Source of the DNA: Candidatus Latescibacterota bacterium
GTDB taxonomy: Bacteria; Latescibacterota; UBA2968; UBA8231
Direction of reading: 5' to 3'
NCBI GenBank assembly: GCA_965242865.1
Contig: CBDETK010000013.1
Location: 2,816,001 to 2,880,000, forward strand
DNA length: 64,000 nucleotides
Notes under the pieces: model-generated
The model's input: only the letters and a program-made list of their open reading frames with translations
What the model was told of the DNA's origin: nothing
The model's database searches: none
Position numbers and translations under genes: made by a program
In this document: piece by piece, positions 1 through 64,000 of the stretch
Layout of the letters: every line of letters begins with the position of its first letter
How positions within the stretch are numbered: position 1 is the first letter of the stretch

Positions 1-2
1 TG

Positions 3-1913
3 TTGATCAAGGTGCCGCAAGGACAGGCCATCGAATACCCCGGCGAGGGTACGCTCAAGGAGATCCTCGCCCAAGAGAACAAGGGGCTGCTAAAGCAATA
101 CATTGCTGCCCGCGCTGGCGACGAGTGCGTCGATTTCCACACCCGGCTCGGCCGCCAAGCGGAAGTTGAGCTCATTCCGTGGGACGCGGACGAGGCCGCG
201 GCGATCTACCGCCACAGCATGTCGCACGTGTTGGCGCAGGCCGTGCTGCGCCTCTTCCCGGACGCGCAACTGGCGATCGGCCCGGCCATTGACGACGGCT
301 TCTACTACGACTTTGACGTGGCCGAGCCTTTTACGCCCGAAGATTTGCAGAAAATCGAGCGGGAGATGAAGCGGGTCGTCAAGCAAAACCACAAGTTCGA
401 GCGGATCGATGTTGCGCCCGAGGAAGCCGAAGCAATGGTCGCCAACGCCCCGTACAAACAGGAGATCCTCGCGGACTTGGAAGCAGGTCAGCCCTTGTCC
501 TTTTACAAAGACGGCGAGTTCATCGACTTGTGCCGGGGGCCGCATATACTCGGCACCGGCCAAATCAGGCACTTCAAGCTACTGAGCGTGGCAGGGGCCT
601 ATTGGCGCGGCGACGAAAGCCGCAAGATGTTGCAGCGGATATACGGCACGGCCTTTGCCACCCGCGAGGGGCTCGACCGCCACCTGACGATGCTCAAAGA
701 GGCCAAAAAGCGCGACCACCGCGCCCTGGGCAAGCAACTGGAGTTGTTCACCTTTGACGACGAAGTGGGGCCGGGGTTGCCCCTGTGGCTGCCCAAGGGG
801 GCGGTGCTCATCGACGCGCTGGAGGACTTGGCCCGCAAGACCGAGGGCGCGGCGGGCTATCAGCGGGTGCGGACGCCGCACATCTGCAAGGAGTCCATGT
901 ATCGGCGCAGCGGCCACTTGCCGTACTATGCCGAGTCGATGTTTCCGCCCATGGAGTTGGAGGGGGTCAAGTACTACCTCAAGCCCATGAACTGCCCTCA
1001 CCACCACAAAATTTTCGCCGCGGCCGCGCGCTCATACCGCGACCTGCCCCTGCGGCTGGCCGAGTATGGCACGTGCTACCGCTACGAGCAGTCGGGCGAG
1101 TTGTTCGGCTTGATGCGGGTGCGCTCGTTGCAGATGAACGACGCGCATATCTATTGTACGCTCGACCAGTTTGAGGAGGAATTCCTCGCCGTCTGTCAGA
1201 TGTACCTGCGCTATTTTGAGTTGTTCGGCTTGGAGAATTACCTGATGCGCTTGAGCACTCACGCGCCCTCCGGGCTAGGGGCCAAGTACGTCGATGACCG
1301 CGAGAAGTGGCGTCGCACCGAGGACATGGTGCGCGACGCCATGGTGCGGGGCGGGATCAACTACGAAGAAGTGCCCGATGAAGCCGCCTTTTACGGCCCC
1401 AAGATCGACGTCGAGGTATGGAGTGCCATCGGGCGGCAGTTTACCATCGCCACCAACCAAGTCGATTTCGCCCAGCCCGGCCGCTTCGGCCTGACGTACA
1501 CCAACGCGGCCGGGGCCGAGGAGACGCCCATTTGCATCCACCGCGCCCCGCTGGGCACTCACGAGCGCTTTATCGGCTTCTTGATCGAGCACTACGCCGG
1601 CGCGTTCCCGGTGTGGCTGGCCCCCGTGCAAGCGGTGGTTTTGCCCATTGCCGAGCGCCACGCCGAATACGGCGACCAGCTCTACCAGCAGCTGCGCGCC
1701 GCCGGGATCCGGGCCGAACTCGACGCGGCCAGCGCGACCCTCAACAAGCGCATCCGCCAAGCGCAGACTCAGAAGGTGCCCTACATGCTGATCGCCGGAG
1801 ACCGCGAAGTCGAAGGGGGCAAGGTGGCGATTAGGCAGCGGTCCGGCGAACAGCTCGACCCGCTCCCGCTCGCCGAGGCGGTCGCGCTAATCGGTGCTGA
1901 GATAAGGGGCTAG
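3..1913 (+). CDS. thrS: Threonine--tRNA ligase (true start may lie upstream of the window)
   Basis: TGS/editing region (HSMSH, DLCRGPH), catalytic motifs KPMNCPHH and YRYEQSG, FYGPKID, IHRAPLGTHERF, C-terminal anticodon-binding domain. Confidence 0.98.
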   Translation: MIKVPQGQAIEYPGEGTLKEILAQENKGLLKQYIAARAGDECVDFHTRLGRQAEVELIPWDADEAAAIYRHSMSHVLAQAVLRLFPDAQLAIGPAIDDGFYYDFDVAEPFTPEDLQKIEREMKRVVKQNHKFERIDVAPEEAEAMVANAPYKQEILADLEAGQPLSFYKDGEFIDLCRGPHILGTGQIRHFKLLSVAGAYWRGDESRKMLQRIYGTAFATREGLDRHLTMLKEAKKRDHRALGKQLELFTFDDEVGPGLPLWLPKGAVLIDALEDLARKTEGAAGYQRVRTPHICKESMYRRSGHLPYYAESMFPPMELEGVKYYLKPMNCPHHHKIFAAAARSYRDLPLRLAEYGTCYRYEQSGELFGLMRVRSLQMNDAHIYCTLDQFEEEFLAVCQMYLRYFELFGLENYLMRLSTHAPSGLGAKYVDDREKWRRTEDMVRDAMVRGGINYEEVPDEAAFYGPKIDVEVWSAIGRQFTIATNQVDFAQPGRFGLTYTNAAGAEETPICIHRAPLGTHERFIGFLIEHYAGAFPVWLAPVQAVVLPIAERHAEYGDQLYQQLRAAGIRAELDAASATLNKRIRQAQTQKVPYMLIAGDREVEGGKVAIRQRSGEQLDPLPLAEAVALIGAEIRG

Positions 1914-1921
1914 CGCACGCT

Positions 1922-2623
1922 GTGTTCGGCCGCACTCGCTACATCGCCGGGATTTTCTGGCAATTTCGCTACTACCTGCTTTGCACGGGGCTGGCACTGG
2001 TCTTTTGGGACACCGCATTGATCAAGCCGTTCCGCTTTTTTGTGGTGCTGGTACACGAGGTCAATCACGCGGTCGCCGCGCTGCTCACCGGCGGCGAGGT
2101 CCTTGAAATCCGCACCCATTGGGACGAGTCCGGGCACACCCGGACGAAGGGCGGCTTTTTTCCGCTGATTAGCGCGGCCGGGTACGTGGGGTCGGCGCTG
2201 TGGGGGGCGTTGCTGGTGCATACTTCGCTTTATCCGCAGGCCCAGCGTTTGGTGTTGCTGTGCATTGGCGCGGCCTGTGCGGGAATGACCCTGCGCTACA
2301 CGCCGCTGGCGGAGGGAGGGGTTGATTTCGCGTTGGGAATCGGCGGCGGGCTGGTCCTGTGCATCATGGCCTGCAAGTCGCGGCGGCTGGCGAGCATCGG
2401 CGCGGTGTGGATGGGAGTGATGCTGTGCCTGTACAGCCTCTACGACTTCCGCACGGACCTGTGGCATCACCCAGAGCAGACGGACGCCGGGCTGCTGTCG
2501 GCCCATTGGGGGCTGGATCCATTGCAGATGCCCTATCTGGCGTACTTGATTGCCTTGATTTGGGTGCTGGTGTCGCTGTCGTGCATGTATCGGGCGATGC
2601 GCGCGGTGGGGCTTAAGCATTGA
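1922..2623 (+). CDS. M50B-like membrane metallopeptidase
   Basis: HEVNH (HExxH) inside a hydrophobic helix, AGY motif, later TDA motif, several TM segments. Confidence 0.8.
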   Translation: MFGRTRYIAGIFWQFRYYLLCTGLALVFWDTALIKPFRFFVVLVHEVNHAVAALLTGGEVLEIRTHWDESGHTRTKGGFFPLISAAGYVGSALWGALLVHTSLYPQAQRLVLLCIGAACAGMTLRYTPLAEGGVDFALGIGGGLVLCIMACKSRRLASIGAVWMGVMLCLYSLYDFRTDLWHHPEQTDAGLLSAHWGLDPLQMPYLAYLIALIWVLVSLSCMYRAMRAVGLKH

Positions 2624-2687
2624 GTGCAACTGTCCGGTGCGCTGCATTGCCAACCAGCGCTCGGAATTAACCGAGAGGAGTAAAACC

Positions 2688-4460
2688 ATGCGAATGAGTC
2701 GGTTGTTCAGTCAGACCTTGCGCGACGTCACCGCCGATGTGGAGATAGCCAGCCACCGGCTTTTGCTGCGGGCCGGCTTTATCCGCCCGCTGGCCAGCGG
2801 CATCTTCAGCTATTTGCCCCTCGCGCAGCGGTCCATGCGCAAGATCGAAGACCTCATCCGCCGCGAGATGGACGCCATCGGCGGTCAGGAGATCACCATG
2901 CCGGTGGTGCATCCGGCCGAGCTTTGGCAGCAGACCGGCCGTTGGTACGCGGTCGGCCCGGAGATGAGCCGCTTTCAAGACAAAAACGGCCGCGACATGG
3001 TGCTGGCCATGACCCATGAGGAGGTTGTCGCCGACTTAGTCCACCGCGAGATCAAATCCTACAAGCAACTGCCCCAGCTAATCTATCAGATCCAGACCAA
3101 GTGGCGCGACGATCCTCGCCCCCGCTCGGGCCTTATCCGCGTGCGCGAGTTTACCATGAAGGACTCCTATAGCCTCGACGCCGACTGGGCGGGCCTTGAA
3201 AGGCAATACCGCGCCCACTACCAGTGCTATTTCAACATCTTCCAGCGCTGCGGCCTCGACGTCCTCGCGGTGCGCTCGGATACCGGGATGATGGGCGGCG
3301 AGCTGGCCCACGAATACATGTACCTAACGCCGGTCGGCGAAGACACCCTGCTCTTGTGCGACGACTGCGGGTACTCGGCCAACCGCCAGATCGCCGCCTT
3401 TGCCAAACCGGCCAATCCGGCCGAAGAACCCGCCGTGTGCGAGAAAATCGCCACGGCCAATGCTACGACCATTGAGGAGCTGACCGCGTTGTTCAACATT
3501 CCCGCCCACAAGATCGCCAAGGCGCGCTTTATGATGGCCACTGTCGGCGACGGTGCGGACAAGCGGGATGCGTTTGTCCTCGCGGTCGTGCGCGGCGACA
3601 TGGAAATCAACGAGACCAAGCTGGCCAACGCGGTCGGCGCCCTCGAAATGTGGCCGGCGCGAGAAGCGGAAATCCGTGCGGTCGGCGCGGAGCCGGGCTA
3701 TGGCTCGCCCATCGGCGTCAAAGGTGCCTTGGTCGTCGTCGATGAGTCCGTGGCGTCCTCCCCCAATCTGGTGGCCGGGGCCAACGAGCCGGGCTACCAC
3801 CTCGCCCATGTCAACTACGGCCGCGACTACACAGCCGATGTGGTAGCTGACATTGCCGTCGCTCGGCCGGGCGATGGCTGCCCTAGCTGCGGGGCGGCGT
3901 TGCGCGAATCGCGCGGGGTAGAAGTGGGCAACATCTTCCAGCTCGGGACCAAATTCACCGAGGCTCTTGACGGAGATTTCCTCGACGCCGAGGGCCAAGC
4001 GCGGCCCGTCGTCATGGGGTCTTATGGGATCGGCGTGGGGCGGCTGCTGGCCTGCATCGCCGAGGAGCACCACGACGACAACGGCTTGGTGTGGCCCATT
4101 GCCGTCGCGCCTTACCCCGTACACATCGTCCTCCTCGCCAAGGGCGAAGGCGCAGCGCAAGCCGCGGCCGAGCAGCTCTACTCCGACTTGGCCGAGCGCG
4201 GCCTTGAGGTGCTGCTCGACGACCGCCGAGAAAACCCCGGGGTCAAGTTCAAAGACGCCGACCTAATTGGGGTGCCGGTGCGGGTGACGGTGGGGGATCG
4301 CGGGTTGCAGCGGGGGATTGTCGAGGTCAAGCTGCGGCGCGAAAAAGAGCGGCAAGACGTGCCGGTGGAGCAGGCGGTAGAATACGTGGTGGAGCAGGTG
4401 GAGCGGTTGCAACGCGAGTTGGACGAGCGCGTGGTAGAAGTGGAGTACCAAGGGTCGTAG
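2688..4460 (+). CDS. proS: Proline--tRNA ligase (bacterial type with editing insertion)
   Basis: GAGGAG RBS then ATG 2688 (MRMSRLF); motifs THEE, RDDPRPRSGLIRVREFTMKDSYS, EVGNIFQLG, GSYGIGVGR. Confidence 0.98.
   Translation: MRMSRLFSQTLRDVTADVEIASHRLLLRAGFIRPLASGIFSYLPLAQRSMRKIEDLIRREMDAIGGQEITMPVVHPAELWQQTGRWYAVGPEMSRFQDKNGRDMVLAMTHEEVVADLVHREIKSYKQLPQLIYQIQTKWRDDPRPRSGLIRVREFTMKDSYSLDADWAGLERQYRAHYQCYFNIFQRCGLDVLAVRSDTGMMGGELAHEYMYLTPVGEDTLLLCDDCGYSANRQIAAFAKPANPAEEPAVCEKIATANATTIEELTALFNIPAHKIAKARFMMATVGDGADKRDAFVLAVVRGDMEINETKLANAVGALEMWPAREAEIRAVGAEPGYGSPIGVKGALVVVDESVASSPNLVAGANEPGYHLAHVNYGRDYTADVVADIAVARPGDGCPSCGAALRESRGVEVGNIFQLGTKFTEALDGDFLDAEGQARPVVMGSYGIGVGRLLACIAEEHHDDNGLVWPIAVAPYPVHIVLLAKGEGAAQAAAEQLYSDLAERGLEVLLDDRRENPGVKFKDADLIGVPVRVTVGDRGLQRGIVEVKLRREKERQDVPVEQAVEYVVEQVERLQRELDERVVEVEYQGS
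4440..4455 (+). repeat. Copy 1 of GTGGAGTACCAAGGGT (3' end of proS); further copies at 8542-8557 (exact) and 9089-9104 (1 mismatch)
   Basis: Direct comparison of the three sites. Confidence 0.85.
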
Positions 4461-4605
4461 GATGGATGCGCCAGCGGTTGAGCGATCTTGATCGATGGCG
4501 GCATACACTCTACTCTTTGGCATGGGTAGAGTTCTATCTCTGCCCTTTCCCTCACACACCTATAGGAGACGAATAGCCGCCAACGCCAAACAGGAGGTTT
4601 TTGCT

Positions 4606-6264
4606 ATGCCTACGCTGGATTTCAAAGGAAAGCAGCACATCTACGCCCACCATCTCACCGTGCCGTACCGCCCGCTGGTGCCCGACGAGGGCCGGTCCGT
4701 GAACGCCGGGGGCGTCGATGACAACCTCATCATTCACGGCGATAACCTGTACGCGCTGAAGGCACTGCTGCCCCGCTACGCCGGCCGCGTCAAGTGCATC
4801 TACATTGACCCGCCCTATAATACCGGCAACGAGGGTTGGGTCTATAACGACAAGGTCAACAGCCCGCTGATGCGCCAATGGCTGAAAGACAACGGCTTGG
4901 TTGACAGGGAAGACTTGGAACGACACGACAAATGGCTGTGCATGATGTGGCCCCGGTTGCAACTTTTGTGGGAGTTGCTCGCGGACGACGGCGTGATCTT
5001 CATTTCCATCGACGACAACGAACAGCACCATTTGCGGATGTTGATGGACGAGATTTTTGACGAGGAAAATTTCGTTGCTAACATCATCTGGCAAAAGAAA
5101 TACGCTCCTTCTAACGACGCAAAGTACCTTTCAGACAACCACGACTTTGTTCTTTGTTACGCTAAAAATAGCATTGACGGCAAAGGTAATTTGTCGGCGG
5201 CTTGGCAGCGCAGACTCCTTCCGCGCACAGAAAAACAGGATCGACTCTACAAATACGATGACAATGACGGTAGAGGTCCTTGGCGTGTTGATAACCTGTC
5301 CGTCAAGACCTATTCTCCTGAATATGACTACCCTATCGTAAACCCGAACACGGGTGTAGCATACAACCCGCCTGATGGGAGATGTTGGTTGACGAACAAA
5401 GAACAGATGCAGATTTGGATCGACGAAAACCGGGTTTTCTTTGGACGAGATGGAAAAAATTCACCCCAGTTGAAGAGATACTTGCGAGAAGTAAAACAGG
5501 GGATAGTCCCGCTGACTATCTGGTTATATGACGAAGTGGGACATACAGACGGTGCTCGTAAGATGCTAAAAGAAATTTTTAGCGATCAGCAATTGCCTTT
5601 CGACAACCCAAAGGCTTTAGGGCTATTGCAGAGAATATGCACAATAGCGGGGGACAAAGACGCCCTCGTCCTCGACTCCTTCGCCGGCAGCGGCACCACC
5701 GCCCATGCCGTCCTTGCCCTCAACAAAGAAGACGGCGGCAACCGCAAGTTCATTCTCGTGGAGTGCGAAAATTATGCCGACACCATCACCGCCGAGCGCG
5801 TCCGCCGCGTCATCACCGGCGTTCCCGACGCCAAAGACGACGCCTTGCGCCAAGGGCTGGGCGGCTCGTTCACTTACTGTACGCTAGGCGACCCCATTGA
5901 CCCGGAAGCCATGCTGACCGGCGAAGCCCTGCCGGATTACGCCGCCCTCGCGGCTTATCTGTTGTACACCGCCTCCGGCCTCTCCGCGGGCGCAGCCGCC
6001 TTACAGCCCCTGAATGATGACGGCCTGTTCCACAGCAACCATACCACTGATTACTATCTGCTGTACGAACCCAACTTGGATTACCTACGCAGTAATGCGG
6101 CGATGTTGAACCTAGAGCGAGCGCGGCGCATCAGCACCGTAGCCAAGCAAAACAGCAGAAAAGCTCTCGTTTTTGGCCCGGGTAAATACATCGGCCAAGC
6201 CGAACTTACGAAAATGGGCATTACATTTTGCCAGTTGCCCTACGAACTACACCGGGCACTGTAA
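4606..6264 (+). CDS. mod: Type III R-M methyltransferase Mod (beta-class amino-MTase)
   Basis: AGGAGG RBS, ATG 4606; IYIDPPYN catalytic motif, LDSFAGSGTT SAM-binding motif, AT-richer central TRD (~5060-5650); res follows. Confidence 0.93.
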   Translation: MPTLDFKGKQHIYAHHLTVPYRPLVPDEGRSVNAGGVDDNLIIHGDNLYALKALLPRYAGRVKCIYIDPPYNTGNEGWVYNDKVNSPLMRQWLKDNGLVDREDLERHDKWLCMMWPRLQLLWELLADDGVIFISIDDNEQHHLRMLMDEIFDEENFVANIIWQKKYAPSNDAKYLSDNHDFVLCYAKNSIDGKGNLSAAWQRRLLPRTEKQDRLYKYDDNDGRGPWRVDNLSVKTYSPEYDYPIVNPNTGVAYNPPDGRCWLTNKEQMQIWIDENRVFFGRDGKNSPQLKRYLREVKQGIVPLTIWLYDEVGHTDGARKMLKEIFSDQQLPFDNPKALGLLQRICTIAGDKDALVLDSFAGSGTTAHAVLALNKEDGGNRKFILVECENYADTITAERVRRVITGVPDAKDDALRQGLGGSFTYCTLGDPIDPEAMLTGEALPDYAALAAYLLYTASGLSAGAAALQPLNDDGLFHSNHTTDYYLLYEPNLDYLRSNAAMLNLERARRISTVAKQNSRKALVFGPGKYIGQAELTKMGITFCQLPYELHRAL

Positions 6265-6274
6265 AGGGTGGGCA

Positions 6275-8526
6275 ATGGAACTGAAAGAGTATCAATCGGT
6301 CGCGTTGGAAGCCTTTACCCGCTGGTGGAATGGACTGGCCGCGGCGCGGGCGCAGGCGGACACAGCCATCGCCGCGTTGCAAGAAGCCGGCGTTGACATT
6401 CCCGCGGACCTCCACAACTATCCCAAGACAGCTTGGCAGCAACTGGCCCAATCGGGCGGCGTAGCCGACGGCAACGTCCCCTATATTGAGCGCACGGACG
6501 AGGCCGGGCGGCCCATTCCGCATATCTGTTTTAAGGTGCCGACTGGCGGGGGCAAGACGCTGCTTGCCGCTGCCGCCCTGCAACGGCTCAACCGGCAAAC
6601 CGGCCTGACGCTGTGGGTAACGCCCACCCGCGCCATCTACCAGCAGACCAAAGCCGCCCTGCGCAGCCGAGAGCATCCCTACCGACAAATACTGGAAATC
6701 GGCAGCGGCGGACGGGTCAAGCTGCTCGAAAAGGACGACCTGTTCACGGCGGCGGACGTGGCGAACTATCTGTGCGTAATGCTACTGATGCTGCCGGCTG
6801 CTAACCGGCGGCGGGGGCGGGAGTTTCTGCGGATGTTCCGCGATTCCGGGCGCTATCCCACGCTTTTCCCGGACAGCGATGACGCACTTGGCGATGCTCG
6901 CCTGTTGCAGGACTATCCCGATTTGGAACGCAACGAGGACGACGGCCCGGTCAAGCACAGCCTGTTCAACGTGTTCAAGATGCTGCGTCCGGTAGTGGTG
7001 CTAGACGAGGCGCACAAGGCGTATGGCGCCAGCAAGCCAGAGGCCAACGCCGAGTTTGCCCGCTCGATCAGCCGCCTCAACCCCAGCCTCGTGATCGAAT
7101 TGTCGGCAACGCCCAACCGAGGCATCAGCAACCTGCTAGTGGACATCACCGGCGTTGAGCTAAAAAAAGAGGAGATGATAAAGCTGCCGGTGCAGATAAC
7201 GTCGCTCACCAACGCCGATTGGCATTCTACCTTGTTGCAGGCGTACGACGAACTAGAGCGGCTGGACGCCGAAGCGCAGTCCTTGCAAATGAGCGAGGGC
7301 CGCTACATCCGCCCCATCGCGGTAGTGCGGGTGGAGCGCACGGGCAAAGACCAGCGCGACGGCGAGCGCGTCCACGCCGAGGACGTGCGGGAATATCTGA
7401 CGCAAACGCTGGGGGTGTCGGCCAATGCCGTGGCCGTCAAGTCGTCGGAAAAGGACGAACTGGCCGGCATTGACCTGCTGTCCGAGTTTTCGCCGTTGCG
7501 CTGGATAATCACCAAGGCGGCCCTGATGGAGGGCTGGGATTGCCCCTTCGCTTACCTATTGGTGATGCTGGACAACACCAGCGCCCAGCGGGCCATCACC
7601 CAGTTGGTGGGGCGGGTAATGCGGCAGCCCCAGGCGCGGCGCACCGGGCGGGAGGCCCTGGACCAGTGCTATGTCTATTGCTGGAATACCAACGTGGGGC
7701 AGGCGGTCAGCCAAGTCAAAAATGGGCTGGAGCGCGAAGGACTAAGCGGCCTAAGCGACGAAGTGCTAGGGGCCGGGTCGGATTGGCGGCAGGTTACGGT
7801 GGAGCGACGCGAGCCGTTGCGGAGCAAGGCCATCTTTTTACCGCTGGTGCTACACAAAGACGGCGACGGCTGGCGCGAGTTGGATTACCAGCAGCACATT
7901 CTGCCCAGCATTGATTGGGCGGCCATGGACGCACCCGACCCGCAGAGCAGTCTCTCCGACCACACCAGAATGCAGGCGGCGTCCGTTGATCTTGGCGACG
8001 CACTACCCGTGTTTCGCGCCGACCGGGAGTTGTTCATCGACAAGACGCTCAGCATATCGTACTTCGCCCGCCGCCTATCCGACATCGTGCCAAACACGTG
8101 GGAAGCGGCCCGCATTGTGCGGCAGCTAGTGGAGAAGCTGCGAGCAGGCGCTGGCAGCGACGACGAAATCTATGATCGCCGATCCTATCTGGTGTTTGCC
8201 TTGCGGGAACAGCTGGCCGATGCGATGGAAGAGCAGGCCGAAAGCGTCTTTCGCCACAAGTTGTTGGCCGGCAAAATCCGCTTTGAATGGCCGGCGAAAC
8301 GGCCGGTAAGCCGCACGTGCTGGTTTTCGAGACCAAGGGGGAACATCTGCGCGGCAACCCCGATACGGACTACAAACAACGCGTACTAGAAACCCTACAA
8401 AATGCCTTTAACTGCGGAACGATGACCGTCCGCGACGGACCCATGCGAGGAACATTTCGGCTGGTGTTCACTGAGCTGGAGTTTCCGGCCGCACTAGCCG
8501 AAGTGAACGAAACGAAACGCGCTTGA
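6275..8526 (+). pseudogene. res: Type III R-M Res helicase-nuclease, inactivated by internal deletion and frameshift at ~8286
   Basis: PTGGGKT, LDEAH, SATP, EGWD, QLVGR helicase motifs in frame to ~8286; the nuclease end (VFETKGEHL..DTDYK) is in another frame (8287-8526) and the preceding PDF catalytic segment is missing. Confidence 0.85.
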
Positions 8527-8558
8527 CAAACCGGGATCGCCGTGGAGTACCAAGGGTA
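8525..8558 (+). repeat. ~34-bp direct repeat GACAAAC...GCCGTGGAG(T/G)ACCAAGGGTA, partner at 9071-9105
   Basis: Direct comparison; contains the proS 3'-end 16-mer. Confidence 0.8.
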
Positions 8559-8659
8559 GTAATCGCCGTCGTCCGATTGGTAACGACGGTGCTCCAACTT
8601 AGGTCAGGCATAGAATCAATTGAGGACGAGCACGGAAATTTATTCCTGCGGGGTTGGCG

Positions 8660-8947
8660 TTACGGGAGCTTATACAGAATCACGCCGATGGTCGATAGCC
8701 AACTGGTGAACAACAGGCCGAGAAACCAATTCATGCGCCGGTCTAGGCTCTCGATCTTGCGTTCGATGGCGTCAAAGCGGGAGGCGGTGTTTTTCTCGGA
8801 GCTTTCGATCAGAGCGGTCGTGCTCCTCTCGGAGCTTTCGATCTGGCGTTCAACGATGTCAAAGCGGTGGTTATTCTGCTCAATGAGCGTCTCCAAGCGG
8901 GCCAAGGCGATGTCGTGTTGGTGAACTTTGGTTTCAACTTCGTTCAT
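8660..8947 (-). CDS. Small coiled-coil protein with C-terminal membrane anchor (XhlA/DUF1640-like architecture)
   Basis: AGGAG RBS; heptad-like region with an 11-aa internal repeat (IESSERSTTAL/IESSEKNTASR); hydrophobic C-terminus. Confidence 0.65.
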   Translation of the reverse strand: MNEVETKVHQHDIALARLETLIEQNNHRFDIVERQIESSERSTTALIESSEKNTASRFDAIERKIESLDRRMNWFLGLLFTSWLSTIGVILYKLP

Positions 8948-9028
8948 AAGACTTCTCCTTTCGCATTCGCGGGTGGGCCGTGCTCGTCCATTACCAAGAA
9001 AATAACGGCTGTGCTTCTAATTGCAAAA

Positions 9029-9068
9029 ATTGACTTGCTGTCCGAGCTTTCGCCGGTGCGCTGGATAA
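9029..9068 (+). repeat. 40-bp copy (3 mismatches) of res-internal sequence 7469-7508
   Basis: ATTGAC(C/T)TGCTGTCCGAG(T/C)TTTCGCCG(T/G)TGCGCTGGATAA at both sites. Confidence 0.85.
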
Positions 9069-9105
9069 CCGACAAACAGGGAGTAGCCGTGGAGGACCAA
9101 GGGTA

Positions 9106-10434
9106 ATGTTCGTCGAAGGCTATACCGACCAGCTCAGCTACCGGGCTGGTGAGCAAGTGCGCTTTCACGTGGCTTCCAGCGCGGGCGAGTACGCGCTGGA
9201 AGTGGCGCGGATCGGGGCCGAGCGCGAAGTGATGTGGCGGCAGGATCGGCTGCCGGGGGCGGCCCATCCCGTGCCAGAGGACGCTTCGTCCAATGGCTGC
9301 GGCTGGCCGGTTTCCTGCGCGTTGGAAGTGCCCGACGACTGGCGCAGCGGGTATTACGAGTTTGTGCTGCGGGTCGAGGACCAAGGCGGCAAGTTCGTGC
9401 GGCGCAGGCAGCGCACGGCCGAGAGCCGGGGCTTTTTTATCGTCCGTCCCACCGGCCCCACCGACGCCCGCATCCTCCTCCAGCTAGCCACCAACACGTA
9501 CAACGCGTACAACAACTGGGGCGGCTACAGCCTCTACGGCTATCACGGGCGCGGCGGCTTGCAGGGGCATCGCGTCTCCTTCGACCGTCCGCTGGCCGGG
9601 TTTTTCGACCGCTGGGAGCGCGCCTTTGTCGAGTGGGCGGAGGCGGCTGGATACGCGCTCGACTACTGCGCCAATTCCGATCTCGAATGGCATCCCGAAC
9701 TGTTGGACAACTACCGGCTCGTGCTCAGCGTGGGGCACGACGAATACTGGTCCGGGCCGATGCGCGACCACCTCGAAGCCGCGGTCGCCGCTGGAGTCAA
9801 TGCCGCGTTTTTTAGCGGCAACTCCGTGTGCTGGCAGGTTCGCAGTGAGGACCAGGGCCGGGCGTTGGTGTGCTGGAAGCAACAGTTCAACATGGACCCG
9901 GCCTACGCGGCCAGAGAGTACGCGAATCTTTCGACGTTGTGGAGCCACCACCTCGTGGGCCGGCCGGAAAACGAGCTGACCGGCGTCGGCTTCCTCTACG
10001 GGGGTTATCACTTGAGCCACGGGCAATACATGGACGGGGACGGGGCGTTTGTAGTCCATCGCCCGGAGCACTGGGTCTTTGCCGGGACGGGCTTGCAGCG
10101 GGGCGATAGCTTCGGGGGCGAGCACACCATCGTCGGCTATGAGTGCGATGGCTGCGAGTACGCGCTGGAAAATGGGCTGCCGGTGCCCAAGGGGACCGAT
10201 GGCACCCCGACGGACTTTACCATTTTGTGTACGGCCTCGGCGCGGTGGCACCCGGACGACAGCGAGTGGTACGAGCGCTGGGAAAAGGGTCGGGAGGGCG
10301 CCGCGGTCATGGGCCTTTATACGCGCCGCGGCACGGTGTTCACGGCCGGGACGACCGACTGGTCGCACGGGCTGAAGGGAAACGCAGCCGTCGCCCAGAT
10401 CACCCGCAATGTCCTTGATCGGCTGAGCCGGTAG
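9106..10434 (+). CDS. N,N-dimethylformamidase beta-subunit family (DUF6605-like) protein
   Basis: TYNAYNNWGG, VSFDRP, SVGHDEYWS, FFSGN, VGYECDG, VFTAGTTDW motifs. Confidence 0.85.
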   Translation: MFVEGYTDQLSYRAGEQVRFHVASSAGEYALEVARIGAEREVMWRQDRLPGAAHPVPEDASSNGCGWPVSCALEVPDDWRSGYYEFVLRVEDQGGKFVRRRQRTAESRGFFIVRPTGPTDARILLQLATNTYNAYNNWGGYSLYGYHGRGGLQGHRVSFDRPLAGFFDRWERAFVEWAEAAGYALDYCANSDLEWHPELLDNYRLVLSVGHDEYWSGPMRDHLEAAVAAGVNAAFFSGNSVCWQVRSEDQGRALVCWKQQFNMDPAYAAREYANLSTLWSHHLVGRPENELTGVGFLYGGYHLSHGQYMDGDGAFVVHRPEHWVFAGTGLQRGDSFGGEHTIVGYECDGCEYALENGLPVPKGTDGTPTDFTILCTASARWHPDDSEWYERWEKGREGAAVMGLYTRRGTVFTAGTTDWSHGLKGNAAVAQITRNVLDRLSR

Positions 10435-11305
10435 TGGGTGCGGCCCACTTTTCCCGTTCCCACTGCTTTTGCCCGATCCGCTCGACGTAAGCCGCTCCCC
10501 TGTGCTCGGTCAGCCAGCCCTTGAGGGGAACATCCGCATCTGTTGGCTGCCACCAGCCTTTGACATCTACCCCATCGCCGAGCAATTGCCGGCATATTGG
10601 GCTGCATTTGTCGAGGATTTCAGCGGGCATCAGGTTGTAGTCGAGGCCGCGCAGCCAGCGGTAACTATATCCCAAAAACAGCACTTTCCGGGTCATTTCC
10701 GAGGTATTGATCCCGCGTACGTGCCACATCCGTCGGTCAAACAGCACGGCCGTTCCCGCCTTCACCTGAAGCTGCATGGCATCGGCAAAATCGGGCGGAT
10801 GATCCCGCTTGTGACTTTCCGGGACGATCCGAATCCCCCCTCTGTCCGGCTCGCTGATGTCGGTCAACCAGAATCCCACCTTTAGAGACAACCTCGGTTG
10901 GGGACGCTCCATTTCGGGGACTGGCCGGCCGCCATCTTGGTGCCATCCTCCGGGCTTTAGCTCGGTGCTGTTCTTGGATTCGGGCGGGTAGTAAATCAAG
11001 TGCGAGATATAGTGTTGGATGTTCCAGCCGAGAATGTCCCAGATCAGGGGAAAGGTTTTGGGCCAATCGAGCAGCTCGAGAAAAACATCGTCCTCGACAA
11101 TGGTCCTGAACTTCGTCATCAAGGCGTTGGGTGCCAGGCCACGCGCCGCCCTTTCTTGGGCATCGACGCGATCGCCGGCTTCCAGCAACCGGCCCAGCAT
11201 GTCCTCGTCGAGCGCGTCCTCGATGATCAAGTAGCCCTGCTGATCAAAATGGTCGCGCTGGGCATCGGTCATGCAGTACTGCAAGCAACTTGGGTCCATG
11301 AGCAT
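10400..11305 (-). CDS. Phytanoyl-CoA dioxygenase (PhyH) family Fe(II)/2-oxoglutarate oxygenase
   Basis: F..QGYL N-terminus, WHQD (HxD), VPESHK, LFDRRMWH..N...RK. Confidence 0.88.
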   Translation of the reverse strand: MLMDPSCLQYCMTDAQRDHFDQQGYLIIEDALDEDMLGRLLEAGDRVDAQERAARGLAPNALMTKFRTIVEDDVFLELLDWPKTFPLIWDILGWNIQHYISHLIYYPPESKNSTELKPGGWHQDGGRPVPEMERPQPRLSLKVGFWLTDISEPDRGGIRIVPESHKRDHPPDFADAMQLQVKAGTAVLFDRRMWHVRGINTSEMTRKVLFLGYSYRWLRGLDYNLMPAEILDKCSPICRQLLGDGVDVKGWWQPTDADVPLKGWLTEHRGAAYVERIGQKQWEREKWAAPTTGSADQGHCG

Positions 11306-11413
11306 TACCTCTCGGAATTTGGTTCAGCTAATGTAGAAATCTCGTGCCGCCGAACCTCGCCGGTCCCAACGAGTTGCGACAGTAGCCGATGGTTCTGCCG
11401 TTCGTACCGAACC

Positions 11414-11863
11414 TTACCCGCAATAATCGCCGGATGCACCTGCAACGCGCTCGCCAGATTCATCATCGCCGTAGCGGTCGGCCGATGTCTCGTCAAGTGC
11501 TGCGCCCGGCTGCCGTAGAAGCACATCCGCTGGAATCCCGAGATGCGCGTGGAGGGCACGCGCCATCGGCATCGTGATAGCCCGCTTGCCGGAAAGAACT
11601 TCCGACACTTTCGCCCAGCTCCCGATAAAAGGGATCAGGTCGCACGGCTTCAGGCCTCCCTGCTCCATGCGGAATTCAATGGCCGAGAGGGGGCTTGGAT
11701 ACCCCATTGGCTCGTGCTTGCTCTCATACAACTCGACTAGATCAACCAGAACATCTAACTCGTCCCCCTCCGGGCTACCGTGAGCCGCATCTATAAGTTC
11801 GTCGACTCGGGCTAGTGCGGCTTCGTAGTCCTGCTCAGTCCGAATTGGCTTGACATTCGCCAT
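11414..11863 (-). CDS. higA: HigA-type HTH antitoxin; truncated remnant of a longer HigA-IrrE/ImmA fusion
   Basis: IRTEQDYEAAL..ELYESKH, XRE HTH (VSEVLSGKR); out-of-frame C-terminal remnant VHPAIIAGKVRYE at ~11340-11480. Confidence 0.8.
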   Translation of the reverse strand: MANVKPIRTEQDYEAALARVDELIDAAHGSPEGDELDVLVDLVELYESKHEPMGYPSPLSAIEFRMEQGGLKPCDLIPFIGSWAKVSEVLSGKRAITMPMARALHAHLGIPADVLLRQPGAALDETSADRYGDDESGERVAGASGDYCG

Positions 11864-11865
11864 CT

Positions 11866-12159
11866 CTAAACCTCCTTCGCGTCCACGGCATTATATGCGG
11901 CGTGTGTACCTACGAAGCGCACATAGACGACGCGGTACTCGTAGTTGATTTCCGCCACAAGCCGGTAGTCGTTGCCCTTGATATTGAAGACCACCCGGTT
12001 GCCACCAACGATGCTGGCGTTGCAGTACTTCGCTTTTACCTTTGCCGGCGTATCCCAATTTTCTTGTTTGACCTCCCGATACCAAGCGAGAAGCGGCTCT
12101 TTGGCGTTCGGGTACCGCTCCCAGAACTCCCGGAGTGCTCTCTTGGCGATAATCCGCAT
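11866..12159 (-). CDS. higB: HigB (RelE-superfamily) mRNA interferase toxin
   Basis: MRIIAKRALREFW..VVFNIKGNDYRL..FVGTHAAY signature; upstream of higA. Confidence 0.92.
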   Translation of the reverse strand: MRIIAKRALREFWERYPNAKEPLLAWYREVKQENWDTPAKVKAKYCNASIVGGNRVVFNIKGNDYRLVAEINYEYRVVYVRFVGTHAAYNAVDAKEV

Positions 12160-12189
12160 GGGTCCTACGCCGTTATCGTTTTGACTCTA

Positions 12190-12218
12190 AGTAATTATGA
12201 TCCAAAAAGGGAACAATT
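12190..12218 (-). promoter_or_regulatory. Putative higBA promoter/operator (imperfect palindrome TGATCC-AAAAAG-GGAACA next to a CATAAT -10 on the minus strand)
   Basis: Position ~35-55 nt upstream of higB; inverted-repeat character. Confidence 0.45.
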
Positions 12219-12304
12219 TTGGAAATTAGTACTCGGCGGGCTGAACGTCAAACAAGCCATTAGGAACTCAAGTGCCGTGAGGTGCCTAATTTACCCCGGC
12301 AACC

Positions 12305-13003
12305 CTACCTCCCCCACTCCTCTTTCGGCACTTCCGAATAATCCTGCGGCTCGTACCCAATGGCCCTTTTGCCGTGTTCGACATCGTAGAGCGGCCAGTT
12401 GCTGCCCGACACCCCAAAGACGATTGCAAACTTTACGCCCGGATGGACTAGGGCCTGCTCAAAAACCCGCACGCAATCGCCGTGGCTGAGATGGTGTGGG
12501 TGCTCGGGTTGGTCGCGCTCGAGGTTGAAGTTGCCGATGCGGACGCAGACAAATTCCATGTCGTGCTGGTGGGCAAAAGAGTGGGCTAGGGCCTCGCCGA
12601 AGATCTTGCTGACCGTGTAGATGCCCACCGGGGTGGTAGGCAGCTCGACTGTGCGGTGGATGCTGCGCGGGTAGAGGCTCAAGACCCCAGCGCGGCTGGC
12701 GTACGCAACGCGCTTGACGCCGTTTTGGCGAGCGGCCTCAAAGACGTTGTACGTACCGATGAAGTTGCCCTGCAGCATAGGCTCCCACTCGCTGCCGCCG
12801 GGCAAGCCGCCAATGTGGGCAATGGCATCCACGCCGTGCGTGGCTTCTAACACAGCGTCGAAGTCGGCGAGATCGGAGACGACCGCATCGGCGAGGTCGG
12901 GCATGGGGACGCGGTCGTGGCCGCGCACTTGGTGGCGCACTTGCAGGCCGCGAGCTACGGTGGAGCCGACGCGGCCGGCCGCGCCGGTTACGAGGACGCG
13001 CAT
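12305..13003 (-). CDS. NAD-dependent epimerase/dehydratase (uronate-dehydrogenase-like SDR)
   Basis: TGAAGRVG Rossmann motif, YTVSK catalytic YxxxK, VCVRIG. Confidence 0.85.
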   Translation of the reverse strand: MRVLVTGAAGRVGSTVARGLQVRHQVRGHDRVPMPDLADAVVSDLADFDAVLEATHGVDAIAHIGGLPGGSEWEPMLQGNFIGTYNVFEAARQNGVKRVAYASRAGVLSLYPRSIHRTVELPTTPVGIYTVSKIFGEALAHSFAHQHDMEFVCVRIGNFNLERDQPEHPHHLSHGDCVRVFEQALVHPGVKFAIVFGVSGSNWPLYDVEHGKRAIGYEPQDYSEVPKEEWGR

Positions 13004-13043
13004 GGTAGGTTCCTTTCTTTAATCTTTAAGGTTGGCGTAGGGA

Positions 13044-16000
13044 TCAGCTCGCCTCGCGTTGAGCACCCAAGCACCACCATAGGCCGCAGACGAGCCCAAG
13101 CACCAGCAGCAAGAGGATGCCGGCTTGGACCTGATAGGCCGGGGCCGACAGCGCAGCCAAGCTCTCGACCTCCGAGAGCACCGAGGCAAACCCCAGTAAC
13201 ACGTAGGCGAGCAGGTTGTTCCGCAAGATCAAGACGATGGCAGCGACGGTGAAGCCCACCGTGGAGACAAACGTCAGCAGTTCAAAGAGGAACTCGTCGA
13301 AGTAGATGGCATTGCTGCCGGACAGAATCAAGCCCGCCCCTAATCCCGCCACGACTACGTAGAGCCTCCTTTTTATGACGACGCGGCTGTAGTAGAGCAC
13401 CAACCCCGCGAGAATCGGGGCGAATATGGCCCCGGTTACGCCGTCGGACAGGGGGTTCAAAAAGGGCAAGTACTGATCCAACCCAGAAGGCAGCCCAAAG
13501 CCGAGGCTCGGGTCGGAGGCGATGAAGCGGCTCTCGACGTAGCCGCGCACGTGTTGCCACGCCGCTTTGGCGACGAGGACCAGCGCGACCCCGACGACCG
13601 CGTCGCGGAATTCAGGCACGCGCCGCGCCGACCGCAAGCGCGTCGGCCAGTCTGGATAGAGGCTGGTAGCCAAACCGAGGGCCGCGAGCATCACCAAGCC
13701 GACCCCCAAACTGCCTAGGACCATGCTGAGAATCTGGGTAATGGTGAAGATCGACAGGGTGAGGCGGGTATCGTAGGCGCGCTCGATAACCGACAGGCCA
13801 TTGATGAGGTCGAGTAACCAAAAGGCCGCGACGACCGCGGCGATTTTGACCAGCGGCCCCCAAGCGATGCCCTCGTTCCGCACGCAGCGCACGAGCAGCC
13901 ACAGGCCGTGCAGGACCACGGCGACCACTAAGACGATGAACAGGCCGGAAAGCGCGGTTTTGAGCGTGGTGCTCTCCCGGTACTCGCGCGCCCAAGCCTC
14001 GGGGACATGGAGGAAGCGATAGATAGCAACCGGCTCGTCGCCAGCTACGGTGACCCGCACTCGATAGCGCAACTCATCCACGTTGCGCTCGCTGCCCTCA
14101 GCCGCCTCAAAGACCAAGCGGTGGTCGCGGCGGTTGGGGAGCTTTTCCGTGGAGGACTCCTTCAGCACCAAGCCCTCGGGATCGAGGCCGAAGGAACGCA
14201 AGTGCTCGACCGCGATCGCGCGGGCTTGGGCTTCGCTGAGGTCCGCGCCTGCGGCTTCTTCGGCCAACAGGTGGTTTATGCTGTAGAGTGAGCCATCGGC
14301 TGGATGGATGGCGACCTTGTATTCCTCCTTTTCGCCGTAGCGGAAAAAGCGCGTCACCCACAAGCTGGCCAACAGCTCGTCTCGGTATAGGCGGTTGACG
14401 ACGGCCACGGAGTCGCGCTCTAAGATGTAGCGGACCGCCATGGCGTTGGGTTGATTTTGATAGTACGTGACCACCTCGTATCCCGCGGCATCCGCGCCAG
14501 TCGCCTCTAAGTACGCGATGGCCTGGGCCTCGGCCTCGGCTTGAGTCAGGTGGACATCGACAAAGTCGAGCGGCTTTTCGTAGTCGAGGGCAAAAAAGCC
14601 CAGCGAGGCCACGACCACGGCCACGGCCCAACCGAGGCGGCGCTTGGACAGCGGGGTATAGGCAACCGCCGGGGCGGCGGGCTGTTGTGCTGTGGGTTGA
14701 TCCGCATCGGCTTTGGGAACGGCGGGGGCCGCGCTTTGGTTGAGCAAGGGCGTTGGGTCCGCAAAGCGGCGCTGCCGCAGGTAGAGGACGATAGCCACCG
14801 CCAAGGGCAGGATCATGAGGCCAGCGGACAAGGCCGCTGAAACGACGAAGTAGCTGTTGGACGAGCGAAAGAGGATTAGGGATGTGTACAGGGCGTCCAC
14901 CGTGTAGTGCCATACGAGCGGGGCGAGAATCCCCCAGCGCAGAAAAATATAGCCGACGACAATGCCGATGATTCCCACCTCAATGCCGCGAATGTAAAAA
15001 GGCTGTTGCGGGTAGCCGGCATGAGCGAATCCCCAGATCAGAGCCGCAACAAAGACCGCGGCCCAGCGCGCCTTGAGGTATTTGTGGAGGAAGGGAATCG
15101 AAAAGGCCCGAGAGATAAACTCCTCAGAGACTGCGGGCATAAAGCCGATCAACAGCACCATGATCCAAGGGATGTACGTGTTGACCATTTCGCTGTAGGG
15201 GATGTCGGCCGGGCTCCAAGCCCCGAATTGCTCGGCTGTGGTGTAAAAGAGGACTTGGTAGGCCAAAAAGGCGGGCGTCATGGCCAAGCCGAGCGTGGTG
15301 CCGAGGAGAAAGCGCTTGGTGCGCAGGCCCGCTGGCGTAAACTGGCCCCCGATCTGGATTTGGTTGGCGTAGTAGCGTCGGTACAGCGGCTCGGCCGCGG
15401 CCGTCAGAAAGAAAATGAGGATGCCTTGGCCGACCGCGGCAAACAGGCTGTTGAGCAGTTGCCCGGTCACAAAAGACCCGTAGGTGTCGGTGGTGTCGTA
15501 GCTAAACGAGGTCAGCGGCAGGTTGTTGAGCTCGGCCAGCAGGGTTAGGACCGCGGCAATGGCCCCGAAGACCGCCGCGGTTTTCCAGCGGATGTCGCGG
15601 GCGCGGACGCCGCCAAAGAACGAAATTAGCATCGCCAGCACGGTCAGAACGAGGGCGGTCATAGCCACCAAGCCCGTGGTCTCGTTGCGAGACCGCAGCT
15701 CGGCGTAGTCGCGCTGCCAAGCCTCGGGGACTTTGAGATATTCGCCAAAGCCGCCGATCTGGTCACCTTGCAGGCGCACGTAGAAGCGGTAGTGGGCCTC
15801 GCCAACGGCGAAGTCGCGCAGCTTCCAGCTAAAGGTGTAGTCCGTGCGGTTGGGCCGCTCCTGAGCCTGCGCTTCTACAAACTCGAGCGCGGCGAGCGTC
15901 CGCCCGAGCTCGTCCGTGAGAAAGGTCTCGGCCAAGCGGCGGGCTTGGGCTTCTTCGAGGTGTGCGCCGGGCGTTTCTTCCTCAATGAGATGGGTAAAAC

Positions 16001-16388
16001 TGACGAGCTCGCCAGCCGTTGTAACCGCGGCTTTGAACTCCTCCTTTTCCTGCTCCCGCACCCAGCGGTGGCTCCAGCGCCACAACTGCACTGGATTGCC
16101 GATGACCTGCGTGGCCCCTTCGAGACCGAGCTCGCGCTCGAGGAAGGTCTTGGCTTGGTCGTCGTAGCGAAAAATGGCGCTGTGGCGGTAGGCGGTGAGG
16201 TCAAAGCCGCGGCCCGCGAGAAAATCAGCGGCCTGCTCTTTTGCTTCGTCGCGGGTGACGCGGAAGTCGATGGAGGCTTCGGGAAAGGCGCGATAGAAGT
16301 AGTGGACTCCAACGGCCAAACTAACCGCGGCCACGAGCAAGCAGCCGCCGATGAAGGCGAGGTCTTTTCTCGTTAGCTTTGTTTCCAT
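13044..16388 (-). CDS. Large CPBP (CAAX/Abi) family intramembrane glutamic protease with internally duplicated architecture
   Basis: SEEFISR, WGFAH and HYTVD motifs; two similar extracytoplasmic + TM halves (KEEFK/KEEYK, VPEAW in both). Confidence 0.8.
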   Translation of the reverse strand: METKLTRKDLAFIGGCLLVAAVSLAVGVHYFYRAFPEASIDFRVTRDEAKEQAADFLAGRGFDLTAYRHSAIFRYDDQAKTFLERELGLEGATQVIGNPVQLWRWSHRWVREQEKEEFKAAVTTAGELVSFTHLIEEETPGAHLEEAQARRLAETFLTDELGRTLAALEFVEAQAQERPNRTDYTFSWKLRDFAVGEAHYRFYVRLQGDQIGGFGEYLKVPEAWQRDYAELRSRNETTGLVAMTALVLTVLAMLISFFGGVRARDIRWKTAAVFGAIAAVLTLLAELNNLPLTSFSYDTTDTYGSFVTGQLLNSLFAAVGQGILIFFLTAAAEPLYRRYYANQIQIGGQFTPAGLRTKRFLLGTTLGLAMTPAFLAYQVLFYTTAEQFGAWSPADIPYSEMVNTYIPWIMVLLIGFMPAVSEEFISRAFSIPFLHKYLKARWAAVFVAALIWGFAHAGYPQQPFYIRGIEVGIIGIVVGYIFLRWGILAPLVWHYTVDALYTSLILFRSSNSYFVVSAALSAGLMILPLAVAIVLYLRQRRFADPTPLLNQSAAPAVPKADADQPTAQQPAAPAVAYTPLSKRRLGWAVAVVVASLGFFALDYEKPLDFVDVHLTQAEAEAQAIAYLEATGADAAGYEVVTYYQNQPNAMAVRYILERDSVAVVNRLYRDELLASLWVTRFFRYGEKEEYKVAIHPADGSLYSINHLLAEEAAGADLSEAQARAIAVEHLRSFGLDPEGLVLKESSTEKLPNRRDHRLVFEAAEGSERNVDELRYRVRVTVAGDEPVAIYRFLHVPEAWAREYRESTTLKTALSGLFIVLVVAVVLHGLWLLVRCVRNEGIAWGPLVKIAAVVAAFWLLDLINGLSVIERAYDTRLTLSIFTITQILSMVLGSLGVGLVMLAALGLATSLYPDWPTRLRSARRVPEFRDAVVGVALVLVAKAAWQHVRGYVESRFIASDPSLGFGLPSGLDQYLPFLNPLSDGVTGAIFAPILAGLVLYYSRVVIKRRLYVVVAGLGAGLILSGSNAIYFDEFLFELLTFVSTVGFTVAAIVLILRNNLLAYVLLGFASVLSEVESLAALSAPAYQVQAGILLLLVLGLVCGLWWCLGAQREAS

Positions 16389-16470
16389 CGGTCGCGTGGG
16401 GTTTGAGTTGTGGGGAGACCAATTCTGTCGCGCTTAACATAGCAAAAGACGGAGAAGCGAGCGAGCAGTC

Positions 16471-16516
16471 GCGTTGACGCGCCCAGCGGCGTTTTGCAGA
16501 TTCGCGGCTTCAAACC
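16471..16516 (+). repeat. 46-bp perfect direct repeat (partner 17354-17399) containing sigma70-like TTGACG-N17-CAGATT
   Basis: GCGTTGACGCGCCCAGCGGCGTTTTGCAGATTCGCGGCTTCAAACC at both sites. Confidence 0.92.
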
Positions 16517-16520
16517 GTTA

Positions 16521-16682
16521 GAAGCGGTCTGCAAATTCTGGTGGTCGTCCCTTGCGTCTAAACGATCCCGGCTGGATTCCCGCCCCGTGTCGGAGCACGG
16601 GGTGACGTTCTTTCGCGGAAAAGACGAAGACCGGCTCTACGGCTCGTTTAACACGCCCCAAGGGGGGTTCTCAGACAGCCTT
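16521..16682. mobile_element. MITE with IS5-like termini carrying a REP-like hairpin core
   Basis: Ends GAAGCGGTCTG / CAGACAGCCTT resemble the TIRs of the IS at 37142-38072; TTA and TAA flanks; internal CCCCGTG-TCGGAG-CACGGGG hairpin; inverted second copy at ~60046-60205. Confidence 0.75.
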
Positions 16683-16739
16683 TAAGAAAGGGGCTGTGAA
16701 ATTCTTGAGCTGACATCAAAACAGATTGCACAATCGCGC

Positions 16740-16931
16740 GTGATCGCCAAAGGCAACCGCATTCGCGATGTGCAACGTTTGGTTCACACGTATGGTGGTC
16801 GCGCATCGAGATGGGCCAAAAAGAGCAGTCCCCGTTTTGAAATTGCTGGGCATCAATACGAAATTCACTGGTATGAACATCCCAATATCGGTCGCGTTGA
16901 GCTGAAACAAAAACGAGTTGATTCGCTATGA
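16740..16931 (+). CDS. Small basic protein, putative toxin (start uncertain)
   Basis: IAKG..IRD..RL...YG...W.KK..EIHWYE..IG..ELK pattern; ATGA overlap with the next gene. Confidence 0.55.
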   Translation: MIAKGNRIRDVQRLVHTYGGRASRWAKKSSPRFEIAGHQYEIHWYEHPNIGRVELKQKRVDSL

Positions 16932-17263
16932 TCGTCCAATTTAGAGAACAAAATATCGCCCATCCCGATCTCACCCCCAATCAACATTACATTGTAATTG
17001 GGATAGAAGCCGATGACTTTCGGATCTTGAACGATGCGGGCAGGCCCTTTCTCTATGATGCTTCGTTTTTTGCGGTGATCGATCCCACTGAGCCTGACGA
17101 TTGGGTCACAGAGATTGGCACAGATGGCGAGCGTTATGCCTATCCATGGCCGTTAAATTCAGTTGGTTTTTTTGAGGATTTTTTTAACGGCGAGAAAAGC
17201 GCGATTGTCACATTCTGGCAGGTTGTCAATCATCAACTTGCTGCTGCCTCAGAGACCAGCTAG
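16928..17263 (+). CDS. Small acidic protein, putative immunity/antitoxin
   Basis: LT....Y.V.GIE...FRI.ND.G.P.LY....F.V.D pattern; translationally coupled to the upstream basic ORF. Confidence 0.6.
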   Translation: MIVQFREQNIAHPDLTPNQHYIVIGIEADDFRILNDAGRPFLYDASFFAVIDPTEPDDWVTEIGTDGERYAYPWPLNSVGFFEDFFNGEKSAIVTFWQVVNHQLAAASETS

Positions 17264-17418
17264 TGAACGGCTACAAGCGGCATTCCGCCGCCCCGGTCTA
17301 GGCTTTTTTGTGCGCTCGGGCGGCCTAGGCTCCCGAATCCGGCCAGCGGCTTGGCGTTGACGCGCCCAGCGGCGTTTTGCAGATTCGCGGCTTCAAACCT
17401 TTAACAGAGGAGCACGTT

Positions 17419-18438
17419 GTGGCAGCAAAAAAACGAGAGCATTTTCGCGTCGGCGTCATCGGCTATGGCGGCGCGTTCAATATGGGTCGATTGCACTTGG
17501 CCTCTATGGCCAAAAACGAAGGGGTAGAAGTGGCTGCGGTTTGCGAGCTCGATGCCGAGCGGCGTCAAGTAGCCGAAGAGGACTTTCCCGGCGTCAAAAC
17601 CTACGGTCGCGTCGGCAGCATGCTGCGGAATGCAAAATTAGACTTGGTGACAATCATCACCCCGCACAACACCCACGCCAAGCTGGCGGTACAGTGCCTC
17701 AATGCCGGGGTTCACGTCGTCTGCGAGAAGCCGCTCGCCATCACCAGCGCCGAAGTCAAGCGCATGCAAGCAGCGGCCAAAAAGAACAAGGCCCTGATCT
17801 CAACGTTTCACAATCGGCGCTGGGACGGCGACTTTGTGGTGCTGCGCGATCTAATCCTCAAAGAGCAAATCATCGGCCGCGTCTTTCGCATTGAGGCCGG
17901 GTTTTACGGCTATGGCGAGCAGGGGACTTGGTGGCGCTCTAATCGCAAAATCTCGGGCGGGGCCATCTACGACTGGGGGGCGCATTTTACGGATTGGATT
18001 TTGAACATCGTCCCGGAAAAAATCGCCTCGGTCAGCGGCTATCAAGTCAAAAATTCCGCGTGGAAAAAATACGACAACGAAGATCACTCCGAATACACGC
18101 TGCGCTTCCAAAGCGGCTGCACCGCCACCCTGACGATGTCCAACTTGTCGATGAGTTCGCGGCCGCGCTGGCGAGTGCTGGGCACGCAGGGCGCGATTGA
18201 GGATGTGGGCGGCAAGTTTCTCGTCAAGGTGCTGATCAATGGCCGCCAGATGAGCACTGAGGTCCCCTTCGCCGAGTCCAATTGGGACGCGTACTACGAA
18301 AACGTTTTCGCGCATCTGCAAGGGTGCGCCGACCTCGTCATTACCCCCCAATCTGCGGGCCGGGTAATCGGCGTCCTCGAAGCCGCCAACATTTCGGCGT
18401 TGCGCGGGTCAGCACCCATCCCCCCCGCCTTTGTCTGA
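17419..18438 (+). CDS. Gfo/Idh/MocA family oxidoreductase
   Basis: GVIGYGG, VCEKP, HNRRWD, GGAIYDWGAH; GAGGAG RBS before GTG 17419. Confidence 0.92.
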   Translation: MAAKKREHFRVGVIGYGGAFNMGRLHLASMAKNEGVEVAAVCELDAERRQVAEEDFPGVKTYGRVGSMLRNAKLDLVTIITPHNTHAKLAVQCLNAGVHVVCEKPLAITSAEVKRMQAAAKKNKALISTFHNRRWDGDFVVLRDLILKEQIIGRVFRIEAGFYGYGEQGTWWRSNRKISGGAIYDWGAHFTDWILNIVPEKIASVSGYQVKNSAWKKYDNEDHSEYTLRFQSGCTATLTMSNLSMSSRPRWRVLGTQGAIEDVGGKFLVKVLINGRQMSTEVPFAESNWDAYYENVFAHLQGCADLVITPQSAGRVIGVLEAANISALRGSAPIPPAFV

Positions 18439-18760
18439 GCAAGTGCTGCCCCGCCTCCACCCATCGGCACCCCTATCCGCGCTCTTGGGGATCGGTTGCC
18501 GCTCGGGAGCCACGGTCGTCGGCCTGTCGGCCGTGCGCCGTGCCAAGAGGCTGGCCTTTGTATTTGCCAGCAGCAATCTAGCTCCCCGCACGTTGCGCGA
18601 GTTGGCGCGCTTGGAGCGCGGTGGTACGCGCGTCTTTCAAGTACAGGCCATGGAAGCACTCACTCAGAGCTTTGGCCGCGAGGACGCCCAAGTGGTCGGC
18701 GTTTTGCGCGGCGACTTAGCCCGTGGATTGGCCAAGCACCTAAAGGAACACACACCATGA
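18431..18760 (+). CDS. L7Ae/L30e family RNA-binding protein (YlxQ-like)
   Basis: LLG...RSG..VVG...V, then L...FGR....VVGV...LA pattern; overlaps both neighbours. Confidence 0.6.
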   Translation: MSEQVLPRLHPSAPLSALLGIGCRSGATVVGLSAVRRAKRLAFVFASSNLAPRTLRELARLERGGTRVFQVQAMEALTQSFGREDAQVVGVLRGDLARGLAKHLKEHTP

Positions 18761-20040
18761 CCATATCAGTCGTATGCGGGACCAATTGGGGCGACGAGGG
18801 AAAGGGCCGGATGATCGACTATCTGGCTCGGGACGCGGATGTCGTCGTCCGCTTTCAAGGAGGGGCCAACGCCGGCCACACCGTAGTAAACGAATGCGGC
18901 ACCTTTAAGCTGCACTTGGTGCCCTCGGGGATATTCAACCCAGCGGTCGTCAACGTGTTGGGGCCGGGCGTAGTCGTCGATCTCCAAGTCTTAGCAGAAG
19001 AGCTTAACGACCTGTCCGCAGCCGGGTTTTCAATCGACTCGGTGCGGGTGTCTGATCGGGCGACGATTTGCTTCCCGTTTCACCGGCTGGAAGACGAATG
19101 GGAAGAAGAGCGGTTGGGCGAGCACGCCTTTGGCTCGACGCGGCGCGGCATTGCCCCGGCGTATGGCGATCGCTTCCTCAAGAAGGGCATCCAAGTCGGC
19201 GAATTGCTGCATCCAGACCGCCTCAAGGAGCGGCTCCGGCCGCTCGTGGAGTGGAAGAACTTGGTCGCCGCCGGCGTCCACGGCCGAGGAGACGCCATCC
19301 AATACAGCGAGGTGCTCGATCACGTCTTTTCTTATGGCGAGCAGATCAAGGACCTGATCTGCGACACCACGGTCCTGCTCGAAGAAGCGGCCCAACGCGG
19401 GCAGAACATTTTGTTTGAGGCCCAAATGGGCGCGTTGCGCGACGTCGTGTACGGCATCTATCCCTACACTTCGTCGTCGTGTTGTTTGGCGTCTTTTGCC
19501 CCCATCGGCGGCGGCCTCGTCGGGCACTTCCCGGATCGAGTTATCGGCGTGATGAAGGCTTTTTCTACGTGCGTTGGGGCCGGTAGCTTTGCCACTGAAA
19601 TGGCCGGCGAACAAGCGGGCCTGCTCCGCGAAATGGCGTACGAATACGGCGCGACCACCGGGCGGCCCCGCCGAATTGGCCACTTCGACGCCTTGGCCTC
19701 GCGCTATGGTGCCCAAATACAAGGATCCACGGAAATCGCCCTGACCAAGCTCGACAGCTTGTCCGGCCTCGATCCTTTGCTCTTGTGTACGCACTACGAG
19801 TGCAATGGACGGCGCGTGGAGCGGTTTCCCTTGAACCCGGTTTTGGACAAAGCGCGGCCCATATACAAGGAAATGCAGGGTTGGCGAGAAGACATCCGCT
19901 CGTGTCGGCGCTTTGGCGATTTGCCCGCAGCAGCCCGCGCGTACGTGCTGGAAATCGAGCGGCTCATCGGGTGCCGCATTCGCTACGTCTCCGTGGGGCC
20001 AGAGCGACCCAGCCTCATCGACCGCGCCGCTTCCGACTAA
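18757..20040 (+). CDS. purA: Adenylosuccinate synthetase
   Basis: WGDEGKG, RFQGGANAGHT, GSTRRGIAPAY, EYGATTGRPRR, TKLD, SVGP. Confidence 0.97.
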   Translation: MTISVVCGTNWGDEGKGRMIDYLARDADVVVRFQGGANAGHTVVNECGTFKLHLVPSGIFNPAVVNVLGPGVVVDLQVLAEELNDLSAAGFSIDSVRVSDRATICFPFHRLEDEWEEERLGEHAFGSTRRGIAPAYGDRFLKKGIQVGELLHPDRLKERLRPLVEWKNLVAAGVHGRGDAIQYSEVLDHVFSYGEQIKDLICDTTVLLEEAAQRGQNILFEAQMGALRDVVYGIYPYTSSSCCLASFAPIGGGLVGHFPDRVIGVMKAFSTCVGAGSFATEMAGEQAGLLREMAYEYGATTGRPRRIGHFDALASRYGAQIQGSTEIALTKLDSLSGLDPLLLCTHYECNGRRVERFPLNPVLDKARPIYKEMQGWREDIRSCRRFGDLPAAARAYVLEIERLIGCRIRYVSVGPERPSLIDRAASD

Positions 20041-20043
20041 GCC

Positions 20044-20517
20044 ATGCCTTGGGAAATTGAGCGCAAGTACCTCGTGGCCGACCGCTCGTGCCTCGACTCG
20101 CTCGCGGGCGTCGCCTTTCGGCAGGGCTACATTCCCACTCAAGACGGTCGTGTGGTGCGCGTACGAATTGAGGGCCAGCGAGCGGTGCTCACGCTCAAGG
20201 GCTTGACGAGCGGCATTGCGCGGCGCGAGTACGAATACGAAATCCCGCGCCCAGACGCCGAGATCATCCTAGCAGAGTTGTGCCAGCGGCCTTACATCGA
20301 AAAGACCCGCTACACCTTGCCTTGGGCGGGCAAGGCTTGGACCATCGACGTATTTTCTGGCGAAAACGAGGGGTTGGTGCTCGCCGAAATCGAGTTGAGC
20401 CGCCGGGACGAAGGCGTGGAGAAGCCGCCTTGGGCTGGCGTCGAAGTGTCAGGCGATCCCCGCTATCACAACTCCAACCTCGTGCATAACCCCTATTGCA
20501 ACTGGCGGGCCGATTAG
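20044..20517 (+). CDS. CYTH domain triphosphatase/adenylate cyclase-like protein
   Basis: EIERKYL (ExExK), RQGY, VRVR, REYEY, IEKTR, AEIEL. Confidence 0.92.
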   Translation: MPWEIERKYLVADRSCLDSLAGVAFRQGYIPTQDGRVVRVRIEGQRAVLTLKGLTSGIARREYEYEIPRPDAEIILAELCQRPYIEKTRYTLPWAGKAWTIDVFSGENEGLVLAEIELSRRDEGVEKPPWAGVEVSGDPRYHNSNLVHNPYCNWRAD

Positions 20518-20822
20518 ACGCTTCCATCGCCATCCTAAATGACTTGAAAGCATGGAATGTTGATCGGCACTCTTTTTTGCATTTTTATAGATCCAATGTT
20601 GTCGGCTTCTATAGCTTCAATGCCGAACGACAGAGGTTACGCTCCCAAGTGCAATTGGTAGTACAGGATGCACTCAAAGGCGAAGCAGTGCTGGATAAGA
20701 CGCTCATCATTCATCAGAACTTCATGAGGAACTTCGAGCCGGACGACGAGTCCATTCTCGATGCGTTTTACCAAGAAGCAGCGCGCACTGTGGCGCGAGA
20801 AGTGTCGCCGCTGTTCGATTAA
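20515..20822 (+). pseudogene. Start-less 3' fragment of an unknown gene at the island's left edge
   Basis: ~100 open codons of AT-richer sequence beginning right at the CYTH stop, no credible start or RBS. Confidence 0.35.
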
Positions 20823-21007
20823 GCGGGGTAGGCGAGTACATCCACGAGACTACTACATACTGGTGATCCTCAAGTATGGGGGACCGCGGCTATACCGGAG
20901 CCTGCGTTCGTTCTTTCTGGGGCTGATTCAGTCCATTCGTCCAGCAGGACGATGATGCCCCAGTAGTCGGTTTTGAAAAATTGACGTAACACCAAATACG
21001 CCGGTAT

Positions 21008-21036
21008 TTGACAAAGTTCGTTCGATAATCTAAACT
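21008..21036 (+). promoter_or_regulatory. sigma70-type promoter TTGACA-N17-TAAACT for the defence island operon
   Basis: Consensus -35, 17-bp spacer, near-consensus -10, 30 nt upstream of ATG 21066 with GGAG RBS. Confidence 0.7.
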
Positions 21037-21065
21037 TTACCGCCGTCATTGATCGGAGATACTCC

Positions 21066-22289
21066 ATGATCATTACTCCTGAAGAGATCGGGCAACGGCT
21101 GCGTTGGGCACGCGAAAGCCGGCCGATCACCCAAGAGGCCGCCGGTGCCGCGCTCGGCCTCCAGCGGTCCGCCATCAGCCTCATGGAATCCGGCCAGCGG
21201 CAGGTCTCCACGCTCGAGTTGACTCATCTCGCGGACCTGTACGGCCGGCCGATCGAATGGTTTGTTGACCCGAATAGCCAGATCGACCAAGAAGACCCGG
21301 TCGTCGCGCTTTTTCGCGCCGATCCAGGCCTGCAAAGCGAGGTCGTCCAAGCGCACACCTCGCGTTGTCTGCGCCTGCTCCGCGAAGGGGCGTCGCTGCG
21401 ACGCTTAACGGGCGGCCGGGCTGCGGTCTCCCTACCGCGCTACGAACTGCCGCCCCCGAGATCAATAGGGCAGGCGATTGCCCAAGGCCAGCTTGTGGCC
21501 GAGCAAGAGCGGCGGCGTCTCGACTTAGGCCAAGCCCCTGTCAAAGTGCCTGAAACCTTGGCCCACCAAAATATCTGGACAGCCTCCTTGCCATTACCCG
21601 ATGAAATCTCGGGTCTTTTTCTGAGCAGCCCCGACTTCGGCATGGCAATTTTAGCCAATCGCACCCAAGCCCCGGTGCGGCGGCGGTTTTCGTTTGCCCA
21701 CGAACACGGCCACGCGCTTATGGACCGCGATGAGGCGGCCACTGTTACGAGTGCTCACAACGCCAAAACGCGAACCGAACAGCGGGCCAATGCCTTTGCC
21801 GCGGCCTTCCTCATGCCCGAAGAGGGCGTCCGAGATTTTCTGCACAACTTGGGCAAAGGGCGGGGGACGCGCCGCGAGGAAGCAGCGATGGATGCCGTCA
21901 CCGAAGAAGGAATCCAAGGTCAGTTGCGTAGCCCGGCGCGTTCACAAAATGTAACCTATGCCGATGTGGTGCTTTTGGCTGAGCACTTTGAGGTAAGCTA
22001 TGCGGCGGCGGTTTGGCGGCTGCGCGGCTTGAATCTCGTCGGTCAAGCTCAGGCCCAAGCACTGCTCGACCAGTCTGAAGACGCCAAGCGATACCTTCGC
22101 ACTGTAAAGGCATCTTCGGATGTAGAGGATTCCGAAGACGAAGCATCTTGGGACCACGAATTGGCTTGGCAGATTTTGTCGCTGGCTCTGGAAGCGTGGT
22201 GGCGCGGGGAGATTTCGCAGGGACGGCTGTTGGAAGTGGGGCGATTGTTGGATATTGACGACGAAATGATCCTCGATTTGGCGGAATGA
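21066..22289 (+). CDS. XRE-HTH fused to IrrE/ImmA-family zinc metallopeptidase
   Basis: N-terminal XRE HTH (AISLMESGQR), RRRFSFAHEHGH (HExxH), EQRANAFAAAFLMP. Confidence 0.92.
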   Translation: MIITPEEIGQRLRWARESRPITQEAAGAALGLQRSAISLMESGQRQVSTLELTHLADLYGRPIEWFVDPNSQIDQEDPVVALFRADPGLQSEVVQAHTSRCLRLLREGASLRRLTGGRAAVSLPRYELPPPRSIGQAIAQGQLVAEQERRRLDLGQAPVKVPETLAHQNIWTASLPLPDEISGLFLSSPDFGMAILANRTQAPVRRRFSFAHEHGHALMDRDEAATVTSAHNAKTRTEQRANAFAAAFLMPEEGVRDFLHNLGKGRGTRREEAAMDAVTEEGIQGQLRSPARSQNVTYADVVLLAEHFEVSYAAAVWRLRGLNLVGQAQAQALLDQSEDAKRYLRTVKASSDVEDSEDEASWDHELAWQILSLALEAWWRGEISQGRLLEVGRLLDIDDEMILDLAE

Positions 22290-22363
22290 GGCTCTTTGAA
22301 TGCAACGGCAAGGCCAATGCCGATTGTCCTCGACACTTCGATCTTGCTGAATTTTGTGAAGAT
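22125..22363 (+). repeat. ~240-bp diverged direct repeat (partner 26816-27055) covering the XRE-IrrE 3' end and PIN 5' end
   Basis: Manual alignment: about 19 differences including one 1-bp indel (~92% identity). Confidence 0.95.
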
Positions 22364-22835
22364 CGGTCGGATTGAGTTGCTCGGTCAGCTTGGCACATCG
22401 GTCGTACTGCTTGACCAAGTGTTTGGTGAAGTCAGGCGTTCGGAACAAAGGGCGGCGGTTAAAAGTGCTGTGGCTTCGGGCACACTTGAGTTACAAAGCG
22501 TCCGCGATCTAGTAGAGGTTGTCCTGTTTACAGAACTTCGGGCAGGTGGGCGGCTTGGAGCCGGCGAGTGCGCTGTTCTGGCTGTTGCGCTTACTCGAAA
22601 TTGGATCGCTGGGCTTCAGGACCGCAAGGCGTACGCTGAGGGCAAGTGCCGACGCGAAGACTTGGTGATCTGTAAGACAGAGGACTTGGTGTTGACGCTG
22701 ATTAAGACTGGCTGCTTAACCATAGAAGAAGCCGACGAGCTTCTTGTCGAGTGGGCGGCGAAGCACCGATTCAGGTCAAGGCTTACCAGTTTTCGCGATC
22801 TGATGCGTGATTTTGAAGGCGATTATCGTGAATGA
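22296..22835 (+). CDS. PIN-domain protein (DUF3368-like)
   Basis: IVLDTSILLNF, V..E, LGAGE..VLA.A, QDRKA PIN-type acidic motifs. Confidence 0.8.
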   Translation: MNATARPMPIVLDTSILLNFVKIGRIELLGQLGTSVVLLDQVFGEVRRSEQRAAVKSAVASGTLELQSVRDLVEVVLFTELRAGGRLGAGECAVLAVALTRNWIAGLQDRKAYAEGKCRREDLVICKTEDLVLTLIKTGCLTIEEADELLVEWAAKHRFRSRLTSFRDLMRDFEGDYRE

Positions 22836-23811
22836 GCCATTTTACATCCTAGCTATTGATGGAGGTGGATTTCGAGGACTCTTTGCGGCCCATCTGTTAA
22901 AGAGAATGGAAGAGGTGTGGCAACTTGATTGGAGAAATCGCTTTCATTTATTGGCTGGCACCAGTACAGGAGCGATTCTGGCCGCTGGGCTGGCTTGTGG
23001 AAAGACTGCCGTGCAATTAGCCGACTTCTACGAGAGGCACGGCAAGGCGATCTTCGCCCCTCGACTACGGGTTAGGTCCGATTTTTTACAACTTTTCACG
23101 AGCCGATACTTGAACCGAAAGCTCAAGACACGCCTTGAGGAAATGTTGGGCGAGGTAACTTTGGGTCAGGTTAAAACCCCACTTATCCTACCTTCCGTTG
23201 ACATTGGCAACGGTTGTGTGCATGTTCTCAAATCGAAGTACAACGATAACTTTGTTCGGGATACTAATGTGCGTGTGTCAGATGCGGTCTTAGCATCCTG
23301 CTCTGCTCCGACCTACTTCGATCCTGTCGTAGTTGATAATAAGTACCAACTCGCTGACGGTGGACTTTGGGCCAATAACCCATCTCTTGTGGCGGCCACT
23401 GATGCTCATTATCGGCTCAAAATTCCGCTTAAAAGAGTGCGAGTCCTCTCCATTGGCACTGGTAAGAGCCAAGTATTCTACCCTCGGAGCCACGGTAAAT
23501 GGAAAGACCGTTTACTCTATAGATGGCAAGGATGGGGCCTGCTGACTCGCTGGCAGCGTAGCGAGTTCATCAACTTTATATTCAACCTTCAATCCGAGAG
23601 TGCCCACAACATGCTTTGCTTACTTATGGGCGAGAGCCCGCTCGCCTCAGATAAAGTTTTTCGGTTGACCTTTGAATCGGACCAACCGTTGCCCTTGGAC
23701 GATGTGCGGAAGCGAGACGATTGGATCGCAAAGGCGGACCATATCTTTGCCCACCAATCACCAAGAATTGCCGAATTTCTCTCTATCAAAAGGAGTAGCC
23801 ATGGTGAATAA
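22828..23811 (+). CDS. Patatin-like phospholipase, CBASS effector (CapV-like)
   Basis: IDGGGFRG, GTSTG nucleophile, SAPTYF, DGGLWANNP; immediately upstream of a CD-NTase. Confidence 0.9.
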   Translation: MNEPFYILAIDGGGFRGLFAAHLLKRMEEVWQLDWRNRFHLLAGTSTGAILAAGLACGKTAVQLADFYERHGKAIFAPRLRVRSDFLQLFTSRYLNRKLKTRLEEMLGEVTLGQVKTPLILPSVDIGNGCVHVLKSKYNDNFVRDTNVRVSDAVLASCSAPTYFDPVVVDNKYQLADGGLWANNPSLVAATDAHYRLKIPLKRVRVLSIGTGKSQVFYPRSHGKWKDRLLYRWQGWGLLTRWQRSEFINFIFNLQSESAHNMLCLLMGESPLASDKVFRLTFESDQPLPLDDVRKRDDWIAKADHIFAHQSPRIAEFLSIKRSSHGE

Positions 23812-23884
23812 AATACCAATTTCTTACTACCATCCATTCGTTGCAAATTCCGTCCCAACATTCACCACAAAGAACACCCACTAG
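23801..23884 (+). pseudogene. 27-codon ORF MVNKIPISYYH..., possible 5' remnant of a TIR-like gene
   Basis: AGGAG RBS; N-terminus resembles the K-V-F-I-S-Y-x-H start of TIR/DUF1863 proteins. Confidence 0.35.
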
Positions 23885-23897
23885 GAGGATCTACGAC

Positions 23898-24872
23898 ATG
23901 AAGCACACTCAGTTCTTCAATGATTTTCTCGGCGATGAGGTAAATCTCAATCCCTCGCGGCTCGACAGATTAAATGATAGTGTGAAGGCTATCAGCGAAT
24001 TTTTGTCCAGAAACTTGGACTCTTATATAACGGTAGAGCGCCAAGGGTCGTATGCCTTGCGTACTATCATTAAACCCGTCAGAGAAAACCAAGGATATGA
24101 TGCCGACATATTGCTGTATATGAAGTATATGAGCGGATATCCTAGGGACTATATCAACGCGCTCTACCAATGCCTCAGAAAAAACAGGGTGTATGCGGAG
24201 AAAGCGCGTCGGAAAACCAGATGCGTGGTCTTGGACTATGCGGGTGACTTCCACTTGGACATTGTTCCGTGCGTACCTTGGGGAAACGGAAACCAGAGGA
24301 TCTGTAATAACGAAACCAACGAATTCGAGCCAACCGATGGGACAGGATACAGAGACTGGTTCAACTACAAGACCAAGATCACGCATGGAAATCTCAAAAG
24401 GGTCACGAGACTCTTAAAATATCTCAGAGACCACAAGGGGAATTTCACTGCGAAATCAATTCTCCTGACCACGCTCATAGGTAATACCGTGCGTGATGAG
24501 AGTGATAGTGACCTCTTCAGAACCTTGCCTGATGCTCTGAAGATAGTATCGAATCGCATAAATGATTTCTTGCAAATCAACCGAGTGATGCCGAAGGTCA
24601 CCAATCCCGCCTTACCTGAAGAAGATTTCACGCGGCACTGGGATCAAGAGAAGTACGATCACTTCAGGTATCTATTCAAAATCTACAATGACAAGATCAA
24701 CGCAGCTTTCGATGCCGCAGAACATGATGACAGCATCGAAAAGTGGCGCGGCGTATTTGGAGATAACTTTGGGAAAAAGCGAGGCGATGGTGGCGGTGGG
24801 AATATCAGTGGCCGTCGAGGAGCAGGGGTAGGCACTGTCGCGGTAACGCCTAGGAAGCCGTATGCGCGATGA
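23898..24872 (+). CDS. SMODS / cGAS-DncV-like nucleotidyltransferase (CD-NTase)
   Basis: AGGAGG RBS; QGSY..RT.IKP...YDAD, HLDIVP, LKYLRD, NP.LP.ED; flexible Gly-rich C-tail ending PRKPYAR. Confidence 0.9.
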   Translation: MKHTQFFNDFLGDEVNLNPSRLDRLNDSVKAISEFLSRNLDSYITVERQGSYALRTIIKPVRENQGYDADILLYMKYMSGYPRDYINALYQCLRKNRVYAEKARRKTRCVVLDYAGDFHLDIVPCVPWGNGNQRICNNETNEFEPTDGTGYRDWFNYKTKITHGNLKRVTRLLKYLRDHKGNFTAKSILLTTLIGNTVRDESDSDLFRTLPDALKIVSNRINDFLQINRVMPKVTNPALPEEDFTRHWDQEKYDHFRYLFKIYNDKINAAFDAAEHDDSIEKWRGVFGDNFGKKRGDGGGGNISGRRGAGVGTVAVTPRKPYAR

Positions 24873-25525
24873 AGCTAACTGACAGCGACATTGAGTGGTT
24901 GAGGGCTTCTTTCCCTAGTTTGGTGTACTATCAAAATGCTCAGAGGATCGTTGGAGAATTGGACTTCTGCGCTTGTTTTGACAGTACAACCGACAAGATA
25001 CGAATCTAAGGACTTGAGCGCGACGATACTATCAGAAACTCAGATAGTGTTATTTGTGACGTGTTTGAGATCGAGATTCGTCTAGATGCTGATTCCATAC
25101 ATCCCAATGGCTGGCCTAAAGTATTTGAGGTCGGAGGAAGAGCTAATGCGATTGTAAAAAAATGCTGTATAAAGAAGATAGATTTGCACTTTTATTCCGA
25201 TGACGATTCATGCTGTTTAGGTATTAGGTATGCGCGTGAAAAAAATCTGACAATTGCCCGTTTTCTTTACGATCTGGTCATTCCCTTCTTGTATCGACTA
25301 TCATATATCGACCAGTTTGGGATCGAAGCGGCTCGAAATGATCTGTGGGGTGAGTATTCACATGGAGGTTTGGGGTTAATAGAACACGCAAGGAATACAT
25401 CCCATCTCGCTTCGCATAACGTTGGGAGAAATGGACCTTGCCCCTGTGGTAGCGGTGCAAAGTACAAGAATTGTTGTTTAGACGAAGTTCAAGCGGTGGA
25501 GAGAATAGCGAGATCGAGACGTTAG
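24869..25525 (+). pseudogene. E2-like protein with C-terminal SEC-C motif (CBASS ancillary), in-frame TAA at 25007-25009
   Basis: ATGA overlap with CD-NTase; same frame as ORF 25061; PKVFE, DLHF.....CCLG, WGEYSHG, GRNGPCPCGSGAKYKNCC. Confidence 0.75.
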
Positions 25526-25570
25526 AAAACACTATCTTTGGTTCGCTTGATGGAACTTGGAAGGTGACCT

Positions 25571-26704
25571 ATGAAAGGCAACGAATTCCTGCGACCACGC
25601 CTGTGCGGTACTCGCTTTGAAGGAGGCGGCATTCCGTTAGAAATTCTCAGTGACTTGGCCGTTCTCAAAGAGATGCTAATAGAAGTCGCCAAATGGAAAT
25701 TCCTTCAAGCACACCCTGATCGCCAACGTTCTCCCCGGGGCTTCACGGAGGGTATTGAACTGAAACTCTCCGGTGTAGAAGCGGGGAGTGCTGTTCCGAT
25801 AATCAGTCTGTCCGATACCTCTTCCCAGCTTTCGATGATGCCCAGACAGAACCTGGGTTACTTTGAGCAGGCACGTGAGGCCCTTGTTAGCACTATTGGC
25901 GCAGCCGAACATAACGGATCGGCGACAAGTCACTTACCTGAGGAGTACTTGGCGTACTTCAACCGAATTGGGCGGAGTTTGCGCGACAACGAGAGCATCG
26001 AGTTTGTCACTCCTCAACACTCAACGCAGGTGCGACTGACCAGAAAGACGCGGCACAGACTGATTCTCGCGTCTTCAAAAATAAAGGAAATCGCCGAGGA
26101 AGTGGTTCTGCGCGGCTCAATTCCCGAAGCCGATCAAGATCGAAGGACGTTCGAGTTGCAGTTGATACATGGACATAAAGTCCCCTGCCCCATCCCCGAC
26201 CCGCATATTGATACGATTCTCAAGGCATTTAATGGCTACCGGGAGAACCTGCGAGTGCTCCTTCAGGGAATAGGCAAATACGATAGACAAAATCGGTTAG
26301 TAGGCGTGGAGGCGGTTGAACATATCAGTTTGCTCGATCCTTTGGACGTTCCGGCCCGTCTCGATGAGTTCCGCGACATGAAGGACGGTTGGCTCGAAGG
26401 GGAAGGAGTGGCTCCGTCCATGGACGGCCTCGACTGGTTGGCCTCGACTTTTGACCGCCACTTTCCAGATGACTTGCCCTTGCCTTATCTCTATCCGACG
26501 CCCGAAGGCGGCGTAGAAGCAGAATGGTCGCTGGGGTCACAGTCCGTTATTTTTGAAATTGACCTTGCGACTCACCGAGACGATTGGCTTTGTTTTGACA
26601 AGCAATCGGATTGCGAGGATACGCGGTTGCTGAATCTGGATACGGCTGATAGTTGGGCGTGGTTGGTGACTGAAATTCGTCGCTTGAAAGAGGCGGGGAA
26701 ATGA
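25571..26704 (+). CDS. Conserved hypothetical defence-island protein
   Basis: 377-aa ORF with RBS; LRPRL.G.RF...IPL, RSPRGF, C-terminal L.DGW..GEG and YPTPEGG..AEW; ATGA-coupled to the next ORF. Confidence 0.7.
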   Translation: MKGNEFLRPRLCGTRFEGGGIPLEILSDLAVLKEMLIEVAKWKFLQAHPDRQRSPRGFTEGIELKLSGVEAGSAVPIISLSDTSSQLSMMPRQNLGYFEQAREALVSTIGAAEHNGSATSHLPEEYLAYFNRIGRSLRDNESIEFVTPQHSTQVRLTRKTRHRLILASSKIKEIAEEVVLRGSIPEADQDRRTFELQLIHGHKVPCPIPDPHIDTILKAFNGYRENLRVLLQGIGKYDRQNRLVGVEAVEHISLLDPLDVPARLDEFRDMKDGWLEGEGVAPSMDGLDWLASTFDRHFPDDLPLPYLYPTPEGGVEAEWSLGSQSVIFEIDLATHRDDWLCFDKQSDCEDTRLLNLDTADSWAWLVTEIRRLKEAGK

Positions 26705-26815
26705 ACGACGACACCTTGCTCTATCGGGTGACCAATCCCGACAAATTGTTCCAAGCGGGCGAAATTTGCTTTTTGTCCGTGTTACCTTTTCGAGAAGATA
26801 GCTCAAGGTTTGGAG
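26701..26815 (+). pseudogene. 5' fragment of partner gene (MNDDTLLYR...), cut off by the duplicated segment
   Basis: Translational coupling to 25571-26704; the reading frame runs into repeat-derived sequence at 26816. Confidence 0.5.
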
Positions 26816-27082
26816 GAGGATTCCGCAGACGAAGCATGTTGGGACCACGAATTGGCTTGGCAGATTCTGTCTTTGGCTCTGGAAGCGTGGTGGCGCGGGG
26901 AGATTTCGCAGGGACGGCTGTTGGAAGTGGGGCGGTTATTGGATATTGACGACGCGACGATTTTCGATTTGGCGGAATGAGGCCCTTTGAATGCCGCAGC
27001 AAGGCCCAACGCCGATTGTCCTCGACACTTCGATCTTGCTGAATTTTGTCAAGATATGCACATAAATAAAAAAGGACGACAA

Positions 27083-28165
27083 ATGGGAAGACAACAGAAT
27101 ATCTCAACCCCTGCCCAACAACTTGTTGGTAGAAAGCTACAAAACGGCTGGAAGGTCGAAAAATTGATTGATCGCTCGGAAAACGCGACAGGGGGGTACT
27201 TCTCCATCTCCTACATCGTTCGCTCTGCTAACGGAAAAAGATCCTTTCTCAAAGCAATGGATTACACAAAAGCACTAGAATCACCGGATCCAGCTAGAGA
27301 ACTACAAGCCATGACTACAGCATATAACTTTGAACAGGACGTTCTAAAAAAGTGTGAATCTAAGAAGCTGTCTCGCATAGTTAGACTTCTTGACTCTGGA
27401 ACACTGCCAGCCCAAGGAGGGGATCCAAGTAGCGTTGTTCAGTATCTTATTTTTGAATGGGCAGACCACGACATTCGGTCGTTTATCGATGATTGGAAAC
27501 AGGCTTTTGAAACGGCTTGGGCTTTAAGGACAGTGCATCAGGTAGCAGCAGCATTGCAGCAGCTTCACTACGTGGAAATAGCGCATCAAGATATAAAACC
27601 GTCAAATGTTCTGATCTTTGAAAATAACAACTCTAAGCTAGCCGATCTGGGAAGGGCATTTGATCGTCATAGCACGTCGCCCCATGATGAATCAGTCTGT
27701 GCGGGAGACCTAGCCTACGCACCGCCGGAGCTGCTATATGGATATGTTCCTCAAGACTGGAGGATACGGCGATTAGGGTGCGACCTGTATCTATTGGGCA
27801 GTCTTGTTGTATTCTTTTGCACTGGAGTTTCTATGACGCACCTGCTTTTAAACCGACTAGATGAGCAACATTTCTATACAAACTGGGGAGGTAACTACAA
27901 AGAAGTACTTCCATACCTTCAGAGTGCTTTTGCACAGATTATTCGGGAGCTTCAAGAAAAAATCCACTCTAACTTTACTGACGACATTACGGAAATGATA
28001 AAACAGCTCTGTAACCCTGATCCCGATCGACGTGGGAATCCCAAAAACATTAGATATAGCGGTAACCAATACTCTATTGAGCGGTATGTGTCTATTTTTG
28101 ATCGTATCGCCAAGAAGGCAGAATGGTCACTAACACGTAGGGATTCTATCAGGAGATCGGACTAA
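27083..28165 (+). CDS. Hanks-type Ser/Thr protein kinase
   Basis: AAGGA RBS; TGGYFS Gly-loop, FLKA, HQDIKPSN catalytic loop, DLG, YAPPE, DLYLLG. Confidence 0.9.
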   Translation: MGRQQNISTPAQQLVGRKLQNGWKVEKLIDRSENATGGYFSISYIVRSANGKRSFLKAMDYTKALESPDPARELQAMTTAYNFEQDVLKKCESKKLSRIVRLLDSGTLPAQGGDPSSVVQYLIFEWADHDIRSFIDDWKQAFETAWALRTVHQVAAALQQLHYVEIAHQDIKPSNVLIFENNNSKLADLGRAFDRHSTSPHDESVCAGDLAYAPPELLYGYVPQDWRIRRLGCDLYLLGSLVVFFCTGVSMTHLLLNRLDEQHFYTNWGGNYKEVLPYLQSAFAQIIRELQEKIHSNFTDDITEMIKQLCNPDPDRRGNPKNIRYSGNQYSIERYVSIFDRIAKKAEWSLTRRDSIRRSD

Positions 28166-28167
28166 TC

Positions 28168-29712
28168 ATGGCTGGATTTATTATTGATGCAGACCGCAAG
28201 GTTATTCCTCGCTGGAGAACATTTGACCAGACTCTGAGGCTCGGTGAGCTCAACTCTATCGCACCTTCCCGAAAACATCATCAGGGCACTTCTGACTTCT
28301 TGGTGTCAAAAATTAGAGACTGGTTGGAACACCAGACAGTGGGCCATGCGGCGGATCTCGTTGGTTCTGCTCTCACACTCGGAAAAGAAAAAGAGGAAAG
28401 AGAGGTCCCCGAAGCAGCAAGATTTCTACTACAAGAAGATATGAGTGTTTCTCCGTGGGCAAGAGAGCTTGCAAAACAAGCGTTAAAAGCTCCTGAAGAT
28501 ACTGAGATAGTGTCGTCTCCCGAGGCGTTAGAGGAATTAACCTTACATAAAAAGATCGGGACCCTCAGACACCTATTGCGTACTGAGCCCAAAGATCCAA
28601 TCACTTGGGTGGAACTTTCTCGTCTCTATGCTATATTAGGACACAGCGACCAAGCGGAAAAAAGCATGACTGTCGCGTTACAACTGGCTATGAACAATCG
28701 TTTCGTTCTACGTTCAGCTAGTCGTCTCTGGATATATCGCGATGATCCGGAGAAGGCTCACGACATCATTGGAAAGGCAGATAGAACCCGTTATGATCCT
28801 TGGCTGTTAGCAGCGGAGATTGCTATTGGTAGTATTAACCAAAGAAAACCAAAATTTGTTAAATCCGCACGGCGAATGCTATCAGACGGAAAAATTTTAC
28901 CTGCCCATATAAGTGAACTCGCATCAGCCATAGCGACATTGGACTTAGCCTCTGGTAGCATCAAAAGTTCAAAAAAACTTTTCAGACTATCTTTGAATCA
29001 TCCAACTGAGAACAGTATCGCTCAGGCTGCTTGGGCGTCAAGAGAGAAAAGCATAATTACCCTCCGCGACGAATACTTGGAGCGTCCCCATACCTTTGAG
29101 GCCCGTTTTTGGTACTTCTATAGTCAAAGTCTATGGAAAGAGGCTGTTCAGGAGTGTGAGTGGTGGCAGTATGACCAGCCATTTTCAAAAAGACCGGGTA
29201 TTCATGGTTCATATGTATCCGCGGTTGCACTTGGAGATTACGAGAGAAGTGAACAATTTGCTAGACAAGGACTTATGGCAAAACCAAAGAAGCCCATACT
29301 CCTCTTAAACAATTTAGCCTTCGCTCTTATTAATCGCGGCGATACTGAGGGAGCGAAGAAGGAGTTGTCAAAAGTCAAATGCTTGCAGCCATCCGACCAA
29401 GAATGGGTATCCTTACAAGCAACTCGGGGACTTTTGGCATTCCGAACTGGAAATGTAGATCTTGGTCGGAAATTGTACTCGGAGGCGCGTTCAAAAGCAC
29501 GAGCAATGAAGGATCGCAAACTGTTTGCCTTGGCATCTTCATTCTATGCGATTGAAGAAATCTCACAGAATACCCCAGATGCCAATTCTATACGGTCTGA
29601 AACACTTCATGCCTTACAACGAGAGCACGATCCAATCTTTAGGGTGCTCGAACACAAGCTCACCACAAAGGCAGGAACACCAAAGATTGACAGCAACCCA
29701 TGCCGACCCTAA
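28168..29712 (+). CDS. TPR-like helical repeat protein, kinase partner
   Basis: P.DPITWVELSRLY..LG....A, LLNNLAFAL...G....A, ATRGLL.FR.G; 2 nt after the kinase stop and overlapping mod. Confidence 0.75.
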   Translation: MAGFIIDADRKVIPRWRTFDQTLRLGELNSIAPSRKHHQGTSDFLVSKIRDWLEHQTVGHAADLVGSALTLGKEKEEREVPEAARFLLQEDMSVSPWARELAKQALKAPEDTEIVSSPEALEELTLHKKIGTLRHLLRTEPKDPITWVELSRLYAILGHSDQAEKSMTVALQLAMNNRFVLRSASRLWIYRDDPEKAHDIIGKADRTRYDPWLLAAEIAIGSINQRKPKFVKSARRMLSDGKILPAHISELASAIATLDLASGSIKSSKKLFRLSLNHPTENSIAQAAWASREKSIITLRDEYLERPHTFEARFWYFYSQSLWKEAVQECEWWQYDQPFSKRPGIHGSYVSAVALGDYERSEQFARQGLMAKPKKPILLLNNLAFALINRGDTEGAKKELSKVKCLQPSDQEWVSLQATRGLLAFRTGNVDLGRKLYSEARSKARAMKDRKLFALASSFYAIEEISQNTPDANSIRSETLHALQREHDPIFRVLEHKLTTKAGTPKIDSNPCRP

Positions 29713-31238
29713 CGTGGCTCACACGTGACGCCGACCTCCGCGACGCCATCCAAGTCCCCTATCGTCTCCTCGAAGAGGCCCCCGACCTTTCTACCGGCGC
29801 CCCAGACACCACCAACGCCCTCATCCAAGGCGACAACCTCGAAGCCCTCAAAGCCTTGCTGCCGTTCTACGCCGGTCAAGTGAAGTGCATCTACATTGAC
29901 CCGCCGTATAACACGAGGTCTGCCTTTGAGCACTACGACGACAATCTCGAACATACGCAATGGCTGGCGATGATGTGGCCGCGCCTTGAACTTTTGCGCG
30001 ACTTGCTGGCCGAGGATGGCTCCATTTGGGCGTCCATTGACGACAACGAATTGCACTATCTCAAAGTCATCATGGACGAGGTCTTTGGACGGAAGAATTT
30101 CGTGGCTAATGTCATCTGGGAAAAAAAATACGCGCCGCAGAACGATGCAAAATGGCTTTCGGATAGCCACGATCATATTGTTTGCTTTGCAAAAAGCAAG
30201 GAGAGGTGGCGACCGAATCTGTTGCCGCGAACCGACGAAATGAACGCCCGCTATAAGAACTTGGACGACGACCCAAGAGGCGAGTGGAAAATCAGCGGCT
30301 TAGATGTCAAGACGTATTCCGCCGTTTATGACTATCCCATCACCACTCCATCGGGACGGGTCGTCAACCCACCTGCGGGTCGTTGTTGGGTCGTTTCAAA
30401 GGAACGCTTTCAAGAACTGGTAGCGGATAACCGAGTATGGTTTGGCAAACACGGCAACAACGTGCCTTCCATAAAGCGGTTTCTCTCCGAAGTGAAACAA
30501 GGCACAGTTTCCAAGACCTTGTGGTATCGCAAAGAGGTAGGCGACAATCAGGAGGCCAAACGGGAAGCCCGCGTCTTTAACGAAGCGGAGGTTTTCGGCA
30601 CGCCCAAACCCGAACGCCTCATCCAACGCATCCTCCACCTCGCCACCAACCCCGGCGACCTCGTCCTCGACTCCTTCCTCGGCTCCGGCACCACGGCCGC
30701 GGTCGCGCACAAAATGGGCCGACGCTACATCGGCATAGAAATGGGCGAGCACGCCATCACCCATTGCGTCCCGCGCCTGAACAAAGTGATTGATGGCGAA
30801 CAAGGCGGCATCTCCAAAAGCGTTGGCTGGCAGGGCGGCGGCGGCTTCCGCTTCTACCGCCTCGGCCCGCCAGTGTTCGACGAGGAAGGACATATCCGAG
30901 CAGACATCCGCTTTCCCGTGCTGGCCGCGCACATCTGGTTCAGCGAGACCGGCCGGGCGTGGAATGGCGACGGAAACTCGCCGTTTCTCGGTCTGCACGA
31001 TGACCGCGCCTACGCCCTGCTCTACAACGGCATGCTGAGAGACAAGCGACCAGGCCGCGGCAATGTTTTGACCCGGGCGACCCTCGCTGCGATTCGGGCG
31101 GAAATTGCGCACGAGGCTCCTGTTTTTAACGGCCCGCTCACGGTCTATGGCGAGCAGTCGCGCTTGACGCCAGCGACGCTCGACCGGGAGGGCATCGCCT
31201 TCAAACAGACGCCCTACGACGTGCGATCGAGAACCTGA
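29700..31238 (+). CDS. mod: Type III R-M methyltransferase Mod
   Basis: IYIDPPYN, TPKPE, LDSFLGSGTT; directly upstream of res. Confidence 0.93.
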   Translation: MPTLTWLTRDADLRDAIQVPYRLLEEAPDLSTGAPDTTNALIQGDNLEALKALLPFYAGQVKCIYIDPPYNTRSAFEHYDDNLEHTQWLAMMWPRLELLRDLLAEDGSIWASIDDNELHYLKVIMDEVFGRKNFVANVIWEKKYAPQNDAKWLSDSHDHIVCFAKSKERWRPNLLPRTDEMNARYKNLDDDPRGEWKISGLDVKTYSAVYDYPITTPSGRVVNPPAGRCWVVSKERFQELVADNRVWFGKHGNNVPSIKRFLSEVKQGTVSKTLWYRKEVGDNQEAKREARVFNEAEVFGTPKPERLIQRILHLATNPGDLVLDSFLGSGTTAAVAHKMGRRYIGIEMGEHAITHCVPRLNKVIDGEQGGISKSVGWQGGGGFRFYRLGPPVFDEEGHIRADIRFPVLAAHIWFSETGRAWNGDGNSPFLGLHDDRAYALLYNGMLRDKRPGRGNVLTRATLAAIRAEIAHEAPVFNGPLTVYGEQSRLTPATLDREGIAFKQTPYDVRSRT

Positions 31239-31240
31239 TC

Positions 31241-33871
31241 ATGCAGCTCAAGCAATACCAGACGGACACCTTGTCCACGCTGCGCCGCTTCTTGGAGGAA
31301 GCCCGCATCGCCGGGGCGAAAAACGCCTACGAGTCCATCGCGCAAGAGCCAGGACAAGCCGCACGGGGTTACGGTGGACGCTATGAGCCGCTGGCCAAAC
31401 TGCCCAACGTGCCCTACGTGTGCCTGCGGCTGCCCACCGGCGGCGGCAAAACCATTCTCGCCGCTCATGCCGTTTCTGTCGCCCGCGACGCTTGGATCGA
31501 AAAGGATCATCCACTGGTGCTGTGGCTGGTCCCGACGAATACCATTCGCCGGCAAACCGCTGAAGCCCTCAAGAACCCCCGCCATGCGTATCGGCGCGTC
31601 TTGGACGACGCATTCGCCGGCCGGGTGCGCGTCTTCGACATTGCGGACTTCACCCATATCCGACCACACGACCTGCGCGACCACTGTTGCATTGTGGTCG
31701 GCACCATCCAGACGCTGCGGGTGAAAAGCACCGAAGGGCGCAAAGTGTATGCCCACAACGAAGAGATGGAACCGCACTTCTCCGCAGTGCCGCAAGCCGC
31801 ATCGGGCCTAGAGAAGCTGGACAACGGCGGCGTCAAATTCTCTTTCGCCAACCTACTCCATCGGCACCGCCCCCTGATGATCGTCGATGAGGCGCACAAC
31901 GCGGTCACCGGCCTGACGCGGGAAATGCAGGCGCGGGTCAACCCCTGTGCCATCGTCGAGTTCACAGCGACGCCGCAACGCAAGTCAAACATTCTGTACA
32001 GCGTCTCTGCCCAAGAACTCAAGCGCGAAGAAATGATCAAGCTGCCCATCGCGCTTGCCGAGCACGACACTTGGCAGAACGCAGTGAACGGCGCCATCGC
32101 CGCCCGTGCTTCGCTTGCCGAGACCGCCAAGGACGATGCTTTCTACATCCGTCCCATCGTCTTGTTGCAAGCCCAGCCAAAAAACCAAGAAGTAACGGTT
32201 GACGCCCTGAAAAAGCACCTGATGGACATTGAGCAAATCCCAGAAAGCAAAATCGCCATTGTCACGGGCGACCAGCGCGAACTCGACGCCATTGACTTGT
32301 TCGACCGCACCTGTCCCATTGAATACGTCATTACAATCGAGGCACTCAAAGAAGGATGGGATTGCTCGTTCGCGTACATTTTCTGCTCGGTATCGCGCAT
32401 CCAAAGCGCGACCGATGTCGAGCAACTGCTCGGCCGCGTCCTGCGGATGCCCTACGCCAAGCGACGCCAAGCACCCGACCTCAACAAAGCCTACGCCTTC
32501 CTATCCGAGCCATCTTTTGGCGAAGCGGCCCGCGCCTTGGCCGACAAATTGGTAGATATGGGCTTTGAGGAAGACGAAGCCCTCGACAACATCGAGCCGG
32601 TGCAGCAGACGCTCGACCTTCAGAACGACTTGTTTGAGCCACGGGAAAAGCCGGAGCCGGTATTCAGATATACGACCCCAGCCACCGCGGAAATCCTGTC
32701 CGAACTCAGCGAGGCCGAGTACGACGGATTGCAGGTGCGCGAAACTGCTGAAGGACAGGTCGAAATCGCGCTTACCGGCTGGGTCAATCAGGACCGCGAG
32801 CAGGCGATTGCGGCGACGTTGCCCGAACAGGAGCGAAAAGGGTTTGCCACAGCCGTTGCCCAACACCGCGCCGCAGTCAAAGAACACCTATCCCCGGCCG
32901 AACAGGGGCAGCCATTCAACGTTCCGCGTCTCATGGCGGAAATCCAAGGCACCCTAGAATACGCCGATGCGGATGTGTTCATGGAATACCACGACTGGTC
33001 GCTGCTCAATTATTCGCCGAAAATGGACGAAGGGGAATTCACTATCCGCGAGACAGCACACAGCTTTGAAATTGACCTCGACGGCAACCGCGTCTCCTAC
33101 CAATTCGCCAGCGAAGCGGAGCAATTGGCACTGGACATGGCCGCCGAAGGCTGGACCGCCGAGGCCCTCGTCCTGTGGCTCGACCGTCAGGTGCGCCAGA
33201 TGGACATTCACCAAAGCGAATTGCTCAAATGGCTACGCCAACTCGTCGATCACCTGCTCAACACGCACGGCATGTCCATTGCCGCACTGATGCGTTGCAA
33301 GTTCTTGCTCGCCAAGAAAATCGAAAGCAAAATCGCGGCCATTCGCCAAGAGGAACGCAGCGGTGTCTATCAGCAGCATCTCTTTGAATCCGCGGCCAAC
33401 CCAACGGTCTCATTCGACGCGGCCTTCTCCTTTGCGGACGACATGTACTGGGATCAACGGTGCTATCGCGGGCGTTGGAAACCGCGCAAGCACTTTCTCG
33501 GCCCGGATCGCGTTCCCGCCTTTGACGGCGCGGACGATGGCGAGGAAATGCAATGCGCTCAAGTCATCGACAGTCTGGCGACCGTGAAGTACTGGATTCG
33601 CAATGTCGCACGCCATCCCAACTCGTTTTGGCTGCCCACCGCAACGGACAAATTCTACCCAGACTTTGTCGCCTTGCTAACCGACGGTCGCCTCCTCGTC
33701 GTCGAATACAAGGGCGCCCACATCGCCGAAGGGTCGGATACCAATGAGAAGCGGACCATTGGTGCCCTGTGGGAGCGGGAAAGCAGCGGTAAGGGCCTGT
33801 TCGCAGTCGCGGAGAAAATGGTCGATGAGAAAGACCTGCGGCAGCAATTCACAGAAAAGATCGGAATTTGA
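31241..33871 (+). CDS. res: Type III R-M Res subunit (intact helicase + PD-(D/E)xK nuclease)
   Basis: PTGGGKT, VDEAH, TATP, EGWD, QLLGR; FYPDF..VVEYKG nuclease motif. Confidence 0.92.
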   Translation: MQLKQYQTDTLSTLRRFLEEARIAGAKNAYESIAQEPGQAARGYGGRYEPLAKLPNVPYVCLRLPTGGGKTILAAHAVSVARDAWIEKDHPLVLWLVPTNTIRRQTAEALKNPRHAYRRVLDDAFAGRVRVFDIADFTHIRPHDLRDHCCIVVGTIQTLRVKSTEGRKVYAHNEEMEPHFSAVPQAASGLEKLDNGGVKFSFANLLHRHRPLMIVDEAHNAVTGLTREMQARVNPCAIVEFTATPQRKSNILYSVSAQELKREEMIKLPIALAEHDTWQNAVNGAIAARASLAETAKDDAFYIRPIVLLQAQPKNQEVTVDALKKHLMDIEQIPESKIAIVTGDQRELDAIDLFDRTCPIEYVITIEALKEGWDCSFAYIFCSVSRIQSATDVEQLLGRVLRMPYAKRRQAPDLNKAYAFLSEPSFGEAARALADKLVDMGFEEDEALDNIEPVQQTLDLQNDLFEPREKPEPVFRYTTPATAEILSELSEAEYDGLQVRETAEGQVEIALTGWVNQDREQAIAATLPEQERKGFATAVAQHRAAVKEHLSPAEQGQPFNVPRLMAEIQGTLEYADADVFMEYHDWSLLNYSPKMDEGEFTIRETAHSFEIDLDGNRVSYQFASEAEQLALDMAAEGWTAEALVLWLDRQVRQMDIHQSELLKWLRQLVDHLLNTHGMSIAALMRCKFLLAKKIESKIAAIRQEERSGVYQQHLFESAANPTVSFDAAFSFADDMYWDQRCYRGRWKPRKHFLGPDRVPAFDGADDGEEMQCAQVIDSLATVKYWIRNVARHPNSFWLPTATDKFYPDFVALLTDGRLLVVEYKGAHIAEGSDTNEKRTIGALWERESSGKGLFAVAEKMVDEKDLRQQFTEKIGI

Positions 33872-33928
33872 ACGATCACCCCGACGAACGGTCGTAAGGT
33901 AGGACGTATAACCGCTTAGGATGCGTAG

Positions 33929-35206
33929 ATGAGCTATGCCCAGCTAACACGCTTCATGTTGCCCCTAGTGGTGACGGCGCTGGTGCAAGAGCTTAGCGGC
34001 CAGTTCCTCAACGGCGGCATGGCGCGGATGCCGCGGGCGGTCGAAACGCTGGCCGCCTTTGGCTTGGCCTTTGGCTTGGCCTTATTCCTCGCCGGCACCC
34101 TATCCCAAGTGCGGCAACTCGGCTTAGTCCTCGTCGAACACGCCCAAGGCTACCGGGTCTGCTGCCGCTTTGTGCTCGCGGCCGGGCTGCTGTTGGCTGG
34201 CATTTTAGCCTGCTTGGCCCTGACGCCGCTGGGGACTTGGATCATCGACGACCTGCACGGGGTCGATCCCACACTCGGCGACCCCGTGCGCTCGGCCCTG
34301 CTGTGGCTCGTCCCCTACCCCGTCTTGCAGGGGATGACGCGCTTTTACAGCGGTGTGCTCATCCGCGTCCGCCGCACCGACATCCCCGCCTACGCCACCA
34401 CCACCGGGATCGCCCTCAGCATCCTCGCGGTCTTCGCGCTGCTGCCGCTCGGCTTTGTCCGCCAGACCCCAATCGCGTTGCCGGTCCTCGCCGTGTACGC
34501 GGGTGCGCTCGCCGAGCTGGGCGTGGTCGCGTGGGGCCGCTGGCACTTGGTGCGCTGGCCCGCACGAGCCAATGCGCCGGTCCTAACGTACCTATACGTT
34601 CTGCGCTTCTTCTGGCCCTTGGCGCTGATCATGGCCGTGCAGGCCGGCACCCGGCCCCTGATCAACATGTTTGTCGCTCGCAGTGCCGATGGCATCCAAG
34701 CACTGGCCGTGCTGACCATCGTCTATGCGCTCGGCCACATCCCGTACGGCTGGCTCAACGAACTACGCAACCTGCCGACAGCCTTTCGCCAAGAAGGGGA
34801 TTTGGCCAAAATTCGCCGCTTCTGCTGGGGCTGTTGTCTGTTTTCCTGTGCTTGGATGGTGGCGCTGTTTTGGACGCCGGCTGTCCACTACATCCTCGGT
34901 GCTTGGATCGGCATCGGTCCCGAGCTGATCGCCGACTGCAGGACGCCCTTGCTCCTGTTTACGGGCTTTCCCTTTGTCGTCAGCCTGCGTAGCTACTTCC
35001 ACGGCATCGGTCTGCTCCAGCGCCGCACCCAAGCCATGGCGCCGAGTGCGCCGTCGCGGGTGGCGACCGTCTTGCTGATGCTAGCCCTGCTCGCCAATTT
35101 CGACCTCCACGGCGCGACCCAAGCCGTGGGTGCCCTAATCAGCGGCCACACTGTGGAGGCCCTCGTCGTCTGGTGGAGCATCGGGCGCGGTCGGCGAGCC
35201 TCTTGA
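33929..35206 (+). CDS. MATE/MOP-superfamily-like multi-pass membrane protein
   Basis: About 12 hydrophobic segments with a two-fold internal repeat (RFMLPL / RFFWPL). Confidence 0.65.
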   Translation: MSYAQLTRFMLPLVVTALVQELSGQFLNGGMARMPRAVETLAAFGLAFGLALFLAGTLSQVRQLGLVLVEHAQGYRVCCRFVLAAGLLLAGILACLALTPLGTWIIDDLHGVDPTLGDPVRSALLWLVPYPVLQGMTRFYSGVLIRVRRTDIPAYATTTGIALSILAVFALLPLGFVRQTPIALPVLAVYAGALAELGVVAWGRWHLVRWPARANAPVLTYLYVLRFFWPLALIMAVQAGTRPLINMFVARSADGIQALAVLTIVYALGHIPYGWLNELRNLPTAFRQEGDLAKIRRFCWGCCLFSCAWMVALFWTPAVHYILGAWIGIGPELIADCRTPLLLFTGFPFVVSLRSYFHGIGLLQRRTQAMAPSAPSRVATVLLMLALLANFDLHGATQAVGALISGHTVEALVVWWSIGRGRRAS

Positions 35207-35273
35207 CGCCGCTAGGTCTGTGTCCAACGTTCTACGCAGACTTTCCCAACGACAAACCTCGGAAAGGGACGCC

Positions 35274-36917
35274 ATGTCCATGAACGGCAACCAAGCCATT
35301 GCCCACATCCTCAAGGCCGAAGGCGTTGCGTGGCTATCGGCCTTTCCCGCCCAGCCGCTGATTGACGAGGCGGCCCGCGCGGGGATCCGACCCGTTATCT
35401 GCCGCCAAGAGCGGACGGGCGTCAACATGGCCGACGGCTTCAGCCGCACGACCAACGGCCGCCCTTTTGGCGTCTTTACCATGCAGACCGGGCCGGGGGC
35501 CGAAAACGCGCTCGGCGGCGCGGCCCAGGCCTACGCCGACTCCATCCCCCTGCTGCTCCTGCCCGGAGGGGTAGCCACGGCCCGCACCCAAGTGCCGCCC
35601 AACTTCGACTCGGTAGCCAACTATCGCGGCATCACCAAGTGGGCCGCCCACATCAACCAAGTCGAGCGCGTTCCCGGGCTGATGCGCCGGGCCTTTAGCC
35701 AGCTCGCCCACGGCCGCCCCGGGCCGGTGCTCGTAGAAATCCCCAGCGACTTAGGCACCGCCGAGCTCCCCGAGGACTTTGACTACCAGCCGATCAAAGC
35801 CTATAAGTCCGGGGCCGACCCGGACGCGGTCCGCGACTTGGTTGCCGCGCTGGTCCAGGCCGAATGTCCGGTCATCAACGCGGGACACGGCGTACTGTGG
35901 GCCGAAGCTACGGACCCGCTAGTAGCCCTCGCCGAGCTGCTCAACGTGCCGGTTATGACCACCTTGGCCGGCAAGAGCGCGTTTCCCGAAAACCATCCGC
36001 TCGCGCTGGGCACCGGCGGCTACACCGGTACGCTGATGGTCGATCGCTTCCTGCAAAAGACCGACTTCGTCTTGGGCGTGGGCACCAGCTTTACCATCTC
36101 AAACTTCAACGCCCCCATGCCCGCTCGCGCCGTCTTGGCGCAGGTGACCAACTGCGCCGAGGACCTCAACAAGGACTACCGGATTAGCTTGGGGGCCATC
36201 GGCGATGCGCGGATCGTGCTGGACCAGATCGCCGAGGAAGTCCGCCGACAGCTCGGGGCTGACGGGCGGGCTGACGGGCGCGGGGTCGCGGCCGAGATCG
36301 CGGCGATTCGCGCTGAGTTCAATGCTGCGTGGGCGCCGAAATTCCGCTCGGACGAGGTGCCGATAAACCCCTACCGGGTCTTCGCCGAACTCGCCCGCGC
36401 CGTGGATGTGCCCAACACCATCATCACCCACGACTCGGGCTATCCCCGCGATCAGCTCGTGCCGTTTTGGCGGCCCCAAATCCCCAGAGGGTATCTCGGC
36501 TGGGGCAAGTCAACCCAGCTCGGTTACGGCTTGGGCTTGGCACTGGGGGCCAAGTTGGCCGCGCTAGACAAGCAGGTCATCAACATCATGGGCGACGCGG
36601 CTTTTGGCATGGCGGGCCTCGATATTGAGACCGCGGTGCGCGCAGAAATTCCCATTCTCACGGTGGTGCTCAACAACGGCGTAATGACCCACTACGACCA
36701 GTACATGCCCTACTCCAGTGAACACTACCAGAGCAATCGCCTCGGCGGCCACTACGCACAGGTAGCCGAGGCCCTCGGTGCCCACGCCGAGCGCGTCGAA
36801 ACGCCCTTAGAGTTGGCACCGGCCATCCAACGCGCCCTCGCAGCCAACCGCGAAGGCCGCGCCGCCTTGGTGGAGGTGATGACCAAGGCGGAAGAAAACA
36901 TCGCCAAGTTTTGGTAA
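35274..36917 (+). CDS. Thiamine-pyrophosphate-dependent enzyme (acetolactate synthase-like family)
   Basis: RQER.GVNMADG, GPGAEN, GRPGPV, GDAAFGM..VLNN TPP motif. Confidence 0.9.
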   Translation: MSMNGNQAIAHILKAEGVAWLSAFPAQPLIDEAARAGIRPVICRQERTGVNMADGFSRTTNGRPFGVFTMQTGPGAENALGGAAQAYADSIPLLLLPGGVATARTQVPPNFDSVANYRGITKWAAHINQVERVPGLMRRAFSQLAHGRPGPVLVEIPSDLGTAELPEDFDYQPIKAYKSGADPDAVRDLVAALVQAECPVINAGHGVLWAEATDPLVALAELLNVPVMTTLAGKSAFPENHPLALGTGGYTGTLMVDRFLQKTDFVLGVGTSFTISNFNAPMPARAVLAQVTNCAEDLNKDYRISLGAIGDARIVLDQIAEEVRRQLGADGRADGRGVAAEIAAIRAEFNAAWAPKFRSDEVPINPYRVFAELARAVDVPNTIITHDSGYPRDQLVPFWRPQIPRGYLGWGKSTQLGYGLGLALGAKLAALDKQVINIMGDAAFGMAGLDIETAVRAEIPILTVVLNNGVMTHYDQYMPYSSEHYQSNRLGGHYAQVAEALGAHAERVETPLELAPAIQRALAANREGRAALVEVMTKAEENIAKFW

Positions 36918-37141
36918 AGGGGAACGCCATGGGGGCCGTGTACTACAAATGATGCCTTACACAATCACAACTGAAACAACACAAGATAAGTCGCGTCTCC
37001 TCGACTATTTTCGCGATCATGGAGAGGAAAAGCTAGCTAAACTTAAACAAGAAATCGGAGGTGAAAATTACAAGAAGCTGGCGAGCAAAATAAATAAAGC
37101 ACTGATCAAAAGCCTAAAATCATTTAGGGAAGCAGTCATAA

Positions 37142-38072
37142 GAAGCTGTCTGAAAACTCTGTGATGTATCGCGTATTTGAGTTGGCGTACTCATTGAGCC
37201 ATCTTCAGGTTTCGCCAAAAAATCTGAACAGAAAGGCTCGTATAATGAGTACGCCGCATGGTCAATATGCCACCGATGTAACCGATGCGCAATGGCCGCC
37301 GATCGAACCGGTACTGCCGGCTCCGATTTGGCGTCCCAAGGGTCCGGGTCGGCCACCGCGCGACCGGCGCCCGATCGTCCATGGTATTTTGTATCTGACG
37401 AAGGCCGGCTGTCCTTGGGCGTTGTTGCCGCTTTGTTTTGGTCCTTGGAAGACGGTGTATGATGCCTTCCGCCGCTGGAGTCGCCAAGGGGTCTGGGCGC
37501 AGGTGTTGGGTCGGCTCACTCAGCAGGAACGTCGTCGTACCGGCCGGGCGGCTACGCCATCGTCTGGCTGTATCGACAGCCAGACGATAAAGACTGCAAC
37601 CCAAGGTAAAACAACTGGATATGACGCCGGAAAAAAATCCAAGGACGCAAACGTCCTCTATTAGTCGACTCCTTGGGCTTGCTTCAACAGGTGGTGGTCA
37701 CCGCCGCCGATGTCGAAGACCGGGCAGGCTTGAAGCAGGTGTTGACCCGCTATCAGGCGACCGGCACTCCCCGGTTACGCAAACTGTGGGGCGATGGCGG
37801 CTATCGCGGCGCGGCGATCCGAACATGGGTGGCCAACCTCAAAAAGACGCACAAGATCGACTTGGAAATCGTCGCCAAACAAGGCCCCGGATGTACCGTA
37901 CTCAAACGGCGTTGGGTCGTTGAGCGCACCTGGGCATGGTTGATGAATTTTAGACGCCATGCCCGAGAGTATGAGGTCCTGACGCGCCATAGCGAAGCCT
38001 TGATTCAGATCGCCATGATCCACCTAGTACTTAAACGAATCAAATAGAAAAATATAGTTTTCAGACCGCTTC
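37142..38072 (+). mobile_element. IS5-family insertion sequence
   Basis: TIRs GAAGCTGTCTGAAAAC / GTTTTCAGACCGCTTC; TAA target duplication (37139-37141, 38073-38075). Confidence 0.93.
37245..38047 (+). pseudogene. IS5 DDE transposase, two frames joined at an A7 slip site (37631-37637); many conserved residues substituted
   Basis: IDSQ, GYDAGKK, LVDSLG, DGGY, RWVVERT motifs. Confidence 0.85.
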
Positions 38073-39225
38073 TAAATATTAACGAATCGGAGGAGCTTTT
38101 TGAAATGGCCCTAAGTGGCGGTTTAGTGGCTTTTGAGGATATTGGCCTAGGTATGGCGAAGTCTGTATCGATAGGGGTGGAAACAGGTTGGGAGCAGAAT
38201 AAAGAAAAAGCGTATCCCAAGTCGTTTATTATATATAGATTGAATGGTGTAGAGTGGAGTCGGTTTACGCGAACAGAAACTCTGAATCGGAATTGGAATA
38301 GGGCGCATCCCTTCTTTGAGCAGGCGGAGAAAAAGATTCAAGGTATAGCGAACCACCACCATCGTTCCCATTTAAGCCTGTATTTCAAAGATATGGATAA
38401 AAATGTTCATCTGAGTATTAAAAGCATTGTGGAGAGAATGATAAAAAGAATAAACTATTTGGGGCCATTCCGAGAAATACCTTCTCGTCATTTTAGACCA
38501 CAAAGAACGCCCGATGAATCACTATGGGCAAAGGGGATAGAGGCATGGAATATACTTGGCAGAGATCCTAAGTTGATCGAAAAAACAAACTCCTACATGG
38601 AAGATTTTTTGAAACTGGGATATACCATTAAGCTAGAAGAATCTGTCTCGCTAGATGCGGTCCTGACGAACCTAAACGAGCTTGACAGGCCCTACAAATT
38701 AGAAGAACAAATTGATCATATCAAAAAAGTCCCTCGCCAAATTACCTTGAAGATCCATAACGAAGAAAATGATATTGACTTGGATCTTCCAGATGTCGGT
38801 CTTGGCATTTCCCAAGTTATTCCCATTTTGGTGGGGGTTTCGCATACGGGACGGTCAGTAGCTCCTGATAAGATAGGCATTTTCGCGGTTGAAGAGCCGG
38901 AACTCCATCTTCACCCTGCCGCTCAGGTTGCACTGGGTGACGTGTTTATTGACGGCATACAAAACAGCAATCCTACCTTCCTCATCGAAACGCATTCTGA
39001 GCATTTGCTACTGCGATTGCTGCGCCGCGTACATGAGACCTCTAGTACACGGATTGATTCAAAATCCAAGTTGCCACCTAACGATTTATCTGTAGTTTAT
39101 GTTCAGGCAACGCCAGCAGGTGCTAAGTTTATCCCTGTCTCTGTAACAGATGACGGAGATTTTGATGAACCTTGGCCAGAAGGTTTTTTTGAAGAACGCG
39201 ACTCAGAACTATTTTATTATGCTTA

Positions 39226-40167
39226 GAGCGTATACGAAAATCATGTCAATCGTTTTACTACTTGAAAAATAATCAGCACGGAAGCGAGCTGAATGAATGC
39301 TTGGTAATGGGTTATCTTTTTTTCCCATCGGATCAGCAACCGGCGGAATCGATGATGCCCTGCCTGGGTTCGTTCGACGACCCATCGCCGGGGCGGATTT
39401 TTCTTTTGGGTTCGCCGTGTGTCCGGGTCGGCTTTGCCTTGGGGCACATGGATGTGATAGTCGCGTTGGGTGGCCCCTTTGAGGACTTCGGTGTATTCAT
39501 AGCCTCTGTCGAGACACAAATGGTGCAACCGATAGACGACTTTCTTGGGTCTTTCCACCACGAGACGATCCAACGTCGCCAAGGCGACGGCTTTGTCCGG
39601 CGTATTAGCCCCCGTTATTTGCACGGCCAGCGGTACGCCGCGCTGGTCGGTCCACACCGACCGTTTGGTGCCCTGTTTCCCTCGGTCCACGGGCGAAGGC
39701 CCGGTCGCTTCGCCGCCCAAGGGGGCTTTGGTAATCACCCCATCGAGGGCTTGCCATTTCCACGCAATCCCCACTTCCCTATTATAGTAGTGCAACAGGG
39801 TCTGCCACGCCCGGAAAAACACGCCTTGTTGAACCCACGGGCGGAACCGACCAGGCACCGTCGAGCCGGGAGGATAGGCTGGCCGCGGAAGGGCTTGCCA
39901 CGGGCAGCCGCTACGCAGCACAACGATCAGGGCGTCGAAAATAACGCGGTTGGGGGTGGCTGGACGTCCGACCGTGCCGGGTGGTTTATCCGGTCCCAGT
40001 ATCGGCGCGATCTGATGCCACAAGGCGTCCGGGGTATGCCAAAGCGGAGCCTGCGAATGGGTCTTGGTGACCATGACTTTCCTCCTCTGAATTGAGGTCA
40101 AATGCTACGGAAAGTGTAGGTTGCCAAGACCTTTTTATCAACTGAAAAACAATTTTCGTATACGCTC
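39226..40167 (-). mobile_element. Second, different IS5-family insertion sequence
   Basis: Perfect 15-bp TIR GAGCGTATACGAAAA / TTTTCGTATACGCTC; TTA target duplication (39223-39225, 40168-40170). Confidence 0.93.
39241..40074 (-). CDS. IS5 transposase (open frame but heavily substituted, probably inactive)
   Basis: AGGAGG RBS; LDG..TKAPLGG, DRGK.GTKRS, LCLDRGY, RWVVERT, RFRRLLIRWEKK. Confidence 0.85.
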   Translation of the reverse strand: MVTKTHSQAPLWHTPDALWHQIAPILGPDKPPGTVGRPATPNRVIFDALIVVLRSGCPWQALPRPAYPPGSTVPGRFRPWVQQGVFFRAWQTLLHYYNREVGIAWKWQALDGVITKAPLGGEATGPSPVDRGKQGTKRSVWTDQRGVPLAVQITGANTPDKAVALATLDRLVVERPKKVVYRLHHLCLDRGYEYTEVLKGATQRDYHIHVPQGKADPDTRRTQKKNPPRRWVVERTQAGHHRFRRLLIRWEKKITHYQAFIQLASVLIIFQVVKRLT

Positions 40168-41138
40168 TTAACGTTTTCGCTATTGATCCAAAAGTAGGTC
40201 GAGATTTAGATCAGTTTCGATACTGCACAAAGCACTGCCATCCATCGAAAGGGCGTTTGATTGCAGATTTGCCACCTGGCGGTTGGTCAGTAGAGACAGC
40301 TAAATGCATTGATCTATTAGATAATCTCCGTCCTGTAAAAAGAAAACAATTAAAGAGAACGCTGGAAAAGGTGCGAGCTCAACTGGTGGATCGTCCAGGC
40401 ACTAATTGGGATTATCTCGAATCTTCTTGGGTTACTAATGCAGAGAACGAACATCGGCGAGAGCCGTTTTCTTTAATTGTCAGCCCTGATTACGATGAGG
40501 CTGACGATGAGGATCGAAAGTACCCTCCGAGTGAACTCAATAATGAAGTAAGTGCTTGGAATACACCTAATGGTGTTCAAATTAAGCGCAGTCCGGGAGA
40601 ATTCGCGAAAGCTATCCTACCAATGCTTCGACTCGCTAAGGAGATCCATTTTGTAGATAGATTTTTCAATGTAAAAGCGGGGAGTTTATATACCGAAAAT
40701 TACAGGCAGATTATCGAGGATTTAGCCAAATACCACAATCCATTTTATTCTTTTCCATCACTGGTAATACATTGCTGTCCAAAAGCCGACGAAGTTTCTA
40801 CAAGCGATTACTTTAAGGATGGCCTGAAAAAACACTACGCGCCCTTAATACCACAAGAAAAGTCTATAAAGGTTCTCTTGTGGGAAACAGAAATCACACC
40901 ACCAAGAGGAGCTCATCCTTTTCACAATCGCTATGTTCTGTCTAATCATTGCGGCGTAATAGCCGGATATGGTACTGATAGCTCAAAAGACGAGACTGAT
41001 GCATCAGATACTCTTGTAATTCTTCCCGAAAACGCATACAAAGAAATATGGAGAATCCGAAAGAAAAAATGGCCCGGAGCTAGTTAAAAGAAGAGTTTAC
41101 GATTCCTGAAAAATAGAGATTTATTGCTAACCCCCGCG

Positions 41139-41373
41139 AGGCACTCAAGAACCGTCGCCGCGACGCGGTCATCGCCACCAAGTTTTTCAACCCCATGGGG
41201 CCTGGCCCAACGATTCGGGAATGTCGCGGGGGCGCATTATGAACGCCATCGAAGACAGCCTCCAGCGCCTCCAGACCGATTACATCGACCTCTATTACAT
41301 CCACCGCGTGGATACCCAAACCCCTTTGGAGGAGATGCTACGCGCCCTCGACGATTTGGTCCGCCAAGGTAAG
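41139..41373 (+). pseudogene. Internal fragment of an aldo/keto reductase gene (frameshifted)
   Basis: VIATKF..MG.GP / [33 protein letters not shown]. Confidence 0.8.
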
Positions 41374-41560
41374 CCGAAGGCTCTGACGTGGTCACCTGCT
41401 GGCTGCCTTTGGCCGAAGCCACGGTAGAGACCGGCTGCATGGAGGTCTTGCCCGGCCTCGTCGAAACCGGCTATCTCCGGCATTTGGCGGCCGGCGGCAC
41501 CACCATCGCCCCCGAGGCCATGCCCCAAACCGCACCCATTCCCAACGATTGCCGACGTTC
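41374..41560 (+). pseudogene. Internal fragment of a PhyH-family dioxygenase gene
   Basis: [22 protein letters not shown] motif; GC-rich; no start or end. Confidence 0.6.
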
Positions 41561-41629
41561 AAAAAACGCCGGCAATTTTTTTATGATCAAGAGACTTCTG
41601 ACGGCTCTACAGCAGCGATTTTTCAGGTC

Positions 41630-41758
41630 TCCTTGACAAAATATGTAAAACGTATCAAATTATTGTTTCCTATGTCAAACTATTGATTTATAATATAGAC
41701 ACTTGGTTGTCAATATGGACATCTGACAGGCGTTATAGACCAAATCTACCTTGCTCCC
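41630..41758 (+). promoter_or_regulatory. AT-rich promoter region of the TonB-receptor operon
   Basis: TTGACA at 41633 and TATAAT at 41689 (not one canonical pair); GTTTCCTATGTCAAA may be a metal-repressor operator. Confidence 0.4.
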
Positions 41759-44074
41759 ATGTACGCACTCTTTGCCTACTGTGTTTTTATGACGATCTGT
41801 GCCGCTCCAGCGGTCGCCCAAAGCGGAACGACCGTCATTAGCGGTACGATTACCGACAGCACTGGGGTCCCCCTCGCGGGGATCGCGGTCTCGCTAGCCG
41901 AGGTAGGCACCTATACGGATGCCGACGGCCAGTACGTGCTCACGAACCTCCGGCCTGGTTCCTATACTCTAGCCATTTCCGCTATCGGTTATCAGAAACA
42001 ATCTCTCGCAATTGCACTGGTCGCGGGCCAAACCCTGACTCTCGACGCCGCTCTCGCAGAAGAGATTTTCTCAGTACAGGAAACCATCGTAGAGGGCAAG
42101 TCGGCTGCGGAACAACTGCGGCAACGGGGGTACGCGGTCTCCGTAATTGAGAGCGCGAGACAGAAGAATTTAACTTCCGACGTCAATGCGGTCCTTAAAA
42201 GCATCCCAGGGATCAACCTGCGGCAGACCGGTGGGCTTGGGTCGGGCTTCAGGCTCTCCTTAAACGGGTTGTCGGGCAACCAGATCCGTTACTTTATCGA
42301 CGGTGTGCCGATGGAAAATTTCGGCGCGGCCCTGTCGCTTGACAACTACCCCGTCAACCTCATTGACAAGATAGAGGTTTACAAGGGCGTAGTACCCGTG
42401 TCGCTCGGGGCCGACGCCTTGGGCGGGGCCGTCAATATAGTGACCGACCTCCAACAGCGGTCATTTCTCGATGTAGCCTTTGGCAATGGATCGTTCACTA
42501 CGCGACGGGCCTCGTTCAACGGCCAGTACGCCGACGGAGACTTCTTCCTCAAGATCGCGTCCTTTTACAACCACGCGGACAACGACTACTGGATGGACGA
42601 TAGCCCGGTCCACGACTTGGAGTTGGGCAATGCGCTAGGCGCGATACGCACTCGGCGATTCCACGACGACTTTACCTCAGCCATGGTACAAGGCGAAGCA
42701 GGGTTGCTCGCTAAAAAGCGTGCGGATAGGCTCTCGCTAGGAGTTATCGCGGCGGTGAGTAGGAAGGATTACCAACACCCGGACAACAACATCAACCGGG
42801 TATTCGGGGGATTTCACACGACCAACAGCACCGTCTTGTCGTCGATAAACTACGGCAACCGATTCACCGACAACTTGGCCCTGAAGCTCTTTGCCATCAG
42901 CGGTCGAATAATTACCAACGTGGTGGACGCCAGCACCCGCAAGTACAACTGGACTGGCGATTCTATGGAACGATCACCGGACGATCCCAAGGGCGAATTA
43001 GCCGAACGGCGCTCCTCGCTCGAATTGTCGGATTGGATACTGAGGAGCAATATCGGCACCGATTACTCCATAGACGAGCGACATAGCCTGAGTCTAAACG
43101 CCACCCAGAGCTATCTGCGACGGACAGGTGAGGACACAGTAGATCGCTTCAATCGCTCCTTTGAGTCCCCTAACTACATCCACAAGAACTTGCTCGGCCT
43201 AGCCTATACATACAGCCGCGCCGACGCCTTTGAAGCCACCATTTTCGGTAAGCGTTACTGGTATGCTGGACGGATCATCACCCAAGACTACCAAAACAAC
43301 GACATAACGACCCGAACCGAGCTAGATGCAACAGGATACGGCTTAGCCGTATCGTACCGCCCTACCGCCACCATCCAGCTAAAGTCGTCCTTTGAACGGG
43401 CATATCGCGTTCCAGAAGGCTTTGAGATTCTCGGCGATGGCATCTACATCAACCCCAACCCTGCGTTGCGACCAGAGACCAGCCGCAATTTCAACCTAGG
43501 CTGGCGCTTGACCCCACATCTAGTCAAAGCGGAAGCCAACTTCTTCTATCGCTTCTCGGAGGATTTTATCCGCTTCAACCCCCTAGGGCCATTCGGCGAA
43601 TACGAAAACCTAGAGGACGTGAGAACAGTGGGAGTGGAAGGAGAGATCGACACCAATTACCGCGATCTCGTCGCCGTCAATGCCAACATCACCTATCAGC
43701 TCCTGACCGACCAGACTCGCTTTGACGAAGGGCTACCCAACGCCAATTACCGCAGCAGGATTCCCAACGTGCCTCACCTTTTTGCCAATACTCGAATCGG
43801 CTTGAGCCGCAACCGGCGGTGGCACTTCTACTGGAGTATCCACTTCGTCGAGGCGTTTTTCCTACTGTGGGAAAACTTGGGCGACAGGGAACACAAAAAC
43901 ATCATCCCTCGACAGTTGACTCACGACTTCGAGACCGAGTACGCGCTAAACGGTGGTCTCTACAACGCATCCCTAACCGTCAACAACCTCACCAACGCGC
44001 GCGTCTATGACCACTTCAACATCCAGAAACCGGGCCGGTCCGTACATATCAAAATCAGGTATTCTCTCAAGTAA
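41759..44074 (+). CDS. TonB-dependent receptor with N-terminal carboxypeptidase-regulatory-like domain
   Basis: Signal peptide; ISGTITD..G.PL.G; plug (PGINLRQTGGLGS, IEVYKG..P..LGADALGG); LRPETS.N; NLTN..Y......PGR C-terminus. Confidence 0.92.
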   Translation: MYALFAYCVFMTICAAPAVAQSGTTVISGTITDSTGVPLAGIAVSLAEVGTYTDADGQYVLTNLRPGSYTLAISAIGYQKQSLAIALVAGQTLTLDAALAEEIFSVQETIVEGKSAAEQLRQRGYAVSVIESARQKNLTSDVNAVLKSIPGINLRQTGGLGSGFRLSLNGLSGNQIRYFIDGVPMENFGAALSLDNYPVNLIDKIEVYKGVVPVSLGADALGGAVNIVTDLQQRSFLDVAFGNGSFTTRRASFNGQYADGDFFLKIASFYNHADNDYWMDDSPVHDLELGNALGAIRTRRFHDDFTSAMVQGEAGLLAKKRADRLSLGVIAAVSRKDYQHPDNNINRVFGGFHTTNSTVLSSINYGNRFTDNLALKLFAISGRIITNVVDASTRKYNWTGDSMERSPDDPKGELAERRSSLELSDWILRSNIGTDYSIDERHSLSLNATQSYLRRTGEDTVDRFNRSFESPNYIHKNLLGLAYTYSRADAFEATIFGKRYWYAGRIITQDYQNNDITTRTELDATGYGLAVSYRPTATIQLKSSFERAYRVPEGFEILGDGIYINPNPALRPETSRNFNLGWRLTPHLVKAEANFFYRFSEDFIRFNPLGPFGEYENLEDVRTVGVEGEIDTNYRDLVAVNANITYQLLTDQTRFDEGLPNANYRSRIPNVPHLFANTRIGLSRNRRWHFYWSIHFVEAFFLLWENLGDREHKNIIPRQLTHDFETEYALNGGLYNASLTVNNLTNARVYDHFNIQKPGRSVHIKIRYSLK

Positions 44075-44100
44075 AATTTAACCCAATCAAGGAGGTAGCC

Positions 44101-45363
44101 ATGTGGCATCTTAATTTTCCCATTATCAAGTACGGCAACAAGCTGTTTCTCCGGCTGGGAGTGGCATTCTCTTTGGCGTTGATGGCTTGCGGCGACGACG
44201 ACAAGGTGACAAATCCCGGGACAACGACTGGACCGACGGAAATATCAGGCATCACGATGGCCTTTAAGACTACTGGCGGGGACGAGACCGAATTCATCAT
44301 CACCCGGGATGACATCCTCTCCGGCGAGATTTCGGCTGTCGGCGAAGGGATCGAGCAGACCGGATGGCGATTCTACTACCCAGTCGGCAAAACCCTCTTC
44401 GCTTCGGGATACAGCGACGATAACCAATGTGCCGGCTACATCAACGATGGTAGCGGCACCTTGGCCAAAAAGGGCGAATTTATTTTTGAAAACGCGCTGG
44501 AAATGTTCGGTCACTCTGACGATGATCAGACACTGCTGGCGATGGAGATCCCTAGGGCGGGTTTTGCCAATCGCCGGCTCCACTTCGTCGACGTCAACAC
44601 CGTATTTGTGACCAAGATCGTAGGTACGCAAATTTTCGCGTCGTCGGATTCGCTCGTGGCGTGGCCGACCGCTCTCCAAGTCAGAGGCGATAAGCTCTTC
44701 GTGCCTTTCCACAAGCTAGACGCTGCTGGCTTTTTCACCACTCCCAGCCCGGACAGCGCCTTCGTCGCCGTTTATTCCTATCCCGATGTTGGCTCCGAGC
44801 CGGAAAAGATCATCGCCGACCCTAGAACGTCCAATATCGGCGTCAACGGTGCCACTACCGGCTTGATCGAAACCGCCAGCGGCGACCTGTATTCCTTTTC
44901 CAGCGGTGCCGCAATGGCCGGCTTTTCCCCCGCTTCTACCAAGCCCTCGGGCATCTTGAGGATACGGTCGGGTAGCACCGACTTCGATCCCGATTACTTC
45001 TTTGATGTCGAGGCGGCGACCGGAGGCGGGAAGCTCTTCTGGTTTGATCATATCGGCGGCGAGCGGGCCATCGCACGGATCATAACATCGGATGGCGGCC
45101 TGTGGGCGGCCTTCGGCCGGGAGGTTTTTAACCAGCAGTTGGCGATCCTCGACCTAGCGAATCAGACTGCGACCGAAGTCGCCAATGTGCCTTTACACGC
45201 CAAGCGCTATTCCTCGCCGGTGATGGTGGAAGAAGGCAAAGTCTATGTCAGCATCGAAACGGCGAGTGAAGCCCATGTCTATCAAGTGGATATCGCCACG
45301 GCGACCGCGACCCAGGGAGCTAGGATTAACGGTAAAACCATTAAAGGCTTTTACAGGTTATAG
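44101..45363 (+). CDS. DUF4374-like beta-propeller lipoprotein (XusB-like)
   Basis: GGAGG RBS; lipobox LMAC; SGILRI.SG...FD..YFFD motif; lies between a TBDR and a PepSY gene. Confidence 0.75.
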   Translation: MWHLNFPIIKYGNKLFLRLGVAFSLALMACGDDDKVTNPGTTTGPTEISGITMAFKTTGGDETEFIITRDDILSGEISAVGEGIEQTGWRFYYPVGKTLFASGYSDDNQCAGYINDGSGTLAKKGEFIFENALEMFGHSDDDQTLLAMEIPRAGFANRRLHFVDVNTVFVTKIVGTQIFASSDSLVAWPTALQVRGDKLFVPFHKLDAAGFFTTPSPDSAFVAVYSYPDVGSEPEKIIADPRTSNIGVNGATTGLIETASGDLYSFSSGAAMAGFSPASTKPSGILRIRSGSTDFDPDYFFDVEAATGGGKLFWFDHIGGERAIARIITSDGGLWAAFGREVFNQQLAILDLANQTATEVANVPLHAKRYSSPVMVEEGKVYVSIETASEAHVYQVDIATATATQGARINGKTIKGFYRL

Positions 45364-45374
45364 GCGACTGAAAG

Positions 45375-45414
45375 GGGCCTTGGTCCGCCATCTCGAACCA
45401 AGGCCCTGCCTTTT
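45375..45414 (+). terminator. Intergenic hairpin GGGCCTTGGT/ACCAAGGCCC followed by a short T run
   Basis: 10-bp perfect stem between the lipoprotein and PepSY genes. Confidence 0.5.
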
Positions 45415-45416
45415 AC

Positions 45417-46535
45417 ATGCAAAGACCAATTAAGAAGTTCGTCCTGAAGATACACGAGATCCTCGGTTTGGCCACGGGGATCGTCGTGTTCATCGTCGCC
45501 ATCACCGGCTGCTGTTGGGTATTCAAGGAGGAAATACAGGGTCTCTACCTAAAAAAGCAGGAGGTCGAAGCGCGCCAAGCCCCAATGATAACCCCCACCG
45601 CAGCCAAGATAGCGGCACAAGCGGTCTTCCCCGACAAGCATATCCACGGTACGCGCTACGGCGAGCCGGGCCAAGCCGTCGAAGTCATTTTTTACCAAGA
45701 CGAACCCCGGTTTTACCGCAGCGTCTTCCTCGATCCCTATACTGGAGACGTGTTACACTCAGAAGATCATTTTTCCGGTTTTTTTGCGTTTGTGCTAGAT
45801 GGCCATCTCAGGCTCTGGCTGCCTCCAGCAGTTGGCTCTAATGTCGTATCGGTATCTGTCTTGTTGTTTTTACTCATCCTTACCACCGGGCTCGTACTCT
45901 GGTGGCCTCATGGCAACAACCGCAAACAGCGATTCACCTTTGTCTGGCGCGATGCTACTCGGTGGCGACGGAAAAACTTCGATCTGCATGCCATCGCAGG
46001 GTTTTACGTTTTGTCCTTGTCCTTTGTGCTTGCCTTTACCGGCTGTGTTATGGCCTTTGATTGGTTTGGCTACTGGGTGTACAAATCGTCGGGAGGGACA
46101 AAAATACCGCAGTTTATTGTCCCAGACAATATACACATCGCGGGATCGCTACAGAATTCCTCTACGCGCCCCATTGATCGCCTCATCGCCCAGCTACAAA
46201 GGGACAATCCACGAGCAACCAGCTTTGAGATCCACTATCCGGCTAGCGATTCTTCCAGTATCTATGTCGAGGTGTCGCACCAACAAGGGGTTTACTACAG
46301 TTCGGACTACCGTTTCTTCGACCAAAGTACCCTTGAAGAAATCGAAACCCCAAGCATATATGGACGCTATACCGATGCCCGTTTCGCCGATAAGGTGATG
46401 CGCATGAACTACGACATCCACGTCGGTGCCATTGGGGGCCTATTAGGTAAGATCATCGCCTTTGCAGCTAGTGCGATCGCCGCAACACTGCCCGTTACGG
46501 GCTTTCTACTGTGGTATGGCAGAAGATACCGCTGA
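45417..46535 (+). CDS. PepSY-associated TM helix protein (putative ferric reductase/permease)
   Basis: H..LGL.TG, DPYTG, H..LWL, FDLH...GFY, YDIHVG, TGFLLW. Confidence 0.9.
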   Translation: MQRPIKKFVLKIHEILGLATGIVVFIVAITGCCWVFKEEIQGLYLKKQEVEARQAPMITPTAAKIAAQAVFPDKHIHGTRYGEPGQAVEVIFYQDEPRFYRSVFLDPYTGDVLHSEDHFSGFFAFVLDGHLRLWLPPAVGSNVVSVSVLLFLLILTTGLVLWWPHGNNRKQRFTFVWRDATRWRRKNFDLHAIAGFYVLSLSFVLAFTGCVMAFDWFGYWVYKSSGGTKIPQFIVPDNIHIAGSLQNSSTRPIDRLIAQLQRDNPRATSFEIHYPASDSSSIYVEVSHQQGVYYSSDYRFFDQSTLEEIETPSIYGRYTDARFADKVMRMNYDIHVGAIGGLLGKIIAFAASAIAATLPVTGFLLWYGRRYR

Positions 46536-46621
46536 TCGGTGCTTATTGCGCGATCTTGCTGCTTGGGCGTAACTTCTTACGTCCGGCCGAAACTCTCACC
46601 AAACCATTTACAGGGGGCAAC

Positions 46622-48562
46622 ATGGACCTAGACGAACTGCTGAGCGACGTGGACCTAGACGAACTGCTGCGCCTCTACGACGAGGCGGCCGAGGAGCTGA
46701 TGCAAGTCGCTCTCAGCGATGGCCACTTTGCCGGCCGCGATGCAAGCGAAATCACTTGGCCGGTGGGCAGCGACCTCAACGCGCTCACGCGCCGCGCCGA
46801 CCTGATCGGCAGCATTCACGAAGGCATCCCCTCGCTCCGCGACAAGCGCCTGCAAGAGGCTTATGACCACTACGAGCGCGTCGGCCCCGCCTATCACCGA
46901 GCGAACCGTCTTTACCTAGCAACGCGCCAGCTCTTCGTCGAACGCGGGCACGGCGATGCACTCGATTTCCACGCGCTCTACCAATCGGTCTATCTACACG
47001 CCCTAGGCCGCGACAACCCCTACGCCCTTGACGAAGGAGAAGCCGCCCTCGTCAAGTTGCGGGTCGCCCGCGTGCCCCTGTCCCACGCCCACGCCGTCGC
47101 CGAAAAGCTGCAAGCCGGGGGTGGGCGAAAAGAACCCGCCGCCGACTCGGGCGACGATCCGCGCTTGGCCGAGCACTATGCCTGCGAAATCAATGGGGGG
47201 CGTCACGCCGGAACGCTGCGCGACCTGCTCAGCGAGGTTGCCGAGCGCGTCGTCGATTACCTCGCCGCTGGCGAACATCTCGCCATCCGCTTCAACGCCT
47301 ATAGCAACTTTATCTATCTCGGTATATCGGTGTGGAAGGCCATCACGGACGCCGATTTGCTCTTGGCCCGCATTGAGGGACGGGTGCGACCCCAATGGCA
47401 TCAAAAGCTGGGCAAGTTGGTCCTGTTGGGTAAGGGCATGCTACTCAAGTTCCTCCAAGCCCACTCCGAAGACCCCGCCCAAATCAAGCCGAGGGAGTTT
47501 TGGTACGGCCAAGAGTACAGCTACCTGACCCGCGACATGATTGACCTGACGCGCCGCTTAGTCGCCCACGTCAACCGACTCGCGGGCCGAGTGCCGGGGA
47601 AAGTCGAGCGGGTGGTCCTGCCCCCCCTGCTTACCAGCAAGGTCAAAGGTCGCTTTCTCGAATACCAGCACGTCGGGCGACGCCAGACCCTCGGCCCATG
47701 GCGACGCCGGGCACGCCTCTTGCGGTGGGCTTGGCTCTATTACCGCACCGGACGCCAAAAAATGAGCCTCCTAGCGAAGCAGCTCCCCGAAGCGGAGCGT
47801 CTCAAAGCGGCCAGCGCACAAAGCGGCGAATGGGGGCGGAAGTCGCTGGACATTTTCGATATTGAACTGACCATCAGTGCCGATCCGCTCTTTGCCGCGA
47901 CCGCCCGCGACCTCGACCTAGCGAATAAGCAGGCCAAGGTTCTCTTTCTTCCCACGCACCGCAGCCTCTTCGACCATCCGGTGATGAGCAGCCTGCTCCA
48001 CGACCCCCGCTTCCTCGAGCTGATGGGCTGGCGCGAACCCGCCGCGCCTGTGATGCTCGCCCGCGCCCGCCTCACCGAACCCGCAACCCTGCGCCTTGGC
48101 GGTCGCTCTTTTTCCCTGATTGGCTTTACGACCGAGGAAGTAGATACCATGATGGAGGCCGTTGACGGGCACGTCATTATGACCCGCTCGGCTGACGCGC
48201 GCAGTCCCACGCGCCGCTTTGCCAAGCTCCTCGCCGAGCGGCCGGGCGTCGTCTATGGCGAGGGCACCACCGCCGCCTTTGAGCATCAGTGCCTACCCAT
48301 GCAGCACGCGCTCTTTGCGTACCTACCGCCCGACGTGATCATCGTGCCGCTGGCTTTGCGCGGCATCCACTCGTTGTGGCCCAAGTGCCCGCGCGGCAAT
48401 CTCGACATCGGCAGCGGGCGGGTCGAAGTGGTGGTCTGCCCGCCGATGCTCGGCGAAACCACGCTCTTGCCGCGCAAGCGCGCCCTGCGGACGCAGCTAG
48501 AGCCGGCTACGCTCTTCCAAGCCATGCACATTGCGCGGCTTTTTAATCCAGAACCGGGCTAG
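46622..48562 (+). CDS. Hypothetical protein with C-terminal PlsC-type acyltransferase domain
   Basis: THRSLFD (HxxxxD), YGEGT, IVPLALRG; ~400-aa unrecognised helical N-terminus; 27-bp-period duplication at the start (MDLDELLSD/VDLDELLRL). Confidence 0.65.
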   Translation: MDLDELLSDVDLDELLRLYDEAAEELMQVALSDGHFAGRDASEITWPVGSDLNALTRRADLIGSIHEGIPSLRDKRLQEAYDHYERVGPAYHRANRLYLATRQLFVERGHGDALDFHALYQSVYLHALGRDNPYALDEGEAALVKLRVARVPLSHAHAVAEKLQAGGGRKEPAADSGDDPRLAEHYACEINGGRHAGTLRDLLSEVAERVVDYLAAGEHLAIRFNAYSNFIYLGISVWKAITDADLLLARIEGRVRPQWHQKLGKLVLLGKGMLLKFLQAHSEDPAQIKPREFWYGQEYSYLTRDMIDLTRRLVAHVNRLAGRVPGKVERVVLPPLLTSKVKGRFLEYQHVGRRQTLGPWRRRARLLRWAWLYYRTGRQKMSLLAKQLPEAERLKAASAQSGEWGRKSLDIFDIELTISADPLFAATARDLDLANKQAKVLFLPTHRSLFDHPVMSSLLHDPRFLELMGWREPAAPVMLARARLTEPATLRLGGRSFSLIGFTTEEVDTMMEAVDGHVIMTRSADARSPTRRFAKLLAERPGVVYGEGTTAAFEHQCLPMQHALFAYLPPDVIIVPLALRGIHSLWPKCPRGNLDIGSGRVEVVVCPPMLGETTLLPRKRALRTQLEPATLFQAMHIARLFNPEPG

Positions 48563-48775
48563 GGAGCAAGGAAATCGAGCCGTGCCCCGAACCTCGAACC
48601 CCTCGCCCTTCTGCGCGACCAGTGGCGCGCCGAGCCGAGCGGCCATGGGGGTAAGAGGACGCGGATTGACGCCTAAACACCTGCGCGGCAGATATTGTAA
48701 TTTGCGGCGCGAATGGTTATCGTAATGGACGCGGCTAAAACCGCACAAATACCAAAGGCCAAAAGGAATCAGGCG

Positions 48776-50155
48776 ATGCAACCTGTCAAATTTATTTTCA
48801 AAAAAATTGGCCCTATAAAAGAGGCCGAAATGGAATTAGGCGACATCACGATCATTGCCGGGCGCAACAACACTGGGAAGACGTATCTGGTGTACACGCT
48901 TTACGGCTTTCTGAAACAGTGGAAATGGCCAATTAAAAATGAAAAAATTGTTAAAGAAATGATAGAGATAGATAAGGATCGATTCAAGCGCACCGTAGAT
49001 AGAGAAACACTCGATCAAGATCGAAAAAAAATAATCCGTGAGGTGACCCGTTCCTTCTCGCAAGAAGACTTGGCCAGTGTATTTAATTCGCCAAGCGGTA
49101 CTTTCTCGGGATCTTCTATTGAAGTCAAATTTCTCGACGAATTCCCTCTCGACGAATATTTTAAAAATTTACCGATTGATATTCCTTTCAAAAAAGATGG
49201 CCTTGTTTCAATTCGGCACGATGGAACCGATATTATCGCAATCTACAAAAACGCAAGGGAACAAGAGCCCGATGACTCTTTTTTTCCTATTTTTATCTCG
49301 TTTTTTTACCGTCGATTTTTGTTTCCAGAACTGTCTTTTGAACCGTTCATCTTTTCTGCTGAACGCTTTAGTATTTCGCTTTTCTACAGAGAACTCGATT
49401 CTACCAAGAGCCAAGTGGTGGATTATTTGCAGAAAATGGACGACGACAAAGATAGAGATCGCATTTCTCCATATATCTTCATAGACAAAACGACCAGTCG
49501 CTACGCGCTTCCCATAAAAGACAACATTGACTACACCAGGGACATATCTAATCTAAAAGGACAAAGAAGCGAGCTTTACGACTCCAAATTGTTTGACAAA
49601 ATCAAGGACATGATGGAAGGCTATTATAGCAGTTCCAATGACGATATCGCATTTATCTCCAAGCGCAAGGGACGCAGCTTTAATCTACCGTTGCACATCG
49701 CGTCCTCCTCAGCACGTGGACTATCCGACTTATATTTCTACCTGCGTCACACAGCAAAAGAAAATCAACTCGTCATCATCGACGAGCCAGAGAGCCATCT
49801 CGATACAGCCAACCAAATACTACTGGCGAGATTGTTGGCGCGGATGATACAGTCCAATCTGAAGGTTCTGATAACCACCCACAGCGACTACATCATCAAG
49901 GAAATCAACAATCTCATCATGCTTAGTAGGACGTTCAAAGAGAAAAAGAAGGTCGTTAAGGATCTGGGGTACAAAGAAGACGACTTTATCAAGCCAGCCT
50001 CCGTCCGGGCGTATGTCGCAGAGGGGGATAGCTTGACCAGGTGTGAAATTGATGAATTTGGCATCGACATGCCCGTCTTCGACGAAACCATTAATAAAAT
50101 CAATCGGACCTCAAATGAACTTGCCTCGCGCCTCATAGAAGAAAGGGATGCGTGA
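48776..50155 (+). CDS. ABC/AAA_15-21-type ATPase (defence-associated)
   Basis: IGPIKEA, GRNNTGKT Walker A, IIDEPESHL Walker B, ITTHSDY; AT-rich. Confidence 0.88.
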   Translation: MQPVKFIFKKIGPIKEAEMELGDITIIAGRNNTGKTYLVYTLYGFLKQWKWPIKNEKIVKEMIEIDKDRFKRTVDRETLDQDRKKIIREVTRSFSQEDLASVFNSPSGTFSGSSIEVKFLDEFPLDEYFKNLPIDIPFKKDGLVSIRHDGTDIIAIYKNAREQEPDDSFFPIFISFFYRRFLFPELSFEPFIFSAERFSISLFYRELDSTKSQVVDYLQKMDDDKDRDRISPYIFIDKTTSRYALPIKDNIDYTRDISNLKGQRSELYDSKLFDKIKDMMEGYYSSSNDDIAFISKRKGRSFNLPLHIASSSARGLSDLYFYLRHTAKENQLVIIDEPESHLDTANQILLARLLARMIQSNLKVLITTHSDYIIKEINNLIMLSRTFKEKKKVVKDLGYKEDDFIKPASVRAYVAEGDSLTRCEIDEFGIDMPVFDETINKINRTSNELASRLIEERDA

Positions 50156-50720
50156 AATGGCGATAAATTCGGTATTGGAAAGAGTTCTGAAAGAAGATGT
50201 TGTGGAGACGCCAAGTAGGGATAAAACGATCACCCTTCAGGAAAAGGACCCGAACGTCAATATGGAGGTGAAAATAGTTACACAGTCTGCGTCCGTTATC
50301 GCGATACGAATGAGTGCTAGGAACCACTTATCAACTATGCAAGATGGTCCATGGAAGCAGATATGCGACTATCTGCTAGTTGTTGAATCCGCCGATAAAA
50401 TTCACGCCGTTTTCATTGAACTGAAGAAGACTCTTACAAAAGAGGAAAGGCCAAGAGAACAGCTACGACGATCCCCGCCACTTTTAGAATATCTTCTTTC
50501 CGTCTGCAAAATTGAGGATAATAGCATTGACACAACGCGAATAAACACCAACTATTTCATTATAGGGGAAAAATTGAACGAAAAGATCGACATGGAGCCG
50601 GTGAGAATTGATCCTAATAAAATGATTGAAAAGGAGCAGTACAAGGGGATCGAAATTGCGACATCGACCAAGAAAAGATTCACTCTCAATGAATTGATAA
50701 CCTTAAATGAGGCAGCATGA
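50148..50720 (+). CDS. Putative PD-(D/E)xK-like nuclease, ATPase partner
   Basis: CDYLLV...FIELKK...EQL pattern; overlaps the ATPase stop. Confidence 0.6.
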   Translation: MREMAINSVLERVLKEDVVETPSRDKTITLQEKDPNVNMEVKIVTQSASVIAIRMSARNHLSTMQDGPWKQICDYLLVVESADKIHAVFIELKKTLTKEERPREQLRRSPPLLEYLLSVCKIEDNSIDTTRINTNYFIIGEKLNEKIDMEPVRIDPNKMIEKEQYKGIEIATSTKKRFTLNELITLNEAA

Positions 50721-50917
50721 CGAAAACTGTACCAGCCCCGAGATTAGAATCGACCGTTCCTAGAGGTACGGCAGCTCCGGCGTATCACCTGTCGGAATCG
50801 TTGGATCGGTTGAGCCTGTCAACGCAGATGAAAAACCGAGTAGTTCTCGTTCCCGTCCACACGCAAACACTGACGATCCTCAAATGGGTTCGCCCGTTGA
50901 TCGCAGAAGTTAATAGG

Positions 50918-53900
50918 CTAAAAGAGCGATAGCTGTTCAGTCCCGCGTCGGCGCGGCATGGCCACCTCCTCGCGCACGAGCAACCGAGCGGGAATCTCAT
51001 CTACAAACGGCGATAGCGCACTCTGCACCCGCTCGCCATAGTGCTGGCGACTGCGCGCCCGCAGCAACACCAACTCCTCCTCCGCTCGCGTCATGCCCAC
51101 GTAAAAGAGCCGCCGCTCCTCGGCGAGGTCGGCGTCCCGCTCGCGGAAGGGGACGAGGCCGTCCTCCACCCCGCAGACAAATACCACTGGAAACTCCAAG
51201 CCCTTGGCTGCGTGCAAGGTCATCAGCGCAACGGCCTCCGGGCCTTGGGGGCCGCCCCGCTCCTCGTAGTCGGCCTCTGCGCCTAGGAGCACGGTCTCCA
51301 AAAGCTGGGCGAGCGTTCCGGCCTCGTCCGCTACGCGAGCCAAGTGCTCCAAGTCCTCGTCCTCCGGGTCGCCGAACTCGGCCTGCCAGCGGCGCACCCA
51401 AGCACCCGCCCCCTCCTCGGCGGCCCATTGCCTGTATTCTGCTATCCGCGCCTCTAGTGCCTCAACCCGGCTTTGCGCGGCGGGCGACAGTTCTCCCTGC
51501 CGCACTTGGCGCAAAATGTGCGGCTCCGCGCCCATGGCCTCTAGTGCCTGCCAGCGGCGGAGGTCCTCTTGCGAAATTGAGGCGTAGCGGACAAACGCCA
51601 AGGCCGCTCGCACCGCTGGTGCTTGGAGAAAGCCCTTCTGCCCGACGAGCCGGTAGGGCAGGCCCTCCTTGCGGAAGCACTCCTCCAGCACTTGGCCCTG
51701 ACGGCCGGTGCGGAAGAGCACGGCAAAGTCGGCGAAGCTGCGGGTGCCCTCTCCGCCGGCATCGGCCTGCACCATATCGGTGCCGCCGACCATGCGGGCA
51801 ATCTCCCGCACCACCGCAATGCCCTCGGCCGTCTCGCTCGGCACCTCGATTAGGCGGAGCCGATCCTTTGCCGGGCGCATGGCTGCGAGCTCAATGGCCT
51901 CGCGCCCCGGATTGTGGCCGACGACAGCCGCGGCCGCCTCGACAATATGCCCCTGGGAGCGGTAGTTCGCGCCTAGATGGAATAGCTGTAGGCCCGAGAA
52001 GCGGTCGCGCAACCGGGCGAAGTACGCGGGCGAAGCGCCGCGAAAGCTGTAGATCGCTTGATCTGGGTCGCCGATGGCCATGAGGCCCGCGCCTGCACCC
52101 GCCAACTGGAGGACCAACCTATACTGGGCGGCGTTGAGGTCTTGGAACTCGTCTATCAGCAGATAGGGGAAACGCGCCCGCACCTGTTCCCGCACGGCCG
52201 CATCCCCTTCTAAGAGGCGCAGCAAATCCAAGAGGATGTCGTCGTAATCGCAAGCGCCGGCCGCATGGAGAACCGCCTGATAGGCGCTGTAGTGCGGTCG
52301 CCACTCTTCGGCCACTTCATCCGGCCCCTGCGCCGCGGCCTTGGCCAGCGAGATGGCGCGGCTGGCCGCGGCGACCGGCCCCGGCAAACCAGCATCGACC
52401 AGCGTCCCTTCGAGCAACCGGCGCGCTTCCACCTCGTCGAGCACCAGCTTTGGCTCGCCGCCTAGCTGGCGCAAGAGCGACAACGCCAAGCGGTGGAAGG
52501 TCCCCACCTGCATCGCGCCCAGCCCGGACTCACCGCCCAATAACGCGCTCAATCGCTGCCGCATCTGTCCAGCCGCTCGCCGCGTAAAGGTAATGGCCAT
52601 GATCTGCCCCGGGTCCACGCCGCTTGCGACCAGCCGCGCAATGCGCCGCGTCAACACCCGGGTCTTGCCCGACCCCGGGCCAGCCACGACCACTAAAGGC
52701 CCGCCGGCGGCCTCTTCGATTTGCCGCTGTGCAGCGTCGGGCGCGGCCGTGGCCTGCGTCGCTGGTGCGGTGCTAGCGGGTTTTGGCCGCGGCACCGGCA
52801 CCGCGGCCTCAGCCGTCTTTGCGACCGCCGGTCCCAAGTTGAACAACGCCCCCTGCCCCTGTAAGCGCGTCCGCTCCTCCTCGCTGAACACGCTGATCAC
52901 GCCGTACTCCCCATCGTGGCCCGGGTAGATTTCGACTTCGCCGCAGCGCATCCGGCGCACGCCTTCGGCCACCAACGGCCCGCCGCAGCTTTCAATCGCG
53001 TTGAGTCCGGCGCGGCGCAAGACTTCGAGTTCCGGGCCGATCTCGGCCAAGAGGCGGTCGTACACGGCGCGGACTTTTTTGCTTTTCGGGCCAACGCCCA
53101 CCGCTGCGCCGATTACTTCGTCGAGCGGGATCAAGTATTCGTAGGAAGGAGCGACGTCCGGGCGAAACCCCTCCGGGCGGTCGGCCAGCCGCTCCACCCG
53201 ATGCAAAACCCCCACCGTCAGCTTGCGTCCGCACACCGGGCAGATTCCTTTAGCGGCTAGCGTTTGCGCGGGCTTGTAGCACACCGAGCACTTGCGGTGG
53301 CCGTCGTAGTGGTACTTGCCTTCTTCGGGATAGAACTCCAAGGTGCCCAAAAAGCGCGCTGGGTCGCGGTCTTTGAGCGCAGCGTAGATGCCCGGATACG
53401 AGCGCTCCGCATCAAAGCACGTGGCTTCGCGGGCCAGTTTTTGCGGCGAGTGCGCGTCGGAATTGGAGATGATCGCATAGCGGTCGAGGGCCGACAGGCG
53501 CCAATTCATCGGCGGGTCCGAGGACAGGCCGGTCTCTACCGCGAAGATGTGCGGCAGCAGATCCTCATAGCACTCCTCCAACGAGTCAAAGCCCGAAGAG
53601 GCCCCCAGAGCGGCAAAGTGCGGCGTCCATATATGGGCTGGGACGAAGAGCACATTTTCGTCGGCTTCGAGACAAATTTCCAAAAGGTCGCGGCTGTCTA
53701 GCCCCAAGATGGGCCGACCGTCGGACTGCAAGTTGCCAATGGTGCCGAGGCGGCGGTTGAGTCGGGCGACGGATTCGAGGGAGGGCAGGATGACGACGTG
53801 GTGGATCTTGCGGGTCTTGTCGCCCTTCTTGTAGATGGTGCTGATTTCCACCGAAAGCATGAAGCGCACGGCGCGGCGGCAGTGCTCGGGCAGTTCTCGT

Positions 53901-54124
53901 TCTACGGCGGCGCGCCGGCCGGGTTCGAGTTGGTACAGCCCCTCTTCGGCCGGTTCGAGCTGCTCTGACAGCTCGGCAAACCACGCTGGATGCGTGTAAT
54001 CGCCGGTGCCGACGACGTCAACGCCCTTGAGTGCCGACCACTTGTGCAAATTGGCGGGGTTGAGCTCGCGGCTGGTCGCTCGCGCAAAACGCGAGTGCAG
54101 GTGTACGTCGATGATGAACTGCAT
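50918..54124 (-). CDS. PHP/endonuclease Q-like domain fused to UvrD/PcrA helicase
   Basis: DVHLHSRF, PAHIWTP, ETGLSSD, NSDAHS, GKYHYDGHRKC..CPVCG; AGPGSGKT, IDEFQD, GDPDQAIY, HAAKGLEF, EERRLFYVGMTRA. Confidence 0.9.
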   Translation of the reverse strand: MQFIIDVHLHSRFARATSRELNPANLHKWSALKGVDVVGTGDYTHPAWFAELSEQLEPAEEGLYQLEPGRRAAVERELPEHCRRAVRFMLSVEISTIYKKGDKTRKIHHVVILPSLESVARLNRRLGTIGNLQSDGRPILGLDSRDLLEICLEADENVLFVPAHIWTPHFAALGASSGFDSLEECYEDLLPHIFAVETGLSSDPPMNWRLSALDRYAIISNSDAHSPQKLAREATCFDAERSYPGIYAALKDRDPARFLGTLEFYPEEGKYHYDGHRKCSVCYKPAQTLAAKGICPVCGRKLTVGVLHRVERLADRPEGFRPDVAPSYEYLIPLDEVIGAAVGVGPKSKKVRAVYDRLLAEIGPELEVLRRAGLNAIESCGGPLVAEGVRRMRCGEVEIYPGHDGEYGVISVFSEEERTRLQGQGALFNLGPAVAKTAEAAVPVPRPKPASTAPATQATAAPDAAQRQIEEAAGGPLVVVAGPGSGKTRVLTRRIARLVASGVDPGQIMAITFTRRAAGQMRQRLSALLGGESGLGAMQVGTFHRLALSLLRQLGGEPKLVLDEVEARRLLEGTLVDAGLPGPVAAASRAISLAKAAAQGPDEVAEEWRPHYSAYQAVLHAAGACDYDDILLDLLRLLEGDAAVREQVRARFPYLLIDEFQDLNAAQYRLVLQLAGAGAGLMAIGDPDQAIYSFRGASPAYFARLRDRFSGLQLFHLGANYRSQGHIVEAAAAVVGHNPGREAIELAAMRPAKDRLRLIEVPSETAEGIAVVREIARMVGGTDMVQADAGGEGTRSFADFAVLFRTGRQGQVLEECFRKEGLPYRLVGQKGFLQAPAVRAALAFVRYASISQEDLRRWQALEAMGAEPHILRQVRQGELSPAAQSRVEALEARIAEYRQWAAEEGAGAWVRRWQAEFGDPEDEDLEHLARVADEAGTLAQLLETVLLGAEADYEERGGPQGPEAVALMTLHAAKGLEFPVVFVCGVEDGLVPFRERDADLAEERRLFYVGMTRAEEELVLLRARSRQHYGERVQSALSPFVDEIPARLLVREEVAMPRRRGTEQLSLF

Positions 54125-54154
54125 GTTGGATCCTCGTTGGCTTGTAGGGTTGCC

Positions 54155-55051
54155 TTAATCCCGCCCGACCCAGTTGGCGACCACAATGCCCAAAGCCACC
54201 AACCCCATGCTGGCCAGCAGATAGGGCGATATGGCCTCGTCCAACAGCGCGGCACTCAACAGCACCCCTACCACCGGCGTGACAAAGCTGAAGCCTCCCA
54301 ATCGCCCCGGCGAGTGATGGCGGAGCAGAAAGACTAGGATGATAAAGCACAGCCCGGCGACGGCGATGCCTTGGTAGAGTACGCCAGCGACGACCGGGCC
54401 GGTTAGGGCGTATTCGGCCTCGGATTCCAAGAACACACTCCAAGCGGCGAACAACGGCAGGCTCAGCACGGCCTGCCAAAAAAGCACCTGATAGGGGTTA
54501 AGCCCCTGTACCAGCCGCTTGATCACCACCTGTCGCAAGCCCAACAACAAGCCGCTAACGGCCACCATCGCGTCGCCGAGCAGGTATTGGGTGTCGGCCA
54601 GTGCCAGCGACTCCCAAAACAACAGCACCACGCCGACAAACGAAATGGCCAAGCCGAGCCACCGCCCCAAGCCCAAGCGGTCGCCGACGAGCAAGTGCGC
54701 GAAGAGTGCCGTGGAGAAGGGATAGATGTTGACCACCACTCCCGAGCGGCTGGCCGTGGTATATTGAGTGCCGGCGTTCAAAAGCCATATTTGCAGCGCG
54801 AAAAGCAGTGCCAAGCCGCCCAGTCCCTTCCACTCGCTAAGGGGCGTCCGCAGCCGAATACCAGCAAAAAGTGCCCCGACCCATACGGTCAGAGCACCCA
54901 GCGCGAAGCGCAAGCCAGCCATGGCCGCGGGCGGCACCCCGTCGAGACCCATCTTGATCGCCACCGGATTGCCGCCCCACAGCACGGCGGTCACCAGGGC
55001 GAGGGCACCGGCCTTCAACCCGACGGCCTCGTTGCGGATTTCAGCGGCCAA
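54155..55051 (-). CDS. DMT/EamA family transporter
   Basis: 10 TM segments, LWGG, LRF, duplicated EamA pattern. Confidence 0.88.
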   Translation of the reverse strand: MAAEIRNEAVGLKAGALALVTAVLWGGNPVAIKMGLDGVPPAAMAGLRFALGALTVWVGALFAGIRLRTPLSEWKGLGGLALLFALQIWLLNAGTQYTTASRSGVVVNIYPFSTALFAHLLVGDRLGLGRWLGLAISFVGVVLLFWESLALADTQYLLGDAMVAVSGLLLGLRQVVIKRLVQGLNPYQVLFWQAVLSLPLFAAWSVFLESEAEYALTGPVVAGVLYQGIAVAGLCFIILVFLLRHHSPGRLGGFSFVTPVVGVLLSAALLDEAISPYLLASMGLVALGIVVANWVGRD

Positions 55052-55052
55052 C

Positions 55053-55703
55053 TTAGTCGATGATCTCGGCCTTGACGATGTAATCGAGATTGGGAAAGTT
55101 TTCTTGGAGATAGGCGTTGCCGCGCCCGGCGATCTGCCCTTGGTTGGGTTGCTGGCCGTACTCGGCGTTGATCTGGTCGACCACCTCCATGCCTTCTACC
55201 ACCTCGCCGAAGGGCGCAAACCCCATACCGTCGAGATTGGCGTTGTCGCCCAAGTTGATAAAGAGCTGGGTCGTGCGCGTATTGGGTTGGTTGGTTTTGG
55301 CGTACGTGATTCGTCCGCGCGTGTTGCTCTGCTTGACCGGGTCGTCGAGAATGTTGGCTTGGCGCCAAGCCATGTTCAGCTTTGGATTGCCGCTCAAGCC
55401 CCACTGCACCACAAAGCCGGGCACCACGCGGAAGAAGCGTTGCTCGTCGTAAAAGCCGTTGCGGACCAAGTTGTAGAAGCGGTCAGCACCGCGCGGCGCC
55501 CAATCGCGCGTCACTTGAATGACGACCGGGCCGGCGCTAGTCTCCAAGCGCACTGCGAATTCGTCCGGGGCCTGCTCCTTGAAGGCTTCGCCCGCAGGAT
55601 CCATTAAGAGCTCCTTGTTTGCTTCGTTTGCTTCCCCACCTTGGCCGCCGGTTCCACAACCGAAAGCCCAAAGTGCGATGATGAGTAGTGTGCTCGGCTT
55701 CAT
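55053..55703 (-). CDS. Cyclophilin-type peptidyl-prolyl isomerase, lipoprotein
   Basis: Lipobox AFGC; FFRVVPGFVVQWG, RTTQLFIN, PFGEVVEGM. Confidence 0.92.
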   Translation of the reverse strand: MKPSTLLIIALWAFGCGTGGQGGEANEANKELLMDPAGEAFKEQAPDEFAVRLETSAGPVVIQVTRDWAPRGADRFYNLVRNGFYDEQRFFRVVPGFVVQWGLSGNPKLNMAWRQANILDDPVKQSNTRGRITYAKTNQPNTRTTQLFINLGDNANLDGMGFAPFGEVVEGMEVVDQINAEYGQQPNQGQIAGRGNAYLQENFPNLDYIVKAEIID

Positions 55704-55738
55704 AATGTTATGCCTTTTGCTTGATGTGCAGATTTTCG

Positions 55739-57976
55739 CTACAGCCCGCTCGCCGCTGCGACGAGTGCCTCGGTCGTAATGCCGAAGTGTGCCCACGTCT
55801 CTAAGTGGCCTTCGGACGGGGCCGTCGTCGGGTCGGTAATGCCGATGTGCGCGGCCGGAATCCCGAGGTCGTTGGCGATGCCCGCCACCAGCCCGGCAAA
55901 ACCGCGCAGGCCGACGTTAGCCGCGCCGATCAGGCCATCTTCTATGGTTACTACGCCTTGGGGATAGCGGCTTACGAGCTTTTCGAGGGCACCGTCGGGC
56001 AGCGGTAGCCCGTTGACGATGTGGGCATCCACCGCGCCTTTGAGCTGGGCAGCCGCCTCGCCAGCGAGAAAAGCCGGCGCGCCAAAAGCCAAGATCGCCC
56101 GCTCGGCACCGGGATAGGTGCGATAGGCCGTCACCGGCGTCCAAGGGTCGCCCGCTTCCCACAGCGGCCCGGTGCCGTCTTGCTTTTCGAGGATGGGCAG
56201 GGAGTCGCGCGGGATGCCGATGACGTGCCCGCCGTAGTGCGCCGCCATATCGCAGACCGCCAAAAACGCCGCCCGCGCATCGGCCGGCCCGTAGAAGCGG
56301 TGCAGATAGGGCAGATAGCTCAAGCCGACGTTGATCCACTCCAAACCCCAGCCCGAAAAGTGATCGCGGCCGGTGCAGGCCCCCACGTGCGAGACGTGGA
56401 AGGCGACGTTGAGGCCCTCGTTGACGCCGGTGAGGTTGCGCTGATAACGCCAGACGTCAAAGCCTTCGCGGGCAATGCCCTCGTAAAAGGCGGCAAACGT
56501 CGATACCACATTGAACTGCGGCCCCGGCCCGCGCATGGCCAACCCGTTGGTAATCAGACAAGCGGCTTGCTCCTCAATGCTCATCTCGAACTGGTGATCA
56601 GCGGCCAAGAACCCACGCGCCTTCGCCAATTTGGTCGAGGGGTCGAGGTCGCAGCTAACCACGAAGACGTCGTCGGGAAAATGCGCGGCCACGGCCGCGT
56701 ACCCCGCTTCGGAACCGGCGCGCGGGCTTTCGCTGGTGCCCATCGCGGGCAGGCTCACCTCTTCTCGCGCACTTTGCGGCAGGACCAAGTTGCGGCTGCC
56801 GGGAGCGGGTCTGGCCCGGGTTTCGACTGGACGCTTCTGCGCTCGGCGCAGGCCCGCTAGGGCTTGGCAGGCGGCCGCTGTTTTTTGGAACATCGGGTTG
56901 CCCAGCACTTGCGCGGCGTCGCGGCCCTTCAGATGGCCGTCGTGATGCCCTTCGCCGCCGGGGAGCTTGTTGACCAAGAAGAGGCACTCGAGCATCGGCA
57001 CTAGGTCGCGGTAGCTCATCAGCGAGCCGGGAACCCAGACGCGGGTGCTCAGGTCAACGCCGTGCTCGGCCGCAAACGTTGCGACCTCGGGACCAATGCC
57101 CAAGCGTGCGCCAAAGTCGCCGAGGCCCTCGTGCGTTCCCGTGGGATAGATCAGCGATGGCTGGCCCTGCCGCGCCAGTTCGTAGCCCTGGCGATAGGCT
57201 TCGTAGAGCACCGCGGCGTCGTGCAAGGTCTCGATCTCAATGACTTCCACGCCCAGTGCCGCGACGATCGGGCGCGGGTCCTTGTCCATGATGCCCTCGG
57301 TAGGGCCCGAAAGCTGGATGCCGTTGCGGTGCATGACAAAGGTGATGGGCGCCCCGTGGACAGCTGCGCCGTTGAAGCCGTTGAGGGCTTGGCCCGAAAT
57401 GTACCCGGCGTCGCCGCAGTGGCAGACGACCCAGCTATCCGCGCCGACCTTGGCCCGCTTGCCGAGGGCTTGGCCCACTGCCACCGGGATCATCACCCCT
57501 AAGCGCCCGCCGTTGAGTTGGGTGCCGCCCGGCAGCCAAGCCACGTGCCCGGGAGCGTCGAGCCCGCGGCGAAACCCCTCGACGACGAGCTGCTCATCGA
57601 CAAAGCCCAGGGCCGCCAAGGCCGCGTAGTAGCCCACGGAGGTGTGGGCGTGTTCAATGGTGTATTCGATGCGTTCGTAGTCGGTGACAGCCAAGGTCAG
57701 CAAGAGCGGCGGAATCAGCTCTAGACCGCCGCCGAGATGATCCAGCTCGCCGATTGCGGCCAGCGAGGCCAGCGAGCGAATCGCCAACTCGGCGGCTTCG
57801 ATCTGCAAGCCCTCTAGGGCGGCGATTTGCTCGGGGTGCAACGTTTGTTGTTGGCCGATATGTACGGTGAGCGGCAAGACCTCGGAATGCACCTGCTCGC
57901 CTAGGTAGCGCACTCCGCCCAACAGCGCTTTGTTGCGCTGCCGCTGGCCTGCTTGCGCCGCTTCGATCCCCCGCAT
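55739..57976 (-). CDS. Transketolase-like TPP enzyme (divergent, single chain)
   Basis: DHLGG, GRLG...PVAVG, GDAG..N TPP motif, DLDPST, SIEEQ, STFAAF, TIEDG. Confidence 0.75.
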   Translation of the reverse strand: MRGIEAAQAGQRQRNKALLGGVRYLGEQVHSEVLPLTVHIGQQQTLHPEQIAALEGLQIEAAELAIRSLASLAAIGELDHLGGGLELIPPLLLTLAVTDYERIEYTIEHAHTSVGYYAALAALGFVDEQLVVEGFRRGLDAPGHVAWLPGGTQLNGGRLGVMIPVAVGQALGKRAKVGADSWVVCHCGDAGYISGQALNGFNGAAVHGAPITFVMHRNGIQLSGPTEGIMDKDPRPIVAALGVEVIEIETLHDAAVLYEAYRQGYELARQGQPSLIYPTGTHEGLGDFGARLGIGPEVATFAAEHGVDLSTRVWVPGSLMSYRDLVPMLECLFLVNKLPGGEGHHDGHLKGRDAAQVLGNPMFQKTAAACQALAGLRRAQKRPVETRARPAPGSRNLVLPQSAREEVSLPAMGTSESPRAGSEAGYAAVAAHFPDDVFVVSCDLDPSTKLAKARGFLAADHQFEMSIEEQAACLITNGLAMRGPGPQFNVVSTFAAFYEGIAREGFDVWRYQRNLTGVNEGLNVAFHVSHVGACTGRDHFSGWGLEWINVGLSYLPYLHRFYGPADARAAFLAVCDMAAHYGGHVIGIPRDSLPILEKQDGTGPLWEAGDPWTPVTAYRTYPGAERAILAFGAPAFLAGEAAAQLKGAVDAHIVNGLPLPDGALEKLVSRYPQGVVTIEDGLIGAANVGLRGFAGLVAGIANDLGIPAAHIGITDPTTAPSEGHLETWAHFGITTEALVAAASGL

Positions 57977-58031
57977 GTACAGCTCCCTAAGTGGGTATTT
58001 TCAGTTGAGTAACGGACAGTAAAAGTATAAA

Positions 58032-59042
58032 CTAACGCGGCTTGAATTGCACCGCCAATTTCTCGGCCCACGCCTTGTTCGCGTCGATCGTGCGCCCGGC
58101 ATTGTGCGGCGTATGCACCACGTTGTGCCGCCCCAGCAGGGGATCGTCCAACGGCAGCGGCTCTTGGTCCCACACGTCGGCCGCTAGGCTCAACTCGTCG
58201 GCCAGCACGCGGCGGCGGATTGCGTCGGTATCGCAGATTTTGGCCCTAGTCACCAGCACCACCAGACAGCCCTTGGGCAGCGCGTCGATGTGCCCAGCCT
58301 CGACCAAGCCGCACGTCGATTCCGTCAGCGGCACCATGGGCGCGAACACCTCGGCATCGGCGACGAGCTGCTCCAGATGGTACACGCGGCGCGACCCAGC
58401 CCGGTGGAAGCACGGCTCGGTGGCAAACGGATCCCAAGCCGCCACCTCAGCGCCGAGCATGGCAGCGAAGCTGGCGTAGCGGCTGGCGATATTGCCGGCC
58501 CCGACAATGCGCACCCGCTTGCCGCCCAGCGTGCCGTTGGCAAAGGCCGGGTCGTCGCCAAATTGGTGTCCCCGCGCCCCGGGCCGCCCCAGGCCTTCGG
58601 GCGGCTCGTAGTCCCAAGGCGCTTGGCTTTGGATGATCGCTCGGTGCAGCTGGGGAATTCGCCGCAGCCCGCACAGAGTCAAGGCCAAGCCAAATTCCGC
58701 CACGGTCTGCGACCAAAACCCTTCGCTCGGATGGTCGTACACCGCGACGCCAGCCTCGGCTAGGTACTCGCTACAGCCCTCGCCGAGCCGCCGGCCATAA
58801 GACCCCTGAAAGGTCGCCTCCTGCAACGCGCTGAACCGCTTTAGGCACGTCAGGCGCACTGGCACGCCGAGCGTGGCCAATCGCGTCACTGGGCGCGGGT
58901 CCTCCACGATCTCGCCCAAGGGCCGCTCGTCGCCATGGGCGAGACGCACAAAGCCCGCTTTGGGCCACAAGGTGCGGAAGTGGTCGGCGGCAAAGGGCCA
59001 AACGCCGTCAAAATCTGGATGCACTGCGATCAAATCGCCCAT
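58032..59042 (-). CDS. D-2-hydroxyacid dehydrogenase family protein
   Basis: IVGAGNIA, WDP, TRA, DVWDQEP, TPHNAG. Confidence 0.85.
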   Translation of the reverse strand: MGDLIAVHPDFDGVWPFAADHFRTLWPKAGFVRLAHGDERPLGEIVEDPRPVTRLATLGVPVRLTCLKRFSALQEATFQGSYGRRLGEGCSEYLAEAGVAVYDHPSEGFWSQTVAEFGLALTLCGLRRIPQLHRAIIQSQAPWDYEPPEGLGRPGARGHQFGDDPAFANGTLGGKRVRIVGAGNIASRYASFAAMLGAEVAAWDPFATEPCFHRAGSRRVYHLEQLVADAEVFAPMVPLTESTCGLVEAGHIDALPKGCLVVLVTRAKICDTDAIRRRVLADELSLAADVWDQEPLPLDDPLLGRHNVVHTPHNAGRTIDANKAWAEKLAVQFKPR

Positions 59043-59043
59043 G

Positions 59044-59925
59044 TTACTCGCTCGCTTCCCGAAAAAATGGCTGCGTCCAAGCAAACGCCTCTCCAGCCCC
59101 CCAACACTCAAAGCGCACGTACCCCGCCTGCGCCGGCACTTCCACCTCGATTTCCCGCCCATCGGCCACGGCGATTCGCTTCGCGCCCGCGCACAACGCC
59201 ACGATCCGCGCCGCATTCTCCGTCTCGATCCAGACCCGGTTCCCCTCGACTTGGATATGGTTGATCTCGACGCCGGTCGAGGCGTAAAAGCGGCCGGCGC
59301 GCAGGGCCTTTACCACGCCGTGGGCGGTCTCCTCTTCCACATAAGCCACATTCCACCCCAACCCCACATCGCCCTCGGCCGCGTGGCTGTCGTCGTTGGC
59401 AAACCCCCACAGGCGTCTTCCCGCGCTCAGCAGCATGTCCCAGCGATTCGTCGCGTAGGGGCTGCCCTCCAAGCGGCCGATCACGCCGTTGTAAATCTCC
59501 AAACCCACATAGCCTTCACAGACCTGCAAAAGCTCCTGCGGACAGTGGTTGAAATGGCCGCGCCAGTTGGGATGATTAAAAAGAACAAACCCACCGCCCG
59601 ATTCATTGACCTCGTCGAGTACCTGCTGCCGCTCCGCATGGGGAGCGACCCGCGCTGCGGCCCCTACGTGCAAAATATGCGGGCCGTTGGCTGTAATCTC
59701 ATTGCCCGGCACCAAAATCATCCCTTGGGCGTCGTATTGCTCGTAGTCTGCCGAGGACGTATAGATGTCGTGGTCGGAGATCGCCAAGAAGCCGTAGCCG
59801 CGGCTGGCGTAGTCGTCGAGTACCGCTTGGTGGTCGCGCTCGCCATCGCTGGCGGTGGTGTGTGCGTGCAGGTTGCCGGCTAGCCAGCGTCCGCCGCTCA
59901 AATTCTGATAGGGATGTTCGATCAT
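59044..59925 (-). CDS. PHP-fold metallohydrolase (CehA/McbA-like)
   Basis: GNLHAHTTASDG, ISDHD, GNE, NHP, EIYN, NDDSH, GRFYASTG; AAGGAG RBS. Confidence 0.85.
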   Translation of the reverse strand: MIEHPYQNLSGGRWLAGNLHAHTTASDGERDHQAVLDDYASRGYGFLAISDHDIYTSSADYEQYDAQGMILVPGNEITANGPHILHVGAAARVAPHAERQQVLDEVNESGGGFVLFNHPNWRGHFNHCPQELLQVCEGYVGLEIYNGVIGRLEGSPYATNRWDMLLSAGRRLWGFANDDSHAAEGDVGLGWNVAYVEEETAHGVVKALRAGRFYASTGVEINHIQVEGNRVWIETENAARIVALCAGAKRIAVADGREIEVEVPAQAGYVRFECWGAGEAFAWTQPFFREASE

Positions 59926-60045
59926 TGGAGTCTCCTTTTGGTTGGGAAGCGGCCTCAAAATACGGGAGCACCCTGCCGGCGACAAGGGAAGCCCCCGCCG
60001 GAGCGGTGTTGACGCGAAAAGCAAGCGGCCCTTTAATTCCGCTTA

Positions 60046-60205
60046 GCAGCGGTCTGAAAACCCATCTTGGGTCGTGCTGAACAAACCGTAGGGGGCCGGC
60101 CCCTGTGCCGGCCCCCGTCGTTCCCACGAAAGAACGTCACCCCGTGCTCCGACACGGGGCGGGAATCCACCCCGTACCGTTTGGACGTAAAGGACAACCA
60201 CCAGA
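60046..60205. mobile_element. Second (inverted, one-ended) copy of the MITE/REP-like element
   Basis: GCAGCGGTCTGAAAAC TIR-like end after TTA; 60116-60205 is the reverse complement (diverged) of 16537-16626; extra GGGGGCCGGC/GCCGGCCCCC hairpin. Confidence 0.7.
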
Positions 60206-60225
60206 CCCGTCCAGCGGAGGACCTA

Positions 60226-61059
60226 ATGGTCACCGACCTCGAAAACTATCTCTTTGACCTGCGCGGCTACCTGCACTTAGAGGGCGCGCTGACCGCCGAC
60301 GAGGTCCAAGCGCTCAACGATTGCCTCAACGCCATCCCCCCGCTGGAGCCGGGCGACTGGTACGGCCACGTCCACGCCCACACGTACGGCACGGTGGATG
60401 GCCTCAACTTGCAGCAAATCTACGAGGCGGGCGAACCTTTTGAGCGGATGATCGACCATCCCGCTTGGCTCGAGAAAGTGCAGCACTTCGTCGGCGGCGA
60501 GGGCACGTTCGACCACGCCCACGGGCCGCTTTTCATCGACGAAAACTTTGCCAACTTCCGCCAACGAGGCGAGGCCATTGGCCTGCATTCCGGCGGCTAC
60601 CCGCCCATCATGCGCAACCAATTCCGCTACCACGGCGGACGCTACATGTGCGGCCAAATCAACATCCTCGTCGCGCTCACGGACATCGGCCCGGGCGACG
60701 GCGGCACCATGCTAATCCCCGGCAGCCACAAGTCCAATTTCGCGCACCCCCACTTAGAGCGGCATCGCATGCGGCCCGGCGGCGCGACCGTCGAGGGCAT
60801 TGCCGGTGCGGTCGAATGCTTTATGGCCCGAGGCGACGCCCTGCTCTTCGTCGATGGGCTCTCGCACGGCTCGGCCCGGCGCAATAACGAAGGCTCCCGC
60901 CGGATTTTCGTCTATCGCTACGGCCCCTCTTGGGGCAACTTCCGCCACGGCTACCACCCCTCGGACGAGCTGTTGGTGCGCTTGACGCCCGAGCGGCGGC
61001 AGATCGTCTGGCCGCAGCGGCCCCGGCCCCAAGGGCCGCAAAAAAAGGCCATTGAGTAA
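60226..61059 (+). CDS. Phytanoyl-CoA dioxygenase family protein
   Basis: GGAGG RBS; YLFDLRGYL, LHSG, IPGSHKSN, GDALLF....HG. Confidence 0.88.
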   Translation: MVTDLENYLFDLRGYLHLEGALTADEVQALNDCLNAIPPLEPGDWYGHVHAHTYGTVDGLNLQQIYEAGEPFERMIDHPAWLEKVQHFVGGEGTFDHAHGPLFIDENFANFRQRGEAIGLHSGGYPPIMRNQFRYHGGRYMCGQINILVALTDIGPGDGGTMLIPGSHKSNFAHPHLERHRMRPGGATVEGIAGAVECFMARGDALLFVDGLSHGSARRNNEGSRRIFVYRYGPSWGNFRHGYHPSDELLVRLTPERRQIVWPQRPRPQGPQKKAIE

Positions 61060-61062
61060 GCT

Positions 61063-61944
61063 ATGAAAGGCATCATTCTCGCCGGCGGCGCTGGCACGCG
61101 CCTTTACCCTTTGACCGTATCGGTCTCCAAGCAGCTGCTGCCGATCTTTGACAAGCCGATGATTTACTACCCGCTGTCGGTGTTCATGCTGGCCGATATC
61201 CGCGAGATCCTCATCATCTCCAGCCCAGAGCACACCGCGCTCTACCGCCAGCTCTTCGGCGATGGCGAGCGGCTGGGGTTGCGCATTGAATACGCAGTCC
61301 AGCCGCGGCCCGAGGGCGTGGCCCACGCCTTTGTCGTGGGGGCGGATTTTGCCGGCCGCGACCCCTGTGCCTTGATATTCGGCGACAACTTCCTCTACGG
61401 GCACGGGCTGACTGCGATTCTACAGCGCGCCAGCCAACTGCGGGAGGGCGGATTGGTTTTCGCGTACTACGTGAGCGACCCCACGCGCTACGGGATCGTC
61501 GAGTTCGACGGAGCGGGCCACCCCAGCCGCATTGTAGAGAAGCCGCAAACCCCCCAGTCCAACTACGCGGTCATCGGCCTTTACTTTTACGATGGCGAGG
61601 TCGTCGACATCGTCCGCGGCCTCGAGCCTTCGGCCCGCGGCGAGCTGGAAATCACCGATGTCAACAACGAGTACCTGCGCCGCCAGCAGCTCAAGGTCAA
61701 AGTGTTGGGACGAGGCTTCGCTTGGTTCGACACCGGGACGCACGAGAGCCTCCTAGAGGCCAGTGACTTCGTCCAAACCATTGAGCACCGGCAGGGGCTT
61801 AAAGTGGGCTGCATTGAGGAAATAGCGTACCGCAAGGGCTACATTGGCGCGGACCAGCTCCTCCGCATCGCCCATTACTCCAAAGACAATGCGTATTGTC
61901 TCTACCTGAAGGCCCTCGTCGAACAGCCCGGGCCGACGTTCTGA
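61063..61944 (+). CDS. rfbA: Glucose-1-phosphate thymidylyltransferase
   Basis: MKGIILAGGAGTRLYP, SKQLLP.FDKPMIYYPLS, EKP, RGELEITD, WFDTGT. Confidence 0.97.
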   Translation: MKGIILAGGAGTRLYPLTVSVSKQLLPIFDKPMIYYPLSVFMLADIREILIISSPEHTALYRQLFGDGERLGLRIEYAVQPRPEGVAHAFVVGADFAGRDPCALIFGDNFLYGHGLTAILQRASQLREGGLVFAYYVSDPTRYGIVEFDGAGHPSRIVEKPQTPQSNYAVIGLYFYDGEVVDIVRGLEPSARGELEITDVNNEYLRRQQLKVKVLGRGFAWFDTGTHESLLEASDFVQTIEHRQGLKVGCIEEIAYRKGYIGADQLLRIAHYSKDNAYCLYLKALVEQPGPTF

Positions 61945-62011
61945 CGCCTTTTGACTTATCGGCCCACCGCCATACTTTAATGTTTTTCACCTTCCACCCA
62001 GCCATTTAGAC

Positions 62012-62260
62012 ATGAAGCAACTCGCACTTGACAACCCCGTCGCCCAGGGATTAGACCTGGCCTTTGTGGGCATGAGCATCGTCTTTACCGCCTTGGTATT
62101 GGTCAGCGTCTTTATTGATGCTTTGCCGCGGATTCTCGCCGCGATCAACCCGCATATCCCCCCAGCCCAGCTCCACACGCAGAGCCAGAGCAAAGAAACC
62201 AACGCCGCGGCCATCGCCGCCATCAGCGTTGCCTTGCACGCGCGACGCCAAGGCGACTAA
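62012..62260 (+). CDS. oadG: Na+-pumping decarboxylase gamma subunit
   Basis: GMSIVF..L single TM helix, AAIAAI tail; upstream of oadB. Confidence 0.8.
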   Translation: MKQLALDNPVAQGLDLAFVGMSIVFTALVLVSVFIDALPRILAAINPHIPPAQLHTQSQSKETNAAAIAAISVALHARRQGD

Positions 62261-62266
62261 GCGGCC

Positions 62267-63394
62267 ATGGCGATTCTCCTCGAATTCCTCACCACCACGG
62301 CCGTGGCCAACATGTCGGGCGGCAACCTGTTGATGCTGGCGATCGGCGCGGTCTTCATCCTCCTCGCCATCCGCAAAGACTACGAGCCGCTGCTGCTGCT
62401 GCCGATCGGCTTCGGCTGCATCGTCGGCAATATCCCGTCTATCGCCAGCATGGCCATCGGCGTGTACGACGAAGGCAGCGTGCTCTACTACATCTACTTC
62501 GGCGTCAGCCAAGGGATCTTTCCGCCGCTTATCTTTCTCGGCATCGGCGCGATGACCGACTTTTCGACCATGCTCTCCAGCCCCCGGCTGGTGCTGCTGG
62601 GCGCAGCCGCGCAAACGGGCATTTTCCTCACCCTGATCGGTGCGCTGTACCTAGGCTTCACCCCGGCCGAGGCCGGGGCCATTGGCATTATCGGCGGCGC
62701 CGACGGGCCAACGGCGATCTTCCTCGCGGCCAAGCTGGCACCCCACCTGTTGGGAGCTATCGCCATCGCCGCGTATTCCTACATGGCCCTCGTGCCCGTC
62801 ATCCAACCGCCGGTGATGAAACTGCTGACCACGCGCCGCGAGCGGCTGATCCGCATGAAGCCCCCACGCGAGGTCTCGCAGCGCGAAAAGATCATCTTTC
62901 CCATCGCCGCCTTTCTCATCTGCGCCCTCCTCGCCCCGGGCGCGATCGGCCTGATCGGCATGCTGTGCTTAGGCAATCTGCTCAAGGAAAGCGGCGTCAC
63001 CGAGCGCTTGGCCCAGACCGCCCGCACCGCGCTGGTCGATATCGTCACCATTCTCCTCGGGTTTTCGGTCGGCTGCTCAACCCACGCCCAGACCTTTCTC
63101 ACGCCCCAGTCGGTGCTCATTTTCAGCCTCGGCGCCCTGTCCTTTGCAATCGCCACGGCCACCGGCGTACTCTTCGCCAAGTTTTTGAACCTCTTCACCC
63201 AAGACAAAATCAATCCCCTCGTCGGCGCGGCCGGGGTCTCGGCCGTGCCGGACTCGGCCCGCGTAGTGCAGATGATGGGCCAGCAGGAAGACCCCAACAA
63301 CTACCTCCTGATGCACGCGATGGCCCCCAATGTCGCCGGCGTCATCGGCTCGGCTGTCGGCGCCGGCGTCTTGTGGGCGGTGCTGGTGGGATAG
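62267..63394 (+). CDS. oadB: Na+-translocating decarboxylase beta subunit
   Basis: EPLLLLPIGFG, GAMTDF, IIGGADGPT, AAYSYMALVP, SAVP..ARV, NVAGVIGS. Confidence 0.95.
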   Translation: MAILLEFLTTTAVANMSGGNLLMLAIGAVFILLAIRKDYEPLLLLPIGFGCIVGNIPSIASMAIGVYDEGSVLYYIYFGVSQGIFPPLIFLGIGAMTDFSTMLSSPRLVLLGAAAQTGIFLTLIGALYLGFTPAEAGAIGIIGGADGPTAIFLAAKLAPHLLGAIAIAAYSYMALVPVIQPPVMKLLTTRRERLIRMKPPREVSQREKIIFPIAAFLICALLAPGAIGLIGMLCLGNLLKESGVTERLAQTARTALVDIVTILLGFSVGCSTHAQTFLTPQSVLIFSLGALSFAIATATGVLFAKFLNLFTQDKINPLVGAAGVSAVPDSARVVQMMGQQEDPNNYLLMHAMAPNVAGVIGSAVGAGVLWAVLVG

Positions 63395-63411
63395 ACAACG
63401 AGGATGCAACC

Positions 63412-64000
63412 GTGAGCAAGAAGAAAGTTCGCTTCATGTGTACCGCCTTCCGAGACGGCTTTCAGTCGGTCTATGGAGCGCGCGTTTTCACGTCCGATTT
63501 TCTGCCCGCGGTCGCTGCGGCGAAGGAAGCTGGCATCAACTACTTTGAGGCCGGCGGCGGCGCTTGTTTCCAGTCGTTCTACTTCTACTGCGGCGAAGAC
63601 GCCTTTGCCGCGATGGACGCCTTTCGCGCAACGGCCGGCCCAGACGCCGAATTACAGACCTTGGCGCGGGGAGTCAATGTGGTCGGCCTCGAATCGCAGC
63701 CGAGCGACATCATCAAGCTCCACGCCGAGCTCTTCAAAAAGCACGGCATCACCACCATCCGCAATTTCGACGCGCTCAACGACGTCGATAACCTCATCTA
63801 CTCGGGGCAGTGCATTGTGGATGCCGGGCTCAACCACCAAGTCTGCATCACCCTGATGGAGCTGCCGCCGGGCTGCTCCGGTGCCCACGACGCGGCCTTC
63901 TACGCCCATACCTTGCGCCAGATACTAGACGCCGGCATCCCGTACGACTCGGTCTGCTTTAAGGACGCTTCGGGCACGGCCGTGCCCTCCAAAGTCCATG
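63412..64000 (+). CDS. oadA: Oxaloacetate decarboxylase alpha / pyruvate carboxylase B carboxyltransferase (runs off the window)
   Basis: Hand translation from GTG 63412: MSKKKVRFMCTAFRDGFQS..EAGGGA.FQ..QTLARG.N..RNFDALND..FKDASG. Confidence 0.85.
   Translation, partial: MSKKKVRFMCTAFRDGFQSVYGARVFTSDFLPAVAAAKEAGINYFEAGGGACFQSFYFYCGEDAFAAMDAFRATAGPDAELQTLARGVNVVGLESQPSDIIKLHAELFKKHGITTIRNFDALNDVDNLIYSGQCIVDAGLNHQVCITLMELPPGCSGAHDAAFYAHTLRQILDAGIPYDSVCFKDASGTAVPSKVH

Follow-up and report, generated by a model that had tools for sequence, protein, structure and literature searches.

A Ser/Thr kinase-TPR gene pair beside CBASS and type III restriction-modification genes matches the candidate phage defence system PDC-M71

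Described kinase defences and the identity of the locus

To our knowledge, few kinase-based anti-phage systems are understood; one example is Stk2 of Staphylococcus, a Hanks-type Ser/Thr kinase that reportedly acts as a single-gene abortive infection system and for which we know of no obligate TPR partner. PD-T4-6 is also said to be a single-gene kinase defence. In PknG-type kinases, kinase and TPR domains are found in one chain with the TPR part packed on the kinase, and PknG acts in housekeeping or virulence regulation rather than as an island cassette.

Two described or catalogued arrangements place the TPR protein in a gene of its own. BcTir/BcTpr is a two-gene operon in which an enzymatic effector is accompanied by a separately encoded TPR protein, for which the source, in its available description, proposes recognition and effector activation (10.1101/2023.05.26.542521). 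PDC-M71 is among the 145 'phage defence candidates' of PADLOC-DB v2 that, according to the accessible part of the preprint, were predicted by guilt-by-embedding (Payne et al., bioRxiv 10.1101/2024.01.29.577857). In one study, eight PADLOC candidate systems were picked at random and four of them protected E. coli; in the available portion of the paper, PDC-M71 was not part of this set (PMC12881386). A full-text literature search found no functional study of PDC-M71 or of a kinase-TPR defence pair. The term 'PDC-M71' was met there only in the searchable text of a soil-virus census preprint, and the systems described in the accessible parts of DefensePredictor (PMC13092281) and of an S. thermophilus island preprint are others.

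In a window of 64,000 nucleotides from a Candidatus Latescibacterota contig (CBDETK010000013.1), we found a kinase gene and a TPR gene that match PDC-M71A and PDC-M71B full-length, in the same order, adjacent and on the same strand. Judged by these PADLOC HMM matches and the adjacency, the pair is a member of the candidate system PDC-M71. The first-pass annotation had taken it for a candidate undescribed defence system. Both genes were already catalogued under a name, that of a predicted candidate, and the pair is therefore a real find, yet not an undescribed one. The locus adds a new instance, located next to CBASS and type III restriction-modification (R-M) genes, with no family-level difference, and the embedding rationale of the PDC-M71 source, as given in its accessible part, is matched here by relatives embedded in BREX and Hma. 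New in this analysis are the strict pairing, the embedding in Hma and BREX, the occurrence on plasmids and a model of the complex.

PDC-M71 has in common with Stk2 a Hanks-type kinase effector and the same proposed logic, from cue through phosphorylation to arrest. The PADLOC Stk2 profile, however, matched only the kinase core (35.9 bits, residues 124-259 on profile positions 198-328 of 500, versus 421.6 bits for PDC-M71A), and without a full-length match we rejected identity with Stk2. PD-T4-6 and the MADS kinase MAD6 likewise have a kinase domain and occur in defence contexts, but differ from PDC-M71 in architecture. Neither could be equated with the kinase: the best PD-T4-6 match reached 61.9 bits (residues 119-240 on profile positions 85-200 of 327) and the kinase here is always paired, while MAD6 scored 48.2 bits with NCBIfam NF047741 against a cut-off of 460 and gave a partial match of 70.9 bits with PADLOC mad6. 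As in PknG, a Hanks kinase goes together with a TPR module, but here the two are separate genes, and no fusion was found among the relatives, where the only two longer proteins (712 and 820 aa) lacked TPR similarity, a result that speaks weakly against fused forms. The likeness to BcTir/BcTpr, which we compared by description from the accessible part of that source, lies in the operon of effector and TPR protein; the effector there is a TIR protein and here a kinase.

The kinase and TPR genes and their surroundings

The kinase matched PADLOC profile PDLC04780 with an E-value of 6.9e-127 (421.6 bits, residues 6-350 on profile positions 4-349 of 352). Its score of 74.8 bits with PF00069 (Pfam Pkinase; gathering cut-off 31.7) places it among Hanks-type (eukaryotic-like) kinases; the only Pfam families matched were Pkinase, PK_Tyr_Ser-Thr and Kdo, with the HipA family absent, so that it does not class as a HipA-type toxin kinase. 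The catalytic motifs had been described as complete, and indeed K57, E84, H168-Q169-D170, K172, N175, D188-L189-G190, P214-P215-E216 and R317 are all found here and stay unchanged across an alignment of 24 homologues. An AF2 model (pLDDT 85.2) showed a bilobal kinase fold with a C-terminal helix, and Foldseek matched it to the kinase domains of AAK1, CDK, CLK and PknB at E-values of about 1e-12. A PDB sequence search returned generic kinase cores only (E>=1.9e-12), and phage records held no kinase match at E<=1e-20. NCBIfam had a specific family for neither the kinase nor the TPR protein, and a defence family for neither.

The TPR protein matched PADLOC profile PDLC04781 (E 2.4e-139, 463.4 bits, residues 1-486 on profile positions 1-492 of 515). 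Its earlier description as TPR-like is borne out by Pfam matches above cut-off to TPR_2 (34.5 bits, cut-off 27), TPR_19 (33, cut-off 25) and TPR_17 (25.8, cut-off 24.4) and by an alpha-solenoid AF2 model of 28 helices (pLDDT 84.1), which Foldseek matched to the TPRs of Tom70/71, APC/C and OGT, in keeping with a TPR-repeat protein. Both of the motifs picked out by eye were found, RKVIPRWR at residues 10-17 and TENSIAQAAW at residues 280-289, and R10, P14, R15, W16, R17, T280, E281, N282, S283, A285, Q286 and W289 do not vary among 25 sequences. Across these 25 sequences the solenoid is evenly conserved (0.6-0.78 per 50-residue block), and no hypervariable sensor surface was apparent on it. A PDB search with the TPR profile gave designed or consensus TPRs only (E>=1e-4), and the ESM Atlas search gave generic TPR clusters only.

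Table 1. Positions in the window of the gene pair and of neighbouring features
Feature	Position	Strand	Evidence or remark
In-frame stop in CBASS E2 gene	25007-25009		
PDC-M32A-like gene	25571-26704		Between CBASS and kinase
82-aa ORF	26701-26949		Overlaps M78 regulator remnant
Remnant, 3' end of HTH-peptidase M78 regulator gene	26816..27055 (240 nt)	+	blastn, 81% identity to L004 9272-9511
Alternative longer, TTG-initiated kinase ORF	from 26987		
PDC-M71A, 360-aa Hanks-type (non-RD, HQD) Ser/Thr protein kinase; ATG at 27083	27083..28165	+	PADLOC, Pfam, conserved catalytic residues, AF2, Foldseek
Stop codon (TAA, 28163-28165), 2 nt, start codon (ATG from 28168)	28163..28170	+	Direct sequence reading
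PDC-M71B, 514-aa all-alpha TPR solenoid	28168..29712	+	PADLOC, Pfam, AF2, Foldseek
ATG of mod	29700		Overlapped for 13 nt by the 3' end of the TPR ORF

The two junctions read as first annotated, with a 2-nt gap between kinase and TPR genes and an overlap of the TPR gene with mod (Table 1). The sequence AGGAG occurs some 15 nt before the TPR start, within the 3' end of the kinase gene, and together with the 2-nt gap it is consistent with translational coupling of the two genes. A promoter and terminator scan of positions 26500-30000 found sites no more numerous than in shuffled sequence. The kinase was correctly noted as AT-rich: its gene has a GC content of 44.6% and the TPR gene 45.8%. The window as a whole has 57.9%, and 1-kb bins beyond the island mostly have 60-67%; the pair, at 45%, stands against a surrounding genome of about 62%.

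The pair does sit between CBASS and type III R-M, with the PDC-M32A-like gene and the regulator remnant, the latter directly upstream of the kinase, intervening on the CBASS side. Both of its genes are intact, as had been claimed, and match their PADLOC profiles full-length. The accompanying claim that several neighbours are decayed holds for the CBASS E2 gene, with its in-frame stop, and for the regulator remnant with its overlapping ORF, but not for patatin, CD-NTase, mod and res, which all gave full-length profile matches.

Pairing, mobility and defence context of relatives

Relatives of the kinase are encoded in 304 species genomes, of which we took the best 80 loci for analysis of pairing and flanks. 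A TPR homologue lies directly 3' of the kinase in 77 of the 77 testable loci, which come from many phyla; in the other three the sequence ends 65-277 nt past the kinase. In 74 of the 77, the kinase and TPR tblastn matches are -30 to +73 nt apart. Pairwise distances among the kinases track those among the TPR proteins (Mantel r 0.73, none of 999 permutations as high; 64 sources). These results, from a check of gene-neighbourhood conservation that the first-pass annotation had called for, show that the two genes are always neighbours and diverge together over many phyla. When 1224 ORFs from the loci and the window island were clustered, no other cluster occurred in more than five loci, and we therefore rejected the hypothesis of a third conserved gene.

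The distribution of the pair is patchy across phyla. A search of 24 congeneric genomes found it in none, whereas 2 of 12 genomes from a different genus had it. Three plasmids, of Rhizobium etli IE4771, Arthrobacter sp. ANT_H19B and Deinococcus sp. NW-56, carry it, with an integrase, a relaxase and IS genes as neighbours. The two genes make up a cassette that is self-contained and moves horizontally, and cultured carriers among the relatives include Bradyrhizobium manausense BR 3351, Ensifer sp. MPMI2T and Micromonospora trifolii NIE79.

Several relatives are embedded in or adjoin defence systems. The pair lies between HmaA and HmaB in two Hma loci (L019 and L010) and, in one BREX locus (L068), in the order PglX-[pair]-x-PglZ-BrxL; elsewhere it adjoins type I R-M and PD-T4-3 (L057) or BrxL (L080). 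CapP-like M78 regulators occur no more than two ORFs from the pair in L004, L033, L043 and L073, identified by PADLOC capP or RmrA matches, and in L072, identified by clustering with the L073 gene. In L004, an intact HTH-M78 gene and a PDC-S70-like gene directly precede the kinase.

Whether homologues are enriched in defence islands, as had been suggested for checking, was examined by ORF and by locus. PADLOC matches at E<=1e-20 were found for 38 of 280 flanking ORFs and 8 of 120 control ORFs (odds ratio 2.2, one-sided p 0.03), a comparison in which the control is a single R-M-rich genome with ORFs longer than those at pair loci. The two-sided p is 0.059, however, and by locus the rates are about equal, with a match in 26 of 79 loci versus 7 of 20 control regions; 53 of the 79 loci have no PADLOC match in the nearest four ORFs. 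These counts exclude four ORFs that are fragments of PDC-M71 itself, as well as locus L026, whose kinase was unrecovered by ORF calling and clustering. Defence-gene enrichment around the pair is thus weak.

Predicted complex and proposed function

Modelling of the complex, also proposed at the outset, predicted binding of the two proteins, with an ipSAE of 0.87-0.88 in three runs and 0.00 for the best of three controls; in a benchmark, 116 of 157 solved complexes scored as high, as did 2 of 215 mismatched pairs. At least 91% of contacts recurred between runs, and partner pLDDT was at least 87. In the predicted contacts, the N-terminal region of about 110 residues and the first repeats of the TPR protein (residues 23-72, 93-104, 136-146 and 173-180) lie on the P+1 loop, catalytic loop and C-lobe helices of the kinase. 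Kinase residues 277-285 are predicted to face TPR residues 140-146 and 177-180, and the TPR helix 58-71 to face the P+1 loop at kinase residues 209-212. The TPR interface residues are more conserved than the remainder of the protein (0.745 vs 0.657, p 0.013); conservation of the kinase interface residues is not above that of the remainder (0.685 vs 0.734). The modelling supports a heterodimer with the TPR protein on the substrate-docking side. The TPR protein may possibly restrain the kinase, in a model that fits an inhibitor, a substrate or an adaptor alike.

We give about even odds to a defence of abortive-infection or toxin-antitoxin-like type in which the kinase is the effector and the TPR partner restrains it. 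In a resting cell, the kinase would be occluded or gated by the TPR protein. A phage-derived cue on the free C-terminal TPR solenoid, or loss of the partner, would free the kinase to phosphorylate host or phage proteins, and this phosphorylation would stop infection through growth arrest or abortive infection, with toxin-antitoxin-like logic. More tentatively, PDC-M71 might be a true anti-phage system of a new type, in which a non-RD kinase is silenced by a TPR receptor over its substrate-docking face and a conserved phage component on the free solenoid leads to abortive infection. Such a system would have a parallel in the receptor-gated non-RD kinases that signal in eukaryotic innate immunity. 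As a defence system, PDC-M71 would add a two-component kinase defence with a separate receptor or inhibitor. The candidate has become firmer through strict multi-phylum pairing, embedding in BREX and Hma and a confident heterodimer model with a defined interface.

The pair might instead be a plain toxin-antitoxin or addiction module, in which a kinase toxin and a TPR antitoxin keep islands and plasmids stable without any dedicated sensing of phage. The tight coupling of the two genes, the predicted position of the partner on the substrate side of the kinase, the occurrence on three plasmids and beside integrases and IS elements, and the weak enrichment of defence genes would all suit such a module. 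Typical antitoxins are small and labile, however, whereas this partner has 514 residues, is well folded and is evenly conserved, and the pair is embedded within BREX and Hma operons, and we regard a pure addiction module as unlikely. Toxin-antitoxin and abortive-infection roles are compatible, so this explanation overlaps with the defence reading that we prefer.

We think it rather improbable that the two proteins simply serve ordinary signalling, the eukaryotic-like kinase working with the TPR protein as its scaffold or substrate, and that the pair has no conflict role and merely rides on mobile DNA. That so many loci lack a PADLOC match nearby, that the per-locus rate equals that of the control and that neither protein has an NCBIfam defence family would agree with it; the patchy phyletic spread with absence from the 24 congeners, the low GC content, the embedding in BREX and Hma and the absence of a conserved housekeeping neighbour in the 1224-ORF clustering argue the other way. 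The pair could also belong to the neighbouring type III R-M system as an accessory or regulator transcribed together with mod; this would fit the 13-nt overlap and is echoed in the closest locus, L004, which also has this mod-res pair downstream, but we consider it very improbable. Among the 80 loci and the window, mod and res clusters were found in the window and L004 only, and elsewhere the pair stands in unrelated contexts. We rejected a general link to type III R-M because the arrangement is confined to these two. The placement of the pair beside CBASS and type III R-M probably reflects island mosaicism with no functional link, and the TPR gene of L004 is about 2.1 kb away from mod, with other DNA in between.

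A kinase-TPR gene pair of the PDC-M71 family

The first-pass annotation had described a low-GC kinase gene followed closely by a TPR-like gene that overlaps the type III methyltransferase gene mod. Its particulars are borne out, because reading frames, catalytic residues, TPR matches, junctions and base composition are all as described. Two nucleotides separate the kinase TAA stop from the ATG of the TPR ORF, whose stop overlaps the ATG of mod by 13 nt. GC content is 44.6% in the kinase gene and 45.8% in the TPR gene, against a window mean of 57.9% and more than 60% in most bins outside the island. An alternative, longer kinase ORF is TTG-initiated, from 26987. The kinase scores 74.8 bits with Pfam Pkinase (cut-off 31.7), and in an alignment with 23 homologues the catalytic positions K57, E84, H168-Q169-D170 and K172 are all invariant, as are N175, D188-L189-G190, P214-P215-E216 and R317; the HQD motif, readable straight from the sequence, makes it a non-RD kinase. 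The best of five AF2 models (pLDDT 85.2, pTM 0.85) is bilobal with a long C-terminal helix, and lies nearest in Foldseek to the kinase domains of AAK1, CDK, CLK and PknB (E about 1e-12, 14-20% identity). The TPR protein passes three Pfam TPR cut-offs, and its AF2 model of 28 helices (pLDDT 84.1) resembles the TPR solenoids of Tom70/71, APC/C subunits and OGT.

Features of the window and of two related loci
Feature	Position	Strand	Remark
HTH-peptidase M78 gene (RmrA/CapP-like) and PDC-S70-like gene	21066-22835		PDC-S70-like product 179 aa, E 1e-11
CBASS E2-like gene	24869-25525		ATG overlaps CD-NTase stop; same frame as 154-aa E2 ORF
Stop codon in E2-like frame	25007-25009
PDC-M32A match	25571-26704		Full length, E 6.6e-144; also PHROG 30544, E 1.6e-88
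82-aa ORF	26701-26949		No family match; probably not a gene
HTH-M78 3'-end remnant	26816-27055		240 nt, 81% identical to L004
PDC-M71A kinase	27083-28165	+	360 aa, ATG start
PDC-M71B TPR protein	28168-29712	+	514-aa ORF
IS4/5-type DUF4096 fragment	37161-37664
AAA_15 ATPase	38105-39226		Matches PDC-M55A/NsnB
Low-GC patches	37161-39226; about 38-41 kb; 49-51 kb		42-47% GC
L004, HTH-M78 and PDC-S70-like genes	8213-9965		77% nt identity to window pair
L010, split kinase locus	9953-13830		Insert of about 1.6 kb

The pair had been put forward as an undescribed defence system. That proposal falls, because in the PADLOC-DB v2 comparison that the annotation had advised both genes match the named two-gene candidate PDC-M71 across full profiles: the kinase matches PDC-M71A (E 6.9e-127, 421.6 bits, residues 6-350 on profile positions 4-349 of 352) and the TPR protein PDC-M71B (E 2.4e-139, residues 1-486 on positions 1-492 of 515). 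Likeness to other defence kinases is limited to the kinase core, and we rejected MADS mad6 (70.9 bits), PD-T4-6 (at most 61.9 bits) and Stk2 (35.9 bits) as assignments against the 421.6 bits for PDC-M71A. We found no family specific to either protein in NCBIfam. The genes are thus a real, intact member of a catalogued candidate family, to which this analysis adds evidence of strict pairing, of mobility and of instances embedded in other systems, together with a heterodimer model.

Pairing, conservation and mobility

Among genomes sampled at one per species, 304 encode a kinase relative, and the best 80 of these loci span more than a dozen phyla, going by record titles. Gene-neighbourhood conservation, a check that the annotation had proposed, is strict: in 77 of the best 80 loci a TPR homologue, placed by tblastn, comes next after the kinase in the same orientation, and the contigs of the other three stop 65-277 nt past the kinase. 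Spacing between the two tblastn matches is -30 to +73 nt in 74 of the 77. When 1224 ORFs from the 80 loci and the window's island were clustered, the only widespread groups were the kinases, from 79 loci and the window, and the TPR proteins, from 73 loci and the window; no further gene consistently accompanies the pair, since the next largest cluster covers 5 loci. Kinase and TPR pairwise distances are correlated (Mantel r 0.73, 64 sources, none of 999 permutations as high), which shows joint inheritance, a pattern that genes sharing any cassette would also give.

No match to the TPR profile was found in 24 genomes of the same genus; in another genus of the class, 2 of 12 genomes have one. The pair also occurs on three plasmids, next to integrase, relaxase, IS30 and TniQ genes, annotated there as kinase or hypothetical and nothing further; phage records gave no match to the kinase at E<=1e-20. 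Kinase and TPR genes thus travel as a strictly paired, mobile unit of two. L081, among the best 80 loci (43% kinase identity), lies in a MAG labelled Nanoarchaeota, which could reflect acquisition by an archaeon or misbinning. Decay of the cassette is seen at L010 and L030, where insertions of about 1.6 kb divide the kinase gene; the insertion in L010 contains a 280-aa ORF. The L010 TPR gene is intact, and at L014 both genes are degraded.

A predicted kinase-TPR complex

Modelling of the complex, also suggested in the first-pass annotation, yielded a predicted heterodimer with ipSAE of 0.87, 0.88 and 0.88, compared with 0.00 for all three controls. In the calibration, 116 of 157 solved complexes attain this ipSAE mark, as do 2 of 215 mismatched pairs; it holds roughly here because the model was built on custom alignments. 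The runs share at least 91% of contacts, with partner pLDDT of at least 87. The model supports binding of the TPR protein to the kinase.

On the kinase, the predicted interface comprises residues 132-139, catalytic-loop residues 173-174, P+1 loop residues 209-212 and residues 246-293, the last covering, in the AF2 model, the end of the long central helix, a short helix after it and helix 272-293; on the TPR protein it comprises 23-72, 93-104, 136-146 and 173-180. The lowest-error contacts join kinase V275-L276-P277-Y278 to TPR E140-P141-x-D143-P144-I145, both nearly invariant, and to the invariant TPR N177-R178-F179. The TPR side is more conserved than the rest of that protein (0.745 vs 0.657, p 0.013); the kinase side is not (0.685 vs 0.734). 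The P+1 loop and adjoining C-lobe helices are the substrate-docking side of kinases, so the partner's predicted position makes an occluder, substrate or substrate adaptor more likely than an N-lobe activator. TPR residue 57, within the predicted interface, carries a hydroxyl side chain (Thr or Ser) in all 25 sequences, and one may speculate that it is a phospho-acceptor. The solenoid at about 200-500 is free in the model and evenly conserved, with no hypervariable patch found.

We therefore favour a gated kinase: the TPR protein would bind a kinase effector, a step that the model supports, and would hold it in restraint; a cue might then release the kinase, which could in turn bring about growth arrest.

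Defence association and the local island

Enrichment in defence islands, another check suggested by the annotation, is weakly supported. At 79 loci we scored PADLOC hits (E<=1e-20) in the first two called ORFs to either side of the pair, having dropped L026 and removed four PDC-M71 fragments. Hits were found in 38 of 280 flanking ORFs (16/148 plus 22/132), against 8 of 120 in 20 control regions of 7 kb, spaced evenly along the genome that holds the window, an excess per ORF (odds ratio 2.2; p 0.059 two-sided, 0.031 one-sided). The test is weak because the control is a single R-M-rich genome with longer ORFs. Rates per locus did not differ (at least one hit in 26/79 loci and 7/20 regions). R-M genes of type I, II or IIG (4 ORFs) occur in three of the 20 control regions (L095, L097 and L102, on contig C13), and this R-M richness inflated the control rate. 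Enrichment around the pair is weak support for a defence role.

More telling are embedded cases, confirmed by scans of whole loci. L019 reads PD-T4-4_A, HmaA, NsnA, NsnB, M71A, M71B, HmaB and, further on, HmaC; L010 has HmaA, truncated M71A, the inserted ORF, M71B and, further on, HmaB; and L068 has PglX, M71A, M71B, a 423-aa ORF, PglZ and BrxL. In L057 the pair lies between type I R-M plus an Old-like gene and PD-T4-3 plus WYL, and in L080 immediately after PglZ-BrxL. L004, L033, L043 and L073 each have a CapP-like M78 peptidase gene no more than two ORFs from the pair, and clustering adds L072.

Payne et al. (bioRxiv 10.1101/2024.01.29.577857), the source of these phage defence candidates, describe curation of genes embedded in BREX, DISARM and type I R-M into 145 predicted candidates, which co-occur with other defence systems more rarely than enrichment-found systems do; the flank enrichment fits this low co-localisation. 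Beyond that work, the name PDC-M71 turned up in a soil-virus census alone within the literature accessible to us, and a search for kinase-TPR defence pairs gave nothing relevant. Of eight randomly picked PADLOC candidates tried in E. coli B in a cold-seep study (PMC12881386), four were protective, hence a rough prior of one half for a candidate such as PDC-M71, which is absent from the eight. We hold a defence role for the pair to be an even call. The pair could also be a plain toxin-antitoxin or addiction module, which we consider unlikely, and a role outside conflict altogether appears slightly less likely again.

The closest of the best 80 loci, L004 (a Latescibacterota MAG, 69% kinase identity), reads HTH-M78, PDC-S70-like, kinase, TPR, a C-terminal fragment of PDC-M32A, a 457-aa ORF, mod and res, so that the HTH-M78 and PDC-S70-like genes, a conserved pair, immediately precede the kinase. 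The cold-seep study (PMC12881386) reported protection of E. coli by a PDC-S70. In the window the equivalent two genes are followed by patatin, CD-NTase, E2, PDC-M32A and an HTH-M78 remnant immediately before the kinase. This order and the remnant mark the island as a mosaic, in which the regulator gene that once preceded the window pair has probably been lost. Clusters of mod and res recur in the window and L004 alone, so the TPR-mod overlap is a local and not a family trait.

The 82-aa ORF overlaps the HTH-M78 remnant. The CBASS E2-like gene appears broken: a stop codon cuts its frame, and the PADLOC E2 match begins at profile position 46. PDC-M32A, a multi-gene candidate, has no recognised partner gene beside it; its L004 fragment follows the TPR gene. 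Low-GC patches with an IS fragment and an ATPase suggest more island cargo downstream.
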